The translations under genes and the position numbers were made by a program. Below, piece after piece: positions 1 to 64,000 of a stretch of 64,000 nt of DNA. This DNA comes from a bacterium (lineage in GTDB: Bacteria > Arandabacterota > Arandabacteria > Arandabacterales > JALGWA01). The stretch spans positions 1,389-65,388 of the forward strand of contig JASFEA010000001.1 of NCBI GenBank assembly GCA_050125095.1. The letters run 5' to 3'. The first letter of the stretch is position 1; every line of letters starts with the position of its first letter. Below the pieces are notes generated by a model. The model was not told the DNA's origin and ran no database searches. It worked only from the letters and a program-made list of their open reading frames with translations.

Positions 1-48
1 AACACGGAGGAGAGCAGCCGCTATTAACGTATGTGTTGGGGGAATACC

Positions 49-498
49 GTGAGCGACATTCTGGTCGTGAGGCCGTACAAGCCCGCAGACGAGAAGCACG
101 TTATCGACCTCTGGTTTCGATGCAATCTAGTCGTGCCATGGAATAATCCGAAGCGGGACATAGAGCGGAAGCTCAGGGTCAATCCCGACCTCTTCCTCGT
201 CGGCGAACTCGGCGGGAGGCTTGTGGCGACATGCATGGCCGGCTACGAGGGCCACAGGGGATGGATCAATTACCTTGCCACCGATCCAGATTGCCGGCGA
301 CGGGGCATCGCCGCCAGGATGATGGAGGCGGCGGAGGAGAGGCTTCTCGCGATGGGCTGTCCCAAGATCAACCTCCAGGTCCGGGCCGGGAACGACAGCG
401 CCATAAAGTTCTATGAGGCCATTGGCTATAAGCTTGACGATGTACGCAACATGGGTAAACCCCTTACCGAGGATGAGCCCTACAGTCGAGAGCAATAA
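49..498 (+). CDS. ypeA: GNAT family N-acetyltransferase, YpeA-like
   Basis: Translation VSDILVVRPYKPADEKHVIDLWFRCNLVVPWNNPKRDIERK...GYEGHRGWINYLATDPDCRRRGIAARMM...GCPKINLQV is colinear over its full length with E. coli YpeA, including the acetyl-CoA binding R-R-R-G-I-A segment. The ORF track frame opens at 31. GTG at 49 matches the YpeA N-terminus. Confidence 0.8.
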   Translation: MSDILVVRPYKPADEKHVIDLWFRCNLVVPWNNPKRDIERKLRVNPDLFLVGELGGRLVATCMAGYEGHRGWINYLATDPDCRRRGIAARMMEAAEERLLAMGCPKINLQVRAGNDSAIKFYEAIGYKLDDVRNMGKPLTEDEPYSREQ

Positions 499-511
499 AC
501 CGGGGGTAAGC

Positions 512-1210
512 GTGAAGTTCATTGAGATAGCCAACCTCAGGAAGGTTTATCGCAAGGGAAGCGTGAAGATCCCAGCGTTGAGGGGAGTGTCGCTTGAAGT
601 CGAGCGGGGCGAGTTCATATCAATTGTGGGGAGATCGGGTTCGGGGAAGTCAACCCTCCTCAACCTGGTCGGCGGCCTGGACACGGCGACCTCGGGCAGC
701 ATCGTCGTGGACGGGACCGACCTCGCCGGCATGGACCGTTCCGGACTGGCAAGGCACAGGCGCCATACGGTGGGCATGGTCTTCCAGTCTTTCAACCTCA
801 TCTCTCACCGGTCGGCGCTCGAAAACGTCATGCTGGCTCTCACCTTCGGGGGCGTGCCGCGCGGCGAAAGAAGGCCGAGAGCCACGAATCTCCTGAGGCG
901 GGTCGGCCTGGGACGGCGGCTCGACCACAATCCCTCCGAGCTCTCCGGGGGAGAGGCGCAGCGGGTGGCCCTTGCGCGCGCGCTAGCCAACGGGCCGGAT
1001 GCCCTGCTCCTCGACGAACCCACCGGAAACCTGGACAGCTCCACGGCAAGGGAGATCATCGACCTCATTGCCGGCCTCAACAGGGACGCCGGCCTCACGG
1101 CGATCATGGTCACGCATGAACAGGCCCTTGCGCGCGAAGTCTCGAGCCGGATTGTGGAACTCCTGGACGGCCGGGTCGTGGGAAGCGGGGAGGAGGGTAG
1201 GGCCTCGTGA
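512..1210 (+). CDS. ABC transporter ATP-binding protein (LolD/MacB-type)
   Basis: Walker A GRSGSGKST, Q-loop, ABC signature LSGGEAQRVALARAL, Walker B LLLDEPTGNLD and H-loop VTHE are all present. The in-frame GTG at 512 gives the typical N-terminus VKFIEIANLRKVYRKG. The track ORF from 413 would overlap the upstream gene. Confidence 0.85.
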   Translation: MKFIEIANLRKVYRKGSVKIPALRGVSLEVERGEFISIVGRSGSGKSTLLNLVGGLDTATSGSIVVDGTDLAGMDRSGLARHRRHTVGMVFQSFNLISHRSALENVMLALTFGGVPRGERRPRATNLLRRVGLGRRLDHNPSELSGGEAQRVALARALANGPDALLLDEPTGNLDSSTAREIIDLIAGLNRDAGLTAIMVTHEQALAREVSSRIVELLDGRVVGSGEEGRAS

Positions 1211-2619
1211 ATCTCCTCGACATGGTGGAGCTGGGCTTCGACAACCTGAGGCGCACCAAGCTGAGGACCGCGCTGACCACGCTCGGCGTCATAATCGGCA
1301 TCGGCGCGCTTACTTCGATGGTGTCCTTCGGCACGGGGATGCAGAAGAACATCACCGAGACCTTCGAAGAGAACGACCTATTCACGAGCCTCTTCGTTAC
1401 TGCGGCCGACGTCGAGGAAATGGCTGAGGCCGATCCCGGCCGGGTGCGTGAGATGATGGAGGAGGTCCCCGAGCCCCTCACCGACGAGACCCTGGAGGAC
1501 ATTCGCGGTGTCGGAGGAGTGGAGCTTGCCTTTCCCGAACTGCGTTTTCCCGTGAGGATCCAGGTGAATGGGAGCGAGACGAGAACCATGCTCAGGGCGC
1601 TGCCGGCCTCCATGGGCGCCTACAAGCCGTTCAGCGAGACCGCCTACGGCCGTTTCTATGACGATGACGAGTCGAATGAGGTGGTAGTGAGATGGCAGAC
1701 GCTTGAGCGCATGGGCATACTGGTGGAGGAGGAACCCAGCGGGGCCGCCGGGAGAGATACAACGGGCAAGACCCGCTCGGTTCACCCGGATTCCATTCTG
1801 GGGACTGAAATAGTCGTAATATCCTCAACCCTTGACGTGTCACGCATACCGACCAATCCCCTGGAGGCGTTTTCTCTCGTCAGGGATATCCCGGTTAAGG
1901 AGGTAGAGACCAGGCTCACTATCGGCGGCATCATGAAGCGCTCCGCCGCCTTCGGCAGCAACGCGTGGAACGCGGGACTGCTCATCCCCATGGAGACCGG
2001 AAAGCGAATTCCCAGCCTTGGTTTCTCCAGCATATGGGAAATCCTCAGAAGGCAGCGAAGGGGAGATGCCTACGCGTCGATTTATGTCCGCGTCGGCGAC
2101 GTGCGCAATGTCGAAGCCGCGCGGGACAGCATTGAGAGCATGGGGCTCAATGTTTTCTCGATTGCCGACCAGCTCGAGGATATCAAGAAGGGATTCATGA
2201 TCATGGACGCGGTGCTTGGCGCGGTGGGTACTATCGCGCTGGTCGTCGCGGCCCTCGGCATCATAAACACCATGGTCATGTCCATACTGGAGCGGAGGCG
2301 CGAGATCGGAGTGATGAAAGCCATAGGCGGGAGCGAAAACGACATCAAGATGATCTTCGTTGTGGAGGCCGGGGCCATCGGTTTTGTCGGGGCTCTACTG
2401 GGTCTCCTCTTGGGCTGGGTTGTGACCAAGATAGCCAATTTCGTGGCCAACTCCTATCTGCTGCCTGACGATGCTCCCTTCATCAACTTCTTCCATTTTC
2501 CCGCGTGGCTCATACTGGGCGCGGTGGCGTTCTCGGTGGTGGTGAGCCTGGCTGCCGGGCTCTATCCGGCCGTGCAGGCGGCCAGGGTTGACCCTGTCAC
2601 CGCTCTGAGGCATGACTAG
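1207..2619 (+). CDS. ABC transporter permease, FtsX/MacB/LolC-type (N-terminal TM, periplasmic domain, C-terminal FtsX 3-TM bundle)
   Basis: N-terminal LRRTKLRTALTTLGVIIGIGALTSMVSFGTG is the classic MacB/LolCE opening helix. The C-terminus has FtsX-like TMs (ILERRREIGVMKAIGGSENDI...). The 4-nt overlap with the ATPase gene indicates an operon. Confidence 0.8.
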   Translation: MNLLDMVELGFDNLRRTKLRTALTTLGVIIGIGALTSMVSFGTGMQKNITETFEENDLFTSLFVTAADVEEMAEADPGRVREMMEEVPEPLTDETLEDIRGVGGVELAFPELRFPVRIQVNGSETRTMLRALPASMGAYKPFSETAYGRFYDDDESNEVVVRWQTLERMGILVEEEPSGAAGRDTTGKTRSVHPDSILGTEIVVISSTLDVSRIPTNPLEAFSLVRDIPVKEVETRLTIGGIMKRSAAFGSNAWNAGLLIPMETGKRIPSLGFSSIWEILRRQRRGDAYASIYVRVGDVRNVEAARDSIESMGLNVFSIADQLEDIKKGFMIMDAVLGAVGTIALVVAALGIINTMVMSILERRREIGVMKAIGGSENDIKMIFVVEAGAIGFVGALLGLLLGWVVTKIANFVANSYLLPDDAPFINFFHFPAWLILGAVAFSVVVSLAAGLYPAVQAARVDPVTALRHD

Positions 2620-4465
2620 CGCCATGCGGATACTGCACGTCCTCTCTCAGATTTTCACCTCGGGCCCCGAGTTCTATGTCTCCGCACTTTCCGAGAAGCA
2701 CGCCGCGCTGGGCCACAAGATATTCGTTGTGTCGGATACCCTGACGGCCCCCGTGCGGGGTGAGTTCTACAGCCGGCCAATAGCCAACCGCAGGTACCCG
2801 CAGCGCCTCAAGAACATCTGGTTCCTGAGACAATTAATCAGGGAAAGGGGCATCGACATAGTCCATGCCCACTCGCGGGCCGCGAGCTGGGTAGCTTACT
2901 ACGCCACCCGGGGGAGCGGCGTACCTCTTGTTTCAACTGTCCACGGCAGGCAGTTCCCGCATGCCTCGGCCCGGTGGTTCGACATATACGGCGACCGGGT
3001 CATCGCCGTGTGCGAGAACCTGCGGGAGCATCTGGTCAATGAAATGCGCATGAAGCGCAGCAAGATTGAGCTTATCCGCAACGGGCTCGATTTTTCGACG
3101 CTCGGCTCTTCCCGTGCGAGTGAGACCGGCCCCCCCGTTAGCGGCCGGACGATAGCCATAGTCGGCAGAACGAACGGTCCCAAGGGAGAAAATATAGTGA
3201 AGGTGGTGGAAGAGGTAATAGATCCACTGCTTGCCGAGAATGACGATCTCAAGGCATTCATACTGGGGGGTGACGCCGGAGACCTCCCGGGTGACGGCTA
3301 CCGGCGCGTGAAGAAGGTGTCGGAAAAACACGGCGGTCGTCTCGAGACTCCGGGCTTCGTCGATGATCTTGCCGCGTGGATCGCACGCAGCAGTGTTGTA
3401 GTCTGCGCCGGGAGAGTCGCGGTTGAGGCGCTTTACCTGGGCCGCCCTGTCGTCGCGGTCGGCGAAGACGTCTCGCACGGCGTGGTGACGGAAGCGAACC
3501 TCGAGGATGCCATGGCGTCCAACTTCGGCGACATTCTGCCCACCTCCGTCAGGAAGGAGCCCGACTTCGATCTTATAAGGACGCATGCCCGGTCGTTGCT
3601 GACGGCGCCGGTTGCCGCGCCGTCCCTGCGCAGCAAGGTCGTCCGGGAGTACGACGCCGAAAGCGTCTCCCGAGACGTGATGAGGGTATACGAATCGGCG
3701 CGCATGAAGAAACGCTATCCGCGGCACATACCGGTGCTCATGTATCACAAGATACCCGATGAGCCTTTCGAAACCGAGCACGGGGTCTACATAACAAGGG
3801 CGAATTTCAGGAGGCATCTCGAGTACTTCCGGAGAAGGGGATTCACTGCCATCACCTTCAGGGAATACGGTGAATTCGCAAGCGGTATGAGGGACATGAG
3901 CGACTTCCCGCGCCGCCCCATTATCCTGACTTTCGATGACGGCTACCGGGATAATTTCACCAATCTCCTTCCCATGATGAATGAGTTCGGATTCAGGGGC
4001 GTCCTGTTCCTGTTGGGAGACAATTCGGCGGACTACAATTTCTGGGACGCCGACCGCGGTGACCACTATGACCCGCTGATGACGCTTGAGGAGAAGAAGG
4101 CGTTTCTTCAGGCGGGCTGGGAGATTGGAGCCCATTCCATGACGCATCCGGACCTCACGGCCATGGACTACGGCCAGGCGAAATGGGAGATCGAAGAGAG
4201 CAGGAGGCGCCTTGAGGCCGACCTCGGGGCGGAGATCGTTTCCTTCGCCTATCCGGGCGGGCGCGTGGACGAGCGCGTCAAGAGGCTGACGCAGCAGGCC
4301 GGCTTCGTCTTCGGCATATCAACAGACACGGGCGGACTTCATATCGAGGACGACCGTTTCCAGGTCTTCAGGGTCAACATGTTTCCGGGCGACGCGGATT
4401 TCCAGCTTTGGAAGAAGTCGTCTTCCTGGTACCGGAGGTACTACAGGCATAAGAGGGGCAAGTGA
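2612..4465 (+). CDS. Fusion protein: GT4 glycosyltransferase (N-terminal) plus polysaccharide deacetylase/CE4 (C-terminal)
   Basis: N-terminal half has GT-B/GT4 hallmarks (MRILHVLSQIF..., VHAHSRAASW, C-terminal nucleotide-sugar-binding region). C-terminal half has NodB/CE4 deacetylase motifs (ILTFDDGYRDN, GWEIGAHSMTHPDL, FAYPGG). It is a single uninterrupted 617-codon ORF. Confidence 0.75.
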   Translation: MTSAMRILHVLSQIFTSGPEFYVSALSEKHAALGHKIFVVSDTLTAPVRGEFYSRPIANRRYPQRLKNIWFLRQLIRERGIDIVHAHSRAASWVAYYATRGSGVPLVSTVHGRQFPHASARWFDIYGDRVIAVCENLREHLVNEMRMKRSKIELIRNGLDFSTLGSSRASETGPPVSGRTIAIVGRTNGPKGENIVKVVEEVIDPLLAENDDLKAFILGGDAGDLPGDGYRRVKKVSEKHGGRLETPGFVDDLAAWIARSSVVVCAGRVAVEALYLGRPVVAVGEDVSHGVVTEANLEDAMASNFGDILPTSVRKEPDFDLIRTHARSLLTAPVAAPSLRSKVVREYDAESVSRDVMRVYESARMKKRYPRHIPVLMYHKIPDEPFETEHGVYITRANFRRHLEYFRRRGFTAITFREYGEFASGMRDMSDFPRRPIILTFDDGYRDNFTNLLPMMNEFGFRGVLFLLGDNSADYNFWDADRGDHYDPLMTLEEKKAFLQAGWEIGAHSMTHPDLTAMDYGQAKWEIEESRRRLEADLGAEIVSFAYPGGRVDERVKRLTQQAGFVFGISTDTGGLHIEDDRFQVFRVNMFPGDADFQLWKKSSSWYRRYYRHKRGK

Positions 4466-4466
4466 G

Positions 4467-5144
4467 ATGAGGGGCAGGAGACGAATCGAAGAGATGAACG
4501 CCTATTACGACAAGGTGGCGCCGCTGCATGACAAGTTCATGGGGTACACGACCAACGAGGCCATGGAGGAGCTGCTTGCGCCCATAATCGAGTGGGTCGA
4601 GCCCTTCGTCAGTGACAGGGACGTGCTCGAGATCGCGTGCGGCACAGGTAACTGGACCCAGGTCCTCTCCAGGCGCGCAAAGGCGGTTGTCGCCACCGAC
4701 CGGAGTCCGGCCTACCTCCGGATTGCCCGGTCGAAGACCTATGCACGGGACAATGTCACTTTCCTCAATGAGGACGCATACTCGCTCGAAGGAGTGAAGG
4801 GTGAATTCGACACGGCATTCGCCGCGGACTGGTGGTCGCATATTCCCCGGTCCCATGTGCCGGTGTTTGCCCGTAGCATGATGGAGAAGCTCCGGCGGGG
4901 AAGCGCAGTGGTTCTTCTCGATATGTTGCCGAGCCCCGGTCTTGACGCCATGTTCTCGCATTACGATGAAGACGGGAACTGCATTCATATGCGGAGATTC
5001 GACGACGGCACCGAATTCGAGGTCGTCAAGAACTTCCCTGCGGAGTCTGAGCTCCGCGAGGCGCTGGGCGAATATGCCGATGAAATGGAGTACAGAGAGC
5101 ACGACGGGCTTCGCCGTTGGGTGCTGACCCTGAAAGTGAGGTGA
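4467..5144 (+). CDS. Class I SAM-dependent methyltransferase
   Basis: Motif I VLEIACGTGNWT followed by an acidic residue (VVATDRS) marks a Rossmann-fold methyltransferase. The start codon is 2 nt after the upstream stop. Confidence 0.7.
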   Translation: MRGRRRIEEMNAYYDKVAPLHDKFMGYTTNEAMEELLAPIIEWVEPFVSDRDVLEIACGTGNWTQVLSRRAKAVVATDRSPAYLRIARSKTYARDNVTFLNEDAYSLEGVKGEFDTAFAADWWSHIPRSHVPVFARSMMEKLRRGSAVVLLDMLPSPGLDAMFSHYDEDGNCIHMRRFDDGTEFEVVKNFPAESELREALGEYADEMEYREHDGLRRWVLTLKVR

Positions 5145-5362
5145 GTGGCAGCCTGGGCGATTTCTTTCAAACCGTATTCATGGTCATGCTCTTCATGATC
5201 TTCATGGTATTGCTGCCGGTGGCCCTGGTGGTTGCCACGCCTTTCGTGCTTCTCTGGCCCGGAAAAAGGCTTCCCGGCGGCGGACGGGCGAAGCGCGATA
5301 TCGAAGGAAGGTATAGAAAGATCCTCAGCGTCTGGATAGAACTGGGAAAGGGGATCGCCTGA
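5117..5362 (+). CDS. Small hydrophobic protein (hypothetical)
   Basis: 81-codon ORF with one strongly hydrophobic helix (FFQTVFMVMLFMIFMVLLPVALVVATPFVLLW). No homology recognised. It overlaps the end of the upstream gene. Confidence 0.3.
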   Translation: MGADPESEVSGSLGDFFQTVFMVMLFMIFMVLLPVALVVATPFVLLWPGKRLPGGGRAKRDIEGRYRKILSVWIELGKGIA

Positions 5363-5422
5363 AGAGAGCGCCGCTACCCGCGGGCAACGGCGCTTCTCTT
5401 CTATGAATCTTGTGTTTCTGCC

Positions 5423-5977
5423 TTACTTGGGCGGAAAACCGGCCAGGATTCTGTCGACGACCTTGTCTATGTTCTTCTGTGCGTCCTCGGGAGTGCTGTA
5501 GCCCTTCACTATGGCGGTCCCCAGTCCCCTCCAGGCCAGCTCCTTGGTCCCGACGTCCACGAAGTCGATAACAAGGGTGCCTTCGGTGTAGTAGCTGACG
5601 TCTGTGTGGCCGCCATAGGGTCCCCACCACGGGTCGTAACTGTAATATCCGGAGTAGCCCCCGTAATTGGTAACCTGCATTTTCTCCTGGGTGCCCGCGT
5701 GAATCACTACCGCGAAGTCGGCGTTCTCGGGGTCGTCCACCATGGCAAAACCCCTGGCCTTCAGGTCCCTGTTCACGGACTCGGCGACGCGCTTGGCGAC
5801 CAGCGGGTAATCGGCCAGTGAGCTTCCTTCAATGACTCCGCTGTCTCCGACCCAGGCGTAAGTCTTGTACTTGCTGAAATCGACGTCCGGGTCGTAATCG
5901 GTCTTGACATCGACTGACGAACACCCGGCCAGCATAGCCAGTAAGAGGAAGGCTGAAGCTGCGGCAACCAGTCTCAT
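5423..5977 (-). CDS. DUF4136 family lipoprotein
   Basis: Lipoprotein signal MRLVAAASAFLLLAMLAGCSS, then the DUF4136 signature (DYDPDVDFSKYKTYAW ... ADFAVVIH ... GTLVIDFVD). The internal Met after a track ORF extension was chosen as the start. Confidence 0.7.
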   Translation of the reverse strand: MRLVAAASAFLLLAMLAGCSSVDVKTDYDPDVDFSKYKTYAWVGDSGVIEGSSLADYPLVAKRVAESVNRDLKARGFAMVDDPENADFAVVIHAGTQEKMQVTNYGGYSGYYSYDPWWGPYGGHTDVSYYTEGTLVIDFVDVGTKELAWRGLGTAIVKGYSTPEDAQKNIDKVVDRILAGFPPK

Positions 5978-6082
5978 TTTAATACCTCCTTGCTTTCCAT
6001 CGACTTGCCCCGGTGGATCCTGTGCGCGCTTATTGTAAATGCGGTCCTGCAGCGTGTCAACCATAATAGCCGCGCTTTGGAT

Positions 6083-6111
6083 TGACGTCCGGAGGCCGTG
6101 AATGTAGAATA
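6083..6111 (+). promoter_or_regulatory. Sigma-70-like promoter candidate TTGACG-N17-TAGAAT
   Basis: Lies 33 nt upstream of the 6144 OMP gene start. Spacing is optimal. Confidence 0.4.
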
Positions 6112-6143
6112 CAGTCTGTCTTCTGGCATGTGGACGAGGTTAA

Positions 6144-7559
6144 ATGCTCCTGAAAACTGGCGGTTACAGGGCCGGATTCCGGCTGTCCCTGACCTTACGG
6201 GCAGCTATAGCGGCCATAGCGGTGTTGGCTCTCTCCACGCCACTGTGGGCGCAGGACTCGCACTACTGGACGCTTACCTACGGCGCAAGAGCCTCGCTCC
6301 TGGGCGGAGCTCTCATAGGTTCGGTGATGGACCTCAGCGCCACGTACTATAATCCCGGAGCGCTTCCGCTTACTGAAGACCTCGACGTCGTTATGACCTC
6401 TACGGTGTTCAACTACCCGAATGTCTGGATGAAGGACATAGGTGGCACCGACATCGACATAAGGTCATCCAATCTCAACCAGGTGCCGATCGTCGTGGCC
6501 GGTATGTTCAAAGTCGACTGGCATGGGTCGAATCGCCTGGGCTATTCGGTTCTCACCCGCCACCGCGTCCGCCTGGACTTTTACGGCAGTGTGGTCCAGG
6601 GGGTCTATGACCTGCCGGATACCATCGATCTCAGCGCTTTCGCAGGTGACCTGAACCTTAACGAAGAACTGAGTGAGACATGGGTCGGGCTGTGCTGGGC
6701 ACGGCGTCTCAGGTCCGGCATAGGGTTCGGCCTTACGGCCTACGGCACCTTCAGGAATCACGATGCAAGTCTCGGCGTGAGCACCCAGGCTCTGGACCAG
6801 CGCGGCAATCTGGCATGTACGCAGGACATCGGGTACTATAGATACTCCGACTACGGGATTCTGGTTAAGATGGGAGTCTCATTCGGTTTCCAGGGTATTT
6901 CCTGCGGGCTGACACTCACGACGCCCAATTTGAGCGTTTACAGCGACGCCAAGGTCGGCACCAACCACACGAAAGCGGGATATGAAACCGGCGATCCGCC
7001 GAATCGGGGAGATTACATGGCCGTCCGGTACCAGGAGGGGCTCAAAGCCCATCACAAGATGCCCCTCTCGCTCGGGGCCGGTGCCAACTACAGCCTGGAC
7101 AATACGAGCCTGCACTTCAGCGTGGAGTATTTTTTCCCGGTCGATGAATACGATGTCATCAGTGCCGGTGATTTCGTGGGGCAGACCCATGGAGATACTC
7201 TCAGTCAGGGGGTTACCCATGCGGCGCGCGGCGTGCTCAACTTCGGCCTGGGGATCGAGCAGACACTGGGAGAGGATGTAAAAGCCTATGCCAGCTTCTC
7301 CACGGACTTCTCATCCAAAAGAAGGGACGTCCAGACCAACCTGTCGGTGAGCGACTGGGACATTTACAGCATAATGATTGGGTCCACATTCAGGGTAATG
7401 AAGGCCCGGTTCACCCTGGGCCTGGGCCTCGGCTGGGGCTCGGAGCTGCGCGGAAGTGGTGAGCCCGTGGCCATAGGGGGCGACGAGGGCGCGAGCCTCA
7501 TAAGGGAGGCTTCCTTCAAGTACCGCATGTATAAGTTCGTACTTGGATTCTCATTCTAG
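6144..7559 (+). CDS. Predicted outer-membrane beta-barrel protein (hypothetical)
   Basis: Signal peptide ...AVLALSTPLWAQ. Alternating amphipathic beta-strand composition rich in G/Y/T/S. The C-terminal ...FVLGFSF ends in Phe as in OMP beta-barrel signatures. A promoter-like motif lies upstream. Confidence 0.55.
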   Translation: MLLKTGGYRAGFRLSLTLRAAIAAIAVLALSTPLWAQDSHYWTLTYGARASLLGGALIGSVMDLSATYYNPGALPLTEDLDVVMTSTVFNYPNVWMKDIGGTDIDIRSSNLNQVPIVVAGMFKVDWHGSNRLGYSVLTRHRVRLDFYGSVVQGVYDLPDTIDLSAFAGDLNLNEELSETWVGLCWARRLRSGIGFGLTAYGTFRNHDASLGVSTQALDQRGNLACTQDIGYYRYSDYGILVKMGVSFGFQGISCGLTLTTPNLSVYSDAKVGTNHTKAGYETGDPPNRGDYMAVRYQEGLKAHHKMPLSLGAGANYSLDNTSLHFSVEYFFPVDEYDVISAGDFVGQTHGDTLSQGVTHAARGVLNFGLGIEQTLGEDVKAYASFSTDFSSKRRDVQTNLSVSDWDIYSIMIGSTFRVMKARFTLGLGLGWGSELRGSGEPVAIGGDEGASLIREASFKYRMYKFVLGFSF

Positions 7560-7705
7560 GGCAGTTATGATCTGACATAGGTATTGAGCCGTAAAAGAGG
7601 CCTACCCCGTACATCGACGGAGGAAGTCGCGGCAAGGAGGTGATCACGCAGAAGTAACCCCCTGACGGGATTCTCCAAGTCAGTTCTTCACTGGAGGTTG
7701 AGAAG

Positions 7706-8392
7706 ATGAAGCACAATGGTTTCAGCAAGCTCAAGTTTCTTTCGGCGGGTGCGGTGGCGTCGGCTGGAGTTGTCCTCCTGCTGCTGCTCTGCTCGTGCTA
7801 TCCGAGCTCCGACTTCAACTCGGTGGCCGACTACGACGTAGTGCTGACGCTTTACGATGAGGAACAGGACTTCAACGAGTACGTCACCTACTACATGGAG
7901 GACACCGTCTACCATTACAGGGACCCGGAGGACACATCCGACGACAATCTCAGCCGGGCACATGACGCGCTCATAATAGCCACGATCAAGTCCAACATGA
8001 ATGATCTGGGGTATCAGTTCAAGGCGGACGCCGACTCGGCGGACCCATCGGACCTCTACATAGTGGTGGGAGCGTCATCAAGCGACTGGTACAGCGTATG
8101 GTACCCGTATTACCCCTCATATCCGGGCTGGGGCTGGTGGGGCCCCGGCTGGTGGTGGGGCTATCCCGGGCCGCCTCAGGTCTCCTACGCGTACACTACC
8201 GGCACGCTTTCCATAGACATGTGGGACGCCAAGAACGCCGACGAGGACTATGAGATCGTGCCCGTGCCCTGGGCTGCGACCGTGAACGGCATATTGAATG
8301 ATAAATCGGCGGGCGTGGGAAACCGGATCGAGGACAGCGTAAATCAGGCGTTCGCACAGTCACCGTACCTTGGAACGAGCGAGGGGAGGTAG
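7706..8392 (+). CDS. DUF4136-like lipoprotein, divergent paralog A
   Basis: Lipobox LLLLCSC. Contains DYDVVLTLYDEE ... IVVGASSSDW ... TGTLSIDMWD. It carries a W/G/P-rich insert (YPGWGWWGPGWWWGYPGPP). It is paralogous to the 16494-17171 gene. Confidence 0.65.
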   Translation: MKHNGFSKLKFLSAGAVASAGVVLLLLLCSCYPSSDFNSVADYDVVLTLYDEEQDFNEYVTYYMEDTVYHYRDPEDTSDDNLSRAHDALIIATIKSNMNDLGYQFKADADSADPSDLYIVVGASSSDWYSVWYPYYPSYPGWGWWGPGWWWGYPGPPQVSYAYTTGTLSIDMWDAKNADEDYEIVPVPWAATVNGILNDKSAGVGNRIEDSVNQAFAQSPYLGTSEGR

Positions 8393-8398
8393 ACAGAT

Positions 8399-8995
8399 AT
8401 GAAATACGTACTTGCGATTCTGCTGTTGCTCGCCCTCTCTTCGTCGGCGCAAGCCTTTAGTTCCATGGGAGGGGCCACCTACAACGTGTCATTCGCGCTG
8501 GGCGACACGCGGGAGTTCATAGACGCGGTGAGCTGGAGGGGCTGGAACCTCGAAGGCCGTTGGTTCCATAACGATAATCTCTCTTTCGGACTCTCCTGGC
8601 ACTGGACCACCCTTCACGAGCAGGAGACCGGCACGTGGCCCGTAGAGGGAGGTCATGTGACAGGCGGCCAGTTCAGGCGGATAAGCACATCGCCCTTCCT
8701 GGTGAATACGCACTGGCACTTCGTCAACACCCGCGACCGCTACCAGAAATACATACCCTATCTGGGAATGGGTCTTGGCGCTTACTGGATCGAGACCCGG
8801 CACGAGATAGGCGTCTTCGCATTTGAGGACCGCAACTGGCACTTCGGGCTCGCTCCCGAGGCCGGGATGTTCGTCAACCTGAAGTTCGAGACCTATCTGA
8901 TGGTAACGCTGAGATATAATTACGCATTCAAGTCGGGTAGCGCGGAGAGCATGCAGTACGTCGCGCTCATGGTGGGACTGGCTTATCTGGAGTAG
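8399..8995 (+). CDS. Small predicted outer-membrane beta-barrel protein (OmpW/OmpA-beta-barrel-like), paralog A
   Basis: Signal peptide LLLLALSSSAQA. About 180 aa of alternating beta-strand pattern. Shares the GDTREFI motif with the 17175 paralog. The C-terminal aromatic-rich strand is LMVGLAYLE. The start is 7 nt after the DUF4136-like gene. Confidence 0.55.
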   Translation: MKYVLAILLLLALSSSAQAFSSMGGATYNVSFALGDTREFIDAVSWRGWNLEGRWFHNDNLSFGLSWHWTTLHEQETGTWPVEGGHVTGGQFRRISTSPFLVNTHWHFVNTRDRYQKYIPYLGMGLGAYWIETRHEIGVFAFEDRNWHFGLAPEAGMFVNLKFETYLMVTLRYNYAFKSGSAESMQYVALMVGLAYLE

Positions 8996-9041
8996 GCGGC
9001 CTGAGGACTTGCGGTCCGGTCGGGCCGGGTGGGATAATGAA

Positions 9042-9063
9042 GGGGCGTGCTTCGGCACGCCCC
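9042..9063 (+). terminator. Stem-loop ggggcgtgc-TTCG-gcacgcccc downstream of the 8399-8995 gene
   Basis: Perfect 9-bp GC-rich stem with a TTCG tetraloop, 47 nt after the stop codon. No U-run follows, so this is a terminator-like or RNA-stability hairpin. Confidence 0.4.
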
Positions 9064-9116
9064 TCTGCCAGATGTGAGTTGACTCGAGCCCGCTTTTCGA
9101 ATACGCTGAGCGCCGG

Positions 9117-9470
9117 TTGGTATCTGAACCTCAGTCATCCTTCATCTGTGAGGTAACGTCTATGCGACGATCAGGTATAGTCTGCGGCCCCCTTGTCGTC
9201 TTTCTGGCGACAGGTATTCTCGTCGGCGCTCTCGCCGGGGACGTCCAGGCGCGCACGGAGACTGTCGGCGTTGTCAGCGATGGGCCGGTTTCGATGGCTG
9301 CTGTCACAACAATCATGGGAATGATACCGCTTCCGGGTGGCGCGTTCTCCGCCGCCATGGCTGTGACCATAATGGCGGGGTCTCGGCGTGGCCACGGTTC
9401 TGGTCCTGGTGGTCTTGCCGGTGCTCTATGCTGTAATCTTCAGGGTACCGGCGCGAGAGGCCTGGACGTA
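9117..9470 (+). pseudogene. Remnant of the C-terminus of an RND (AcrB/CzcA family) efflux permease, frameshifted
   Basis: Frame 0 encodes ...AAVTTIMGMIPLPGGAFSAAMAVTIMAG, then the +1 frame continues GLGVATVLVLVVLPVLYAVIFRV. Together these match the last TM helices of AcrB (LMTSLAFILGVMPL...GAGSGAQNAVGTGVMGG MVTATVLAIFFVPVFFVVV). The frame switches at the GGGG run near 9377. The rest of the roughly 1000-aa pump is absent. Confidence 0.5.
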
Positions 9471-9528
9471 AGCAGGCGAAGACGTCGGCTGCTTTAGTAC
9501 AGCGTGGAGTATTAGCAGGGGAGGCGTA

Positions 9529-10356
9529 TTGAGACTTACGGGCCCCGGCGGAATCCATCACTACGTGGAGCGATTCCTGCGCTCCAATTCAAGCAGATTC
9601 GCAGGAAAGACGGTCGTAGATATTCCGGCAGGGACGGGGCGTTCTTCGGACGTGTTACGGAGCCTGGGAGCCCGGGTTGAGGCCTTCGACCTCTTTCCGG
9701 AGTCGTTCGCGGTGGATGGCCTGGAATGCAGGAAGGCCGACCTATCGCGTGACATCCCTCTTATGAGCGGCGCGGCGGATTATGTGCTCTCTCAGGAAGG
9801 AGTCGAGCATATTCCCGACCAGGTCGGCATGTTCCGAGAGTTCAATCGCATTCTCAAGAAAGGCGGCGGTCTCTTAATCACAACTCCCAACTATTCCAAC
9901 CTGAGAATCAAGATCGGGCAGCTTCTTTCGGAAAGCGAATACGCGTATAAGAAGATGCCGCCCAATGAACTGGACTCGATCTGGGGGCACGGCGCCGAAT
10001 GTGGTGATGTCTATTATGGGCATGTGTTCCCTGTCGGTATACAGAAACTGCGACTGCTCGCGAGGGTGGCCGGTTTTGCGATCAAGAAGGTCCACCGTAC
10101 CCGGGTGAACGGCTCTTCACTTGCCCTGATGTTTCTTTTCTATCCCCTGATTCTGACGGTGAATTATCTCGCGTATCTGAGGGCGATCGCGAAGCGAAAG
10201 GAAATTCCAATCGAGCAAAAGAGAGAGGTGTACGGCGAGGTCCTGAGATATGGAATCGACCCGCGAATTCTCCTCGACGGCTATCTGTTTGTGGAGTTCG
10301 AGAAAGAACATGAGGTCTCCGAGGAATTCTCGCGCCTGAGGGACAGGGACGCATAG
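9529..10356 (+). CDS. Class I SAM-dependent methyltransferase
   Basis: Motif I VVDIPAGTGRSS, the acidic residue after beta-2 (EAFDL), and motif post-I/II ...NRILKKGGGLLITTPN. The ORF begins with a non-ATG or leucine codon in the track, so the start is uncertain. Confidence 0.65.
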   Translation: MRLTGPGGIHHYVERFLRSNSSRFAGKTVVDIPAGTGRSSDVLRSLGARVEAFDLFPESFAVDGLECRKADLSRDIPLMSGAADYVLSQEGVEHIPDQVGMFREFNRILKKGGGLLITTPNYSNLRIKIGQLLSESEYAYKKMPPNELDSIWGHGAECGDVYYGHVFPVGIQKLRLLARVAGFAIKKVHRTRVNGSSLALMFLFYPLILTVNYLAYLRAIAKRKEIPIEQKREVYGEVLRYGIDPRILLDGYLFVEFEKEHEVSEEFSRLRDRDA

Positions 10357-10365
10357 AGATATGTC

Positions 10366-10393
10366 TTGACGGGTTGTGGAGCGTCACTAGACT
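10366..10393 (+). promoter_or_regulatory. Sigma-70-like promoter candidate TTGACG-N16-TAGACT
   Basis: Located 44 nt upstream of the 10437 start. Follows the same TTGACR/TAGNNT pattern seen at four other intergenic sites in the window. Confidence 0.35.
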
Positions 10394-10436
10394 CTGAGAC
10401 ATAGATGTCGGATTTAAGACAGGGAGAGATACACAT

Positions 10437-11279
10437 ATGACAATCCGGAAGACTTCGCTAGTGCTGCTTGCTTTACTGGTCTGTTTCTGTCCCGCGCTGG
10501 CTGCTGATGACGGCGTGGCAGAGCTGCCCTGGGAGAAGGGGTCCGTGAACCTGGGCGCGTACATGGCCGACCTCAACAGCTCTTTTCGCCTGGGGCTCGA
10601 CAATGTGGGACTCGGTCTCATTCTCGATACTGAGAAGTTTCTCGGGATGAAGGCCAATGACTACGCCTTCCGCGTCGGGGGCGCATACCGTATGGGCGAG
10701 AGCATGCGGCATAAGTTCGAGTTCGTATGGTTCAGCTTCGACCGGCGCTCTGAGAAGGAGATCACTGAAGATATAGAGCTGCCCCCGGAGCTGGGCGGAG
10801 ACACGCTCTACGTGGGCACGACGATCACCAGCACCTTCAAGTTCGACATAATAAAGGCCAAGTACAAGTATTCGATTGTACTCGACAACCGGGTCGACAT
10901 GAATGTCGGGTTGGGCTTTTATGTAATGCCGGTGACGATAGGTCTCGGGAAGAAGGGTGAGGAGCTCAAGTCTCAGGACATCACCGCGCCGCTCCCGGTT
11001 TTCGGTCTTGGCGTCGATGTGATCCTCACGCCCCGCTGGTTGCTCAAACAGAACCTGGACATCTTCTTCCTTAAGATCGGCAATTTCAGGGGGTCCATAC
11101 TGAACGCCCAAATGGCGCTCGAATACTCCAGATGGAAACACTGGGGAGTGGGGGCGGGCGTCGACGGGCTGCAGCTCAAGGTAGAGGCAGACGGCGACGA
11201 CTACCCGCTTATGGATTTCGTCGGGTCCCTTCAATTCTCTTATTTCGGCGCCCAGCTGTATGTCAAGTTCCTGTATTGA
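10437..11279 (+). CDS. Predicted secreted/outer-membrane beta-barrel protein (hypothetical)
   Basis: Signal peptide LVLLALLVCFCPALAADDG. Beta-strand-rich composition. C-terminal LYVKFLY has terminal aromatic residues. Confidence 0.5.
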   Translation: MTIRKTSLVLLALLVCFCPALAADDGVAELPWEKGSVNLGAYMADLNSSFRLGLDNVGLGLILDTEKFLGMKANDYAFRVGGAYRMGESMRHKFEFVWFSFDRRSEKEITEDIELPPELGGDTLYVGTTITSTFKFDIIKAKYKYSIVLDNRVDMNVGLGFYVMPVTIGLGKKGEELKSQDITAPLPVFGLGVDVILTPRWLLKQNLDIFFLKIGNFRGSILNAQMALEYSRWKHWGVGAGVDGLQLKVEADGDDYPLMDFVGSLQFSYFGAQLYVKFLY

Positions 11280-11315
11280 TCTGGCAGGTTTCAGGTCTGC
11301 CGCTGTGACGCGCAT

Positions 11316-11344
11316 TTGACACGCGGACGCGGTCTGGATATATT
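11316..11344 (+). promoter_or_regulatory. Sigma-70-like promoter candidate TTGACA-N17-TATATT
   Basis: The spacing is optimal (17 nt). Located about 25 nt upstream of the 11369 start. Confidence 0.4.
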
Positions 11345-11368
11345 CTGCCAGGGGCACTCCTTTCCAAT

Positions 11369-12478
11369 ATGCGGAAGGTCGGTATGAAGAGAATCTTGCT
11401 GCTTGCCGTGTTCCCGATTGTTCTCGCCTTAACCGTTCCCGCCCGCACCGCTACTCCGGATGAAAACCTGGAGGAGGCCATCGATTACCTGGTGGAGTTC
11501 GTCCGGACTTCGGATGTCGTATTCATACGTAACGACAAGGAGCACAATCCGGAAGAGGCGGCCTCGCATATGCTCAAGAAATACAAGTACGCAAAGAGGA
11601 AGGTGAAGACCCCCGAGGATTTCATCAGGTACTGCGCCACCGAGAGCACGATGAGCGGGAAGCCCTACCGTGTGAGGCTTGAGGACGGCAGAACCATTAC
11701 GTCTGAGGAGTGGCTGCTCGCGGCGCTCGAAGACTACAGGAGAGCCGACGGGGGTGAGGGTTTCGTCTTCGAGATGAGGGAGTTCCGCAAGCAGTATGGC
11801 ACCTGTCCGGCGCCGCAGGAGGACTGCGCGTCGGTAGTGGTGCGCTACCCGGAAATAAGCGGGGCGGACGCGAATTCCGCCATGGGAGCGATCGCCCGCG
11901 ATATCATGGCGCGCCTGGTGGCTCCCGTGTATGAGGATACGGAGCCCGGCACTCTTGCGGAGCTGGCCGATACCTTCATTGGGGCCTACAAGAACATGCA
12001 GACCGATTTCCCGGACTACAGGCTGGGCTGGATGCTCGAAAGAGAGGCCTCGGTCGAGTTCACGTGTGACTCTCTTGTCTCCATCGCCTACACCGAGATG
12101 TCCTTTGCGGGGGGCGCCCATCCCAACTCCAGGAAGAGATTCGCCAACTACCGGATGTCGGACGGCTCGTTGATCGATCTTAAGGATATCCTGGTTGAAG
12201 GGTACCGGAAGCAACTCACGAGGGCGGCGGAGATGGCCTTCAGGGCGGACAGACAACTGGATGAAGACGACAGCCTCGAGGAGGCCGGCTTCTGGTTCGA
12301 GGGCGGCGAGTTTGATCTGAATGACAACTTCGGTATCGCTGCCGGCGGACTCGTTTTTCACTTCGGTTATTACGAGATCGCGCCCTATGCTATGGGGCCG
12401 ACGGAGATTGTCGTGCCTTACGATAAGATATCTTCATTTATACGGGCGGACGGGCTTCTAAAAGGAGTTGTCAGGTGA
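11369..12478 (+). CDS. Exported hypothetical protein with DUF3298-like (RsiV-type, GGAHP motif) C-terminal region
   Basis: Signal peptide ILLLAVFPIVLALTVPA. The C-terminal region contains ...YTEMSFAGGAHPNS..., which is reminiscent of DUF3298/DUF4163. The N-terminal domain is unassigned. Confidence 0.5.
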   Translation: MRKVGMKRILLLAVFPIVLALTVPARTATPDENLEEAIDYLVEFVRTSDVVFIRNDKEHNPEEAASHMLKKYKYAKRKVKTPEDFIRYCATESTMSGKPYRVRLEDGRTITSEEWLLAALEDYRRADGGEGFVFEMREFRKQYGTCPAPQEDCASVVVRYPEISGADANSAMGAIARDIMARLVAPVYEDTEPGTLAELADTFIGAYKNMQTDFPDYRLGWMLEREASVEFTCDSLVSIAYTEMSFAGGAHPNSRKRFANYRMSDGSLIDLKDILVEGYRKQLTRAAEMAFRADRQLDEDDSLEEAGFWFEGGEFDLNDNFGIAAGGLVFHFGYYEIAPYAMGPTEIVVPYDKISSFIRADGLLKGVVR

Positions 12479-14844
12479 AATCTATTATCACTGCTTTGAC
12501 GGTGGTGGTGGGCCTGGCCGGCCCGTCGACTGCATCGGGCGCGATAGAGTGGCCTCAGCAGATCGACACGGCCGAGGCCACTATTGTCATATACCAGCCC
12601 CAGCTGGAGTCATTTGAGGGGAACAAACTGTCCGCGCGGGCGGCCGTTTCGGTTAAGGGCCGCGAAGCCCAGGAGCCCGTCTTCGGGGCCGCCTGGGTGG
12701 ACGCCAGGGTATCGACAGACACCGATGAGAGGACAGTGCATCTGATATCGGCTGAAGTCACGGCGGTCAAGTTCCCCGAGGCGACGGACGAGCAGGTCGA
12801 GTGGTTCAAAGGGGTGGTGAAGGCGGAGATCGAGAGCTGGGGTCTGACGATGTCGCTTGACCAGCTCATAGCTGACCTAGACCTCACGGAGAAGGAGATA
12901 GCAGCCTCCGAGAACCTCAAAAACGATCCCCCCCGGGTCATTTACAGAACCGAGCCCGCGGTCCTGGTCCTGATCGACGGCGACCCGGTTCTACAGGATG
13001 TCGAGGAAGGCCTCAAGGCGGTCGTGAACACGTCATTCTTCATAGTCTACGACACGCAATCTGAGACGTATTATCTGACGGGAGGCGATTACTGGTACTC
13101 GACCAATAACCTCGAAGGTGAGTGGAGGCAGATCGATTCGCCGCCGAAGAAAATCAGCGACCTGGCCGCTGAGATGCAGATGATGTCAGAGGACGACATG
13201 GAGAAGGTCTCCGCGGCGATGGACAGCGCGGGTTTCTCGGCCGATGTCGCCCCTGAGATCGTCGTTGCCGACGAGCCCGCAGAGCTCATCGTCTCTGACG
13301 GAGCCGCAGATTTCGCGCCGATTGAGGGGACGGGTCTCCTCTATATGACCAACTCCGAGACGGACATCATAATGGTGATAGACAGCCAGAAGTACTACGT
13401 GCTTCTGGCCGGCCGCTGGTATGCGTCGGAAAAAATGTCGGGGGGTACCTGGGCTTTCGTTCCCCCGGACGATCTGCCGGAGGACTTTGCAAGCATCCCC
13501 GAGGACTCGGACATCGGAGAAGTGAGGGCGAGCGTCCCGGGCACGGTGGAGGCCAAGGAGGCCGTGCTCGAGAACCAGATCCCGCAGACGGCGGCGGTGC
13601 ACCGAGACAGCGCGGCGGTGGAGGTCACCTATGACGGAGATCCGGAGTTCGAGAAGTGCGGCGACTCGGGTGTTTATTATGCGAAGAATACCGACAAAGC
13701 CGTGCTCATGATTGACAGGACCTATTACTGCTGTGACGACGCGGTCTGGTTCGTATCCGGCTCGCCCGACGGACCTTACGAGGTAGCGGACGAAGTGCCC
13801 GATGAGATAAGGACGATGGGCCCGGAGTGCCCTCACTATAACGTCAAGTATGTCTATATATATGATTCCACGCCTGAAGTCGTCTATGTGGGTTACACGC
13901 CCGGATACACCTGCTCTTATGTGTACGCGGGGACAGTCGTCTACGGCACGGGATGGTGGTACCGGCCATGGTGGGGCACATATTATTATCCGAGGCCTGT
14001 GACCTGGGGGTTCGGAGTCCACTACAATCCCTATACCGGCTGGGGCTTTTCCTTCGGTATGAGCTTCGGGTGGGTGGGATGGCGTTGGGGTTGGTGGGGA
14101 CCGCATTATGGCGGTTGGTGGGGACCGGGGGGTTATCGATGGGGTTACAGGCACGGCTATCGGCACGGATATTATCATGGTTACCGCCATGGATACTATG
14201 CCGGACGACGCGCGGGCTATGTTCATGGTCGCGCCGACGCCGCGCTCCGTAATCATAATAACATTTACAGAAACAAGCCGGGAGTGAGGCCGGCGGACCG
14301 CCCCGTTACGCGGCCGTCCACCCGACCGTCGACGCAGCCATCGACCCGGCCGTCGACCCGGCCGTCCACGCAGCCATCGACGCGGCCGTCCACGCAGCCG
14401 TCCACCCGGCCGTCGACGCAGCCATCGACCCGGCCGTCGACGCAGCCATCGACGCGGCCGTCGACGCAGCCATCGACCCGGCCGTCGACAATGCCGGCAT
14501 CCCCTGCGGATGGTTCGACTATGGACAGGAGTAGACCTGCCCAGACTCAGAATAATGTGTTTGCCGACAAGAACGGCAATGTCTACAGAAAGACCGACAG
14601 CGGGTGGCAGTCGCGGGACGGGGGCAACTGGAACAGCCCCGACAGGTCCTCGCCGAGTACGAGGCAGAATTTCAATAGCAATAGATCAGATCTCAACCGG
14701 CAGTCCATGGCGCGCGACCGTGGGAATCAGAGGACCCAGACCTATAATAACTGGCAGAGCACCCAGCCCGCGGGCCGGCAACGGCCCCAGACCCAGCAGC
14801 GGCCGAGCGGCGCAAAGGGCGGGAGCAACCGCACGCGCAGGTGA
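12475..14844 (+). CDS. Large secreted hypothetical protein with a Trp/Gly/Tyr-rich segment, PST[RQ]P tandem repeats and an N/Q/R-rich tail
   Basis: Signal peptide VVVGLAGPSTASGA, a 789-codon ORF, and 4-nt overlap with the upstream gene. The composition is described under the findings. Confidence 0.6.
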   Translation: MKSIITALTVVVGLAGPSTASGAIEWPQQIDTAEATIVIYQPQLESFEGNKLSARAAVSVKGREAQEPVFGAAWVDARVSTDTDERTVHLISAEVTAVKFPEATDEQVEWFKGVVKAEIESWGLTMSLDQLIADLDLTEKEIAASENLKNDPPRVIYRTEPAVLVLIDGDPVLQDVEEGLKAVVNTSFFIVYDTQSETYYLTGGDYWYSTNNLEGEWRQIDSPPKKISDLAAEMQMMSEDDMEKVSAAMDSAGFSADVAPEIVVADEPAELIVSDGAADFAPIEGTGLLYMTNSETDIIMVIDSQKYYVLLAGRWYASEKMSGGTWAFVPPDDLPEDFASIPEDSDIGEVRASVPGTVEAKEAVLENQIPQTAAVHRDSAAVEVTYDGDPEFEKCGDSGVYYAKNTDKAVLMIDRTYYCCDDAVWFVSGSPDGPYEVADEVPDEIRTMGPECPHYNVKYVYIYDSTPEVVYVGYTPGYTCSYVYAGTVVYGTGWWYRPWWGTYYYPRPVTWGFGVHYNPYTGWGFSFGMSFGWVGWRWGWWGPHYGGWWGPGGYRWGYRHGYRHGYYHGYRHGYYAGRRAGYVHGRADAALRNHNNIYRNKPGVRPADRPVTRPSTRPSTQPSTRPSTRPSTQPSTRPSTQPSTRPSTQPSTRPSTQPSTRPSTQPSTRPSTMPASPADGSTMDRSRPAQTQNNVFADKNGNVYRKTDSGWQSRDGGNWNSPDRSSPSTRQNFNSNRSDLNRQSMARDRGNQRTQTYNNWQSTQPAGRQRPQTQQRPSGAKGGSNRTRR
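14305..14492 (+). repeat. In-frame tandem repeat, 15-nt unit (PSTRP/PSTQP) about 12 copies, equal to a 30-nt unit about 6 copies
   Basis: DNA ccgtcgac[cg]c[ag]gcc[ga]tc... repeats in phase with the ORF, giving RPSTRPSTQPSTRPSTRPSTQPST.... The opposite-strand track ORF 14306-14500 is its shadow. Confidence 0.85.
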
Positions 14845-14867
14845 AATGTCGGCGGGTCCTGAGGACG

Positions 14868-14920
14868 TTGCGCATTTTCAGACCTGACCCCGGCTGTTGT
14901 GCATTTTCAGACCTGACCCC
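14868..14920 (-). repeat. Two direct copies of a 24-nt element (minus-strand reading GGGGTCAGGTCTGAAAATGC[GA]CAA) with period 29
   Basis: Plus strand has TTGCGCATTTTCAGACCTGACCCC at 14868-14891 and TTGTGCATTTTCAGACCTGACCCC at 14897-14920. The same element recurs at 50473-50497, see findings. Confidence 0.7.
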
Positions 14921-14981
14921 TACGATGACCACGTCTATTCTCTCCTGCGGCCGGCGGGGAAGCCGGGGGGAGAACGACCGC

Positions 14982-16106
14982 CTATTTCCGGGGACGCGTA
15001 GCGACCCGGTAAGCGGCGAGCCCGGCGAAGATGGCCCCGATGAGTATCAGGCCCCTCCAGAAGGCGTGGTCCACCACCGCTCTTGTGCGGGCCTCGTAAT
15101 CTGCCGCGGCGCCGTCCACAGTCTTCTGGAGCTCGGCGAGCACCGGTTCCAGGTCGGTGCTCAGGCCCGCGAAAGCCTCAATCCTCTGGTTTCGGATTCC
15201 GTCGACAAGCGTCACTCCCAGCCTGTCGAATCCACCCGAGATGGACGAGTTGACGTCGTCTATTGACCCTGCAGTCCTTCCGAAACCCCCTGACAGGGAG
15301 TTGTCCATCCTGTCGAGGCTCCCGCGTAGCTCGGAGATGTCCCTGAAAGCGACCTGGATGTCCTCGACCTCCATGAGGCCCAGCGAGGCGAGCTCCAGCT
15401 GCCACTGAACCTGCCTGGGGATTATGTCGGTGTAAACGGTCAGGCGCATCCGCAGCTCCTGGACGCTCTCCTCCAGGGACTCGAAACCCGCGGTCCAGTC
15501 CGGCTTCTGGGCGACCATCACCCCGGCGACAAGGGGAATGACCGAGTCGCGAATGAAGAAGTGACTCTGAACGGGGTGATCCTGGGCCCAGCCATAGACG
15601 TCATGTCTTACCGCGGCAACCCCGTCATCGCCCAGTGCCAGCGCTGCAATGCCGGCGAGTTCCCTCTCCATGCCTTCGGCCGCCTCGAGGGCGATGGCCT
15701 GCCCCTCGCCGAAGGCCCCGGCTCCCGGGCCGGTGGCGAAGTAGTCCCTCATCTGTACGGTGAGCACCCACGTATCGATGAGCGCCGCATAGGGGTCCAG
15801 CCTGAACATGGCCTTGTGATAGGCCGGTATGGCATAGATCTTCCACAGCAGTGCCTGCTTATAGATCTCGGGGTCGTCCGTCCCCGCGTCTATCCTGTAG
15901 GCGGCCTCCTCGATCAGAACAGGATAGCGCACCGCGAATTCGTGCATCCTTATCCTGAGTTCGGCCGCCGACATGTCCCTGACACCGGCATGCTCCATGA
16001 GGGGCGTCATGCCGGGGGACGAAGAGCAGGCCGATACACAAAGCAAGGCGATTGCGGTCAAGGCCCTCACAGGGGCCTGCCCGTGGAGCCTCAAGGACGC
16101 ATTCAT
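14982..16106 (-). CDS. Hypothetical lipoprotein/membrane-associated protein
   Basis: The internal start MNASLRLHG... gives a lipoprotein-like signal (ALLCVSACSS). Contains repeated SxSGGF[GD]R segments and a C-terminal TM helix GLILIGAIFAGLAAY. The track ORF extends to 16181. Confidence 0.5.
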   Translation of the reverse strand: MNASLRLHGQAPVRALTAIALLCVSACSSSPGMTPLMEHAGVRDMSAAELRIRMHEFAVRYPVLIEEAAYRIDAGTDDPEIYKQALLWKIYAIPAYHKAMFRLDPYAALIDTWVLTVQMRDYFATGPGAGAFGEGQAIALEAAEGMERELAGIAALALGDDGVAAVRHDVYGWAQDHPVQSHFFIRDSVIPLVAGVMVAQKPDWTAGFESLEESVQELRMRLTVYTDIIPRQVQWQLELASLGLMEVEDIQVAFRDISELRGSLDRMDNSLSGGFGRTAGSIDDVNSSISGGFDRLGVTLVDGIRNQRIEAFAGLSTDLEPVLAELQKTVDGAAADYEARTRAVVDHAFWRGLILIGAIFAGLAAYRVATRPRK

Positions 16107-16493
16107 ATGTATCCTCCCGCGATATGCTCTTTGTTGCGCTTCCTGCTCTTTATAGCACAGAAGCCCGGAGTTTGCGAGCACCTAATGCCTCAGGCCAGCC
16201 ATCGCTCATCAAGGGGTCACCGCTTCCGTAGACAGGACGCCGTGGATCGGTGTATCGTTACCGGAAAGGGCTTGTCACATATGACCTACCGGGGCAAGGT
16301 GTATATACTGGCCTGGATGTTGTCATTGACGGCCCATCTATCGGCGTGAGCTTCTTCTGTTGAGGGCGGCGGGAGGGGCCGCCCGGCCGCGGAACGGAGC
16401 TGTTCCGGATTCGCTCGAGTCCGTCTTGGTTCTGGACGATTCTTTATGCATGGGTTAGTGTTAGGGTAAGTGGTGGTGAAGGAGGATGGCCAT

Positions 16494-17171
16494 ATGAGAA
16501 TCAGAGGGCTCAGAATTTGCGCCATCAGGGCCGCCGTCGGCCTGATTGCGGCTGCCCTGGGAAGCGTCATGCTCGCGTCGTGCACCCCCGAGGGCGCCTT
16601 CCAGAACGCCGAGGACTATGATGTCGTGGTGACGCTCTACGATAAGGAAACCGATTACGGCTCCATACGGACTTACCTTATGCCCGATTCGGTGGTGCAT
16701 TTCCAGGATCCCCAGAATCCGGGCCAGTCTCTCACGCATGACTACGATGACCTCATTCTCGAGAGGGTGGAGTATAATCTCCAGGCAATAGGCTACAGGA
16801 GGGAGAGTGACCCCGAGAACGAGGACCCCGACATAATCGTCATGGTCTCGGCCACTTCGTCCGACTGGCAGGCGTATAGTTACCCCTGGCTTCCCAGGTG
16901 GGGATGGTGGGGCCAGTGGCCTGGCGGAACCACAGACTGGTATTACCAGAGTCCGTACTACGGCAGCGGAGGCGTGTATACTTTCTCAACGGGCACGCTT
17001 CTTATCGACATGGGTGACATCAGGGAAGCGGATGAGGAAGAGGAGATGAAGGGGATCTGGACGGCCGCCATGAACGGCGTGCTTATGGAGGAAGCCTCGG
17101 GCGCTCCCCAGAGACTGGTCGACTTCATCGACCGGGCTTTCAGCCAGTCGCCATACCTAGGAGCGGACTGA
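16494..17171 (+). CDS. DUF4136-like lipoprotein, divergent paralog B
   Basis: SD AAGGAGGA lies 7 nt upstream of ATG 16494. Lipobox MLASCT. Contains DYDVVVTLYDKE ... IVMVSATSSDW ... PRWGWWGQWPGG ... TGTLLIDMGD. Colinear with the 7706-8392 gene. Confidence 0.65.
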   Translation: MRIRGLRICAIRAAVGLIAAALGSVMLASCTPEGAFQNAEDYDVVVTLYDKETDYGSIRTYLMPDSVVHFQDPQNPGQSLTHDYDDLILERVEYNLQAIGYRRESDPENEDPDIIVMVSATSSDWQAYSYPWLPRWGWWGQWPGGTTDWYYQSPYYGSGGVYTFSTGTLLIDMGDIREADEEEEMKGIWTAAMNGVLMEEASGAPQRLVDFIDRAFSQSPYLGAD

Positions 17172-17174
17172 TAG

Positions 17175-17780
17175 ATGAAGAACAACCTGCTGGCCGCACT
17201 GATTGCGTTGCTCATATTGATTTCCTCGGCACCTGCCGCCGTCGGCCAGGGATCGCTTACGAGCCTGTCCTGGGACCCGTCGTTTCCCACGGGCGATACC
17301 CGGGAGTTTATAGGCAAGTTCTCCTGGCGAAGTTTCGGTCTCGACGTCAAGGGGTTCATGACGCCGCGTTTTGCAATGGGCGCGTCTTTTGACTGGCGCC
17401 TATTCAACGAAGTGAGCAGCAAGACAATAGAGATCGAGGACGGCCATGTGAGCGGCACCCAGACACGCCGGCTGTATGCGATTCCCGTGCTTCTCACCAC
17501 GAGCTATTACTTCGGTTCATTCAGGGACTATCCCCGGTTTATACCCTATATCGGGGGCGGGGGAGGGGCGTACTATATAGAGGAGAAACTCGAAATCGGC
17601 GTCTATACGATGAAGCAGAAAGCCTGGAACTTCGGGCTCTGCGCCGAGATCGGGACGCTTTTCCAGTTCTCCTATGGATACGCCATGCTGCGGTTCAAGT
17701 ATCACTATGCATTCGAAAGTGAGGACGTCGCTCCGGTCTCGTGGTGGAGCGTGGGGATAGGCATAGTGGACACGCATTAG
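17175..17780 (+). CDS. Small predicted outer-membrane beta-barrel protein, paralog B
   Basis: Signal peptide ALLILISSAPAAVGQ. Shares the GDTREFI motif and is colinear with the 8399-8995 gene. The start is 4 nt after the DUF4136-like gene, the same cassette arrangement as paralog A. Confidence 0.55.
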   Translation: MKNNLLAALIALLILISSAPAAVGQGSLTSLSWDPSFPTGDTREFIGKFSWRSFGLDVKGFMTPRFAMGASFDWRLFNEVSSKTIEIEDGHVSGTQTRRLYAIPVLLTTSYYFGSFRDYPRFIPYIGGGGGAYYIEEKLEIGVYTMKQKAWNFGLCAEIGTLFQFSYGYAMLRFKYHYAFESEDVAPVSWWSVGIGIVDTH

Positions 17781-17868
17781 CCGGCTTCCGTATCAGGCAG
17801 CCGGAACCGGCCCTTCCGCAGGGATCACACAAAAGGCCTCTTCGCCTGCTTGGTCCCGAACATCCTCA

Positions 17869-18432
17869 TCACTGGGCCTGCCCCGTGGGCGGGTAGAGCG
17901 CCATGACTTCCCGGACGATGTCTTTGATCATCTGGTCGGCCTCCTCCGGCGTCAGATTCTCAAGCACCTTCTGCGCCGAACCCCTCCAGACCAGCACCTT
18001 GGTGTTGGCGTCCACGAAATCTATTATGAGCGTGCCCTCCTGGTATTCATAAGTGTCCACGTTCCTAGTATTCCATCCCCAGTAGCGCCCGGTTGAGGCG
18101 TAGGAGTAGCCCCAGTCGGTGACGTCCACTTTATCTTCGACGCCGACGTGGTAGAACACGACGATGTCCGGGCTGGACGTCGTGGCGGTGAAACCCTTGG
18201 CCGCCATCTCGCTGTCTACCGCGCTTCGGATGCGCATGTCGGTTATATCGCCGGCGGTCCTCAGGTGCTCGGGGATCTTGTCCGGCGGCAGGACTTCATC
18301 GAGCCAGGCATAGGTCCTGTATACCGAGAAGTCCGCGGAGGTATCGTAGTCGGCGTTTACGGCTGTCTGCTGCGAGCAGGTCAATGCCACGGCAGCGAGG
18401 CAGAATAGCGCGAGGCAGGCGGCGAGTTTCAT
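17869..18432 (-). CDS. DUF4136 family lipoprotein
   Basis: Lipobox AVALTCSQ. Contains DYDTSADFSVYRTYAW ... DIVVFYH ... GTLIIDFVD. Colinear with the 5423-5977 gene. Confidence 0.7.
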   Translation of the reverse strand: MKLAACLALFCLAAVALTCSQQTAVNADYDTSADFSVYRTYAWLDEVLPPDKIPEHLRTAGDITDMRIRSAVDSEMAAKGFTATTSSPDIVVFYHVGVEDKVDVTDWGYSYASTGRYWGWNTRNVDTYEYQEGTLIIDFVDANTKVLVWRGSAQKVLENLTPEEADQMIKDIVREVMALYPPTGQAQ

Positions 18433-18592
18433 GCAATCCTCCTTGGGTGAGCGAGCGTTTCCAGATTATAGGCGTGTCCTCCGGGGGTTGTCAATGCCGG
18501 GCTTGTGTCGCCGTTCTCCAGGCCACTTGCCGGTTGACAATGACGGGGATATGGTCGAGATTCCATATATTGAGGTCTTGAACGGGGGGATT

Positions 18593-19447
18593 ATGAGGGG
18601 TCCACGAGGTTCGGCACTCGCATCACTCGCGATTATTATGGCGCTGACAGCCGCATCCTGTGGAATGCGGAGGACGTACACCGAACCCGGCGGGCCGGTG
18701 TATGAAGGTGACTTTCGCTCCGAGACGGCGGAGTTCTCGGGAACCGCCAAAGTCGTCTCCTATAACGTGGCCCTGGCCGAGCGAATCGATCTGGCGATTG
18801 CTGAACTGCGCGGATTCCCCGAGCTCAGCGGCGCCGACATTATTCTGCTGCAGGAGATGGACCCTGAAGGCGTCTCGGCAATCGCGGAGAGCCTCGGCTG
18901 CGAATACGTTTACTACCCCTCGGTTGTCCATGCAAAACACGGCAAGGAATTCGGGACGGCCATACTCTCAAAGCTGCCGATCATATCCCACAGAAAGGTC
19001 GTGCTTCCATATGAGGATCCCGTCCGAAAGTCACGCAGGGCCGTCACGGTCGCGGAGGTTGCCGCCGGAGTCAACAGGGTACTTGTAGTCAGCAGTCATA
19101 CGGAAAGCGCCCTGATGAATATTGACACCAGGGTGGCGCAGGCCGACTCGCTCGTCAGGAGCCTCATGAGCGAACACCGCTTCGCCATAGTGGGGGGCGA
19201 TTTCAATACGGTGTCACGGGAAGCCCTGGATGCCCTTGACGCCATGTTCTACTGGGTGGGCTTCGAGCGCGCCACCGCCGGAGTGGGCGCCACCGCCAGG
19301 TGGGGTCCGCAGGGAATAGTCGAGCTGGAGCTGGATCATATCTATGTCAAGGGATTCGACGTCCTGGAGTCCGGCAAAGTCTGGGAAGCCGACGCCAGCG
19401 ACCACAAGCCCATATGGGCCGTGCTCGAACTGCGCGCTCCAGATTGA
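18593..19447 (+). CDS. Endonuclease/exonuclease/phosphatase (EEP) family lipoprotein
   Basis: Lipoprotein signal ...LTAASCG from ATG 18593. EEP motifs: VVSYNV, LQEM, GGDFN, SDHKPIWAVL. The track ORF extends upstream to 18431. Confidence 0.7.
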   Translation: MRGPRGSALASLAIIMALTAASCGMRRTYTEPGGPVYEGDFRSETAEFSGTAKVVSYNVALAERIDLAIAELRGFPELSGADIILLQEMDPEGVSAIAESLGCEYVYYPSVVHAKHGKEFGTAILSKLPIISHRKVVLPYEDPVRKSRRAVTVAEVAAGVNRVLVVSSHTESALMNIDTRVAQADSLVRSLMSEHRFAIVGGDFNTVSREALDALDAMFYWVGFERATAGVGATARWGPQGIVELELDHIYVKGFDVLESGKVWEADASDHKPIWAVLELRAPD

Positions 19448-19520
19448 TCACCCCGCATGCCGCCTGCGCCCGTCCTCTCCGGTTCGCTCCAGCGGGCCGC
19501 GCACCTGAGACATGCCTTTC

Positions 19521-19539
19521 ACCCGCCGGCCGGCGGCGG
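19521..19539. terminator. GC-rich hairpin cccgccgg-cc-ggcggcggg between convergent genes
   Basis: Inverted repeat in the 95-nt gap between the 18593-19447 gene (+) and the 19543-22611 gene (-). Candidate bidirectional terminator. No strong U-run. Confidence 0.35.
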
Positions 19540-19542
19540 GCC

Positions 19543-22500
19543 CTAGAGTGCCGTCTTGAGCCAGCGGCCCAGCCATTCCTTGAAGCCGCCGTACCTCGGC
19601 ATCAGGTCTTGAAGTTCCTCGATGCTGTTGACCCAGGTGGTCGTGGAGATCATGCCCAGAAAGTCAAGATAGGCCAGCATGGCCCCCCGCTGGCCCACGA
19701 CATAAAGCACTTCGGCATCCATGAACTTGCCGCGGTAGTTCTGGTTGTGTGAGCCCAGAGTGAGGTATATGACCATTCTCTCTATTTCCGCGGGCGTGTG
19801 CGCCTGGAAGAAGGCCGTCGTGACCCTGCCGGTGTCGTCAGACAGCTCGTCCCGGAGGTCTTCTGTGCTAACATACTCGTCCCTGCGGCTCGTCTGCTCC
19901 GCTCTGGCCAGGAAGTAGCTGAGTATAAGCTCACGCCAGCCCTCAACTCCGAGTATCCCGTCAAGGGCTTCCTGGGACACGAAGAACTGCGTTTTGAGAT
20001 GAAGCTTGGGCTTCCGGTTCTCGACGTCGGCCACGAGGTAGACCGGCTCGTAGCCCTGGGCGACCAGGCGGTCGACTAGCTCATTGAGGACCCCGCGCAC
20101 GGACGGCTGGAAGGGCATGAGGTCGAGCAGCCAGGGGTTCTTCTTGAGCCCCTCCTGGACGCCCTCCGCATGAGCGATCTGGTTGCCGACGTCGACGTCA
20201 AGGTTGTAAACGCCTGTCCTGAAAAGCCCCCCGGCATGAGCTATGTCCTCTGCCATCTCCTCCTGTATCACCACAAACTTGGTGAAGAGCTCATTGGCGC
20301 GTGACATCTGGGGGACTCCGCTCGAGGGGGCGTTCTCGAGCGAAGGCGCGATCACGAGCACCTTGCATCCCCGGAAGGCGGCCCCGACGAGCATCCCTCC
20401 CCAGAAGGGGCTGTTCCAGAGGGAGTCCGGTATGTACATATGCGAGCCGGCTGGCATGAGATTGTACAGCACGGCCTTTACGAGGTTGGCGTGCTTGGGA
20501 TGGAGGTAGCCCGTGGCGTTGTGTGCCTGCATGGCTTGCTGAGTCCATCCCCGGGCAACCAGGTCCCCGACCATGTCAGTGTAATTGTCGGGCCTCCGAA
20601 TGGGGCGGAGGCAGGGAGGAATCTCACCCGGCTTGAATCCCTGCGAAAGGAGGACCTCTCGCGCCGCATGCTTGGTATAAACGGCGGCGGGCCCTCGAAC
20701 CAGCAGCGCCCTGTCGTCCCAGGTGGGCCCGGAGTAATGCTCGCCCACTCCCATCCCGGTGAACATTGACTCGCCGCGGCCGGGGTCGCGTTCGGTGACG
20801 TCGTAGAAACTTATCTTCCTGTGGTCCCTCATCACGTTGTCGGGCGCAAGCGGGAAGTAGTCAAAGAGATGGGAGGCCCTGAACGAAAGGTCCGAGGGGT
20901 TGGTGATATTCACATGCACTTTTATCTTGTTATAGAGCCAGTCCTTGCCGTATATCCTGAGTCCATTCTGCAGCTCTTCCGATTCGGCCACGGCCTTGCG
21001 CAATTCATCCTGTAGACTGAGTATCTCTTCTTCCCACCCCTCAAAGCCCCCGGGGAGGCTCATCCTGTGCCTAAGCGGGTCCGCGAGGAGCTCGAGCCAG
21101 AGCGCGCCGTCATTGACGGCGTAATAGAACTCGTCGATTATGATGATATATGTAGGTATTTTGCCCGTCTTATCGAACTCCCTGACCTTGTCGATGAGGG
21201 CCCGCATATATCCTTCAGTGGTCATGGCGTAGCCGACGGTGTCCGGCGTGCCGGCCGCGTTCACGCCCTTGTAGTCGTGAATCCAGAGGACGTGATAGTC
21301 CTCCGCCGCGTGTATCATGCGGTGGAGCTCCCACTGGAACTGCTCATTGATGATATAGTGAATGTCATTGCCCGTGGTCATCTCGGACTCGAGGAACTTC
21401 TCGAGAATGGCGTCAATCTCGCTCTGGGTGTCGTGGTCCTCAATTGTGAAAACGTAGTGGAGCGGCAGCCAGACCACCCGGGGCGTCCGCCAGAGCTTGC
21501 GCTGCCGGGCCCTGCTCTCATCCATGATCTCGATAAGGCGGTGAAAGACGTATTCGGCCGCCCTCACTTGCTCCCCGGGGAGGCCGGATGCCTCAAGCAG
21601 GTAATCGTGGAAGGCTTCTTCCGCCTCTGCCCCCAGTCCAAGCAGAGTGTCATTGGCCTTCCACTGGCCCAGGAGCCGGTTATAGGGAAGCACGACCTCC
21701 TCTAAGAGTATCTCCCTCGCCCTTACCGCGAGAGCGCTTCCGGCCTCTTCGCTGCCTGCGGCCAGGGTGAAGGCATGAATGAGGTTCCTGTGGTAGAACC
21801 GTATCTCGGCTTCGAAGGTGTGCCCCCCGGGGAAGTCCTCGTCGGTGGCGTAGTATTTCTCGCGGGCCTGAGCCAGCGCCTTCCGGAATTCAACGATGTC
21901 GCCCTCGTCGGAGCCGCGCTTGCGGTCGAGGAAAGGAGACGTGAAGTAGGTGATTTCTTCGGCTCCTTCGGAGATGTTGGCGAGCGCTTCCGCCAGTTCG
22001 GCCGACGGCCGGTATGGCTTCTCGAATGTGCGCCCGGGTTCGGGCGGCAGCGTCACATGGGCCAGCCGCGGCCGAGTCCTGCCCATATACGGCTGGCGGA
22101 GAGGCGTGACTATGCCGAAGTTATAGGACCTCCCGCGGCCTCCCGAAACGATGTCAAGCCGGAAGTCGCCGCCGCGCTGTATGGGCCCGCCCCTCCACAT
22201 GGGGAGCTGTATGTTCCAGATGAATCTCAGCGTCTCCTCCCTGAAGGAATAGTCCGCGCCGATGCCCAGGAGAAACGTCTTTACCGTGAAAAAACCGCGA
22301 AGGCCCCCGTCGGCTTCGGATTCTATCGCGGCGAGGTAAGCCTCGCCCATGAGGCCTATGCCCATGTTGGGATTTCCCAGGTCGCGGTAAACGCCCAGAA
22401 GGACCTCGCCGCCCCCGCGGGATTCCTCCTCGCGCCGGTCCCACTTGAGCATGGCCCCGGCGTAGGGCTTGTACTTGGAATGGAATCCCATGGACTTGAT

Positions 22501-22611
22501 TTCTTCGCCGCGCTCGGGCCAGCCGGCGTCATCCTGTCCGAATGCCGGCGCCGCCGCGCCGGCGACCAGTGAGGCTGCAAGAAGAACCGCCAGAGTTCCC
22601 GCTTTCTTCAT
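19543..22611 (-). CDS. Large secreted hypothetical protein (1022 aa)
   Basis: Signal peptide MKKAGTLAVLLAASLVAGAAAPAFGQ. Uninterrupted 1022-codon ORF with coding-like composition. No domain confidently recognised. Confidence 0.6.
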   Translation of the reverse strand: MKKAGTLAVLLAASLVAGAAAPAFGQDDAGWPERGEEIKSMGFHSKYKPYAGAMLKWDRREEESRGGGEVLLGVYRDLGNPNMGIGLMGEAYLAAIESEADGGLRGFFTVKTFLLGIGADYSFREETLRFIWNIQLPMWRGGPIQRGGDFRLDIVSGGRGRSYNFGIVTPLRQPYMGRTRPRLAHVTLPPEPGRTFEKPYRPSAELAEALANISEGAEEITYFTSPFLDRKRGSDEGDIVEFRKALAQAREKYYATDEDFPGGHTFEAEIRFYHRNLIHAFTLAAGSEEAGSALAVRAREILLEEVVLPYNRLLGQWKANDTLLGLGAEAEEAFHDYLLEASGLPGEQVRAAEYVFHRLIEIMDESRARQRKLWRTPRVVWLPLHYVFTIEDHDTQSEIDAILEKFLESEMTTGNDIHYIINEQFQWELHRMIHAAEDYHVLWIHDYKGVNAAGTPDTVGYAMTTEGYMRALIDKVREFDKTGKIPTYIIIIDEFYYAVNDGALWLELLADPLRHRMSLPGGFEGWEEEILSLQDELRKAVAESEELQNGLRIYGKDWLYNKIKVHVNITNPSDLSFRASHLFDYFPLAPDNVMRDHRKISFYDVTERDPGRGESMFTGMGVGEHYSGPTWDDRALLVRGPAAVYTKHAAREVLLSQGFKPGEIPPCLRPIRRPDNYTDMVGDLVARGWTQQAMQAHNATGYLHPKHANLVKAVLYNLMPAGSHMYIPDSLWNSPFWGGMLVGAAFRGCKVLVIAPSLENAPSSGVPQMSRANELFTKFVVIQEEMAEDIAHAGGLFRTGVYNLDVDVGNQIAHAEGVQEGLKKNPWLLDLMPFQPSVRGVLNELVDRLVAQGYEPVYLVADVENRKPKLHLKTQFFVSQEALDGILGVEGWRELILSYFLARAEQTSRRDEYVSTEDLRDELSDDTGRVTTAFFQAHTPAEIERMVIYLTLGSHNQNYRGKFMDAEVLYVVGQRGAMLAYLDFLGMISTTTWVNSIEELQDLMPRYGGFKEWLGRWLKTAL

Positions 22612-22789
22612 TACTGATTACTCCCTGTGTGAAATGCACGGAGGGTCCACGGTAGCCATTATCAGATGTCTTTATTGTATTCGCCGGGAGGTATATTTCA
22701 ACCTAAATCAACTGCGAATAATGTGGCAGGGCGAAGGGATGCGTTATAAGATATTGAATGACAGCCAAACAGACGATACGGAGGGCGGA

Positions 22790-24184
22790 ATGCCGAAAGC
22801 CAGGTTCATCTCGGTCATACTCTTAGTGCTTGCGCTTCTGTCGGGATGCGGTGCGGACCGTGGAAGCGACCTCGTCCTGGGACTCTGGGAGGGCAGGCTC
22901 CAGTACCCGGGCGTTGAAGTCAGAATAGTCTTCAAGATAGAGAAATCGCCGGTCGGGACTCTGACGGCGTTCCTCATGACCCCTGACCAGGATGACAGGG
23001 AAGTGCTGGCGAACAGGATCGTCTATCAGGACCGTGATATACACATCGAAGTCGCCACCGTCGCCGGGTCCTTCAACGGCACCGTACTCGAGTCGGACAA
23101 TGTGATAGAGGGCGTATGGACCCAGGCCCGAGTCACGCAGCCGCTTGTCCTGGCCAGGGTACCTGAGATTTTCAAGCACCCGAGGCCCCAGGAGCCGCGG
23201 CCGCCTTTCCCCTATGATGTCGAGGAGGTCGGGTTCGAGAACCGTGAAGCCGGAGCCGAGTTCGGCGCGACTCTCACCATACCGCTTGAGGGCAGGCCGG
23301 TGCCCGCGGCCGTCCTCATTTCGGGCGGCGGTGCCCAGGACAGGGACGCGACCATGCTGCGTCACCGGCCGTTTCTCGTGCTGGCCGATCACCTGGCCAG
23401 GAATGGCATTGCAGTGCTGCGATACGACGACCGCGGAGTGGGTGAGTCCACCGGCGACCGGTCGAAGGCTACGACCGGGGACTATGCGGGTGACGCCGCC
23501 GCGGCGCTGGCCTATCTCAGGTCACGTCCGGAGATCGACTCCGGGCGAATCGGCCTTATCGGGCACAGCGAGGGGGGGCTCATAGCGCCCATGGTGGCTG
23601 AGCGGCACCGGGATATCGCCTTCATCGTAATGCTGGCGGCGCCGGGCCTTCCCGGCGACGAGTACAACTACCAGTACGAGGAGTCGGCGGGAAGAGCTTT
23701 CGGGATGAGCGAGGACGTCATCGCGGCCAAGCGCGAGATGCAGGAGCGCATGTATGCGGTACTGCTTTCGGATGACAGCGACGAAGCCGCGGCACAGAAG
23801 ATAAGGGACATAATGCTGGAAATGGATCCCAACACCCCGCCTTCGAGGATGGAGAACGCGATTCAGAGGTTCATATCCCCGTGGTTCAGGTTCGCGCTCG
23901 CCTACGACCCCGGCGCCGCTCTTAAGAAGGTAAGGTGCCCGGTGCTGGCTCTTTATGGAGAAAAGGACATACAGGTTCCGCCAGAGGGCAACACCGACGC
24001 GGTCGAGCGCGCTCTCAGGGCGGGCGGCAACAGGGACTACCGGGTGGAGGTCGTCCCCGGTCTCAACCACATTTTCCAGACCGCCCGGACCGGCCTTCCG
24101 GACGAGTACGGCAAGATAGACGAGACCTTCGCGCCGGCCGCTCTGGACACGATTACCAGGTGGATCGTCGAGAGGGTGAAATAG
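22790..24184 (+). CDS. Alpha/beta hydrolase lipoprotein (S9/dienelactone hydrolase-like serine hydrolase)
   Basis: Lipoprotein signal LVLALLSGCGA from the ATG at 22790. Nucleophile elbow LIGHSEGG. A late GEKD...NHIF segment supplies the Asp/His. The track ORF extends upstream to 22469. Confidence 0.7.
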   Translation: MPKARFISVILLVLALLSGCGADRGSDLVLGLWEGRLQYPGVEVRIVFKIEKSPVGTLTAFLMTPDQDDREVLANRIVYQDRDIHIEVATVAGSFNGTVLESDNVIEGVWTQARVTQPLVLARVPEIFKHPRPQEPRPPFPYDVEEVGFENREAGAEFGATLTIPLEGRPVPAAVLISGGGAQDRDATMLRHRPFLVLADHLARNGIAVLRYDDRGVGESTGDRSKATTGDYAGDAAAALAYLRSRPEIDSGRIGLIGHSEGGLIAPMVAERHRDIAFIVMLAAPGLPGDEYNYQYEESAGRAFGMSEDVIAAKREMQERMYAVLLSDDSDEAAAQKIRDIMLEMDPNTPPSRMENAIQRFISPWFRFALAYDPGAALKKVRCPVLALYGEKDIQVPPEGNTDAVERALRAGGNRDYRVEVVPGLNHIFQTARTGLPDEYGKIDETFAPAALDTITRWIVERVK

Positions 24185-24197
24185 CCCTGCCGGCCTG

Positions 24198-26033
24198 TCA
24201 GTCTATGTAACCAATGGCTTTCAGCTTCCGGCGCAGTTCTTCCTGCTTTTCATCGAGGGCGGTGGGCTGGCTGCCCGGGTCCACCCAGAAGACCACCAGG
24301 TCCGCCGGGGTCTCGGCGAATACGCGGCCAAGGTCCCGACGGCCCACCCTGGCCTCATCCGGACGCAGCGTCACCGGGAACGAGAGTTCGCGCAGCTGGT
24401 TTCCCACCTGCGTCATGACTTTTCCGGAGCCCGTGACCTCTATGTCGAAGCCGGCCTCTGCAGCACCGGCCATGCGGAGTTCGACGCCTTCCCATGTCCG
24501 GCCGAGCTGGCTGCCGAAGGTTACAGTTCTTCTGTCAGGGGATGTCGCCAGGGCGTCGACATGACTGTCGACGTCCGGGAGTATATTGTGGCCGGCCGTC
24601 TCTATCAGGCCCGCCGGGATCTGGACGCTGCCTTCGATTCGGCCCCTCGCGTTCTGGTTTCTCCAGGCGATGCCCCAGCCCCCGGGGTAATATGACTCCA
24701 TGGCGGTCAGCAGGAGATCCACAAGCTGGTCCGCCATGTCCGGATTGGCGGGGGAGATGTCGCTGGTCTCCCGCGGGTCCGTATCGAGGTTGTACACCTC
24801 GGTTGACCCGAAGAAGGGATCGAATATGAGCTTGTATGGCGGACAGCGCAGGGCCTTCCTCTCGGGCCGGTGGGCAATGGACTCGGCCAGGTAGCATGAA
24901 TATGGAAGCCCGCCCGGGCGCAGGCCGTCCTCGCTGTTTTCGAATCTATCCGACATGAAGGGCATGAGACTCCTCCCCTCGAAGTGCCCGGGCACATCTA
25001 TGCCCGCCGATTGGAGGACGGTGGGGCCCAGGTCGATCAGGCCCACCTGCTCGGGCACCCTGCGGCCCGCCTCCACGCATGATGGAGCGAATACCACCAG
25101 CGGCACCCTGAGGCTCTCGTCATAAACCGTCTGCCCGTGGTCCAGGCTCCCGTGCTCCAGGAATTCCTCGCCGTGGTCGGCCGTGATTATTATCATCGCC
25201 CTGTCGAGCCTGCCCCAGGCCTCGAGCGAATCCACCAGCGCACCTATGGATGAGTCAGTGCGGACAATCTCGCAGTCGTAAAGCGCCTTGATATGCCGCA
25301 TGTCGCCGTCTGTGAGCCCGATCTCCGACAGCCTCCCTATTCTGGCCTTCTTGAGTATTCTCAATGATGAATCGCCGAACCTGAGGCGGTACTCCCCGTT
25401 ATATTCGGGATCGAAGCGGTTTATGCATGCGGCGCTGGCTCTGTATGGATAGTGCGTATCGTAATGGTGGACAAGGAGGAAGCACTTCTCCTCCCGCTGG
25501 CGGCGCAACCACTTTATGGCGGCCCCGGAGAGTTCCATTGCGGCGATTTTCTCAAGTACGTCTTTCGTGCCCCCGATCACATACGATTCATCGAAGCCCT
25601 GTTTGAGGCCGAGCGCCGGTTTGTAGAGTTCGGCCGTGCTCATTGCGCAGGTCTTGTAGCCGCTCGCGGCCAGCACTTCCACGAAAGTATTCTCGCCCGT
25701 CTTCAGGGGTACGTTCTTGCCCTCGCGCCTCCTTGCGCCGTGCTGGGACGGAAAGGTGGATGACAGCAACGTCGCCACCGACGGCAGCGTCCACGGCGCC
25801 TGCGAAACGGCGCCCTCAAACAGGGTTCCCCGGGCGGCGAGGTCGTCGATCCTGGGGCTTGTGTCGCGCTCGTAACCATAGCAGCCCAGGTGGTCGGGTC
25901 TCACGGCGTCCATTATGATGAGGATGACGTACTGGGGAGGACCGGAGCGCCCCCGGAGCAGGTAGGCGGCCGCGGTCACCGCCACGAGCGCGACCAATAT
26001 GAGCGCGATTACATGTGCTCTCCGCATGGGCAC
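24198..26033 (-). CDS. Sulfatase-like hydrolase/transferase (alkaline phosphatase superfamily, PF00884-type)
   Basis: N-terminal TM then YVILIIMDAVRPDHLGCYG (metal-binding Asp). The nucleophile region is APWTLPSVATLLSS, aligned to sulfatase APVCSPSRAALLTG. Thr sits at the Cys/Ser position, suggesting a phosphotransferase or LtaS/EptA-type chemistry rather than a formylglycine sulfatase. Confidence 0.7.
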   Translation of the reverse strand: MPMRRAHVIALILVALVAVTAAAYLLRGRSGPPQYVILIIMDAVRPDHLGCYGYERDTSPRIDDLAARGTLFEGAVSQAPWTLPSVATLLSSTFPSQHGARRREGKNVPLKTGENTFVEVLAASGYKTCAMSTAELYKPALGLKQGFDESYVIGGTKDVLEKIAAMELSGAAIKWLRRQREEKCFLLVHHYDTHYPYRASAACINRFDPEYNGEYRLRFGDSSLRILKKARIGRLSEIGLTDGDMRHIKALYDCEIVRTDSSIGALVDSLEAWGRLDRAMIIITADHGEEFLEHGSLDHGQTVYDESLRVPLVVFAPSCVEAGRRVPEQVGLIDLGPTVLQSAGIDVPGHFEGRSLMPFMSDRFENSEDGLRPGGLPYSCYLAESIAHRPERKALRCPPYKLIFDPFFGSTEVYNLDTDPRETSDISPANPDMADQLVDLLLTAMESYYPGGWGIAWRNQNARGRIEGSVQIPAGLIETAGHNILPDVDSHVDALATSPDRRTVTFGSQLGRTWEGVELRMAGAAEAGFDIEVTGSGKVMTQVGNQLRELSFPVTLRPDEARVGRRDLGRVFAETPADLVVFWVDPGSQPTALDEKQEELRRKLKAIGYID

Positions 26034-26085
26034 ATTGTAATCGGGGCCGCCTCCATAGTCAAGAGTGGCAGGGGGGGCGATATTT

Positions 26086-26094
26086 TGGTAGAAT
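26086..26094 (+). promoter_or_regulatory. Extended -10 promoter candidate TGgTAGAAT
   Basis: TG-N-TAGAAT lies about 70 nt upstream of the 26162 start. No good -35 is present, consistent with an extended -10 promoter. Confidence 0.35.
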
Positions 26095-26161
26095 AGAAGG
26101 TGGCAGCTTGTGTCTGCGTCCCGATACTGAGTGAATGATCGTGTTGTGAAAGGAGCACGAG

Positions 26162-29100
26162 ATGAACAGGGGTCTCACTCTCGGTTTAGTCATCGTTCTC
26201 GTATCCGCATTCTCCGCGGGAGCCGCGGCCGTAAAGCAGACCGCGCATGACCAGATGGTGATCGATCTGACCTTCGAAAGCGGCCAGTTCTCTTTCGATA
26301 AGGTCGACGGTTACGACCTTATAAGCGCCGACGGCATGGCCTGCCTTGCCGAAGAGGGCGCGCCCTCCCTGCCCAGGTATCCGGTGCATATCACGGTGCC
26401 ATACAATACCCGGGTAGAGCGGGTGCGCGTGGAAAGCGCGCATGAGGTGGAACTCGAAGACCGCTTCAATGTAATGGCGACTCAGCCGCCCACCGCGCTG
26501 GGCTCAGTGCCCGCGCGCTATGCGGACCCGGATCCGTCCATATACGGCGCCAATGCATATTATCCCTACCAGCTCCTCGGCGGAATTAAAGAAGGCTTCA
26601 TGGGCAACAGTCATGTAGTGAGTTTCTACGTGTCTCCGCTTCGCTATAATCCCATTACGCGCTCCATGATGCTGATAGATGAGATGACCGTGAGCATCTC
26701 GCTGGCTGACGCGAGGCCGGAGCGGCCCGTACGCCGCGTCGCCGGCAGCCGGGACCCGGTGGGGGAGACAGTGCGGGGCATGGTGTCGAACCCGCGAGAC
26801 GTAGACAGGTTCGCGCCCGATTTTGTCCCCGCGGCCGCTACTCAACTGCCGGCCGGCGACTTCGAATACGTCATAATCACCGTGGATTCGCTGGTCGCAG
26901 CTTTCCAGCCCCTGGTCGACTGGAAGACCGAGAAGGGCGTGCCGGCCACATGCGTGACGCTTGATTTCATCGAAGTCAATTACACGGGTGACAACACGGC
27001 CGAGAAGATCAAGGCATGCATTATCGACGCCTACGAGAACTGGGGGGCGGCCTATGTGCTGCTGGGAGGGGACACCGAGCTCATCACGGGCCGCTGGGCC
27101 TTTGCGATGGACTGCGAGATGGGCCTCACGGGCAACAGAATACGGGCCGACCTCTTCTATGGCGATCTGGACAATTACTGGAACGATAACGGCGTGGCTC
27201 CATACGGCGAGGTGGACGACAATGTCGACATGCTGCCGGACGTATTCGTGGGCAGGGCTCCGGCCGAATGCGTCGCCGAAGCGGAGACTTTCGTCGACAA
27301 GGTGCTTCTCTACGAAAAGAACCCGCCTTCCGACTACGTCCTCAAGATGCTGATGGCAGGAGAGGTTCTCTGGACGAACCCGTTTACGGACGCCGGAATC
27401 GGTCTCGACAGGATAGACGAGGAGTGCGTGCCGCCCAGGTTCGATCCCATCCTCAAGCTCTACCAGACCCTTGGCAACGAGTCGCCCGAGACCGTTATCG
27501 CGGCCATGAACGCAGGCCAGAACTTCATTATACACGACGGGCATTGCTATTACTACGTGATGGGGGCGGGCGACGGTTCCATTTACATTCCCGACGCCGA
27601 CAGCGTCACCAACTATCCCCGCAACTTTATTCTGACATCCATAGGGTGCTGGCCCGCGGCCATCGAAACCGACTGCATCGCCGAGCACTTCATGAACAAT
27701 CCAAACGGCGGATGCGTGGCCTTCCTGGGCAATTCCAGGTACGGCTGGGGATCTCCCGGGAATCCGGGTATGGGCTACTCGGACATCATCCAGCATGAAT
27801 TCGTGCGGCGGGTGTTCGTTGAGGAAGATGTTCACATAGGACATGCCCACGGACTTGCGAAGGCGCGCTATGTGCCTTTCGCCGCAGGCGAGAACGTCTT
27901 CCGGTACTGCGAGTACCAGTACAACCTGCTGGGCGACCCGGAGATGATGATGTGGACGGATGAGCCGCTGGCCTTCAGCGTCGACCTCCCCGGGAACGTA
28001 ATGGCTACGGGGGGCGGCCTGAGGGTCACGGTGAGCGACGCGGGCGGCGCCTGCGAAGGAGCGGTTGTCTGCGTTTCAAACGGCGCGGATGTCTATCTCA
28101 GAGAAAATACCGGCGTTTCCGGCTCGGTCGACTTCGCCGTCGATACCGCCAGCCCCGACTCGCTGCTTGTCACTGTGAGCGCCTACAACCACTTACCCTT
28201 CCAGGAGCGCGTCAATGTTGTGACGGCGGGCATACATCTGGCATGGACGGCATGCGACGTACTGGACGGCGCCGACGGGATGGCGAACCCGGGAGAGACC
28301 GCGGAGGTAGATGTCACGGTCAAGAACTTCGGCACGATAGACGCCGAGGGTGTCTCCGGCGTCCTGCGTTCCAAAGACATGGACTGCTCGGTGACAGACA
28401 GCGTCTTCTACTACGGCACCGTGGGAGCCGGCCAGGAAGTGCACTCCAACGGATTCGAGATCTCCCTGGGCGGCGGCCTCGAGAACGGAGACGTGGTTGC
28501 GCTGGAGCTCGCTCTGGAAGATACACTATCGAACGAATGGACCGTCCAGGTACCGGTCGTGGTCGCCGCGCCGGTGCTCGAAGTGGTTTCATACGGCATG
28601 GACGAAATCGTGGGCGACGGCGACTTCATAATCGAGCCCGGAGAGGAGATACTGATCACGCTGCAGGTGATGAACCGCGGTCTCACCTACTGCACGGCCA
28701 CCGCGACCGCCTCCACGACAGACCCCCATTTCTCGGTCACGGACTCGGTCACGGCGACGGGCAACATAGACGCAGGTTCAACGGGATTCTCGCTCCACAG
28801 ACTGGCGGTCACGGGCGGCGCTCCCGAGCCCCATGTCGGAGTGGTCACGGTCGACCTCGATGCTTCGGACGGCTCCGGCTTCACCGACAGCATATACGTC
28901 AACGTGGGCGACCTGTGGTTCGCCGACGACTGCGAGGCGGGAGACGGCAACTGGACAAGGGCCGGCTCACCGGACCTCTGGCACCTCTCGGACTACCGCG
29001 CCCATTCGGGGGATCACTCCTGGTACTTCGGCGTCGATTCCACCCACTATTATCCGCGGAACGCCGACGGCAGCATAACGTCGGTGAACTTCATGGCCGG

Positions 29101-29707
29101 TGAGGAGAACGAGTTCAGCTTCTGGTACTGGTACGACCTGACCACCTACGGCAGCGACGGGGTATATGTAATCATACACGCCGGGGGAGAGGCCGATACG
29201 GTGGAGTTCATCGGGTCCGGAGGAGCGCTCAATAACCCGCCGCAGGAGCCGCTGAATATCTACTCGGACTGGGTCGAGTGGAGCACGGACATACCGGAAC
29301 TCACTCCCGGTGACCTGTTCTGGGTTGAGTTCGCCTTTTACAGCGACCACGATGACGAGGCCGAGGGCGTATATCTCGACGACATATCGATCCGGTCGTG
29401 GACTCCGGAGAAAACAGGTGTCGGCGACCTGCCCGGCGCGGCAGTCAAAGACGTTCTGGCGATTCTCCCCAATCCCGTTCGCGACGAGGTGAGTATACTC
29501 ATGGCACCTCATACAGAGGCCATGTCGCTCTGCATATATGACGTGGAGGGACGATTCATAAGCGAGCTCGCCAAGCCGGCGGGCGCACAATCGGTGTCCT
29601 GGGACCTCAGGGACGCCGGCGGGCGCCGCGTGGCGCCGGGAATTTACCTTGCAAAGATAAAAGGCGGCGCCTATTCTTCGACCAGGAAGATAGTCGTACT
29701 TCGTTAG
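26162..29707 (+). CDS. Peptidase C25 (gingipain-like cysteine protease) with Ig-like repeats and T9SS-type C-terminal sorting domain
   Basis: Signal peptide. Catalytic His HDGHCYYY and Cys LTSIGCWPAA typical of C25. The final about 80 aa (NPVRDEVSI...IYDVEGRFI...GIYLAKIKGGAYSSTRKIVVLR) match the Por/T9SS C-terminal secretion-domain pattern. Confidence 0.8.
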   Translation: MNRGLTLGLVIVLVSAFSAGAAAVKQTAHDQMVIDLTFESGQFSFDKVDGYDLISADGMACLAEEGAPSLPRYPVHITVPYNTRVERVRVESAHEVELEDRFNVMATQPPTALGSVPARYADPDPSIYGANAYYPYQLLGGIKEGFMGNSHVVSFYVSPLRYNPITRSMMLIDEMTVSISLADARPERPVRRVAGSRDPVGETVRGMVSNPRDVDRFAPDFVPAAATQLPAGDFEYVIITVDSLVAAFQPLVDWKTEKGVPATCVTLDFIEVNYTGDNTAEKIKACIIDAYENWGAAYVLLGGDTELITGRWAFAMDCEMGLTGNRIRADLFYGDLDNYWNDNGVAPYGEVDDNVDMLPDVFVGRAPAECVAEAETFVDKVLLYEKNPPSDYVLKMLMAGEVLWTNPFTDAGIGLDRIDEECVPPRFDPILKLYQTLGNESPETVIAAMNAGQNFIIHDGHCYYYVMGAGDGSIYIPDADSVTNYPRNFILTSIGCWPAAIETDCIAEHFMNNPNGGCVAFLGNSRYGWGSPGNPGMGYSDIIQHEFVRRVFVEEDVHIGHAHGLAKARYVPFAAGENVFRYCEYQYNLLGDPEMMMWTDEPLAFSVDLPGNVMATGGGLRVTVSDAGGACEGAVVCVSNGADVYLRENTGVSGSVDFAVDTASPDSLLVTVSAYNHLPFQERVNVVTAGIHLAWTACDVLDGADGMANPGETAEVDVTVKNFGTIDAEGVSGVLRSKDMDCSVTDSVFYYGTVGAGQEVHSNGFEISLGGGLENGDVVALELALEDTLSNEWTVQVPVVVAAPVLEVVSYGMDEIVGDGDFIIEPGEEILITLQVMNRGLTYCTATATASTTDPHFSVTDSVTATGNIDAGSTGFSLHRLAVTGGAPEPHVGVVTVDLDASDGSGFTDSIYVNVGDLWFADDCEAGDGNWTRAGSPDLWHLSDYRAHSGDHSWYFGVDSTHYYPRNADGSITSVNFMAGEENEFSFWYWYDLTTYGSDGVYVIIHAGGEADTVEFIGSGGALNNPPQEPLNIYSDWVEWSTDIPELTPGDLFWVEFAFYSDHDDEAEGVYLDDISIRSWTPEKTGVGDLPGAAVKDVLAILPNPVRDEVSILMAPHTEAMSLCIYDVEGRFISELAKPAGAQSVSWDLRDAGGRRVAPGIYLAKIKGGAYSSTRKIVVLR

Positions 29708-29720
29708 ACCTGGAGACGAG

Positions 29721-30125
29721 TTGACGGCAAGCCACAGGAGCACGGCATTGAGAGCGGTTGCGGCCGCTCTGGTCTTGCTGCTCCTTTCCGCGGGCGCTGC
29801 CCCTGCCGGGGAATTGCGCCTTCCCTTCTCGCGATACAGGCTTCCGCACGTGTCCCAGGTGGGCGAGGTCGATGAAGAGTCCGATAAGGGCAATCAGGTT
29901 CTCATCGGGGAAGAGAAGGAAGAAGGCTCCGACACGGGCAAGAAGATCGCCGGCGCAGTTATGTTCGGGAGTGGCGTGTTCCTCTGTTCATGGGGGATAG
30001 TGGACTGGCAGTTTTCCGACGCCCAGTGCTGCCCCGCCCGTAACACCGAAAACGTGGCCAAGATCGTGGTGGGCGTCGTGCTCATCAACGCCGGGCTCGT
30101 TTACCTGATCGCAGGCGGTCTTTAG
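29721..30125 (+). CDS. Small membrane protein (hypothetical)
   Basis: Signal/TM at the N-terminus and two C-terminal hydrophobic helices (AVMFGSGVFLCSWGIV, VVGVVLINAGLVYLIAGGL). Lies between the C25 gene and the GT-C gene. The start codon is unclear. Confidence 0.35.
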   Translation: MTASHRSTALRAVAAALVLLLLSAGAAPAGELRLPFSRYRLPHVSQVGEVDEESDKGNQVLIGEEKEEGSDTGKKIAGAVMFGSGVFLCSWGIVDWQFSDAQCCPARNTENVAKIVVGVVLINAGLVYLIAGGL

Positions 30126-30140
30126 CCCGGGGGTATACTG

Positions 30141-31664
30141 ATGGGCGACACCTCCGGCAGGGAACTAAAGGCGGGCATACTGCTTCTCGTGTGTTCGGTG
30201 CTCATCCTGTTTTTTCACGCATACTCCTACAATTACGTGGTCGACGACGCTTACATTTCCTACCGCTACGCGCGCAATCTCGTGGACGGGCACGGGCTCG
30301 TTTTCAATCCCGGGGAGAGGGTCGAGGGCTATACCAACTTCCTGTGGGTGATGATCACGGCACTGGGCATGCAGGCCGGCATCGCCCCGGTGCTGCTGAC
30401 CAAGACGCTCTGCTTCGCTTTCTCGGCCTTGACGCTGGTGGTTCTGTACCGCTATGCCGGCCCGGTCTTCGGGCTCAAGGGCCCCTTGAGGGCGCTTCCG
30501 CCGCTCCTCGCGGCCGCGAGCCCGGCTATGGCCGTCTGGAGCCTGGGCGGGCTCGAGACCACGTTTTTCGCATTCCTGGTGACGCTGGCAGTGCTGTCCC
30601 ACCTGAGCGGCGTGCAGCGCGGGAGAGTCCCTATGGCCTCTTCGGCATGTGCCCTCATAGCTTCGCTCACCCGCCCGGAGGGCATTCTCATCGCCGCGAT
30701 TCTCTTCGTTGACCTGCTCTGGCGCCGGCCGGGAGCCCGGGCGCTGTGGCTCTGGCTCATCCCCCTCGCCGCCGGCTACATTCCATACTTCGTCTGGCGC
30801 TATTCATACTATGGCTTTCTGTTTCCCAACACCTTCTATGCCAAGACGGGCGGCGGGCTGTACCACGCGGCACGGGGCCTGTCCTATGCGAAGGGCTACT
30901 TCATCTCCCCGGGCGGGTGGTTGTTTATGTTGGCGATTGTACCGCTGATCGCCTGCCGCAGAAAATGGGGCCTTGTCCTTGCAATATGCGCGGCCTGGAT
31001 CGCCTATGTCGTCGCGGTCGGAGGGGACGGCCTGGCCATGCACCGCTTCTTCGTACCCGTTATTCCCCTCCTCTTCCTGCTGGCCGCCGGGGGGGCGCGC
31101 GAAGTCTCACGGCGCCTGGCCGGCTCGCTCGGCCCGCGGGCCTCAGCCGGCCTAATCGCAGTCATTTCAGCACTGGGCCTTCTCACCACTCTCTACCCGT
31201 CGATGTCGAGCGCCGATAGGGACTTCGTGATCGAGGACCGGATAAGGGTGCAGGGCAACTGGGTCCCCATAGGCAAATGGCTGAGGGACTATGCCCGGCC
31301 GGGGGATTCCATAGCCGTCACGGCGGCGGGCGCACTTCCATATTACTCGGGCCTTTATACCATTGACATGCTCGGCATCAACGACGTCCATATCGCCCAC
31401 CGCGATATGCCCGCCGGCGGAGGGGGCATTGCCGGTCACGAGAAGCATGACATGGAGTATGTTCTCCTGAAAAGGCCCACCTATATCTTCCACTACCCGT
31501 TCTTCACCGGGCGCCCGGTCATAACGCGCGACCAGTTCGTGACCGAATGGAATCCCGGGATGATACTCCTCTTCGAGTCGGAGGACTTCAGGCGCAATTA
31601 CGAGCCGGTGAGTGAGAGATTCGGTGAAGCCGTCCTCAACTTCTTCAGGCTCAGGGCGGGATAG
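30141..31664 (+). CDS. Integral-membrane GT-C glycosyltransferase (ArnT/PMT-like, GT83/GT39-type)
   Basis: About 11 predicted TM helices. First periplasmic loop VVDDAYISYRYARNL matches the ArnT/PMT D-E/D...RYA catalytic signature. Confidence 0.7.
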   Translation: MGDTSGRELKAGILLLVCSVLILFFHAYSYNYVVDDAYISYRYARNLVDGHGLVFNPGERVEGYTNFLWVMITALGMQAGIAPVLLTKTLCFAFSALTLVVLYRYAGPVFGLKGPLRALPPLLAAASPAMAVWSLGGLETTFFAFLVTLAVLSHLSGVQRGRVPMASSACALIASLTRPEGILIAAILFVDLLWRRPGARALWLWLIPLAAGYIPYFVWRYSYYGFLFPNTFYAKTGGGLYHAARGLSYAKGYFISPGGWLFMLAIVPLIACRRKWGLVLAICAAWIAYVVAVGGDGLAMHRFFVPVIPLLFLLAAGGAREVSRRLAGSLGPRASAGLIAVISALGLLTTLYPSMSSADRDFVIEDRIRVQGNWVPIGKWLRDYARPGDSIAVTAAGALPYYSGLYTIDMLGINDVHIAHRDMPAGGGGIAGHEKHDMEYVLLKRPTYIFHYPFFTGRPVITRDQFVTEWNPGMILLFESEDFRRNYEPVSERFGEAVLNFFRLRAG

Positions 31665-31670
31665 CCGGGA

Positions 31671-32513
31671 CTACAGGGTCTCGGCGAACCACCTCACGGT
31701 GGCGCCTATCACCTGTTCCTCCCAGTGACCGCTGTTGAAGTTGTGGTCCGCTCCGTCCACAACCACGAGCAGCTTCTGACCCTTCGCGCTCTCGTTGAGA
31801 AGCTGGCTGTTGATGAGCGAAACGCCCTGGTCCTCGCTGCCGTGCAGGAGCAGAAGGGGGCCGGAGTATTCTGATACCGCGCTCAGGGGGTCGTAGAACC
31901 TTATGCTCTCGAAGAAGGCCTTGCCCCGGGTGAAGCCCCCAATGTCGACGCTGCCCTTCTTCTCCAGGGCGCCGCGGTATTCGTCCGGGAGCCATATATA
32001 AGGGTCCTTGAAGGTCTCGCCGTCTTTTTCGACGAGATAGTCGGCGAAAGCCGTGGCGGCCCAGAGGGCGACCGAGGCGGCTTCGCATTCGGCGGCGATG
32101 CAGGCTGCAACGCATCCGCCGAGGTCGTGGCCCAGCAGGGCGACCCTTTTCGCGTCGATCTCGGGCAGAGCCCTTACCAGCTTGAGCGCCTCAAGGGCGT
32201 CGCTTATCTCGCTCTCCACGCTGATGTCCTTGAAGTCGCCCTCGCTCTCCCCCGAACCCCTGAAATCGAAACGGAAGACCGCCATGCCGTTGCGCGCGAG
32301 CTCGCGCGCAGCCTTCACGAATATGAAGTGCTCGCCGACCCGGTTTCCCGTATAACCGTGGAGCATGACCACGCATGGTTTGGCGCCCTTGCCCCGGGGA
32401 AGGTGCAGCATGCCGAAGAGCTTCATGCCCTCGTTTTCAAACTGGATACATCTCTCTTCCAAGATGATACCTCCGGTCTGATTCTCATTGACGCCCGTCG
32501 CGTTGTCCAGCAA
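31671..32513 (-). CDS. Alpha/beta hydrolase fold protein
   Basis: Oxyanion-hole VVMLHGYTGN. Nucleophile elbow LLGHDLGG has Asp, not Ser, confirmed at DNA level (gac). C-terminal HGSEDQ..ADHNF. Confidence 0.7.
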   Translation of the reverse strand: MLDNATGVNENQTGGIILEERCIQFENEGMKLFGMLHLPRGKGAKPCVVMLHGYTGNRVGEHFIFVKAARELARNGMAVFRFDFRGSGESEGDFKDISVESEISDALEALKLVRALPEIDAKRVALLGHDLGGCVAACIAAECEAASVALWAATAFADYLVEKDGETFKDPYIWLPDEYRGALEKKGSVDIGGFTRGKAFFESIRFYDPLSAVSEYSGPLLLLHGSEDQGVSLINSQLLNESAKGQKLLVVVDGADHNFNSGHWEEQVIGATVRWFAETL

Positions 32514-32530
32514 TTAGTTGACAGGGCCCG

Positions 32531-33412
32531 TTGAATCTGGGAAACTCCAGTTGCCAATCTTGTGTTCGGAGGTCAATCGGAGTGAGAATTCTGGGGATTG
32601 CAGCGTCCGGCCGCAAATGGGGGAACAGCGAGTGCTCCGCGAGTATGATATTGAACTCGGCCCGCGCGGCGGGCGCGGAGACCGAATTCCACCGTCTCAC
32701 GGACTTCGATCTGCTTCATTGCATGGGCTGCCTCAAATGCGTCTATAAGGACGGCTGCCCGCTCGAGGACGACCTCTATAAACTGCTCGATCTTTGTGAA
32801 GCCGCCGACGCGCTGGTACTTGCCGCGCCGGTCTACTTCCTTGCCCCGAACTCCCTTCTTACCGCGCTCATGGACAGGCTGCTCACGACCGACGCCCTGC
32901 CCTCCGACCGCGCGGGCCGGCCGGCGGTCACCGTGAATGTGCTCGGCAAGAGGGAGTGGAGGGGCGTCGGGCGGAGCTATCTCAACATGACGGCCTGGCT
33001 GCTGGGCTTCAAAGTGGAACAATGTCTCGACATCGTCGCCGAGGGGCCCGGCGATGTGCTCATGCACAGGGTCAATTGCGACAGGCTCGAGAAGACGGGC
33101 GCGGCCCTCACAGGGAGCGCCGGCTTCCCCGTAGAAAGGGATAAAGCCCTGTGCCCGGGCTGCATGAGCGATTTCTTCCGAATCGAGCCGCCCTTCATAG
33201 TCTGCCCGGTATGCGGTTATCGCGGGAACCTCGCCGTCTATACCGGGCGCGGGGAGTTTGAAGACGCCGGCTCGAAACCGAGGATAGGAAGAGAGTGGCT
33301 CAAGTGGCACATCGACGACTGGCTGAGGCCCTCGGCCGCGAGGTACATGAAACGAAGACGCGAAGTGCTCCGCAGGCTGCGCAGCCTCAAGAGCGCGAGC
33401 GAGGCTGACTAG
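32531..33412 (+). CDS. Iron-sulfur flavoprotein (Isf)/NADPH-dependent FMN reductase-like with C-terminal zinc-ribbon extension
   Basis: Flavodoxin-like start ILGIAASGRKWGNS. Compact Cys motif HCMGCLKCVYKDGCP (CX2CX2CX5C) characteristic of Isf. An extra C-terminal CPGC...CPVC pair is present. The track start is TTG 32531, with alternative GTG 32582. Confidence 0.65.
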   Translation: MNLGNSSCQSCVRRSIGVRILGIAASGRKWGNSECSASMILNSARAAGAETEFHRLTDFDLLHCMGCLKCVYKDGCPLEDDLYKLLDLCEAADALVLAAPVYFLAPNSLLTALMDRLLTTDALPSDRAGRPAVTVNVLGKREWRGVGRSYLNMTAWLLGFKVEQCLDIVAEGPGDVLMHRVNCDRLEKTGAALTGSAGFPVERDKALCPGCMSDFFRIEPPFIVCPVCGYRGNLAVYTGRGEFEDAGSKPRIGREWLKWHIDDWLRPSAARYMKRRREVLRRLRSLKSASEAD

Positions 33413-33428
33413 GGAGGAGACAGGTCTG

Positions 33429-33845
33429 ATGATCAAGAAGATACTCGTTGCGTCCGACGGGTCGAGCCCCGCAATGGAAGCGGCCCGGGCGGCAGCGCGG
33501 ATCGCCGGGGCTTTCGACGCGGAGTTGACTGTGGTAACGGTCGCCAACATTCCCAGGATGTATAAGGTGGACCTCGGCGATGAGATGGAGAGAGCTTACA
33601 TTGAGGACTGGGAACATGCGCTGAAGGATACCGTGCGCGCAATAGGCGATGTCGTGAAGCCGCGGGCCAAGCTTCTCAGGGAGGATTCGCCTGCGGAAGC
33701 CATACTCGCCGAGGCCGAGAGCGGCGGGTACGACCTGATAGTGGTGGGCAGCACGGGAGCCGGCAATCCCGGCGAAAGGGCCATGGGCAGCGTGGCGGCG
33801 AGGGTGGGGGCGGGGGCGCATTGCAGCGTCCTCGTTATAAGGTAG
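33429..33845 (+). CDS. Universal stress protein (UspA family)
   Basis: MIKKILVASDGS... and ATP-binding motif GYDLIVVGSTGAGNPGERAMGSVA. Confidence 0.8.
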   Translation: MIKKILVASDGSSPAMEAARAAARIAGAFDAELTVVTVANIPRMYKVDLGDEMERAYIEDWEHALKDTVRAIGDVVKPRAKLLREDSPAEAILAEAESGGYDLIVVGSTGAGNPGERAMGSVAARVGAGAHCSVLVIR

Positions 33846-33871
33846 TATAAGGGCAGAGGCAAGGAGGGAGG

Positions 33872-34942
33872 ATGAGTCTGATACTGGTGATCAATCCCGG
33901 CGGAGGGTCAACCAAGATCGCCGTTTACGACGGCGGGGAATGCGTCATGAGCCGGAAGATCTCACACCCGCCGGAGGTACTCGGCGAATTCCCCGACACT
34001 TTCTCCCAGAGGGAATACCGGGAGGAGTGCATCATGGATGCCCTGGGGGAGGAGAATATCGACCTGGCGAATCTGGACGCCGTGGTCGGCCGAGGCGGCG
34101 CGCTCAAGCCGCTGGAGAGCGGCACGTATGAGGTGAACGAGCTCCTCGTCGAGGACGTGAAGAACGGCATCGTGCAGACGGATCATGCGTCCAACCTGGG
34201 CGCGCTCATGGCCTTCGAGATGGCGGCGCCGCTGGGGAAGCCCGCCTACATGGTTGACCCGGTTTCGGTTGACGAGTTTATCGATGAGGCGAGAATCTCG
34301 GGCCATCCCAGGATGGAACGCAAGAGCCTCGACCATCCGCTTAACGCCAAAATGGTGGCGAGAAAGGCGGCGAGAGAACTCGGAACGCGGTATGAAGACA
34401 TGAACGTCATAGTCGCCCATCTCGGAACGGGCATTTCCATCAGCGTTCACGAGAAGGGCAGGATAATAGACGTCAATTGCGCGCATGACGGCGGGCCGTT
34501 TTCAACGCAACGCACCGGCACGCTTCCGGTGACCCAGCTCATGGACTGGTGCTATTCGGGGGAGCTGACGCGGGACGAAATGTTCGCCCAGTTGACGAGC
34601 AAGGGCGGGCTACTGGCCTATACGGGCACGGACGACGCAGCCCGGGTCGAGGAGATGGCGAGGGGGGGCAACGCTGAGGCCGGGCTGGTGCTCCGCGCAA
34701 TGGCATATCAGATAGCGAAGGAAATCGGGGGCGCAGCGACCGCGCTCAGGGGGAAAGTGGACGCTATCATATATACGGGCGGCGTCGCGCATTCGGATTT
34801 CATAGTGGGCCTGGTGAGGGAACGCGTCGACTTCATCACGCCCAGCGTATTCCTCTATCCCGGCGAGCATGAAATGGACTCGATGGCCCAGGGGGCCCTG
34901 CGCGCGCTTCGGGGCGAAGAGAAGCCGAAGCAGTACAGGTGA
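33872..34942 (+). CDS. buk: Butyrate kinase
   Basis: ASKHA-fold kinase with the butyrate-kinase N-terminus LILVINPGGGSTKIAVYDG. Length 356 aa. Internal motifs VVGRGGALKP, IVAHLGTGISISVHEKGRIID, IIYTGGVAHSDF. No adjacent ptb gene. Confidence 0.8.
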   Translation: MSLILVINPGGGSTKIAVYDGGECVMSRKISHPPEVLGEFPDTFSQREYREECIMDALGEENIDLANLDAVVGRGGALKPLESGTYEVNELLVEDVKNGIVQTDHASNLGALMAFEMAAPLGKPAYMVDPVSVDEFIDEARISGHPRMERKSLDHPLNAKMVARKAARELGTRYEDMNVIVAHLGTGISISVHEKGRIIDVNCAHDGGPFSTQRTGTLPVTQLMDWCYSGELTRDEMFAQLTSKGGLLAYTGTDDAARVEEMARGGNAEAGLVLRAMAYQIAKEIGGAATALRGKVDAIIYTGGVAHSDFIVGLVRERVDFITPSVFLYPGEHEMDSMAQGALRALRGEEKPKQYR

Positions 34943-35844
34943 GACGTTCATCCCACATAGCCGTCCTCATGACGGTTCTTGCCGCCCTGCTCTGGGCGAC
35001 GTCTTTCAGCGTCATAAAGGTCGGGCTGCGGAGTATCGAACCCTACACATTCCTATTCCTCAGGTTCGTCATCGCCACTGCCCTGCTTGTTCCGGGCGTG
35101 CTGGCCGCGCGCAAGGGGCGCCTTCTCCTTAAGTATATCGCGGGCAGGTACCCGGCGCTTCTCGGCCTTGCGCTTGCGGCGAGCTTCGGCTTCCAGTTCC
35201 GCGCTCAGACCGAAATACCCGCTTCAACCGCCGCCATCATCATAAACTCGAGCACCTTGCTCGTCGCGCCCCTGTCGGCCGCACTCCTTACCGAACGCAT
35301 CGGGATAAGGAAGGTCATAGCGCTGGTTCTGGGGATGGCGGGAGTGTATCTCATAACCGCGAGGTCCGCCGGAGGCGGTGCCGGTGGCACCTTGCTCGGC
35401 AATCTGCTGATATCGGCGTCGGCGGTGTCCACCGCCATATACATAGTGGTGACGAAGAAGGCGCTCAGCGAAAAGAGGCTGGAGGAATTTCCGCTTATCA
35501 CCGCCGTTTTCATCTGGACCCTGCCGGTGTATCTTGTGCTGGCCGCGCCCGCCCTTCGGCGGGGCGTGGACATTACGGGGGAGGCCTGGGTCGCCATTAT
35601 TTACCTTGCCGTTTTCTGCACGGCGCTGGCCTTCATGCTCTGGGCCAGGGCCATAAGGAGGATCGGGGCCCTCACCTCTGCCATAGTGCTGCTCTCTGAG
35701 CTGGTGTTCGGCGTGCTGATCGCCCGCATCTTCCTGGCCGAGGCGCTTCCCGTGCCGACCCTTGCCGGCTGCGCGCTCATAGGCCTCGGCATCTTCGTAG
35801 TCGGAGTGAGGGAGCAGGACGAACGGGCCTCAGTCGCCGCTTAA
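34939..35844 (+). CDS. EamA/DMT-family transporter
   Basis: Ten hydrophobic helices in two EamA repeats (LLWATSFSVIKVGL..., FCTALAFMLWARAIRRIGA). 4-nt overlap with buk. Confidence 0.75.
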   Translation: MRRSSHIAVLMTVLAALLWATSFSVIKVGLRSIEPYTFLFLRFVIATALLVPGVLAARKGRLLLKYIAGRYPALLGLALAASFGFQFRAQTEIPASTAAIIINSSTLLVAPLSAALLTERIGIRKVIALVLGMAGVYLITARSAGGGAGGTLLGNLLISASAVSTAIYIVVTKKALSEKRLEEFPLITAVFIWTLPVYLVLAAPALRRGVDITGEAWVAIIYLAVFCTALAFMLWARAIRRIGALTSAIVLLSELVFGVLIARIFLAEALPVPTLAGCALIGLGIFVVGVREQDERASVAA

Positions 35845-37713
35845 GATGTTCCTTAAGTTGTCGGTGATTTCCTCTATTTCTTCGTCCTCGAGGGCACGGC
35901 CCTGGTGTGCGAGCCGGTACAGAACCAGCCTGTAGTCTTCGCCGTCGTATATGACCGAGGACTCAGCGCCCGAACCGTCCAGCAGCTTGACGACGCCGAC
36001 CAGGCTGGGCGACGCGGGCCGCTGCACCACGGCGATGAGCGTATAGGAGGAACCCCGGCCGGCCGAGCTCATCTCTATGTTGCGCCACCTGACCTGCGGG
36101 ACTCTACTGCCCGATTCCTTCCAGTCGCCGACCGTACTGACGCCGGTCTCCACCTGCGCGAAGACCTCGTCGTCGCTGACCGTGGGCGAGAGTATGAGCC
36201 TGTCCCCGAACCGGCCCATGACCTGGCGCGTCAGGTCCGCGTCCAGGCCCCGGTCAGCCGCCATTGCCGTAATTCGCTCGGTGCGCACCCTGCGGAGCTG
36301 TCTGCCCGTCCTGTCGAATATGCGCAGGCGCGGTCCGATATCCCTCGCCCGCCTCAGCGCCTCCTCTATGGCTATAAGAATGAGCTCGTCATCGTAAGGC
36401 CCCCGGGGCGTCCCGAAAAAGGCCTCGAAATTTATCCATACGTCGATGATGGCGACTTCCTGCAAGCCCGCGGAGGCGCCGTCGCCATGCTGAACAATAG
36501 ACGGCGGGTCGGGCATAGCGGCCTCCAGCCCCTTGATCTTGTTAATCTCCTCGATGCACTTGAAGGCCTGGCCCCTGTCGTTGCCGGACGCCACGATAAT
36601 CACCTTCACATTGGACCTGCTGTGCGGATGCATGTACACCTGCGGGATGTGTATCTCGCGTTCCTCTTCGAGCATCGCGGGGCATATCTTCCTCCCGACG
36701 AGTTCCACGCCGGGCGAGAGCCTGTTGCAGGCGGGGGCCTCCTTGAAGGCGAGTATTTTCTGCACGAGTTCAACCCGATGGTCATGCGTGAGCGGCATCC
36801 CCTTGGCGTCCACGAATTCGATTCTCATGACATTGATGCCTTCGCCCGTTATGAAGGCCTTGTCGTATTTGCGCTGGTAACCGGGCGCCACTTCCTCTAT
36901 GAGCCGGAACACGTCCCCCATTGAGAGGTCGTGACCGTATGCGGCCACCGAGATGCCCGTGAGGTCTCCCGCGGGGGTGCTCACGTTGCCCGAGTTGGCG
37001 TAGATCTTCCCGGTTTCCCTGACCCCTCTTATGAATGCGAAGTTGTCATGTATCTGTTCGGCGAGGTCCTTGGGGTCCCTTTCGGTGAGGTAGGCGAAGG
37101 TCCTTGCGGCGAAGAACCGCACTGCCTCCCCCTTGCGGCCGAAGAAGGCCTGGTAGTCGGACGGGTCGCCTATCGACTTGAGCTCCTTGGCGACCAGCGA
37201 GTACTGCTCGGCCTTTCTGGTCTCCAGAATCAGCAGCTCGTCCTTGCCGGTTTCCGCGGCGGCCGCCCTTATGAGGCTCTGCTGTATCTCGCCTTCCATG
37301 CTCAGAAGGTGTTCGAACTCCTCCTTGTCGCCGGCCTCGATCTCCATGAAGACGAGGCCCACCCGCTTGTCGGGCTCGTCGATGACGATGGCCTCGCAAA
37401 AGGCGACGTTGAAGCCCTTCTCATGGAGGGTTCCTGTGCAGGAGTTGAGAAGGCCGGGCCAGTCCAGCGCCAGCACGGCGAAGGTCACAGACGGCATGCC
37501 CACGGCGTGCTTGCGCGGTTTCTCGCTTATATGAATCTGGACGCGGCCCGGGTTCTTGAGATCGCGCTCGATGAGCTCAATGGCAATGGCGAGATAGGGG
37601 GGCGGCATTTTCGCCGGGTATTTACCCGAGCCCTTTATGAGCTCGTAGGTCTTCTCTACCGTCTCCTCGTCAATGCCTTTGCCCTTTAGAATCTGCTTGA
37701 CTCTTATGAGCAA
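35830..37713 (-). CDS. ACT-domain-containing hypothetical protein (627 aa)
   Basis: ACT-like beta-alpha-beta-beta-alpha-beta segments at both ends (N-terminal VTFAVLALDWPGLLNSCTGTLHEKGFNVAFCEAIVID, C-terminal YTLIAVVQRPASPSLVGVVKLLDGSGAESSVIYD). The central about 350 aa is unassigned. Confidence 0.5.
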   Translation of the reverse strand: MLIRVKQILKGKGIDEETVEKTYELIKGSGKYPAKMPPPYLAIAIELIERDLKNPGRVQIHISEKPRKHAVGMPSVTFAVLALDWPGLLNSCTGTLHEKGFNVAFCEAIVIDEPDKRVGLVFMEIEAGDKEEFEHLLSMEGEIQQSLIRAAAAETGKDELLILETRKAEQYSLVAKELKSIGDPSDYQAFFGRKGEAVRFFAARTFAYLTERDPKDLAEQIHDNFAFIRGVRETGKIYANSGNVSTPAGDLTGISVAAYGHDLSMGDVFRLIEEVAPGYQRKYDKAFITGEGINVMRIEFVDAKGMPLTHDHRVELVQKILAFKEAPACNRLSPGVELVGRKICPAMLEEEREIHIPQVYMHPHSRSNVKVIIVASGNDRGQAFKCIEEINKIKGLEAAMPDPPSIVQHGDGASAGLQEVAIIDVWINFEAFFGTPRGPYDDELILIAIEEALRRARDIGPRLRIFDRTGRQLRRVRTERITAMAADRGLDADLTRQVMGRFGDRLILSPTVSDDEVFAQVETGVSTVGDWKESGSRVPQVRWRNIEMSSAGRGSSYTLIAVVQRPASPSLVGVVKLLDGSGAESSVIYDGEDYRLVLYRLAHQGRALEDEEIEEITDNLRNILSGD

Positions 37714-37724
37714 AGCCTGCCTCC

Positions 37725-38531
37725 TCAGTCCTCCTCTTCAGGGGGCGGGGGAGGGGGCAGGGTAGACAGCGTTGACTGCGCCTCTCGCGCCTCCATCGTC
37801 GTGGGGTACCTCGAGACCACTATCTTGAAGTACTCCCTGGCGGTCTCTATATCATCTATCTCGATATAGCAGAGTCCGAGATTGTACATGGCCGGCGGCA
37901 CCCGGTCTCCCGACGGGTAATTGTCCAGCACCTTGCGGAATTCGACTATGGCGTCGTCATAATCACCGAGGAGGAAGTGGGACCGGCCTATCATGAACTG
38001 CGCGTCGTCCGAAAAGTCGGTCATGGGAAAGCCGCTGACGAAGTCCGAGAAACCCGCGATTGCGGACTCGAAGTCGCCCTTGGTAAAATCCACGTAGGCG
38101 GTCTCGAAGAGATGCTGCGCGAGCGACGCCTGCATCATCACCGAGTCTTCCCCCGCCGGAGTTGCGGCCCCGGCTCCGATGCCGGCCCCGACCCCGGCTC
38201 CCGCGCCGCCCCTCAAGGTGGCCTGCGAGATGCGATACCTGTTCTCCTTTACAAGGGACTCGAGTATTTCGACCCTCGTCTGGAGCTCGTCCATCCTGGT
38301 TCCCATGTCGGCTCTGCGCGTGCGGTACGGAACGGATTCCCTTCCCACCAGCGAATCGAGATCGGCTATGGCCCGGCGGCTCATGGCCAGTGAGTCCTCA
38401 AGCGCCTCGATGACCCTCTCCTGCCTGGCCGCCTGGGTTTCGAGTTCGTAGATTTTCTTTCCGTAGCAGCCGCAGAGCAGCAGGATCCCCGCGAAGAGGA
38501 AAAGCAGAACCAGCAGTCTCCTTCTTATCAT
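37725..38531 (-). CDS. cpoB: Tol-Pal system protein CpoB/YbgF (coiled-coil plus TPR)
   Basis: Single N-terminal TM/signal, coiled-coil (LETQAARQERVIEALEDSLAMSRRAIADLD...), Gly/Ala linker, C-terminal TPR repeats (AIAGFSDFVSGFP...AQFMIGRSHFLLGDYDDAIVEFRKVLDNYP...AMYNLGLCY). It sits immediately downstream of pal, as in the canonical operon. Confidence 0.7.
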   Translation of the reverse strand: MIRRRLLVLLFLFAGILLLCGCYGKKIYELETQAARQERVIEALEDSLAMSRRAIADLDSLVGRESVPYRTRRADMGTRMDELQTRVEILESLVKENRYRISQATLRGGAGAGVGAGIGAGAATPAGEDSVMMQASLAQHLFETAYVDFTKGDFESAIAGFSDFVSGFPMTDFSDDAQFMIGRSHFLLGDYDDAIVEFRKVLDNYPSGDRVPPAMYNLGLCYIEIDDIETAREYFKIVVSRYPTTMEAREAQSTLSTLPPPPPPEEED

Positions 38532-38559
38532 TGTGGCTTCCCCTGTCAGGTTCCCGGCC

Positions 38560-39087
38560 CTACTTGGTTACGACGAACCGGGCCCTTCGATTCTTCGCCC
38601 AGGCTTCCTCGTTGTGCCGGGGATCCACCGGCTTTTCCTCACCATAGCTTATTACGGATATGCGGTCTTTCGCAATCCCGAATCCCACGAGGTAGTCCCT
38701 CGCCGCGAGAGCGCGCTTCTCGCCGAGGGCGAGGTTGTAGTCCTCCGTGCCTCTCTCGTCACAGTGCCCCTCGATGAGGATACTGAAGCTCGAGTGCTCC
38801 ATCATGATGCTCGCGTTCGCCGAGAGCGTCATCTTGGACTCGGGGGTGAGGTCGTACTTGTCGAACTCGAAGTAGATGTTGTCCAGCTTTATGTCCTCGG
38901 GCCGGACGGGCACGACCGGTTCGACTTCGCGCTCGGGGAGCTTGGGCTCCTTGGCGGCCTCGGCCTCGCGCGCGGCCCTTTCGGCCGCCTCGCGTTCGGC
39001 GTCGATGTCGGGTTCGGCCTTCTTCTTGCCGCAGCCCACGATGGTAACGGCCAGCGCTATTACCAGCAAAATCGCAATGACTCTCAT
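38560..39087 (-). CDS. pal: Peptidoglycan-associated lipoprotein Pal (OmpA-family)
   Basis: Lipobox TIVGCG. OmpA-like domain with the peptidoglycan-binding motif (IEGHCDERGTEDYNLALGEKRALAARDYL) and C-terminal NRRARFVV. Confidence 0.85.
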   Translation of the reverse strand: MRVIAILLVIALAVTIVGCGKKKAEPDIDAEREAAERAAREAEAAKEPKLPEREVEPVVPVRPEDIKLDNIYFEFDKYDLTPESKMTLSANASIMMEHSSFSILIEGHCDERGTEDYNLALGEKRALAARDYLVGFGIAKDRISVISYGEEKPVDPRHNEEAWAKNRRARFVVTK

Positions 39088-39102
39088 GATTCCTCCTTGT
39101 CG

Positions 39103-40434
39103 TTACTCCGCCGCGAGGCCCTGTGTCCTCTGGTGGCCCGGCAGGGTCGCCCAGCTGGGGCTCCGCGGTCCCACGAGTCCGTCGAATATCTTGGTCTTGT
39201 TCCCGCCGTCACGGTTCATAATGTAGATAGCGGAATTGCCTGCTGCTGTCGAGCAAAAAACCAGATGCATGCCGTCCGGCGACCAGCCGGGGTCCTCGTT
39301 GTTTCCGCCGGACGTGAGCTGGGTCGAGGAAATTCCGAACGGGTCGGCCGCGAATATCTGAAAACGTCCCTCCACTCTCGACACATAAGCTATGAGATCC
39401 CCCTCCGGCGACCACGCCGGGGAGGTGTTGTAATAGCTGCCGTAGCTTATGCGCCTGGGGGAGAGGCCCTGGACGTCCGTCACGAATATGTGGGGCGAAC
39501 CCGCGCGGTCGGAGGTGAACGCGAGCTCGATGCCGTTGGGGGCCCAGGTAGGGGACGTGTCTATTCCTGAATAGTAGGTGAGTCGCTTTCTCGTCATGCC
39601 GTCTAAGGAGATTATGTAGACTTCGGGATTGCCGTCCTTGCTCAGGGTGAGCGCGATCCTATCCCCGTCCGGCGCCCATGCGGGGGAGGAGTTGAGGCCC
39701 TCGAACGAGGAGAACCTGGTCCTCGCCATGGTCATGACGTTGAGTATATAGACGGCGGGCACCCCGCTTTCATAGGAGAGGTATGCGATCCTTGTCCCGT
39801 CCGGCGACCATGCTGGCCCCATGACTATGCTCGGGGTCTCGGTGAGTCGTTCAAGATTCCTGCCGTCGATGTCGACCATATACAGATGAGATTTGCCCTT
39901 CTCGCCCGCCACGAAGGCGATCCTCGTATTGGCGATACCGTGCCTCCCGGTGAGGGCGTACACGATGTCGTCGGCGACCGTATGGGTCAGCTTGACGATC
40001 TCGCCGGCCGGCTCCCGGTACCTGCGGCTGAAGACGGAGGCCTTGGAGTTGAAGTCGGCGAGCTTGACACCCGCGGTTACGTCTCCTCCGGCCAGTGCGA
40101 TTTCCGACTCGACCACGGCGTGCATGTCGCCATCCTTGACGTCCACGATCTCGAAGTAGCCGGTCAGCTTGAGGTCCTTTTCCAGCGTTTCGATATAGGT
40201 CTCGTATTTCTCCCGGGCTTCCCCGGTCGGCTTCCTGGAGGGCTCGGCGAAGCCGATCTTGATCCGGCTGAATGAGTCCGACGTGATCCTCAGGTGGACG
40301 TCCTTCTGCCCGAGGCAGGGGCAGGCGGCCCCCGCCACGAGCAGAAACAGGCTCAAGGCACATAACGCTTTGAAGGGCGAATGCCGATTCGACTTGCGTC
40401 TTTCAGGGCTGCTCGGATGTCTGTTCGAATTCAA
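39103..40434 (-). CDS. tolB: TolB periplasmic beta-propeller protein
   Basis: N-terminal TolB domain followed by repeated WSPDG/WAPDG/WAPNG/WSPEG propeller blades. Located between tolA and pal. Confidence 0.8.
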   Translation of the reverse strand: MNSNRHPSSPERRKSNRHSPFKALCALSLFLLVAGAACPCLGQKDVHLRITSDSFSRIKIGFAEPSRKPTGEAREKYETYIETLEKDLKLTGYFEIVDVKDGDMHAVVESEIALAGGDVTAGVKLADFNSKASVFSRRYREPAGEIVKLTHTVADDIVYALTGRHGIANTRIAFVAGEKGKSHLYMVDIDGRNLERLTETPSIVMGPAWSPDGTRIAYLSYESGVPAVYILNVMTMARTRFSSFEGLNSSPAWAPDGDRIALTLSKDGNPEVYIISLDGMTRKRLTYYSGIDTSPTWAPNGIELAFTSDRAGSPHIFVTDVQGLSPRRISYGSYYNTSPAWSPEGDLIAYVSRVEGRFQIFAADPFGISSTQLTSGGNNEDPGWSPDGMHLVFCSTAAGNSAIYIMNRDGGNKTKIFDGLVGPRSPSWATLPGHQRTQGLAAE

Positions 40435-41062
40435 AGTGAACTCCCAACCATTTGCTCTTGTAACCCGCCGGCAGCGGCGGCAGCGGGTCGCACAGTTTAA
40501 TTGCTCTCACGGCGGCCTTGTCGAACAGGTCGTATCCGGATTTCCTCTCGACCTTGGTGTCGGCGATGCCGCCCGACTTGGAGATTCTGAAGTATATGAC
40601 GGACGAGGTCGGACTTCCCGAGCCGGAAATGGGAGGGGGGGACCAGTTCGAGCCCACCCGCTCCCTGATGATCTCAAGGTAGTAGGCGAACTTGAAGTCC
40701 GGGTCGTCCACCGTCACGGCGGACCCCGCGGCGGCCGCGGACGGCTTCTTTTCGGGCTCGGCCTTCTTGGCCGTGCTCTCCGGCTTGGGCTCGGTCTTCT
40801 TCTTCGTCGTCTTCTTCTCGGGTTTATAGGTCATCTTGGGCTCGGCCTTCTTCTCGGGTTCCGGAGCCTTCTCTTCCTTGACGACCTCGGGCTTCTTCTC
40901 GGGCGCGGGTTTGGGGGGCGCGGGCCTGGGTTTCTCTTCCGCGATGAGTTTGACGTTCATCACCTGTGTCGTGACCGTCTTCCCCGTCCAGAGCGCCGGC
41001 AATACGATGACGCCGAGGAAGACCGCGTGAGCGATGAGAGAGGTCAGCAGGGAAGATCTCAA
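40403..41062 (-). CDS. tolA: TolA-like protein (TM anchor, Lys/Pro/Glu-rich linker, TonB/TolA C-terminal domain)
   Basis: N-terminal TM HAVFLGVIVLPALW, a low-complexity EKKPE/PKPE linker, and a C-terminal domain with ...YYLEIIRERVGSNW...GYDLFDKAAVRAIKLCDPLPPLP typical of the TonB_C/TolA fold. Position follows tolR. Confidence 0.6.
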   Translation of the reverse strand: MRSSLLTSLIAHAVFLGVIVLPALWTGKTVTTQVMNVKLIAEEKPRPAPPKPAPEKKPEVVKEEKAPEPEKKAEPKMTYKPEKKTTKKKTEPKPESTAKKAEPEKKPSAAAAGSAVTVDDPDFKFAYYLEIIRERVGSNWSPPPISGSGSPTSSVIYFRISKSGGIADTKVERKSGYDLFDKAAVRAIKLCDPLPPLPAGYKSKWLGVHFEFEQTSEQP

Positions 41063-41463
41063 CGTCTTGCTTCCTCCTCCAGTTCCGTCACGAGACCGAC
41101 CTCGACTATCCCATGTTTCCTCGCGGCGTCGAGCACCTTCACCACCGCGCCGTACGGCACCTGCTGGTCGGCCCTTATGAGCACGCCCTTGGCCCCCCTG
41201 GCCCTGGCTCTCTCCAGGCTCTGCCCTAGAGCTGCGAGGGGCACCAGCTCCCCTGCTATCGAGAGCGCGCCGTCCTTGCGCACGGTTATTGTCAGGGTTT
41301 CCCTCTTCTCTATGGGCTTGGCAGACGCCTTGGGCAGATTGACCTCGATCCCCAGCTGCATCAGGGGGGAAGTGATCATGAAGATGATGAGCAGAACGAG
41401 AGTCACGTCCACCAGCGATGTCACGTTTATCTCAGAGAGTAACTTCTTCTCGCTCAATTTCAC
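41059..41463 (-). CDS. tolR: TolR/ExbD biopolymer transport protein
   Basis: ExbD/TolR signature INVTSLVDVTLVLLIIFMITSP and a periplasmic domain. 4-nt overlap with tolA. Confidence 0.8.
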   Translation of the reverse strand: MKLSEKKLLSEINVTSLVDVTLVLLIIFMITSPLMQLGIEVNLPKASAKPIEKRETLTITVRKDGALSIAGELVPLAALGQSLERARARGAKGVLIRADQQVPYGAVVKVLDAARKHGIVEVGLVTELEEEARR

Positions 41464-42163
41464 CTTGTATCTCCCTTTCCGCGCGGTTGGATACGCGAGA
41501 GATGAATGAGTCCATGAGAGAGGCCTCGCGGCGCACGCGGGCCACGAAGTAGTTGTAGATAATGAGCGCCGGTATGGCCGCGCCGAGACCGAAGACGGTG
41601 GTTATGAGGGCCTCCGCGATGCCCGAGCCCACGACGGTAATGCTCGCCGACCCGGCGGCCCCCATGCTGAGAAACGAGTTCATGACGCCCCATACCGTTC
41701 CGAAAAGGCCGAGGAACGGCGCGACACTGGCCGTCGTGGCGAGCACGGTGAGATTGCGCTCCATATCCTCGAGTATCTCGCCTGCCTTGCGCTCCATTGC
41801 CCCGCGCGCGGCGTCGGTGAGCGTGCGCGAGGTGTCGGCCCGTATTTCCTTTATTGCCCCGACCTCGTCGTTCAGGGTCTCTTCCCCCGAGAGCATGATG
41901 CGGCCGAGGCTCGAGCTCTTGTATTTCTCGACATAGCGCCTGGCTTCGAAAACCGAGAATTCCCTGGGAAGCCCGGCCAGGAAGCCCTTGTTGAGGGCGG
42001 CGTTGCTCCTCAAGCGCCTGAACTTGTCGATGGCGATCGCCCAGGAGATCATAGAGAGTACCGCGAGAATCAGGAGAACGATCGTTGCGACAAGCCCGGA
42101 ATTGAGAATGATGTCGCCGACTCCGGGCTTGGATGTAATTAGAACGGCGAGAATAGAATTCAC
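41432..42163 (-). CDS. tolQ: TolQ/ExbB (MotA/TolQ/ExbB proton-channel family)
   Basis: Three TM helices with the conserved ...APFLGLFGTVWGVMNSF...GIAEALITTVFGL. The proposed start is a GTG (VNSILAV...) preceded by AAGGAAGG at 8 nt. The track ORF extends to 42196. Confidence 0.8.
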   Translation of the reverse strand: MNSILAVLITSKPGVGDIILNSGLVATIVLLILAVLSMISWAIAIDKFRRLRSNAALNKGFLAGLPREFSVFEARRYVEKYKSSSLGRIMLSGEETLNDEVGAIKEIRADTSRTLTDAARGAMERKAGEILEDMERNLTVLATTASVAPFLGLFGTVWGVMNSFLSMGAAGSASITVVGSGIAEALITTVFGLGAAIPALIIYNYFVARVRREASLMDSFISRVSNRAEREIQGEIEREEVTL

Positions 42164-42223
42164 GTCTGGCACCTTCCTTGACGTCGGAACGTCCAAGTTG
42201 GCGCCGCTTCGAAGGGCAAGCCG

Positions 42224-42252
42224 ACTTTAGCCATTCGGAACGGATTTGTCAA
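42224..42252 (-). promoter_or_regulatory. Promoter candidate for the tol-pal operon: TTGACA-N17-TAAAGT (minus strand)
   Basis: Minus-strand reading ttgacaaatccgttccgaatggctaaagt sits 60-90 nt upstream of tolQ. The spacer is optimal at 17 nt. Confidence 0.35.
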
Positions 42253-42322
42253 GCCAATTCAGGCGCTCTTTTTTAAATGACGGTCCGGGTCGCCAGAGAC
42301 CCGGGTATGGCTTATAAACGGG

Positions 42323-42352
42323 TTGACAAAAGCGGGGTTGAAGTGATAGCTT
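42323..42352 (+). promoter_or_regulatory. Promoter candidate for the hdrCBA-sdhBA operon: TTGACA-N18-TAGCTTCC
   Basis: Lies 55 nt upstream of the hdrC ATG. The same -10 octamer TAGCTTCC follows a TTGACA at 48262-48290. A perfect 7-bp hairpin (ccgggtc-gccaga-gacccgg, 42285-42304) lies just upstream. Confidence 0.35.
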
Positions 42353-42411
42353 CCCTTGAATGTGTCAGGCCTTTTTTTTGCGTATAGGGCGGTTTCAAGG
42401 AGAATTGCAGC

Positions 42412-42831
42412 ATGGGTGATACACGCGTCAGGTTGTCCAGAGACAGGGTAATGAGTGACTTCGTAAAGCGCGTAAACGAAATAAGCGGTCAGAACGTCCT
42501 CAACTGCTATCAATGCGGCAGGTGTTCTTCCGGATGTCCCCTGACCTTCGCAATGGACCTTCTCCCGAGCCAGGTGATCAGGCTCGTTCAGCTGGGTCTG
42601 GAAGAGGAAGCTCTCGAGGGAAACACGCAGTGGCTCTGCGCATCATGCCTGACCTGTCATGCAAGATGCCCCAGGGGCGTTGATCTGGCCAAGGTAATGG
42701 AGGCGCTGAGAGCTCTCAAGCTGAGGCCGGGTAAGGAAAGCCGCATAAAGATAGAGGATATTCCCAAAGAGCAGCTGGCGAAGATGCCTCAGCAGGGTAT
42801 TGTCAGTGGTTTCAGGAAACTCACCGGTTAA
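42412..42831 (+). CDS. hdrC: Heterodisulfide reductase subunit C-like (HdrC; two [4Fe-4S] ferredoxin motifs)
   Basis: CYQCGRCSSGCP and CASCLTCHARCP motifs with the HdrC-type spacing. SD AAGGAGA lies 9 nt upstream of ATG 42412. Confidence 0.8.
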   Translation: MGDTRVRLSRDRVMSDFVKRVNEISGQNVLNCYQCGRCSSGCPLTFAMDLLPSQVIRLVQLGLEEEALEGNTQWLCASCLTCHARCPRGVDLAKVMEALRALKLRPGKESRIKIEDIPKEQLAKMPQQGIVSGFRKLTG

Positions 42832-42855
42832 GAGTCAGTGTCCCAGGAGGATATC

Positions 42856-43785
42856 GTGAAGGTAGCTTACTTTCCCGGTTGTACGCTCAAGACCAAGGCG
42901 AAGGGACTCGACGACTCGGTCGTGGACACCGCCAGGGCCCTGGGGTACGACCTCGAAGAGGTCCCGGACTGGACCTGCTGCGGGGCGACATTCAACCTTT
43001 CGGTTGACAACATCATGGCCCTCGCGCCGCCCATCCGCATACTCGCCAACGCGCAACAGATAGGAAAAGAAGTCGTGACGGTCTGCGCCGGTTGCTACAA
43101 CGTCCTCAAGCGCGCGAATTACACCGTCCGGAACGACCCCGAGAAACTCCAGAAGATCACCGATTTTATCGAACTCGATTACAACGGAGATACGGAGGTG
43201 CTCCACTACCTGGAGTTCCTGAGAGACAGGGTGGGGTTCGAGAAGATATCGAAGAACTTGAAGAGGGATCTTGGCGAGCTCAAGGTCGTACCCTATTACG
43301 GCTGCCAGCTCCTGAGGCCGCATGAGGAAGTCCTCCTGGACGATCCCGAGAATCCCATGATACTGGACAACATGCTCGAGGCCATCGGCTGCGATGTCCT
43401 CGAGTTTCCGCATAAGGGCGAGTGCTGCGGCGCGTTTCTCACCGTCTGCAGCAACCTCGAGGCCCGCCTGGCCGAGCCCGGCGACAGGCCGGACAACGCC
43501 GTCAGCGACTGCTCCTACACCATAGTGAACTCGGCCGGCAAGAGAGGGGCGGACCTCATCGTTCTGTCATGCCCGCTCTGCCAGTACAATATCGATTACT
43601 CGCAGGAGCGGATCATAAAGGAGCATTACGGCTTCAAGCAGGTGCCTTCGCTTTATTTCTCGCAGCTTCTGGCGCTTGCCCTCGGCCTCGACATGAACAA
43701 GTATTCTCTTGATGATAAGCATCATTTCATTAATCCCAAAGGAGTCATAGAACAGAAAGTCCTGTCTCAACGTGAGGTAGCCTGA
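42856..43785 (+). CDS. hdrB: Heterodisulfide reductase subunit B-like (HdrB; two CCG Cys-rich domains)
   Basis: Two CCG domains (YFPGCTL...WTCCGATF...CAGCY and YYGCQL...GECCGAFL...SCPLCQYN). Proposed GTG start at 42856 is preceded by AGGAGG at 6 nt. The track ORF is from 42838. Confidence 0.8.
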   Translation: MKVAYFPGCTLKTKAKGLDDSVVDTARALGYDLEEVPDWTCCGATFNLSVDNIMALAPPIRILANAQQIGKEVVTVCAGCYNVLKRANYTVRNDPEKLQKITDFIELDYNGDTEVLHYLEFLRDRVGFEKISKNLKRDLGELKVVPYYGCQLLRPHEEVLLDDPENPMILDNMLEAIGCDVLEFPHKGECCGAFLTVCSNLEARLAEPGDRPDNAVSDCSYTIVNSAGKRGADLIVLSCPLCQYNIDYSQERIIKEHYGFKQVPSLYFSQLLALALGLDMNKYSLDDKHHFINPKGVIEQKVLSQREVA

Positions 43786-45758
43786 TGAAAAGGATAGGCG
43801 TTTTCGTTTGCTGGTGCGGATCCAATATAGCTTCTACGGTCGACGTCGGCAAGGTGGTCGAGGCCGCGAAGAAGATGCCGGGTGTCGTGCACGCGGAGGA
43901 CTACAAGTACCTGTGCTCCGATCCCGGTCAGAACATAGTACAGAAGGCGATCGCGGACCACAACCTCGATGCCGTGGTCATAAGCGCTTGCACTCCGAGC
44001 CTCCACGAGCCCACGTTCAGGAAGGCCTGCGAGCTCTCGGGGCTCAACCCCTATCAGTGCGAGATAGCCAACATCCGCGAGCAGTGCAGCTGGGTGCACG
44101 ACGATCCGGAAGCCGCGACCAGGAAGGCGGTTCTGGTCATAAGGTCGATTGTAGAGAAGGTCAAGCTCAACGAGTCTCTCGATCCGATTACCGCGCCGCT
44201 CACGAAGCGCGCGATGGTGATCGGAGCCGGCATAAGCGGCATACAGTCCGCGCTTGACATCGCCAACGCCGGCTATGAGGTCGTTCTGGTCGAGCGCGAG
44301 CCGGCCATCGGCGGCCACATGGCGCAGCTATCGGAGACATTCCCGACGCTCGATTGCTCCCAGTGTATCCTCACTCCCAAGATGGTGGAAGTAAGCCGCC
44401 ATCCCAATATCAAGCTCATGACCTACAGCGAGGTCCTTGAGGTATCCGGCTTTGTGGGCAACTTCACCGCGAAGATACTCAAGAAGCCCAGGTACGTCAA
44501 AGAAGACGTGTGCACAAACTGCGGAGACTGCTCGGACGTATGCCCCGTGGTCGTGCCCAACGAGTTCGACCGGGGCCTTTCCTCCAGGCACGCCATATAC
44601 GTGCCTTTCCCGCAGGCCGTGCCCGCGATCTACACGCTGGACGCGAACTCATGTCTCGGGCTCTTCCCGCTGGCCTGCGAGAACTGCCGCAATGCATGCG
44701 AGGTCGACGCGATAGACTATGACATGGAACCCGAGGTCGTCGAAGAGCAGGTCGGAGCCATAGTGGTCGCCACCGGCTTCGACGTCTTTCCCATCGAGGA
44801 GATCAAGGAATACGGCTACGGCAAGTGCCCGGACATAATAGACGGGCTGCATTTCGAGCGGCTTCTCTCGGCCTCCGGTCCCACGCAGGGCGAGGTCAGG
44901 AGGCCTTCGGACGGCAAGGTTCCCAAGGAAGTGGTGTTCGTCCAGTGCGCCGGCTCGAGGGACACCGAACGCGGCAAGCCCTATTGCTCCAAGATATGCT
45001 GCATGTACACGGCCAAGCACGCGATGCTCTACAAGCACAAGGTGCATGACGGCCAGGCGTATATCTTCTATATCGACGTTCGCGCAGCCGGCAAGAACTA
45101 CGAGGAGTTCTACCAGCGCGGCGTCGAAGAGGACGGGACCATGTACTTGAGGGGCAAGGCCTCCAAGATCTTCGAGGAGGACGGCAAGGTCTATGTCTGG
45201 GGCTCTGATACGCTCACGGGCAAGAAGATCGAGATAGCCGCGGACATGGTAGTGCTGGCGGCCCCCATCATCCCGAGCGTGGGCACCGCCGAGCTCGCCA
45301 AGAAGCTCAGGATCCAGACCGATATAAACGGCTTCCTCTCGGAAGTGCATCCCAAGCTCAGGCCCGTGGAAAGTATCACTGCCGGGTACTTCCTGGCAGG
45401 CGCGGGGCAGGCTCCCAAGGACATTCCGGAGGCCGTCGCCCAGGCGAGCGGCGCCGCGAGCAAGGTGCTCGACCTCTTCAGCCAGAACGAGGTGCATCAC
45501 GACCCCATGATCGTCGGCATAGACGAGGACCTCTGCAGCGGCTGCGGCGTATGCGTCGGCGTATGCCCGTACTCGGCGAGGGAGCTGGATACCGAGCGCA
45601 AGAAGGTAAGGGTGATTGAGGTTCTCTGTGAAGGCTGCGGCGCCTGCGGGGCGGCCTGTCCCACAGGGGCGGCCCAGCAGAGGAACCTGACTGACAGGCA
45701 AGTTGCGACAATGGTCGGGGCCACGCTCGACACGTTAACAGAGGAAACAGAAGAGTAA
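43785..45758 (+). CDS. hdrA: Heterodisulfide reductase subunit A-like (HdrA; FAD plus multiple Fe-S clusters)
   Basis: HdrA N-terminal 4-Cys region (GVFVCWCGSNI...CSDPG...ISACTPS...REQCSW), FAD-binding GAGISGIQSALDIA, inserted ferredoxin CTNCGDCSDVCP, and C-terminal CSGCGVCVGVCP/CEGCGACGAACP. The start overlaps the hdrB stop (TGATG). Confidence 0.85.
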   Translation: MKRIGVFVCWCGSNIASTVDVGKVVEAAKKMPGVVHAEDYKYLCSDPGQNIVQKAIADHNLDAVVISACTPSLHEPTFRKACELSGLNPYQCEIANIREQCSWVHDDPEAATRKAVLVIRSIVEKVKLNESLDPITAPLTKRAMVIGAGISGIQSALDIANAGYEVVLVEREPAIGGHMAQLSETFPTLDCSQCILTPKMVEVSRHPNIKLMTYSEVLEVSGFVGNFTAKILKKPRYVKEDVCTNCGDCSDVCPVVVPNEFDRGLSSRHAIYVPFPQAVPAIYTLDANSCLGLFPLACENCRNACEVDAIDYDMEPEVVEEQVGAIVVATGFDVFPIEEIKEYGYGKCPDIIDGLHFERLLSASGPTQGEVRRPSDGKVPKEVVFVQCAGSRDTERGKPYCSKICCMYTAKHAMLYKHKVHDGQAYIFYIDVRAAGKNYEEFYQRGVEEDGTMYLRGKASKIFEEDGKVYVWGSDTLTGKKIEIAADMVVLAAPIIPSVGTAELAKKLRIQTDINGFLSEVHPKLRPVESITAGYFLAGAGQAPKDIPEAVAQASGAASKVLDLFSQNEVHHDPMIVGIDEDLCSGCGVCVGVCPYSARELDTERKKVRVIEVLCEGCGACGAACPTGAAQQRNLTDRQVATMVGATLDTLTEETEE

Positions 45759-45773
45759 AAAGGTGAGGTAACG

Positions 45774-46556
45774 ATGGCAGCGAAGAAAGCAGCTACTAAG
45801 CCCAAGACGAAGAAGGCAGCCAAAGACGCCGGGCCCGAGATGATTCCAATTTACATCATGGGCAAAAGGTACGACGTGCCCAAGGGCCTTACCATACAGA
45901 AGGCGCTTGAGTACGCGGGTATGACGCTTCTGCGCGGCTGCGGTTGCAGGGGTGGGTTCTGCGGCGCCTGCGGTACCGTTTACAGGACCAAAGGCGACTA
46001 CAAGCTCAAGGTCGCCCTGGCCTGCCAGACCGTCGTTGAAGACGGCATGTACCTTACCCAGATACCTTTCTATCCGGCTAACAAGGCCACGTACGATATC
46101 GAGAAACTCGGGCCCGTGCTCGAGGATGTTGTGCAGTGCTATCCCGAGCTCATGCGATGCGTGCAGTGCGGGACCTGCACCAAGGTGTGCCCGCAGGACA
46201 TCGACGTGATGCAGTACATGGCGACGGCCATGCGCGGAGACATCTCCCGCACGGCCGACCTCTCTTTCGACTGCATCATGTGCGGGCTCTGCGCGAGCCG
46301 CTGCCCGGCGGAGACGGTGCAGTACTACGTGGGCATCCTCAACAGGCGCCTCTACGGCAAGTATGTCGCGCCCGCGGCCAAGCACGTGCAGGAGAGAATC
46401 AAGGAGCTTGAGGCCAGCAAGTATGATAAGGAAATCGCCGACTACATGAAGATGGACAAAAAAGAACTTCAGAAAATATACGAATCAAGAGATATCGAAC
46501 CGGAAGACCTGAGTGTGGAGCCCGCTTTGACGGCTTCCGGCGAGAAGAACGACTGA
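45774..46556 (+). CDS. Succinate dehydrogenase/fumarate reductase iron-sulfur subunit-like protein (SdhB/FrdB/TfrB-type)
   Basis: Lys-rich N-terminal tail (KKAATKPKTKKAAKD), then a 2Fe-2S-type Cys pattern CGCRGGFCGACG and two ferredoxin-type motifs CVQCGTCTKVCP / CIMCGLCASRCP. No membrane-anchor gene is nearby. Confidence 0.7.
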   Translation: MAAKKAATKPKTKKAAKDAGPEMIPIYIMGKRYDVPKGLTIQKALEYAGMTLLRGCGCRGGFCGACGTVYRTKGDYKLKVALACQTVVEDGMYLTQIPFYPANKATYDIEKLGPVLEDVVQCYPELMRCVQCGTCTKVCPQDIDVMQYMATAMRGDISRTADLSFDCIMCGLCASRCPAETVQYYVGILNRRLYGKYVAPAAKHVQERIKELEASKYDKEIADYMKMDKKELQKIYESRDIEPEDLSVEPALTASGEKND

Positions 46557-46575
46557 ATTAAGGAGGAGAGTTGAG

Positions 46576-48243
46576 ATGGCACTGCAGCCGGGAGCTGACC
46601 CTTATCCCAAGTCAATGCGTGAGACCATAAAGAAGGTCGAAGCGACCCGTTCTCGCCGGATGTCAGAGGAGTTCGACCGGATTACCGCCGACCAGAAGGC
46701 GGACCTCTTGGAGAAGTACCATCCCGACCATAAAAGGGGCGAAATGGTCGAGATAAAGGTTGGCATTAGCAAGGGCGAGAAGACTCCCAAGGAAGTCGAG
46801 AACATACTGCAGGCATATAGCCGCCTCGACCCCAAGAGCTTCGACCTCAGCCGGGTCGACTTCGATGTCGACGTGCTCGTCATAGGCGGCGGCGGCGCCG
46901 GAGCGTCCGCGGCCCTTATGGCGCATGAGCAGGGCGCCAAGGTTCTGCTCACCACCAAGCTCCGTCTGGGCGATGCCAACACCATGATGGCGCAGGGCGG
47001 TATCCAGGCCGCCGACAAGCCCAATGATCCGCCGTCGAGGCACTATCTGGACGTCATAGGCGGCGGCGGATACTACAATATCCCCGAGCTCGTGAAGGCG
47101 CTCGTACTTGACGCGCCCCGCGTCATAGACTGGCTCCAGGGGCTCGGCACCATGTTCGACAAGACGGCCGACGGTACTTACGTCACGATACACGGCGGCG
47201 GCACGTCGAGAAGAAGGATGCACGCCGCGCGCGACTACAGCGGCGCCGAGATAATGAGAACGCTGAGGGACGAGGTCCTGAACCGGGGAATAGAGGTCGT
47301 CGAGTTCACAGCGGCCATCGAACTCCTGAAGGACGATGAAGGCAAGTGCGCCGGCGCCGTGCTCTATAATATGGAAACAGAAGAGCATTTCGTCTGCCGC
47401 GCCAAGACCACGGTGATAGCCACGGGCGGCGCCGGAAGGCTCCATGTCCAGGGCTTCCCGACTACCAACCATTACGGGGCGACGGCCGACGGGCTCGTTC
47501 TCGCCTATCGCGCGGGCGCTCCGTTCATATTCATGGACGCAATTCAGTACCACCCCACCGGGGCCGCATTTCCGGAGCAGATCCTGGGGCTCCTGGTAAC
47601 CGAGAAAGTGCGCGGCATGGGCGCCCAGCTGGTCAACATCGAAGGGGATCAGTTCATTTATCCCCTGGAGACCAGGGACGTTGTTGCGTCGGGCATCATA
47701 CGCGAGTGCGGCGAGAGGAAGAAGGGCATAAGCACGAACACCGGCATGGTCGGCGTGTGGCTGGACTCGCCCATGATAGACCTGAAGCACGGCCCGGGCT
47801 CGGTGAAGCGCGCGCTTCCCGCCATGGTCCGGCAATACGAGCGCTGCGACATAGACATGACCAAGGACCCGATCCTCGTCTTCCCTACGCAGCACTACCA
47901 GAACGGCGGTGTCCTCATCAACGACAAGGCCGAGGCCGGGTTGGCGAACCTCTTCATCGGTGGCGAGGCGGCCGGCGGCATTCACGGCCGTAACAGGCTG
48001 ATGGGGAACTCGCTGCTGGACATACTCGTATTCGGCAGGCGCGCGGGACTCAACGCTGCGGCGCTTTCCAAGAAGACCAAGATAGGCAAACTCACCCTCA
48101 AGCATGTTGGGGAATATCATAAGGATCTCGAGGCGGCAGGCGTTCCGAAGGAGAAGGTCTCGCCGATGCTGCTGCCCGACTACCGCACGCCTGAGACCAA
48201 GGAGAGGCAGAAAGGCCAGGTGCCGCTGGGCGGGGCTGTCTAG
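46576..48243 (+). CDS. Fumarate reductase/succinate dehydrogenase flavoprotein-family FAD oxidoreductase (FrdA/SdhA/TfrA-like), non-covalent FAD type
   Basis: FAD motif DVLVIGGGGAGASAA, QYHPTG (cf. QFHPTG), and active-site GEAAGGIHGRNRLMGNSLLDILVFGRRAG (cf. HGANRLGGNSLLD). There is no His at the covalent-FAD position (GDANTMMAQGG). There is a 90-aa N-terminal extension. SD AAGGAGGAG. Confidence 0.75.
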   Translation: MALQPGADPYPKSMRETIKKVEATRSRRMSEEFDRITADQKADLLEKYHPDHKRGEMVEIKVGISKGEKTPKEVENILQAYSRLDPKSFDLSRVDFDVDVLVIGGGGAGASAALMAHEQGAKVLLTTKLRLGDANTMMAQGGIQAADKPNDPPSRHYLDVIGGGGYYNIPELVKALVLDAPRVIDWLQGLGTMFDKTADGTYVTIHGGGTSRRRMHAARDYSGAEIMRTLRDEVLNRGIEVVEFTAAIELLKDDEGKCAGAVLYNMETEEHFVCRAKTTVIATGGAGRLHVQGFPTTNHYGATADGLVLAYRAGAPFIFMDAIQYHPTGAAFPEQILGLLVTEKVRGMGAQLVNIEGDQFIYPLETRDVVASGIIRECGERKKGISTNTGMVGVWLDSPMIDLKHGPGSVKRALPAMVRQYERCDIDMTKDPILVFPTQHYQNGGVLINDKAEAGLANLFIGGEAAGGIHGRNRLMGNSLLDILVFGRRAGLNAAALSKKTKIGKLTLKHVGEYHKDLEAAGVPKEKVSPMLLPDYRTPETKERQKGQVPLGGAV

Positions 48244-48261
48244 GCCGGGAAAGCACGGCGC

Positions 48262-48290
48262 TTGACACATGCGGTAGGGAATGCTAGCTT
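48262..48290 (+). promoter_or_regulatory. Promoter candidate TTGACA-N17-TAGCTTCC upstream of the EF-G-like gene
   Basis: Same -35 hexamer and identical -10 octamer as the hdr operon promoter candidate. Lies 70 nt upstream of the TTG start. Confidence 0.35.
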
Positions 48291-48358
48291 CCACGCTGGC
48301 CATCCGAGTTCCACCACACGGAAGCTTATCTTAGGCTATTACGAATGGGGGAAGGGAA

Positions 48359-50446
48359 TTGAAGGAGTATAACACTGCTGACATTCGCAACGTGGTAACG
48401 GTGTCCCATGGAGGTGCAGGCAAGACTTCTCTTGCCGAATCATTGCTATTCGCCGGCAAGGCGACCTCCAGATTCGGCAAGGTCGATGACGGGAGCTCTG
48501 TGCTCGACTACGGCGAGGACGAGGCCGAAAGGAAAATCACCTTAAATCTCGCTGTCGCTCATATCGAGTATAAGAACACAAAGATCAACCTCATCGATAC
48601 GCCCGGCTACGCCGACTTCTACGGCGACACCAAGGCGGGGATCCGCGCGGCGGACGCGGCCCTGGTGCTGGTAAGGGCCGACGCGGGCATCGAAGTCGGC
48701 ACCGACAAGGTATGGGAGTTCACCGGGGAAGTCGGAATTCCCAGGCTCATAGTCATGAATCGCATGGACAAGGAGCACGCCGACTTCGACAAGGTGCTGG
48801 CCCAGCTGCAGGACCATTACGGGACCTCCGTTGCGCCGATGCATATACCGGTGGGCGCCGGTGATGGCTTCAGCGGCGTGGTCGACCTCCTCACAATGAA
48901 GTACTACAAGTACGAGCGCGGCAAGCCCGGAGCCGGGCTCATGCAGGACATCCCCGGCGACCTCAGCGACCGGGCGAAGTCCATGAGGGAGAAGCTCATA
49001 GAGAGCATAGCCGAGTCCAGCGACGAACTCCTTGAAGCTTATCTCGAAGGCAAGGACATACAGCAGGACGCCCTGGTCGGCGCGCTTCAGGCCGGCTTCA
49101 AGATGGGCAAGATCGTCCCCGTATTCTGTTCGGCGGCCGTTCACGGCATAGGCGCCCAGCAGATACTGGATGCCATTGCCGGCTTCTTTCCGTCGCCCCT
49201 GGATGCCGGCGAGTTCAAATGCACCAAGCCGGGATCCACTGAGGAGATTACGAGGAAGATCTCGGTCGACGACCCCTTCGCTGCGCTGGTCTTCAAGACC
49301 ATATCCGAGCCCCACCTGGGAGACATGTCCATATTCAAGGTATATAGCGGCGCCTTCAAGGAGGGCACCGAGGTCCAGAACTCGGTCAAGGGCTCTTCCG
49401 AGAAGGTCACCCAGCTCTACAGCCTGATGGGCAAGGAGAGGAGAGAGGTGAACAAGGTGGTGGCGGGCGACATCGGCGCCACGGTGAAGCTGAGGGACAC
49501 CTCGACCAACGATACGCTCTGCCAGAAGGGCAATCAGGTCATCATAGACCCCATCAAGTTCCCCAGGCCCGTCGTCAGGGAGGCGCTCTTCCCCAAGAAC
49601 AAGGGTGAAGAGGACAAGGTGTCGAGCGGAATGGCCAGGCTGCTCCAGGAGGACCCGACATTTACCATGGTCGTGGACCCCGAGATCAAGCAGACCATCG
49701 TCTCGGGCCTCGGCGAGCTCCACCTCGCGGTAATACTCGAAAGGCTCAAGAAGCGCTCGGGCGTTGAAGTATTACTCGAGAAGCCGCGGATTCCCTACAG
49801 GGAGACCATCAAGGGCAAAGCCGAGAAGCAGGGGAAGTACAAGAAACAAACCGGAGGCCGCGGGCAGTACGGCGACGTCTGGCTTCGCATAGAGCCCATG
49901 CCCAGGGGAGAGGGCTTCGAGTTCGCCGACGAGATTGTGGGCGGGGCGGTTCCCTCCAAATTCGTGCCGGCCGTGGAGAAGGGCGTCAAGGAGACCATGG
50001 AGAAGGGCGCCTACGCCGGATACAACGTCGTAGACGTCAAGGCCATAATATATGACGGGTCGTTCCACCCGGTAGACTCATCCGATATGGCTTTCAAGGT
50101 GGCTGCTTCCATGGCTTTCAAGAAGGCGTTTCTCGAAGCCAAGCCGATTCTCTTAGAGCCCATCATGAACATCACGGTCACGGTGCCCGAGGAGAACCTG
50201 GGCGACGTCATGGGCGACGTATCGAGCCGCAGGGGCAAGATCCAGGGTGTCGAAGGCAAAGGCAACCTCCAGGTCGTGAGGGCGTCGGTGCCGCTTGCGG
50301 AGCTCTACAAGTACTCCACCCAGCTCCGGTCGATGACTCAGGGCAGGGGCATGTACGAGAACGAGTTCTCTCATTATGAAGAGGTGCCCCACGAGATCGC
50401 CCAGAAGATAGCCGAAGAGCACCAGACCCAGGCGGCCGAGAAATAG
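48359..50446 (+). CDS. Elongation factor G paralog (EF-G-like translational GTPase) with His to Tyr substitution in the G3 motif
   Basis: Five-domain EF-G architecture (695 aa). G1 SHGGAGKTS, G2 RKITL and G4 NRMD are present, but G3 reads DTPGYADF (DNA acg ccc ggc tac gcc gac) instead of DTPGHVDF. TTG start preceded by GGGGGAAGGG. Confidence 0.75.
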   Translation: MKEYNTADIRNVVTVSHGGAGKTSLAESLLFAGKATSRFGKVDDGSSVLDYGEDEAERKITLNLAVAHIEYKNTKINLIDTPGYADFYGDTKAGIRAADAALVLVRADAGIEVGTDKVWEFTGEVGIPRLIVMNRMDKEHADFDKVLAQLQDHYGTSVAPMHIPVGAGDGFSGVVDLLTMKYYKYERGKPGAGLMQDIPGDLSDRAKSMREKLIESIAESSDELLEAYLEGKDIQQDALVGALQAGFKMGKIVPVFCSAAVHGIGAQQILDAIAGFFPSPLDAGEFKCTKPGSTEEITRKISVDDPFAALVFKTISEPHLGDMSIFKVYSGAFKEGTEVQNSVKGSSEKVTQLYSLMGKERREVNKVVAGDIGATVKLRDTSTNDTLCQKGNQVIIDPIKFPRPVVREALFPKNKGEEDKVSSGMARLLQEDPTFTMVVDPEIKQTIVSGLGELHLAVILERLKKRSGVEVLLEKPRIPYRETIKGKAEKQGKYKKQTGGRGQYGDVWLRIEPMPRGEGFEFADEIVGGAVPSKFVPAVEKGVKETMEKGAYAGYNVVDVKAIIYDGSFHPVDSSDMAFKVAASMAFKKAFLEAKPILLEPIMNITVTVPEENLGDVMGDVSSRRGKIQGVEGKGNLQVVRASVPLAELYKYSTQLRSMTQGRGMYENEFSHYEEVPHEIAQKIAEEHQTQAAEK

Positions 50447-50448
50447 CC

Positions 50449-50497
50449 GGGGTCAGGTCTGGGGTCAGGTCTGGGGTCAGGTCTTGAAATGCACAGG
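50449..50497 (+). repeat. 3 x 12-bp tandem GGGGTCAGGTCT followed by TGAAATGCACA; this is the third copy of the dispersed element at 14868-14920
   Basis: Begins 2 nt after the EF-G-like stop codon. The last unit plus its tail (GGGGTCAGGTCTTGAAATGCACA) matches the minus-strand copies at 14.9 kb with one position shifted. Confidence 0.7.
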
Positions 50498-50577
50498 CCC
50501 CGGATGCACAGCCAAACATATGCCCCTTCCGGGCTCGGAGCCCGGGAGGGGTAGTTTTATCAGCCGAAGGACTCCAC

Positions 50578-51516
50578 ATGCCGTCTGAAGCGCAGCCGCT
50601 CGGGATATCGACGGCCTGGAACGCCGCCAGCCTCAGGGACGGCGAGAAGGTAATCGGCGAGATCCTGCGGGTCGGCTTCCGCTCGATTGAAGTTGACTAT
50701 CGACTGAGCGAAAACGCCGTTCCGCTTCTCAAGCAATACATCCGCGAGGGCAGGCTGACAGTCTCGAGCGTACACAATTTCGCCCCCCTGCCCAGGGGAG
50801 AGGACCCGAAGAATACGGGAGGCGACAAGCTGTCGCTGGCCTCCACGGATGAGGCGGAGAGGCAGGATGCCGTGGCCCTCACGAGGACGACCATAGACCT
50901 CGCAAGAGACCTCGGCGCACGGGCCGTAGTGCTTCACATAGGCCATGTCGAGGTAGGCATACGTTACTTCCAGGAGATCTCGGACATCTGCCGGGTAGAG
51001 GGCGTCAACTCAAAAAAGGCCATGCAGATGAGGGACATGGTGAGGAAGATGCGCAAAGACCTGCGGCCGCCCCACATGGACAGTGTGACGAGGAGCCTCA
51101 AGGAGCTCGTCGCTTATGTCGGCGAGGATGATTTGACGCTCTGTATCGAGAACCGGTATTTTTTCCACCAGATACCGCTCCCGGTCGAGGTTCTCTTTCT
51201 CATTGACGAGATATCCTCCGACCGGCTCAAGTACTGGCACGACATCGGCCACGCGCATGTGCTCGAGGTGCAGGGCTGGCTCCCGCATCTGCCCGCTCTG
51301 GACACTCTGAAGCAGCATCTCTTCGGAGTGCACATTCACGACTCGGTCTTCACCGGAGACCACATAGCGCCCGGCACGGGCGAGATCGACTTCGAGCCGA
51401 TATTCCGCCGGGTGCCCCCCGGGGCCATAAAGGTGATGGAGCTCTCCCCCAAGGTGAGTGAAGATGAGGTATTGAATTCAATAGACTTCCTCTCGAAGTT
51501 CGGCCTGAAGCCCTAG
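50578..51516 (+). CDS. Sugar phosphate isomerase/epimerase (xylose-isomerase-like TIM barrel)
   Basis: AP-endonuclease-2/xylose-isomerase-like TIM-barrel pattern: GFRSIEVDY, VVLHIGH, metal-binding E/D/H spacing (IENRYF...WHDIGHAHV...HIHD). Confidence 0.6.
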   Translation: MPSEAQPLGISTAWNAASLRDGEKVIGEILRVGFRSIEVDYRLSENAVPLLKQYIREGRLTVSSVHNFAPLPRGEDPKNTGGDKLSLASTDEAERQDAVALTRTTIDLARDLGARAVVLHIGHVEVGIRYFQEISDICRVEGVNSKKAMQMRDMVRKMRKDLRPPHMDSVTRSLKELVAYVGEDDLTLCIENRYFFHQIPLPVEVLFLIDEISSDRLKYWHDIGHAHVLEVQGWLPHLPALDTLKQHLFGVHIHDSVFTGDHIAPGTGEIDFEPIFRRVPPGAIKVMELSPKVSEDEVLNSIDFLSKFGLKP

Positions 51517-51898
51517 GTGCGGATCCCGCCCGGTGAGCCCAAAAACCGCGAGCGGTTCCGGCTTCGGCTTGAATCTCAAGAACCCCTGGACATGAGCGTG
51601 GGGCGTTTGCCGCTCGACGGCGCGATTAGCAGTACGAGGGTTACGGCCGGGACCGGCAGCGCCGAGACCTGGCCGCGCGCCGCTTGCTATTTCAGTGAGG
51701 CGGCACAAAAAAAAGCTTGAAAGAGCGGCCCGACTATACTAAATTCTTTCGCTGTATGCCGTCTGCCGTTGGTGCCGCCAGGAAGTGGACGGCGTTCCGG
51801 CGGATTGTGTACGGGCCCCGCCGTTAATGCCCATGGAGACAAGAAGCGTCCAGGGGTGTGACCGCGGCGGCAGTAAGACAGGAACAGAGGAATGTGCT

Positions 51899-52165
51899 GT
51901 GTTGAGCTATGAGAAGATCAGCGAGATTCTCAAGGCAATAGCGCATCCTACACGTATGGAGATAATCGTCCGGCTCAGGGAGGACGGCTGCAATGTCTCG
52001 GAGATACAGAAAAATCTCGGGCTGCCGCAGTCGACAATATCCCAGCATCTCAGAATACTGAAGAACGCTGGTGTTCTCTCGAGCCGAAGGGAAGGGACGA
52101 AGGTCTGCTACAACGTGGAGATGAAAGAAATCATCAGCATGATAGAAGCACTTGGGAGAGACTGA
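51899..52165 (+). CDS. ArsR/SmtB-family transcriptional regulator (candidate thiol/persulfide-responsive repressor)
   Basis: wHTH: LKAIAHPTRMEIIVRL...CNVSEIQKNLGLPQSTISQHLRILKNAGVLSSRREG. Cys in alpha-3 (DGCNVSE, position equivalent to BigR/SqrR Cys) and a second Cys in the wing (KVCY). The GTG/TTG start at 51899/51902 was chosen. The track ORF from 51785 is far longer than ArsR proteins. Confidence 0.7.
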   Translation: MLSYEKISEILKAIAHPTRMEIIVRLREDGCNVSEIQKNLGLPQSTISQHLRILKNAGVLSSRREGTKVCYNVEMKEIISMIEALGRD

Positions 52166-52174
52166 TTTTTTTTG

Positions 52175-52224
52175 CCCATTTCCACCGTATTATCCTAATA
52201 GACAGATTAGCCGGTGGAAGTGGT
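52175..52224 (+). promoter_or_regulatory. Imperfect 12-bp inverted repeat (CCATTTCCACCG...CGGTGGAAGTGG) enclosing TATTAT and a nested CTAAT/ATTAG palindrome: candidate ArsR operator and tusA-yeeE promoter
   Basis: Arms match 11/12 and are separated by 24 nt. Located between the arsR stop (52165) and the tusA start (52347). A -10-like TATTAT sits at 52188-52193. Confidence 0.4.
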
Positions 52225-52346
52225 GCGCGATGCGGGAGCGTCAAGCAAGCGCAGTTATGCAGCCGGATGATTCCGGCAGTATAAGGAGAAGTAAGGGAAG
52301 TGGTTTGAAACCGCCTGGTCAGATTGCCAGAAAGGGGAGGTAACAG

Positions 52347-52580
52347 ATGGACGTCAATGTTGACAAGACACTGGACTGCAAGGGCCTTTCCTGTCCCATG
52401 CCGATTCTGAAGCTCGCCAAAGAGATCAAGACGATGGAGAGCTCACAGGTCCTCGAGCTCCTTGGCACCGATCCCGGGTCCAAGGCCGATGTTCCCGGTT
52501 GGTGTGAGAAGACCGGAAACGAGTTCCTCGGTATGGAGGAAGAAGAGGGCGTCTACAAGTTCTATATCCGGAAGTCGTGA
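52347..52580 (+). CDS. tusA: TusA-family sulfur carrier protein
   Basis: 77 aa. LDCKGLSCPMPILKLAKEI contains the CPxP persulfide-carrying motif. Confidence 0.85.
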   Translation: MDVNVDKTLDCKGLSCPMPILKLAKEIKTMESSQVLELLGTDPGSKADVPGWCEKTGNEFLGMEEEEGVYKFYIRKS

Positions 52581-52639
52581 TTCGGGAAGACCTGCCGTCA
52601 CGGCAGGATAGGGCTCTGTCCACTTCGAGAAGGAGCTGA

Positions 52640-53854
52640 TTGATGGGAAACGATGAAAAGGGAGCCTGGCGCCAGCTGTGGAACACGTTCTTCGGCAAGA
52701 CATGGCCGATGTGGGCCGCAGGCATTTTGCTCGCTTTGCTCAACGTCTGTCTGTTCCTGGTTAAATCTCCATGGGGTGGAAGCGGGACGTACATTAACTG
52801 GGGGGAGAACATCTACAGCGGACTCAAGTTGTTTGGCCTCTCCGGCATCAAGCCGGTTCTCTCGCATACCTATGGCCTGCTGGGGTTGTTGACCCTGCTC
52901 GGGGCTTTTGCGGGGGCGCTGTTGGGGCGCGAGTTCGCGCTCAGGATCCCGCCGCCCGGAGAGATGTTTAAAGGGCTCCTGGGCGGCATCCTCATGGCGC
53001 TCGGTGCGACCCTGGGAATCGGCTGCACGATAGGCGGCTTCTTAAGCGGATGGGCAGCCCTCTCGGGCGGCGCCATCATCCTCGCGGTAGGATTCGTAAT
53101 AGGCACCTATATCGCCCTGCGTTATCTGCTCTGGGAGATGGAAAACCTCCCCAGGATGAGTACGGGCAAGAGCTACACCTGGCTGGCGGCTAAGGCAGGC
53201 GGCGGCGTCTGGCAACCCATACTGGGGGTTATGCTGACGGTCTTCCTTCTCGTCCTGTTCGGCCGGCGTTTCCAGAACGACAACGTACTGGCGATGTTCG
53301 CGATTATCGGCCTGGTGATCGGAATCATCCTCCAGCGTTCCCGTTTCTGCATTGTGAGGGCGTTCAGGGAGCCTTTCATGACGGGTGAATCCGAAGCCCC
53401 TCTGGGCGTCATGGTGGCGCTGGCTGTCGGGATATTCGGTTTTACCGTGATCAAATACATGGGCGTGGGCACTTCGACCCCGGGGGCGGCAAGGGTTCTC
53501 GCCATGACCTGGGTGTATCCCCACTTCTGGCTGAGGGCTCTGATCGGCGGAACCATCTTCGGCCTCGGGATGACAGTGGCCGGGGGATGCGCCATCGGCA
53601 CCATATGGAGGGCCGGCGAGGGACAGGTCAAGCTCTGGTTCTCGGCGCTCGGATTCATGCTGTTCGCCCCGATATCGAAGAAGTTCATCGTTCCGGGATT
53701 CGCCCACATTCTCCCTGAGTGGGCCCAGCAGAAAGTGTTCCTTCCTGATTGGTTCGGGTACTGGGGGGCGATGCTTTTATTCTTCGTCCTGATAGTGCTC
53801 TGGTACGTGTTCGTAAAGTGGAATGAGCGGACCGGCAGGTTTTCGGCTGTATAA
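52640..53854 (+). CDS. YeeE/YedE-family inner-membrane transporter (thiosulfate uptake, TsuA-like)
   Basis: Two YeeE/YedE repeats of about 9 TMs, with conserved Cys-containing loops LGIGCTIGGF and AGGCAIGTIWRAGEG. Directly downstream of tusA, the canonical tsuA-tsuB/yeeE-yeeD pairing. Confidence 0.8.
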   Translation: MMGNDEKGAWRQLWNTFFGKTWPMWAAGILLALLNVCLFLVKSPWGGSGTYINWGENIYSGLKLFGLSGIKPVLSHTYGLLGLLTLLGAFAGALLGREFALRIPPPGEMFKGLLGGILMALGATLGIGCTIGGFLSGWAALSGGAIILAVGFVIGTYIALRYLLWEMENLPRMSTGKSYTWLAAKAGGGVWQPILGVMLTVFLLVLFGRRFQNDNVLAMFAIIGLVIGIILQRSRFCIVRAFREPFMTGESEAPLGVMVALAVGIFGFTVIKYMGVGTSTPGAARVLAMTWVYPHFWLRALIGGTIFGLGMTVAGGCAIGTIWRAGEGQVKLWFSALGFMLFAPISKKFIVPGFAHILPEWAQQKVFLPDWFGYWGAMLLFFVLIVLWYVFVKWNERTGRFSAV

Positions 53855-53860
53855 GATGAG

Positions 53861-54382
53861 GTGAGAATGATGAGAATATTCGCACTCATATCGCTGCTTG
53901 CTCTTGTTGTGGCGCTTGCCGGCTGCGGGGGCGCGGGGACCGAAGGGAGAGGGCCCGCTGCATGCTCGGACGCCAAGGAAATGGTCGCCCATGCGAGGGC
54001 GGGAGTGGACGAGATACTGATCGACGAGTTCAATGCCCTGCTGGATAGCGATGAGTACTTCACCATTATCGACGTTCGCGAGCCGGACGAGTACGATGAA
54101 GGGTGCATCCCCGGCGCAATCAACATCCCGCGCGGCATATTGGAGTTCAAGATCGCCGACGAGAAGTACTGGGACAGCGAAGGCCTGTTCGTGCCCGAGA
54201 AGGACGAAGTCTTAATCGTCTACGGCCACAAGGTAGACCGCGGCGTGCTCGCGGCTGAGTCGCTGGTAAGGCTCGGTTACGGCAATGTCAGGCATCTCTA
54301 CGGGGGATGGGTCGTGTGGACCGAGGGTCCGGAGGCTGTGGAAGTAGAGGAAGTGGTTGAAGAGGGCGGTTGCGGAGGCTAG
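53861..54382 (+). CDS. Rhodanese-homology-domain lipoprotein lacking the catalytic Cys (predicted inactive)
   Basis: Lipobox LAGCGG. Single rhodanese fold (IDVREPDEYDEGCIPGAINIP...LIVYGHKVDRG...LYGGWVVW). The active-site loop has Gly where Cys is expected (DNA tac ggc cac). Ends with EEGGCGG. Confidence 0.7.
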   Translation: MRMMRIFALISLLALVVALAGCGGAGTEGRGPAACSDAKEMVAHARAGVDEILIDEFNALLDSDEYFTIIDVREPDEYDEGCIPGAINIPRGILEFKIADEKYWDSEGLFVPEKDEVLIVYGHKVDRGVLAAESLVRLGYGNVRHLYGGWVVWTEGPEAVEVEEVVEEGGCGG

Positions 54383-54586
54383 CCGGCCGACCCGCGGCAG
54401 CCGGGCAGACAGCAGAACGTGAAATAAAGCATGAATGGATGTAGTAGGTGTCGAGATAGAGCGTTGGCCTGCGGAATGGAATTAAAAAGGGGGTATCGTG
54501 GCCGGTTCCCAAGGGGACCGATTCCGCTCTGCAGCAGATTCAAGGATGGGTTAATCGGCAGTGGACCGCTTAATAGGAGGACAACA

Positions 54587-55555
54587 ATGAGAAGTGCGGC
54601 CAGATATTTCCTGGTCTCGATGGCCCTGGTGGCTGTGATCCTGGCCGGTTGTTCCGAGAACACGACCGCGCCCGGAGGTGACGCTTCAGCCACCCTGCGA
54701 GCCTATCTTGAAGACAATGATCTTGACCTTCCCGACATTCTAACCAGCTGGACAATACTGGCTTCCGAAGTGGAGACGAATCCCGCGGCATACTACATCA
54801 TGGACATCCGTCCTGACACGACGTATGCGAGGGGGCATATCGCCGGAGCCGTCAATTCCACGCTTGGCGATATCCTCGACGACGCGGCCAATAGCGGCGG
54901 CAAGCCCATAGTCGTCGCCTGTCTCACGGGCCAGTCCGCGGGGCATGCGATGTTGGCTCTGCGCTTGAGCGGATACCCCGACGCCAGGATCCTGAAGTGG
55001 GGTATGAGCTCGTGGAATGAGGACTTCGACAAGTGGACGGCCAACACCGCCAGTATCGCGGTGGGTCACTCAAACTGGTCTATGGACGCGACGCCGTCCC
55101 CGGGCACCTATGATTATCCGACGCTGATTACCACCGCCACCGACGGGCCGGGCATTCTGGCCGAGCGCGTGGAGGAAATGCTGTCCGGCGGCTTCAAGGG
55201 TGTAGAACCCGACGACGTTCTCGAATCGCCCGGAGACTACTATATCAACCTCTACTGGGAAGAGGATGACGTCACGACTTTCGGTCACATAGACGGCGCT
55301 TACAGGATACAGCCGCTCAGCCTGGCCGGCGACACGTTCAAGCACTACGACCCGGATGAGACCGTCGTCACGTACTGCTGGACGGGTCAGACCTCGTCAG
55401 TGATCACGGCGTACCTCAATATACTCGGGTACGACGCCAGGAGCCTCAAGTTCGGGGCCAATGCGCTCATATACAGCGAGCTGACCAAGCAGTACTGGGA
55501 AGGCTCAGAGGATTTCGAATACACGGTCTCATCACTGGCCTCGATGGCTGAGTGA
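54587..55555 (+). CDS. Tandem-rhodanese-domain lipoprotein (both domains with active-site Cys)
   Basis: AGGAGG lies 6 nt upstream of ATG 54587. Lipobox ILAGCSE. Domain 1 loop VVACLTGQSAG, domain 2 loop VTYCWTGQTSS. The track ORF extends to 54431. Confidence 0.75.
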   Translation: MRSAARYFLVSMALVAVILAGCSENTTAPGGDASATLRAYLEDNDLDLPDILTSWTILASEVETNPAAYYIMDIRPDTTYARGHIAGAVNSTLGDILDDAANSGGKPIVVACLTGQSAGHAMLALRLSGYPDARILKWGMSSWNEDFDKWTANTASIAVGHSNWSMDATPSPGTYDYPTLITTATDGPGILAERVEEMLSGGFKGVEPDDVLESPGDYYINLYWEEDDVTTFGHIDGAYRIQPLSLAGDTFKHYDPDETVVTYCWTGQTSSVITAYLNILGYDARSLKFGANALIYSELTKQYWEGSEDFEYTVSSLASMAE

Positions 55556-55670
55556 GCGGTTGTTGAGGGCGAGACCAACAGGAACTGTAAGTAAGCGATC
55601 AAGTGATGGTTCATAAGAGAGTGACAGTAGGGCCCGAAGAACTTCGGCTCGTGTCGAAAGGAGAGGGACT

Positions 55671-56714
55671 ATGAGGAAGCCGTGGATCTTGCTGCTGATT
55701 GCAGCGCTGGCTTTACCCGTGGCGGCATCGGGGCAGGGTTGCATGGGGGGTGGATCCGAGGAAGGCGTGAACGTCATAGGGTTCATTCAGCCTCAGTTTG
55801 AGTATCATCCGAATTACGATGACAGCGACCTGTCGGAGCTGACTTTCACATTCCTGAGAGCGAGGCTGGGCGTGACGGGCACTGTTCCCTATGACATCAG
55901 CTACTACTTCGTGATGGAGTTCGGTCCGTTTATGTCGGGCGAGCCGCCGTACATGCTTGACGCGTTCATAACTTATACGCGCCTGCCCTACGCGAATATC
56001 ACGTTGGGGCAATATAAGCAGCCTTTCAGCATGGAGAGGAATATCGCGTGCCATAAGCTGCATACGGTACGACGGGCGAATTTCGTAGAAGCGCTGGCAA
56101 TGGACAGGGACATAGGCCTCATGGCTTTCGGAGAAGTGGCGGAGGGACTCAACTACCACCTGGCATTGATGAACGGCACCGGGAAGAACACGGAAGACGA
56201 CAACAAGGGCAAGGATATTATCGGCCGCGTGACCTATGAGCCGATGGCGTACGTCACACTCGGGGCCGGATTCGTGTCGGGCAACTCCGCGACCGATGTG
56301 GAAGGCGCCGACGACAACACCAAGACGAGATACGGGGCCGATATCGAAGTGCGCTACAGGGACTTTCTTGCTCAGGGCGAGTACATATACGGCAAGGATG
56401 TGGGGGCCTATACGGAAGGCGGAGGCTGCGGCGGCGACCCGGTGGTCAAAGAGGGCTCCATCAAGAGAGACGGCTACTTCATCCTGCTGCTCTACAGGAC
56501 GGAGTATAACCTCGAGCCCGTGGTCAAGTACGAGAGATACAATGCGGACAAAGACGATGCCGAAGACGTGTGGCACGCCTGGACCTTTGGATTCAACTAC
56601 TTCATGAACGACTGGACCAGGATTCAGGCCAATTACATTCGCAGAATAGAGGATTTCGTGCCCGCGCTGAACAACGATGAATTCGTGGTCCAGTTGCAGG
56701 TGGTAATGCAGTAA
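55671..56714 (+). CDS. Anion-selective porin of the OprO/OprP (Porin_O_P) family
   Basis: Signal peptide. LRARLGVTG, LALMNGTGKN and C-terminal ...TRIQANYIRR... match the phosphate/polyphosphate porin family. 16-strand-sized barrel. Confidence 0.65.
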   Translation: MRKPWILLLIAALALPVAASGQGCMGGGSEEGVNVIGFIQPQFEYHPNYDDSDLSELTFTFLRARLGVTGTVPYDISYYFVMEFGPFMSGEPPYMLDAFITYTRLPYANITLGQYKQPFSMERNIACHKLHTVRRANFVEALAMDRDIGLMAFGEVAEGLNYHLALMNGTGKNTEDDNKGKDIIGRVTYEPMAYVTLGAGFVSGNSATDVEGADDNTKTRYGADIEVRYRDFLAQGEYIYGKDVGAYTEGGGCGGDPVVKEGSIKRDGYFILLLYRTEYNLEPVVKYERYNADKDDAEDVWHAWTFGFNYFMNDWTRIQANYIRRIEDFVPALNNDEFVVQLQVVMQ

Positions 56715-56761
56715 GGACGACGTTGTCATGCAGATGATGCCTGAAAGGAAGGAGGTCTGAC

Positions 56762-57628
56762 GTGAAGAAGTTGAGCCGTTACGCGGCGATACTCGTCATG
56801 TCGCTTTTGGTTTCGCAGGCGGCACTTGCCCAGCTCGTGACAGTCGACGAGCTCGCAGAGATGATGGAAAAGGGCGAAGTGGTCGTTGTGTCGGCGAGAT
56901 CGCCCAAGGACTATGAGAAAGTGCATATACCGGGCGCCGTGAATCTCTGGCACAAGGACCTGTATAAAGAGGGCGATATCCAGGCGCTTCTTAAGAGCCC
57001 CGAGGAGATAGCGGAAATACTCGGAAGCCTGGGGATAAGCGCGGATAAGACCATCGTCGTCTATGACAGCGGCAAGGCCAAATTCGCCGGGCGGATTTAC
57101 TGGATTCTCAAATACATGGGCGCACAGGACGTCAATATACTCGACGGCCATATGAAGATGTGGCGGAAGGGGCGCAAGCCGGTCACCAAGGATGTAACGG
57201 AAATTACCGCGGCCGAGTTCGTCCCCGCCCCGGTGAATTCGATTTACGCGTCGATAGATTACGTGAAGTCTCATCTCGGCAAGCCGGATTTCGTGTTGCT
57301 CGACGCCAGAGCCGAGGATGAATACGACGGCAAGAAGGGCGAGACCAAGAGGAAGGGGCATATACCCGGGTCTGTGCGCCTGGATTATGTGGAAGTCCTG
57401 AATGAGGACGGCACCATGAAGTCGAAGGCCGACCTCACCAAGGTCTTCGCCGACGCCGGGATCACACCCGACAAGGATGTTGTCATATATTGCGAGACAA
57501 GCGTGCGCGCGGGAATCGTGTTCCTGGCCCTGGACTCTATACTCGGTTATCCCAAAGTCAGGGTGTACGACGGCGCGCTGTATGAATGGTCCGCCGATGC
57601 CGGCAATGAGGTCGAAGCAAAGAAATAG
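56762..57628 (+). CDS. Periplasmic two-domain rhodanese (thiosulfate sulfurtransferase-like)
   Basis: GTG start. Signal peptide ILVMSLLVSQAALAQ. Inactive N-domain (VVYDSGKAKFAG) plus catalytic C-domain with a 6-residue loop IYCETSVRAG, as in TST/SseA-type enzymes. Confidence 0.8.
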   Translation: MKKLSRYAAILVMSLLVSQAALAQLVTVDELAEMMEKGEVVVVSARSPKDYEKVHIPGAVNLWHKDLYKEGDIQALLKSPEEIAEILGSLGISADKTIVVYDSGKAKFAGRIYWILKYMGAQDVNILDGHMKMWRKGRKPVTKDVTEITAAEFVPAPVNSIYASIDYVKSHLGKPDFVLLDARAEDEYDGKKGETKRKGHIPGSVRLDYVEVLNEDGTMKSKADLTKVFADAGITPDKDVVIYCETSVRAGIVFLALDSILGYPKVRVYDGALYEWSADAGNEVEAKK

Positions 57629-57654
57629 AACGGCCTGGAAGGGAGACAACCTAA

Positions 57655-58014
57655 ATGGGCAAAACGGCAATCACCATCAATGGTGCGGGCGTGCAGAACG
57701 TATTTCCGGCTGTCACCATAGCCGTCTCGGCGGCTGCAAGCGGTGACGAGGTCATTCTCTTCTTCACCCCCGGCGGGGCTCCCGCGATGGTAAAGGGAGC
57801 GCTGGAGAAGCTGAATGAGGAAGCCAAGAATCTGCCGGATCTGATGGAGATGATAGAGGGTCTTAAGATGCTCAATGCCAGATTCCTGGTATGCGAGCTG
57901 GCCTTCGGGGTACACGGATTCGGTGAAGAGGATCTAAGGGAAGGCGCTGAAGTTGTCGGCGCGACCACGTTCGTGGGCGCGGCCGATGGCGCAGGCCTGA
58001 CGCTTTCTTTCTGA
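57655..58014 (+). CDS. DsrE/DsrF-like sulfur-relay protein
   Basis: 119 aa, DsrE fold pattern. TINGAG...VILFFT...ARFLVCELAF with the conserved Cys in the CxxAF context. Confidence 0.7.
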   Translation: MGKTAITINGAGVQNVFPAVTIAVSAAASGDEVILFFTPGGAPAMVKGALEKLNEEAKNLPDLMEMIEGLKMLNARFLVCELAFGVHGFGEEDLREGAEVVGATTFVGAADGAGLTLSF

Positions 58015-58044
58015 AGTGGTCTCTAGTTGTAGGAGGAACGCAGA

Positions 58045-58269
58045 ATGGCGACAGAACAACTCGATTGTCTGGGACTGAAGTGCCCGCAGCCTATACTGAA
58101 AGTCGTGGCGAAGATACCGTCCATGCAGGCGGGCGACATCCTTGAAGTTCTGGCGGACTGCCCGTCCTTCCCGACGGACATGAAGGCCTGGTGCGAGAAG
58201 ACGGGCAAGGTCCTGCTCATGCTCACGACCGACGGGGCAGGCAAGCATACGGCGCAGATCCAGCTATAA
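58045..58269 (+). CDS. TusA-family sulfur carrier protein (second copy)
   Basis: 74 aa. LDCLGLKCPQPILKVVAKI CPxP motif. 30 nt downstream of the DsrE-like gene, the dsrE-tusA pairing known from sulfur-oxidiser hdr loci. Confidence 0.8.
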   Translation: MATEQLDCLGLKCPQPILKVVAKIPSMQAGDILEVLADCPSFPTDMKAWCEKTGKVLLMLTTDGAGKHTAQIQL

Positions 58270-58391
58270 GTTCATTCTGCCGGTTGGCACCGGGGGACAG
58301 GAAGGCGGCGGGATGCGGCTGTGAGAGCATCGACGGGCGCTGTGTCGTCGCCATTTCAGGATCCCGCTGCCCTTGAGAGAGAATTGTTGAT

Positions 58392-58832
58392 ATGAGCGAA
58401 GGTCAGCAAAAAGCGGAGTTCACCCCGAAGATAGTGGGTTTTCTCTGCAACTGGTGCACTTACGCGGCCGCCGATCTCGCCGGTTCGACCAAACTCGAGA
58501 TATCGCCGTCCCTCACCGTGATCCGGGTGATGTGCTCCAGCCGGGTAGACCATAACCTGGTTCTCACGACCTTTTTCCGGGGGGCGGACGGCATTCTGAT
58601 AGCGGGCTGTCATCCCGGTGACTGCCATTACGGCAAGGGCAATTATTACGCTAGACGCAGGTACGCGGTGCTCAAGAGGGTGATGGAGGGGCTGGGGCTG
58701 GAGCCGGAGAGACTCCAATTGTCGTGGGTATCGGCCTCTGAAGGCAATCGCTATGCCGATGTAGTGAACGCATTTTCGGAGAAGATAAAGGCGCTGGGGC
58801 CGAATCCCATAAGCGGCAGGGCGGACTTCTGA
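58392..58832 (+). CDS. MvhD-like (methyl-viologen-reducing hydrogenase delta subunit family) Fe-S protein
   Basis: FLCNWCTYAAADLAG...VMCSSRV...GADGILIAGCHPGDCHY is the MvhD/FlxD signature. Confidence 0.8.
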   Translation: MSEGQQKAEFTPKIVGFLCNWCTYAAADLAGSTKLEISPSLTVIRVMCSSRVDHNLVLTTFFRGADGILIAGCHPGDCHYGKGNYYARRRYAVLKRVMEGLGLEPERLQLSWVSASEGNRYADVVNAFSEKIKALGPNPISGRADF

Positions 58833-58847
58833 CGGAGGATACGCGAG

Positions 58848-60176
58848 ATGCACCATGAGAATGTAGTTGTGGTGGGAGCCGGACTCGCCGGGATGAAGGC
58901 GAGCCTCCTGCTTGCCCAGGCGGGCAAGAAGGTCCATCTCGTTGAGACTCTTCCCCTGATAGGCGGCAAGACCATCAAGAATGAGGAGAGCTTCCCGAAC
59001 CTGGAATGCTCGACATGCCTCGTGGCGCCCATACAGCAGGCCGTGCTTCAGAATCCGGACATAGAAGTCATGACGATGAGCGCTGTGGAGAAGGTAGAGG
59101 GAGACGAGGGCGACTACACCGTGACAGTCAAGAAGTCCGCGAGGTACGTGAAGGTGGCGGACTGTATCGGTTGTGGGATGTGTTATGAGCCGTGCCCCGT
59201 TTCCGTGTCCAACGAATGGGAAGAAAACCTTGGTGAGAGAAAGGCGATTTACGTGCCGTGCCCGGGTTCGCTGCCCAATGTGCCGACCGTGGATCCGGAA
59301 CACTGCCTGAAACTGAGCGGCAAGGGGGAATGCACCGCCTGTGTGGAGGCCTGCATGTTCGGAGCCGTCAATCTGGAGGACAGGGACGAGACAGTCAAAA
59401 TAGAGGCCGGCGCCATGATCGTGTCCACCGGCGCTGGCGTCTTCGACGTTTCGAAGCTCCCCGACCTCGGCTACGGCGAGTATCCCGGGGTCTACACGCC
59501 CTTCGAGTTCGAGAGGCTTTTCGCCTCAAACGGCCCCACGCTCGGGGAACTCAAGTTGCGGGGCACGGAGAACGCGCCCGGGAAGATAGCGATCATCCAC
59601 TGCGTGGGCCGGAAAGAGTGCGGGTACTGCTCGGGCGTATGCTGTATGTATTCTTTCAAGTTCGCGCACTTCCTCAAGAAGAAACTGCCGGAGGCGTCGG
59701 TTTACAATCTGCACTCGGATATCTGCGTGCCCGACAAGACCTATCAGAAGTTCTTCGATGGCGTCAACGGCAAGCATTCGGAGATGATTTACAACTCGTC
59801 GATGGAGAGTCTCAAGGTAACGGGTTCGGGCGACGGCCTGCAGGTCACCTATCTCGACGAGGCCGGCGCGGAGAAGAACCTCGAGGTCGATATGGTCATA
59901 TTGGCCGCCGCCATGGTCCCGGAAGAAGGGACACGGAATCTGGCCGAAGTGCTCGGGATAGACCTGGACGCCGCGGGCTTCTTCAAAGTGCGTGACGACG
60001 ACATAGCCTCGGTGGAGACCTCCAGGAAGGGGATATTCGTTGCCGGCACGGCTGAGGGCCCCAAGGACAGCCAGTCTTCCGTAATACAGGCCGATGCGGC
60101 CGTGGGCAAGGTCCTGGCCTTTCTGGAGTCCTTGAAGCCGCAGCCGGAAGAGGCGGCGGCGGGGGGACAGGGTTGA
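58848..60176 (+). CDS. HdrA/QmoA-like FAD oxidoreductase with one ferredoxin insert (no N-terminal 4-Cys domain)
   Basis: FAD-binding VVVVGAGLAGMKASLLLAQAGKKVHLVE...IGG. Ferredoxin motifs CIGCGMCYEPCP and CTACVEACMFGAV. HdrA-type motif HCVGRKECGYCSGVCCMYSFK. Confidence 0.75.
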   Translation: MHHENVVVVGAGLAGMKASLLLAQAGKKVHLVETLPLIGGKTIKNEESFPNLECSTCLVAPIQQAVLQNPDIEVMTMSAVEKVEGDEGDYTVTVKKSARYVKVADCIGCGMCYEPCPVSVSNEWEENLGERKAIYVPCPGSLPNVPTVDPEHCLKLSGKGECTACVEACMFGAVNLEDRDETVKIEAGAMIVSTGAGVFDVSKLPDLGYGEYPGVYTPFEFERLFASNGPTLGELKLRGTENAPGKIAIIHCVGRKECGYCSGVCCMYSFKFAHFLKKKLPEASVYNLHSDICVPDKTYQKFFDGVNGKHSEMIYNSSMESLKVTGSGDGLQVTYLDEAGAEKNLEVDMVILAAAMVPEEGTRNLAEVLGIDLDAAGFFKVRDDDIASVETSRKGIFVAGTAEGPKDSQSSVIQADAAVGKVLAFLESLKPQPEEAAAGGQG

Positions 60177-60190
60177 TGCAGGAAGCGTCT

Positions 60191-61873
60191 ATGAAAGCGA
60201 AAATCGGAGTATATGTCTGCGAATGCGGGCCCAATATCGGCCAGAGCATTGACATACCGAGGGTTCTCGAGTCGATTCCAGCCCTGGAAGGCTATGAGGA
60301 CGTAGAACTTGTCCCGAAGAGTTACGGCCTGCTCTGCTCTCCGGACGGCAAGGAACACCTGAAGAAGGAAATCCAGGAGAACGGATACACGCATCTTGTC
60401 ATAGCGGCCTGTTCGCCAAGGGACCACGATTCGACCTTCATGGGCATATGCAAGCAGGCCGGACTCAATCCCTATCTCTATAAGATCATAAACATACGCG
60501 AGCACTGCGGCTGGATAATACATGACAAAGACGCGGCAACCGAAAAGGCGATCCAGTACATAAGCGGGGGCATCAGCAGGGTCCTATATCAGTCGGAGCT
60601 CTTCGAGAGGCAGCTTGAGATTACCCCCGACGTGCTCGTCATAGGCGGCGGCGTGGCGGGCATAGAAACGGCGCTCTCGCTCGCCGGCGAGGACAGGAAA
60701 GTCTATCTGGTGGAGAGGGCGGAAGAACTGGGGGGAAGCGCGGCCCGGTTCGCCTCGCTTCTTCCCCGCCAGCAAGGCGGAGCGGACCTGATAAGAAGCA
60801 AAATCGAGGCGGTCGGAGAGAACGAGCATATCCGGGTCCTCCTCAATACCGAGGTCGAGAGCTCGATAGGGTTCCTGGGCAATTTTGAGGTTGTGCTTGC
60901 AGGCAAAAGTGACGGCGAGAAGACAGATATCAAGGTCGGGGCGATAGTGGTGGCCACGGGCTGCCGCATGTCGGACCCGAGGAGCTTCGCGGGCATAGAA
61001 TACGCCGACTCGGATGAGGTCTATACGTCGCCTGAGGTTGAGAAGATGAATACCGGCGGGGCGATTACCCTCCGCTCGGGCGAGAAGCCTGCATCGGTGG
61101 CGCTTGTCCACTGCGTGGGCCGGGGCGAGAAGGGCTACTGCTCACGGGTCTGCTGCAACTACATGATGAAGATCGCCGGCTATTTCAAGAAACAGTCGAA
61201 GGAAACCAAAGTAACTGAGTTCTTCGTTGATATGTGCGTTCCCCACAAGGCCGACCAGAAATTCTTCGACGAATCGGCGCGCCTTGGTATCGATTTCAAG
61301 CGTGTCCGTAAGATCGGACTTTCCGGCACCAGAGTCGAATTCAAGGGGATGGACGGCAAAAAGCAGCAAATGGACTTCGATATGGTTGTCCTGGCTTCGG
61401 CGTTGGAGCCCTCCGAGGGCACGGAGGCGCTGGCAGGGCTTCTGGAGATAGACCTCGATGATAGGGGATTCTACCGGGAGGCGCATCATACCACCGATCC
61501 GGTGGCCACTTCCATCGACGGCATTTTCGTGGCCGGTGCCTCACAGGGCCCCAGGGACATATCCGATTCGATATTGCTGGCCCAGGCCTCGGCGGGGCGA
61601 ATCCGCGCCCAGCTGATACCGGGAGGCAAGATAGTGCCCGAAGTCAAGGTGTCCGAGATCCTCGAAGCCTATTGCACGGGATGCAAGACCTGTCTCGAAG
61701 TGTGCGGTTATGGCGCAATCTACTTCGACGATCAGAAGGGAATATCGGTGGTGAACGAGGCGGTTTGCAGGGGTTGCGGCAATTGCTTCGGCAGTTGCCC
61801 GTCCGGGGCCCTCCGGACGAAGCACTTCACGAACAGCCAGCTCCTGCGGGAGGTAACCGAGGCGCTGAAATAG
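60191..61873 (+). CDS. HdrA-like FAD/Fe-S oxidoreductase (second copy, with N-terminal Cys cluster and C-terminal ferredoxin)
   Basis: KIGVYVCECGPNI...LLCSPDG...IAACSPRD...REHCGW (HdrA N-domain), FAD motif VLVIGGGVAGIETAL, HCVGRGEKGYCSRVCCNYMMK, C-terminal CTGCKTCLEVCG/CRGCGNCFGSCP. The ATG at 60191 is preceded by AGGAAG. The track ORF is from 60173. Confidence 0.8.
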   Translation: MKAKIGVYVCECGPNIGQSIDIPRVLESIPALEGYEDVELVPKSYGLLCSPDGKEHLKKEIQENGYTHLVIAACSPRDHDSTFMGICKQAGLNPYLYKIINIREHCGWIIHDKDAATEKAIQYISGGISRVLYQSELFERQLEITPDVLVIGGGVAGIETALSLAGEDRKVYLVERAEELGGSAARFASLLPRQQGGADLIRSKIEAVGENEHIRVLLNTEVESSIGFLGNFEVVLAGKSDGEKTDIKVGAIVVATGCRMSDPRSFAGIEYADSDEVYTSPEVEKMNTGGAITLRSGEKPASVALVHCVGRGEKGYCSRVCCNYMMKIAGYFKKQSKETKVTEFFVDMCVPHKADQKFFDESARLGIDFKRVRKIGLSGTRVEFKGMDGKKQQMDFDMVVLASALEPSEGTEALAGLLEIDLDDRGFYREAHHTTDPVATSIDGIFVAGASQGPRDISDSILLAQASAGRIRAQLIPGGKIVPEVKVSEILEAYCTGCKTCLEVCGYGAIYFDDQKGISVVNEAVCRGCGNCFGSCPSGALRTKHFTNSQLLREVTEALK

Positions 61874-61950
61874 GTCTGCCCGGGACGCCGCCCGTAAGGG
61901 GAGGGCCGGGCATGGAGATTGAGAGTGGTTAGAGCATTTGGAGAGGCGAT

Positions 61951-63117
61951 TTGATAAGCGATCCTGAAAAGCAAGGTGCCGCCATGAAGGCCGCCGGGGG
62001 GATAGAGGACGCAGTGCGGGGCTTCCTGCGCGAGGCGCTCAAGAGCTCCGCGGCCGATGCCGTGCTCGTGCCTGTGAGGACCCCGGCTGAGGATTCTTAC
62101 GCCTGGATACTGACCAATAATCCCTCGGTTCTGGACAATGCCAGGCCCGCGGCCCCCACGATGCCCGTTCAGGGCGCCAAGGCCCTTAAGAGCCTTACCA
62201 GGAAGGGAGAGGGCAAGGCCAGGATCATAGCCGTCATGAGACCCTGCGAGATCAGAGCGGCCATCGAGCTGTACAAGCTCAACCAGGTGCATCTGGACAA
62301 TATCACCCTCATAAGCTATGACTGTGTCGGAGCTGTCCCTCTTCAGGATTACATAAGTGACCCTGCGGGCAGTGAAAAGCGCTTCGATTCGATGCTCAAG
62401 GCAGGGAAGACGGATGACTCCGCGGTCAAACCCGTATGCAGGATATGCGTCGACTTCTCTCTGGTGGATTCGGACATACATATCGGGCTCATCGGGCAGT
62501 CGGGCGGTTCGGCCCTGCTGGTTCCCAACAGCGAGAAGGGGCAGGCCCTGCTCGAATCCATGGGAATGGCCTGCGGGGAGGACATCTCCGGATGGACCAA
62601 GACCGTAGCCCAGATGAAGGTGGAGAGAGAGGGCGCCAGAGCCAGGGCGCTCGCGGAAATGGGGACGAGGCTTCAGGGCTTCGACGGGCTCAGCGCGACT
62701 TTCGCGGATTGTATCGGTTGCCATAATTGCCAGAGCGTGTGCCCCATCTGTTACTGCAGGCAGTGCTACTTCGACTCCGATGCGTCAAGGCAGGACGCGG
62801 CCTCTATTCTGGATACCGCGATCGAACGCGGCGGCGTAGCTTTCCCGGGCAACAGGGTAATGTTCCATACAGGGAGAATGGCGCATATGAGCCTCTCCTG
62901 CGTTTCATGCGGGCAGTGCTCTGACGCTTGCCCGGTCTCTATTCCGGTAGCCGACATCTTCAGTTATATGGCCGGCCTCACACAGCCGACCTTCGAATAC
63001 ACGGCGGGCAGGAACGACGGCGAGCCGCTTCCTCTCAGGCATTTCAAGGAAAAAGAAGTCGAAAAAGTCCACGAAATCGTCAAGGGCGCCGAGGAAGAGG
63101 AGGTAGCTCATGAGTAG
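61951..63117 (+). CDS. FrhB/FdhB-family (coenzyme F420 hydrogenase/dehydrogenase beta-subunit-like) Fe-S flavoprotein
   Basis: FrhB N-domain followed by the C-domain Cys pattern CIGCHNCQSVCPICYC and CVSCGQCSDACP. Confidence 0.7.
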   Translation: MISDPEKQGAAMKAAGGIEDAVRGFLREALKSSAADAVLVPVRTPAEDSYAWILTNNPSVLDNARPAAPTMPVQGAKALKSLTRKGEGKARIIAVMRPCEIRAAIELYKLNQVHLDNITLISYDCVGAVPLQDYISDPAGSEKRFDSMLKAGKTDDSAVKPVCRICVDFSLVDSDIHIGLIGQSGGSALLVPNSEKGQALLESMGMACGEDISGWTKTVAQMKVEREGARARALAEMGTRLQGFDGLSATFADCIGCHNCQSVCPICYCRQCYFDSDASRQDAASILDTAIERGGVAFPGNRVMFHTGRMAHMSLSCVSCGQCSDACPVSIPVADIFSYMAGLTQPTFEYTAGRNDGEPLPLRHFKEKEVEKVHEIVKGAEEEEVAHE

Positions 63118-64000
63118 AGTCAGGATCGACATGAGCTCCTCGGAGGGTGCTGTCGCCTTCCTGAAGCACCTGCTTGGGTCCGGCAAGGTGAGCGCCATTC
63201 TCACGATGCGGAAGAATCCGGGCACGGGGGCCTATGACATAGGTCTTATCGCCGATGAGGCCGGCCTCGATAATGCGGCGCCGGTCGCCCCGGTGATGGT
63301 GGCCAATACCGGACGGGTTCTCTCCTCGCTGACGCCCGCGGCGAAGCCCCTGGCAGTGATGCTGAAGCCCTGCGAACTCCGCGCGTTTGTGGAGCGCGTT
63401 AAGCGGGACCAGGGTTCATTCGAGAACCTGCTGATCATATCCTATACATGCGGAGGGGTTTTCCCTCTGGATGAGGCCATCGGGGAGCACTTCCAGGATT
63501 CGATTCCCGATTATTTCAGACGCGTCGCCTCGGGCGAGATCGTAGAAGGCGTTCGGGAGACCTGCAAGGCATGCGAGCACTTTGTGCCCACCTGCGCCGA
63601 CGTGACCATCTCCATAGCGGGCGACCGGGATTCGACCTCGGGCTGCTCCATTTACCTCAATACCGACAGGGCCAGGGAAATGGCGGAAGGCCTCGAAGGA
63701 AAGCAGTCGGACGACGAATTCGATCCAGCCGTGACTGCGGAACTGGCCGTGAAGCGGACGGCGGAGAAGAAAAAGGTCTTTGATTCCCTCGCTCCGGCCG
63801 GTGACGGCCTGGACGGTCTTATAGAGATTTTCGGGAAGTGCGTGGGATGCCACGGTTGCGGGCACGTCTGCCCCATCTGTTACTGCGTCCTGTGTGATTT
63901 TGAATCGCATAGCTTCGATTACAATCTGCCCTACTTCGAAAAGGAGCTCTCCGAGAAGGGTTCCCTGAGGCTGCCGCCCGACACGATTTTCTTCCACCTG
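63110..64000 (+). CDS. Second FrhB/FdhB-family Fe-S flavoprotein, 3'-truncated by the window end
   Basis: The ATG at 63110 overlaps the upstream stop (ATGAGTAG). The in-frame ORF stays open to position 64000. Contains CKACEHFVPTCADV and CVGCHGCGHVCPICYC. Absent from the ORF track because no stop falls in the window. Confidence 0.7.
   Translation, partial: MSRVRIDMSSSEGAVAFLKHLLGSGKVSAILTMRKNPGTGAYDIGLIADEAGLDNAAPVAPVMVANTGRVLSSLTPAAKPLAVMLKPCELRAFVERVKRDQGSFENLLIISYTCGGVFPLDEAIGEHFQDSIPDYFRRVASGEIVEGVRETCKACEHFVPTCADVTISIAGDRDSTSGCSIYLNTDRAREMAEGLEGKQSDDEFDPAVTAELAVKRTAEKKKVFDSLAPAGDGLDGLIEIFGKCVGCHGCGHVCPICYCVLCDFESHSFDYNLPYFEKELSEKGSLRLPPDTIFFHL

Follow-up and report, generated by a model that had tools for sequence, protein, structure and literature searches.

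Here we describe an operon of about 25 genes in which, as the initial annotation proposed and as both gene content and synteny bear out, a sulfur-carrier pair heads a non-canonical Hdr-type assembly. The operon covers roughly 30 kb, from about 51.8 kb in the window (the whole 64,000-nucleotide stretch of bacterial DNA analysed) to about 17 kb past the window end, and also encodes a chain for sulfur uptake and relay made up of a porin, three exported rhodaneses, YeeE, TusA, DsrE and a two-Cys TusA. We tentatively propose, with a probability of about 45% and on the basis of sequence comparisons, that its products may form a soluble, possibly electron-bifurcating complex that reduces sulfane sulfur bound to TusA/DsrE, using NAD(P)H or, in some lineages, H2. 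If true, such a complex would provide an electron sink, and possibly energy coupling, for fermentative anaerobes of sulfidic habitats.

Gene content, extent and conservation of the operon

The seven genes at 57655-64000 are tightly packed and co-directional on the + strand, and were assigned to families by profile matches. They encode a DsrE-like sulfur carrier (57655-58014, 119 aa; PF13686, 38 bits, and PF02635, 30 bits), a two-Cys TusA (58045-58269, 74 aa; PF01206, 66 bits), the [2Fe-2S] connector MvhD1 (58392-58832), two HdrA paralogs, HdrAs (58848-60176, 442 aa) and HdrAl (60191-61873, with an alternative start at 60176), and two FdhB/ElpB-type iron-sulfur proteins, X (61951-63117, 388 aa) and its paralog Y (63110-64000), the latter truncated by the window end and 364 aa long on the continuing contig. 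Open reading frames and family matches agree with the gene content first proposed, including a free-standing rather than fused MvhD, which is a separate 146-aa gene product matching PF02662 (FlpD) over its full length (171 bits, 123/123 positions). Since the same gene order recurs in 80 related loci, these are real genes and not chance open reading frames. Two details of spacing required revision: X and Y overlap by 8 nt (ATGAGTAG; Y ATG at 63110, X stop codon at 63115-63117) rather than by 1 nt, and the 14-nt gap between the two HdrA genes holds if the second begins at the ATG at 60191 but not if it begins at 60176, as called by JGI on an identical contig.

Rather than a self-contained module, these genes represent genes 8-14 of the longer operon. 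This reading is based on the downstream gene order visible in a JGI contig with an identical HdrAs, on a contig (L083) that overlaps the window at 61587-64000 with 99.5% identity and carries the operon further, on finding the + strand free of terminator-like sites from 57.6 to 64 kb, and on the short intergenic gaps and ribosome-binding sites of the operon region. The order read from the continuing contig is MvhD, a fused HdrA-HdrA, MvhD, a third FdhB-type relative of X and Y (321 aa) and sulfhydrogenase beta/gamma-like NAD(P)H subunits, with an HdrC-like protein, a canonical FrhB and a NuoE/NuoF/HdrA fusion set further downstream. The whole operon therefore holds three MvhD connectors and three paralogous HdrA units: the split HdrAs and HdrAl, the fused pair (1020 aa; HdrAs-like at residues 5-428 and HdrAl-like at 450-1003), and a third interspersed with pieces of NuoE and NuoG. 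MvhD connectors and FdhB-type iron-sulfur proteins flank the first two units, and the third adjoins the canonical FrhB and the HdrC-like protein. Neither a CCG-domain HdrB nor any other recognised S-S-reducing site was found in the operon (window part and extension), and no hydrogenase follows the core in this lineage's continuation, in keeping with the original view that HdrBC and hydrogenase partners are missing. A standard Mvh/Hdr or Flx-Hdr operon had been named as one outcome that would overturn the proposal; the Flx-like genes found downstream point in part that way, but since HdrBC is absent this is not a standard Flx-Hdr operon.

Upstream, on the same strand, lie the regulatory and import genes. 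The ArsR/SmtB-family regulator (51785..52165; HTH_metalloreg, 87 bits) is only weakly BigR-like (NCBIfam, 55 bits, below cut-off); its true start is probably internal to the called reading frame, since its orthologs measure 86-96 aa, and some 10 related loci have such an ortholog ahead of TusA-YeeE or DsrE. A canonical TusA in the TsuB/YeeD position (52347..52580; NCBIfam TusA, 66 bits; CPxP and DPG motifs) is paired with a YeeE/YedE-family inner-membrane transporter of sulfur (or selenium) (52640..53854; Pfam Sulf_transp, 159 bits), whose NCBIfam matches to YedE/FdhT (120 bits) and to TsuA (95 bits) fall below cut-off. These are followed by a rhodanese-domain lipoprotein (53861..54382; Pfam Rhodanese, 66 bits; LAGC lipobox) with G-H at the usual position of the catalytic Cys (loop VYGHKVDRG), and by a two-domain rhodanese lipoprotein (54431..55555; Pfam Rhodanese, 78 bits; Cys loops CLTGQS and CWTGQT; orthologs of 316-331 aa) whose likely start at ATG 54587 gives a signal peptide with a LAGC lipobox. 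An outer-membrane anion porin of the OprO/OprP family (55671..56714; Pfam Porin_O_P, 53 bits; signal peptide) and a periplasmic two-domain thiosulfate/mercaptopyruvate-type sulfurtransferase (56762..57628; Pfam Rhodanese, 134 bits; NCBIfam 3-MST, 129 bits, and ExtH, 75 bits, both below cut-offs; signal peptide ...AQAALA-Q; active loop CETSVR) complete the set, and the translations of all three rhodaneses and the porin carry export signals. Among the carriers, the DsrE-like protein has a single Cys that is invariant in 33 orthologs, Cys80, whose counterpart in an alignment is the Cys of 2qs7 and 3pnx, two DsrE-like PDB entries, and Cys13 (CPxP, active site) and Cys39 of the two-Cys TusA are invariant in 38 orthologs; aligned to E. 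coli TusA and YedF, Cys39 stands where the DPG motif would be, as in YedF ('DCP').

Judged by gene order, the operon is conserved in many uncultured anaerobic bacteria, with the core TusA-MvhD-HdrAs-HdrAl-X-Y-MvhD recurring in 80 loci under more than 12 phylum labels. Among the 40 loci with a visible upstream region, TusA lies directly upstream of mvhD1 in 33 and DsrE-TusA in 28, which backs the proposed association of TusA/DsrE with Hdr-type genes. The YeeE/rhodanese/porin block is linked to the core in at least 3 different arrangements, and some loci hold the core without TusA/DsrE. In locus L073, genes for a TauE/SafE-family exporter and for an mvhDGA [NiFe] hydrogenase come after DsrE-TusA-MvhD-HdrAs-HdrAl-X-Y-MvhD, and locus L060 carries a [NiFe] hydrogenase as well. 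TauE-family proteins export several types of anion, a caution that we count against our preferred explanation. In a Cloacimonadota variant, DsrE/TusA are replaced by terminal-reductase flanks (HdrCB and a TfrA-like fumarate reductase), and in some Cloacimonadota MvhD-HdrAs-HdrAl-X-Y is inserted between homologous hdrCBA-mvhD and FeS/TfrA-like genes. All three MvhD are selenoproteins in Cloacimonadota and Delongbacteria, where Cys73 of MvhD1 is encoded by TGA (selenocysteine), with Cys used instead in the window lineage.

Complementary HdrA halves and FdhB/ElpB-type proteins

HdrAs and HdrAl are predicted to form a split heterodimer whose halves are complementary in N-terminal domain, Cys197 motif, and inserted and C-terminal ferredoxin domains. 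One HdrA was correctly noted to lack the N-terminal Cys cluster: HdrAs matches positions 140-561 of the HdrA2 model, can be aligned with solved HdrA over residues 142-557 (E 5e-78), and consists of a thioredoxin-reductase-type FAD domain and an inserted 2x[4Fe-4S] ferredoxin domain, with a Cys197-type CSTC motif and with neither the N-terminal domain nor the C-terminal ferredoxin domain. Its invariant Cys among orthologs are C54/C57, nine in the ferredoxin domain (one at 98%) and C252/261/265/266. The full HdrA architecture ascribed to the second paralog needs correction. HdrAl aligns to residues 8-243 and 321-653 of solved HdrA (E 2e-100), skipping 244-320, and possesses the HdrA N-terminal Cys domain, FAD domain and C-terminal ferredoxin domain but neither the inserted ferredoxin domain nor the Cys197-type CSxC motif; its Cys pattern and the missing CSxC were checked across 56 orthologs. 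Lys409 of HdrA bonds N5 of the bifurcating FAD, and both paralogs retain the FAD GxGxxG and the Lys409 equivalent, which is the conserved K271 in HdrAs and K333 (96% of orthologs) in HdrAl.

X and Y (34% identical) most likely function as electron wires with several clusters, or as docking arms, and not as flavoproteins that accept hydride. Their matches to FrhB_FdhB_C are weak and partial (33 and 31 bits, respectively), and a 2x[4Fe-4S] region is found in X by Pfam match and in Y from directly read Cys motifs. X has 15 invariant Cys, its profile matches a solved Hdr-associated FdhB over the full length (9t1s_M, E 4e-42), it is likewise homologous to ElpB over the full length (E 2e-33), and its AlphaFold model finds its best fold matches in FdhB (7bkb_E) and ElpB (8rvu_E). 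Since Hdr-associated FdhB and ElpB feed HdrA via MvhD-type proteins, homology supports such a role for X and Y. The QDGG and G73-T77 FAD loops kept in FrhB, FdhB and ElpB were not found in either protein, which makes the flavoprotein nature first assigned to them doubtful and hydride uptake from F420H2 or NAD(P)H unlikely, and leaves a role for F420 unsupported. Entry of NAD(P)H appears better assigned to the NAD(P)H-binding modules downstream, namely the HydB/HydG (AsrA/AsrB)-like pair and the NuoE/NuoF-like proteins. The possibility that X and Y are unrelated glutamate-synthase subunits was excluded: they fall in the Hdr-associated FdhB/ElpB branch and stand beside MvhD/HdrA in 80/80 loci.

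Proposed sulfur reduction and competing interpretations

Under the reductive explanation that we favour, sulfane sulfur derived from thiosulfate, polysulfide or S0 would be imported and loaded as persulfide onto TusA/DsrE, and on the two-Cys TusA this persulfide may be resolved into a di- or trisulfide. The bound sulfur would be reduced to H2S with electrons from NAD(P)H, or from H2 via Mvh in some lineages. By way of MvhD and the FdhB-type iron-sulfur arms, these electrons would reach the FAD in the asymmetric HdrA heterodimer, which may bifurcate part of them to ferredoxin via the inserted ferredoxin domain of HdrAs. The link to sulfur is based on the synteny of TusA/DsrE, the linkage of the YeeE/rhodanese/porin block, the export signals, and the invariance of DsrE Cys80 and TusA Cys13/Cys39. 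The direction of electron flow is suggested by the hydrogenase genes of L073 and L060, by the terminal-reductase flanks (HdrCB, TfrA-like) in Cloacimonadota, by the best likeness of the downstream NAD(P)H pair to the sulfhydrogenase beta/gamma and AsrA/AsrB families, and by the rest of the window, which looks heterotrophic in character (sulfatase, C25 peptidase and acetate-kinase-family genes) and in which no sulfite- or APS-oxidising enzymes were found. Several points count against this explanation. With NADH as donor and sulfane sulfur as acceptor (about -270 mV), bifurcation to ferredoxin is unfavourable under standard conditions; the operon has no CCG-domain HdrB or other recognised S-S-reducing site; and the core, since it occurs also without TusA/DsrE, is not intrinsically sulfur-specific. 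A separate HdrC-HdrB-HdrA-FeS protein-TfrA-like flavoprotein cluster on the + strand (42412..48243; complete HdrA of 657 aa) holds the sole CCG-domain HdrB of the window and is a possible candidate partner in trans.

The same genes may instead serve an sHdr-like oxidative or disproportionating role, in which imported sulfane sulfur on TusA/DsrE is oxidised towards sulfite and NAD(P)+ and/or ferredoxin receive the electrons via the HdrA units, reverse-TCA CO2 fixation being one possible use. We regard this as unlikely, if the foremost competitor. An ArsR-type regulator, YeeE-like importer, TusA and DsrE alongside an Hdr-like complex are also the architecture of sHdr sulfur oxidation (PMC11094781, PMC11582611), and oxidation is what Williams et al. 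proposed for Ca. Stygibacter and Tenebribacter in the sole published comment on these genes (PMC8542988); both argue against a reductive reading, and the TauE/SafE-type exporter of L073 could expel a sulfite product. Yet the operon has neither HdrB1/B2 (CCG domains) nor the hdrC1B1A-hyp-hdrC2B2 order, and its HdrA proteins are not of the short sHdr type. On general thermodynamic grounds, sulfane-to-sulfite electrons are too positive for NAD+ or ferredoxin without an additional driving reaction, and the Mvh hydrogenase and NAD(P)H-oxidising modules beside the core suit electron input over output.

It is improbable, too, that the complex is a general NAD(P)H/ferredoxin/H2 redox balancer like Flx-Hdr or Nfn, in which the two-Cys TusA, with DsrE, would act not as a sulfur donor but as a DsrC-like protein thiol/disulfide redox partner, or the sulfur genes would merely be co-regulated neighbours. 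Consistent with such a role are the several NAD(P)H modules within one operon, the second invariant Cys of TusA, a fused HdrAA occurring without TusA, and cores flanked by HdrCBA and TfrA-like genes, malic enzyme or a D-lactate-dehydrogenase-like FAD oxidase; three exported rhodaneses, a porin and YeeE are nonetheless hard to account for without a flux of sulfur (or selenium), their linkage to the core recurs in varied gene orders, and the invariant DsrE Cys suggests sulfur transfer. Selenium itself, taken up and carried by YedE/YedF-type proteins and coupled to selenite or selenium reduction for selenoprotein synthesis or detoxification, seems a very improbable substrate. The transporter's best NCBIfam match is to YedE/FdhT, a 'selenium metabolism membrane protein', the operon TusA shares the 'DCP' Cys of E. 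coli YedF, the periplasmic rhodanese shows a weak match to ExtH, which belongs to an operon for selenite/tellurite reduction, and all three MvhD are selenoproteins in Cloacimonadota and Delongbacteria. However, all selenium-type matches fall far under family cut-offs, the window lineage keeps the whole uptake set although its MvhD use Cys, an operon of about 25 genes, three HdrA units included, is far larger than the handling of a trace element would call for, and related MAGs seemingly come from anoxic, sulfidic habitats, to go by record titles and PMC8542988.

Comparison with known systems

The initial annotation knew of no described complex with this subunit set, which proved too strong, as related complexes of FdhB-type, MvhD and HdrA proteins have been described; still, the operon fits the definition of none of Elp-Hdr, Fdh-Hdr, the ANME asymmetric HdrA heterodimers, Qmo, Flx-Hdr or sHdr. 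In ElpABC-HdrABC (Methanothermobacter marburgensis, PDB 8rvu) and FdhAB-MvhD-HdrABC (Methanospirillum hungatei, PDB 7bkb), HdrA cooperates with a multi-[4Fe-4S] protein of FdhB type and a [2Fe-2S] connector of MvhD type (PMC12350162). Such a set is also encoded here, and the HdrA chains of these complexes are those to which HdrAs and HdrAl align, with the Lys409 equivalent retained in both. In contrast to these systems, our operon has no HdrB, a lone HdrC-like protein far downstream, two FdhB paralogs, each without the FAD loops, no FdhA or ElpA partner found near X/Y, an HdrA split into two complementary proteins, and bacterial genes with a sulfur-carrier and import module.

Closer in HdrA organisation are ANME archaea, in which complementary tandem or fused HdrA pairs stand beside FdhB/FrhB-type and MvhD genes, some clusters having FdhB without FdhA, and in which predicted asymmetric heterodimers likewise include one half with Cys197 and without the N-terminal domain (Chadwick et al. 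2022, PMC9012536). Fused versions longer than 1000 aa are known there too, as here, and the comparison extends to the fused HdrA of the Moorella MetFV-HdrABC-MvhD complex (PMC9012536), but in our operon the order is reversed, with the Cys197-bearing half first, and the inserted ferredoxin domain is also divided between the halves. The host here is bacterial, and the DsrE/TusA/YeeE/rhodanese linkage is unreported for the archaeal clusters.

QmoABC of sulfate reducers combines two HdrA paralogs (one short), an MvhD-type module and an HdrC-type iron-sulfur module, without HdrB, and serves a sulfur-metabolising partner, and in this general description it resembles our operon. Unlike in Qmo, MvhD is not fused to the second HdrA paralog and a membrane haem-b QmoC is lacking, the match to the qmoC model being confined to its soluble N-terminal part, and no aprAB or sat was found among the scanned genes of window and extension. 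Like FlxABCD-HdrABC of Desulfovibrio, the operon has an MvhD downstream at the FlxD position, and like sulfhydrogenase beta/gamma or AsrAB it encodes a Fer4_22 protein homologous to HydB/ShyB/AsrA and an NAD_binding_1/[2Fe-2S] flavoprotein homologous to HydG/ShyC/AsrB, with every score below equivalog cut-offs; it differs in having no HdrBC, hydrogenase alpha/delta or siroheme AsrC, and its partner is the fused HdrA-HdrA. As in sHdr clusters (DsrE3/TusA/rhodanese, YeeE-like SoxT), its Hdr-type genes are headed by, or stand with, carriers of the DsrE and TusA families, rhodaneses, an importer of YeeE type and a regulator of ArsR type (PMC11094781, PMC11582611), and a clustering of sulfur genes with Hdr is mentioned in passing for Ca. 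Stygibacter (PMC8542988). In place of the HdrB1/B2, HdrC1/C2 and lipoate-binding proteins of sHdr, which are not in the operon, it encodes long, methanogen-type HdrA paralogs with MvhD and FdhB-type partners.

Gene content and extent of the operon

Seven closely spaced genes were called as ORFs on the + strand between 57655 and 64000, the first five of which were named by profile searches: a DsrE-like protein (119 aa; PF13686/PF02635), TusA (58045-58269; 74 aa; PF01206, 66 bits), MvhD1 (58392..58832; 146 aa; PF02662, 171 bits over 123/123 model positions), a short HdrA-like protein, HdrAs (58848..60176; 442 aa), which matches positions 140-561 only of the HdrA2 model, and a longer one, HdrAl (60191..61873; 560-565 aa). 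Two further proteins, X (61951..63117; 388 aa) and Y (from 63110, truncated by the window end), gave weak, partial matches to FrhB_FdhB_C and carry a 2x[4Fe-4S] region, identified by Pfam in X and by direct reading of the Cys motifs in Y. As the initial annotation had stated, MvhD is a separate gene, evident from its PF02662 match, and it displays the conserved Cys/Sec position, G-(C/U)-HPGDCHY, of the MvhD/FlpD family. The 14-nt gap described between the two hdrA genes applies if HdrAl starts at the ATG at 60191 and is lost with any other start, while the overlap of X and Y, described as 1 nt, is in reality 8 nt (ATGAGTAG). Intergenic gaps are short, Shine-Dalgarno-like sequences precede most genes of the cluster, and no terminator-like site was found on its + strand in a promoter/terminator scan, whose yield of sites did not exceed that of shuffled sequence and which served for the terminator statement only. 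The operon TusA has a second invariant Cys, Cys39, where a DPG motif is expected; E. coli YedF has a Cys ('DCP') at the matching position. By analogy with DsrC, Cys39 could permit an intramolecular di- or trisulfide.

The same strand carries, from 51.8 kb onward, an ArsR-family regulator (weakly BigR-like), a canonical TusA, a YeeE/YedE transporter, two rhodanese lipoproteins (one without the catalytic Cys), an OprO/P-type porin and a two-domain sulfurtransferase with a signal peptide, and from this gene content the whole therefore reads as uptake, carriers and redox proteins in sequence. The rhodanese lipoprotein at 53861-54382 has G-H in place of the catalytic Cys (loop VYGHKVDRG) and a GGCGG tail that contains a Cys, and may therefore have a non-catalytic sulfur-binding or docking role.

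The only CCG-domain protein (42838-43785) lies 14 kb upstream, within a separate HdrC-HdrB-HdrA (657 aa)-FeS-TfrA-like (thiol:fumarate-reductase-type) flavoprotein cluster at 42412-48243. Between that cluster and the sulfur operon, positions 48359-50446 hold a full-length EF-G gene (695 aa) and then a xylose-isomerase-like TIM-barrel gene. The remaining window encodes heterotroph-type functions, and a scan of it found no dsr, apr, sat, sox, psr or hydrogenase genes. At 24198-29707 a sulfatase (611 aa, - strand) adjoins a 1181-aa gingipain-type C25 peptidase, a pair consistent with a polymer-degrading heterotroph.

A JGI contig with an identical HdrAs shows the continuation of the operon beyond the window, and a 201.8-kb contig, L083, with 99.5% identity over window positions 61587-64000, adds 18.7 kb. 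On L083, Y is complete at 364 aa and is followed by MvhD2, then by a 1020-aa HdrAs-HdrAl fusion (HdrAs-like over residues 5-428, HdrAl-like over 450-1003) and MvhD3. Next come a third FdhB-like protein, shorter at 321 aa, a Fer4_22 protein akin to HydB/ShyB/AsrA, and an NAD_binding_1/[2Fe-2S] (DHODB_Fe-S) relative of HydG/ShyC/AsrB. After these lie a lone 156-aa HdrC-like protein and a canonical FrhB (378 aa) that retains both Pfam halves. Positions 11148-17229 of L083 then hold interleaved fusions: an HdrA Rossmann/ferredoxin fragment joined to NuoE (300 aa), a NuoF homolog, and a 1090-aa protein in which a NuoG-type [2Fe-2S] N-terminus is fused to what is left of the HdrAs-like part and to an HdrAl-like part that is complete. 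Two distal ORFs of the operon (L083 17340-17954, 204 aa; 18228-18761, 177 aa) have zero Pfam or NCBIfam matches. The 1020-aa protein was also considered as an HdrL with a GltD/NfnB insert and rejected, being a plain HdrAs-HdrAl fusion.

Ordinary hdrBC or hydrogenase genes downstream would have made this a standard Mvh/Hdr or Flx-Hdr operon, as the initial annotation had recognized. The downstream extension, now obtained, encodes no CCG-domain HdrB, hydrogenase or FdhA, and a scan of operon genes from the window, from L083 and from a related locus, L004, turned up no PF02754 (CCG) protein. Both standard operons were rejected for this lineage, in which hdrB and hydrogenase are absent and Flx-like genes occur without HdrBC. 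Since these Flx-like NAD(P)H genes lie downstream, the region is related to Flx-Hdr, not identical with it.

Complementary HdrA paralogs and remodelled FdhB-type proteins

Both HdrA paralogs retain the core features of methanogen-type HdrA, namely a TrxR-type FAD domain, the C-x(n)-C-x3-CC pattern and the lysine bonding flavin N5, and they match solved HdrA chains at E-values of 5e-78 (HdrAs) and 2e-100 (HdrAl). The [4Fe-4S] motif HCVGR...YCS..CC and GxGxxG are invariant in both. Lys409 of the solved HdrA (5ODC) bonds N5 of the bifurcating FAD (PMC6405883), and its equivalents among orthologs are K271 in HdrAs (90% K, 10% R) and K333 in HdrAl (96% K), so that the bifurcating-FAD residues are kept in both paralogs, a point the initial annotation had singled out for checking.

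Methanogen-type HdrA unites an N-terminal Cys domain, an inserted ferredoxin domain, a C-terminal ferredoxin domain and Cys197 in a single, homodimer-forming polypeptide. Here these four are not found together in either protein, and the set is complete only as a pair. HdrAs aligns with residues 142-557 of solved HdrA chains, that is, the FAD domain and the inserted ferredoxin domain, whereas the alignment of HdrAl skips the inserted domain. The Cys197 counterpart, a C54-S-T-C57 motif, is always present in HdrAs (50 orthologs) and never in HdrAl (56 orthologs); Cys197 and the inserted ferredoxin domain, with its Cys set, thus both fall on the HdrAs side of the split, while HdrAl carries six (nearly) invariant N-terminal and eight C-terminal Cys. 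Tandem or fused HdrA genes of ANME archaea show the same complementarity between N-terminal domain and Cys197, which has been read as an obligate asymmetric heterodimer (Chadwick et al., PMC9012536). The earlier description of one paralog as QmoA-like and the other as a full HdrA is therefore only half right, because HdrAl lacks both the inserted domain and the Cys197 motif. By this likeness, HdrAs and HdrAl would pair as a heterodimer mimicking (HdrA)2.

X and Y, which share 34% identity, are relatives of FdhB and ElpB. X gave a full-length profile match to FdhB (E 4e-42), and its AlphaFold model (pLDDT 77, pTM 0.81) matched the folds of FdhB and ElpB complexes first, followed by FrhB, Fsr and HCAR, at a probability of 1.0. 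Each protein has 15 invariant Cys. Among them are the core [4Fe-4S] ligands C99, C125, C163 and C166, which do not vary across 81 sequences and are expected of the FrhB/FdhB/ElpB family, where the core motifs read PC..., G..C.G and C..C.D. This homology rules out glutamate-synthase-type subunits, which the initial annotation had named as the alternative identity. JGI annotates both proteins as 'formate dehydrogenase subunit beta', a role that was rejected since FdhA/ElpA was not found nearby: no molybdopterin FdhA or truncated ElpA gene was detected in the window, L083 or L004, nor among those recurrent unassigned neighbours of X and Y that were scanned, which comprise a malic enzyme, a TonB receptor, an amine-oxidase-like flavoprotein, a secreted beta-propeller, an [NiFe] hydrogenase, an FAD oxidase and one ORF with no family match.

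The FAD of FrhB is wrapped by two loops, QDGG 24-27 at the pyrophosphate and G73-T77 at the adenine and flavin (PMC3930138). Both have been replaced in X and Y. The GG of the first loop becomes R/Q/E followed by K/E/S in X, and a variable residue followed by G (46%) in Y; the AG(T/S) of the second becomes (D/N)-A-x-P in both. Pfam FrhB_FdhB_N was not detected in either protein, and a new motif, P..P.MP.(Q/N)(G/A), is conserved in both. The loops are intact in the downstream 378-aa FrhB, in FdhB (9t1s_M) and in ElpB (8rvu_E). Because the FAD-loop motifs are lost, X and Y are probably iron-sulfur 'arms' devoid of flavin, not hydride acceptors, which disfavours the proposal that they are flavoproteins taking electrons from F420H2 or NAD(P)H.

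Distribution, variants and proposed function

To place this arrangement in context, we scanned one genome per species for relatives of X, which yielded 112 relatives, of which 80 loci were retained. The closest is from Eisenbacteria (78%), and the loci are labelled Eisenbacteria, Krumholzibacteriota, Latescibacterota, Cloacimonadota, Neomarinimicrobiota, Delongbacteria, WOR-3, Zixibacteria, Ignavibacteria, Acidobacteriota/Aminicenantales, Anaerolineae, Clostridia, Verrucomicrobiota and, in one case, archaeon. Y follows X in 80/80 loci, and an MvhD lies directly 3' of Y in 61 of the 68 in which the next gene is visible; 53 loci have the split HdrAs-HdrAl-X order. TusA stands immediately 5' of MvhD1 in 33 of the 40 loci that show this position and is preceded by DsrE in 28, and most of the five TusA-MvhD1 loci without an adjacent DsrE have DsrE heading the YeeE block. 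That YeeE/rhodanese/porin block is tied to the core (TusA-MvhD-HdrAs-HdrAl-X-Y-MvhD) in at least three distinct arrangements.

Several variants depart from this pattern. Loci of Anaerolineae, Acidobacteriota, Ignavibacteria and Zixibacteria have a fused HdrAA (~980 aa) 5' of MvhD-X-Y-MvhD. In some Cloacimonadota, MvhD-HdrAs-HdrAl-X-Y is flanked by hdrCBA-mvhD on the 5' side and FeS/TfrA-like genes on the 3' side in place of DsrE/TusA, and at least one genome holds both versions (L023 and L039); these flanks are homologous to the window's 42412-48243 cluster. In one locus, L073, which alone has an NfnB-type HdrL proper, that gene precedes a DsrE-TusA-headed core, and a TauE/SafE-family anion (sulfite) exporter and mvhDGA [NiFe] hydrogenase genes lie directly 3' of it (12824-13693, 13537-16610). 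Further downstream L073 encodes a 545-aa HdrA-MvhD fusion of QmoB-like architecture. Four loci (L013 12848-14536, L018, L030 and L062) have a 562-aa ORF directly 3' of the second MvhD of the core, which in L013, the sole copy scanned, is a malic enzyme.

An in-frame TGA occurs at G-(U)-HPGDCHY in all three MvhD paralogs of Cloacimonadota and Delongbacteria loci (L016 6395-6595, with continuation, L029, L036, L047, L053 and L055). The TGA falls at the position of Cys73 in MvhD1 of the window, whose lineage has Cys, and the TGA-bearing genes therefore probably encode selenocysteine MvhDs, to be likened to the selenocysteine proteins VhuD and BamF.

In archaeal Elp-Hdr and Fdh-Hdr complexes, the FdhB-type subunit holds FAD and four [4Fe-4S] clusters and passes electrons to HdrA by way of an MvhD-type [2Fe-2S] protein and the N-terminal domain of HdrA itself (PMC12350162). 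We infer that MvhD, X and Y would similarly act as electron arms of HdrAs/HdrAl. The electron donor would be NAD(P)H, by way of the HydBG/AsrAB-like and NuoEF-like modules, or H2 wherever Mvh occurs, and the oxidant would be sulfane sulfur bound to TusA/DsrE, reduced to H2S, with some electrons possibly bifurcated to ferredoxin. Bifurcation onto sulfur is unfavourable under standard conditions with NADH as donor; H2 or NADPH would make it marginally feasible.

The accessory gene set is identical to that of the oxidative sHdr system and would fit a role in the opposite direction, as was assumed for Ca. Stygibacter by Williams et al. (PMC8542988). We nevertheless favour the reductive direction, because the variable partners are donor-like (Mvh, NAD(P)H modules and the neighbouring malic enzyme), the flanks that replace DsrE/TusA are terminal reductases (HdrCB, TfrA-like), the hosts look fermentative, and sulfane oxidation alone could not reduce NAD+ or ferredoxin. 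YedE/YedF-like features and the selenocysteine MvhDs of some lineages would accord with a selenium-related role, which we consider unlikely. In the most novel version of this reading, the core would be an HdrB-independent cytoplasmic sulfane-sulfur (thiosulfate/polysulfide) reductase, in which the flavin pocket of the FdhB-derived X/Y, remodelled to a conserved P..P.MP.(Q/N)(G/A) site beside an Fe-S cluster, reduces the TusA/DsrE persulfide and the HdrA heterodimer couples this to ferredoxin reduction by bifurcation. This is a speculative proposal, to which we assign a probability of about 0.15. If true, it would represent a previously unrecognised, energy-conserving mode of sulfur reduction common to Cloacimonadota, Marinimicrobia, Krumholzibacteriota, Eisenbacteria, Latescibacterota and other uncultured phyla.

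The operon is carried by, among others, Cloacimonadota, Marinimicrobia, Krumholzibacteriota, Eisenbacteria, Latescibacterota, Delongbacteria and WOR-3, lineages that abound, uncultured, in sediments, digesters and waters that are anoxic and sulfidic, and whose Hdr genes generally bear the name 'heterodisulfide reductase' without a known substrate. The conserved genetic coupling of a complete sulfur import and carrier chain to HdrA/MvhD/FdhB modules offers a testable candidate for that substrate, protein-bound sulfane sulfur, and suggests a hidden share of fermenters in sulfide production. The operon also provides a natural experiment on HdrA bifurcation, with the homodimer split into complementary halves and an FdhB-type arm apparently without flavin. 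Being widespread, uncharacterised and directly testable, the cluster is of real interest.

Comparison with known systems

Elp-Hdr/Fdh-Hdr, the predicted ANME clusters, Qmo and sHdr each have at least one defining feature that this assembly lacks. HdrABC is defined by HdrB, whose two CCG domains and non-cubane [4Fe-4S] clusters form the disulfide-reducing site, and HdrB is absent from the operon; for F420-dependent FdhAB, the molybdopterin partner FdhA/ElpA was not found near X/Y. Qmo follows the same logic of two HdrA paralogs, absent HdrB and service in sulfur metabolism. Its defining parts are a QmoB with a C-terminal MvhD domain, the membrane haem-b protein QmoC and linkage to aprAB/sat. 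Here MvhD is a separate gene, QmoC is absent (the qmoC model, 360 positions long, was matched at positions 2-98 only, by soluble proteins 139 and 156 aa in length), and apr and sat were not found among the scanned genes of the window and its extension. Qmo membership was rejected on the absence of these defining parts; the distinction from QmoA/B is one of description, and no Qmo chains were among the PDB matches of HdrAs and HdrAl.

The sHdr system shares the DsrE-family/TusA/rhodanese set and an importer, but it is defined by two HdrB paralogs, the order hdrC1B1A-hyp-hdrC2B2 and the lipoate-binding protein LbpA, whereas here HdrB is absent and the order differs. HdrAs is also only distantly related to sHdrA (6tjr; E 3e-25, versus 5e-78 for methanogen HdrA). 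FlxABCD-HdrABC joins an NAD(P)H-binding FlxA-type flavoprotein, the FlxB/C iron-sulfur proteins and FlxD (MvhD) to HdrABC. The operon appears to share its NAD(P)H half, in that MvhD3, the 321-aa FdhB-like protein, the Fer4_22 protein and the NAD_binding_1/DHODB_Fe-S protein agree by description with the Flx part, but the HdrBC part is absent. The YTD cluster comprises a yedE-related gene, tusA, a dsrE-related gene and two to three specific conserved hypothetical genes (PMC12998232); compared by description, YedE-family, TusA and DsrE-like genes are present here as well, and the intervening genes encode rhodaneses and a porin. In a literature search of non-exhaustive coverage, the gene combination was encountered only as a passing mention (PMC8542988). 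All parts of the operon come from known families, and nearest in mode of working are the Elp-Hdr/Fdh-Hdr complexes and the predicted HdrA heterodimer clusters of ANME archaea.
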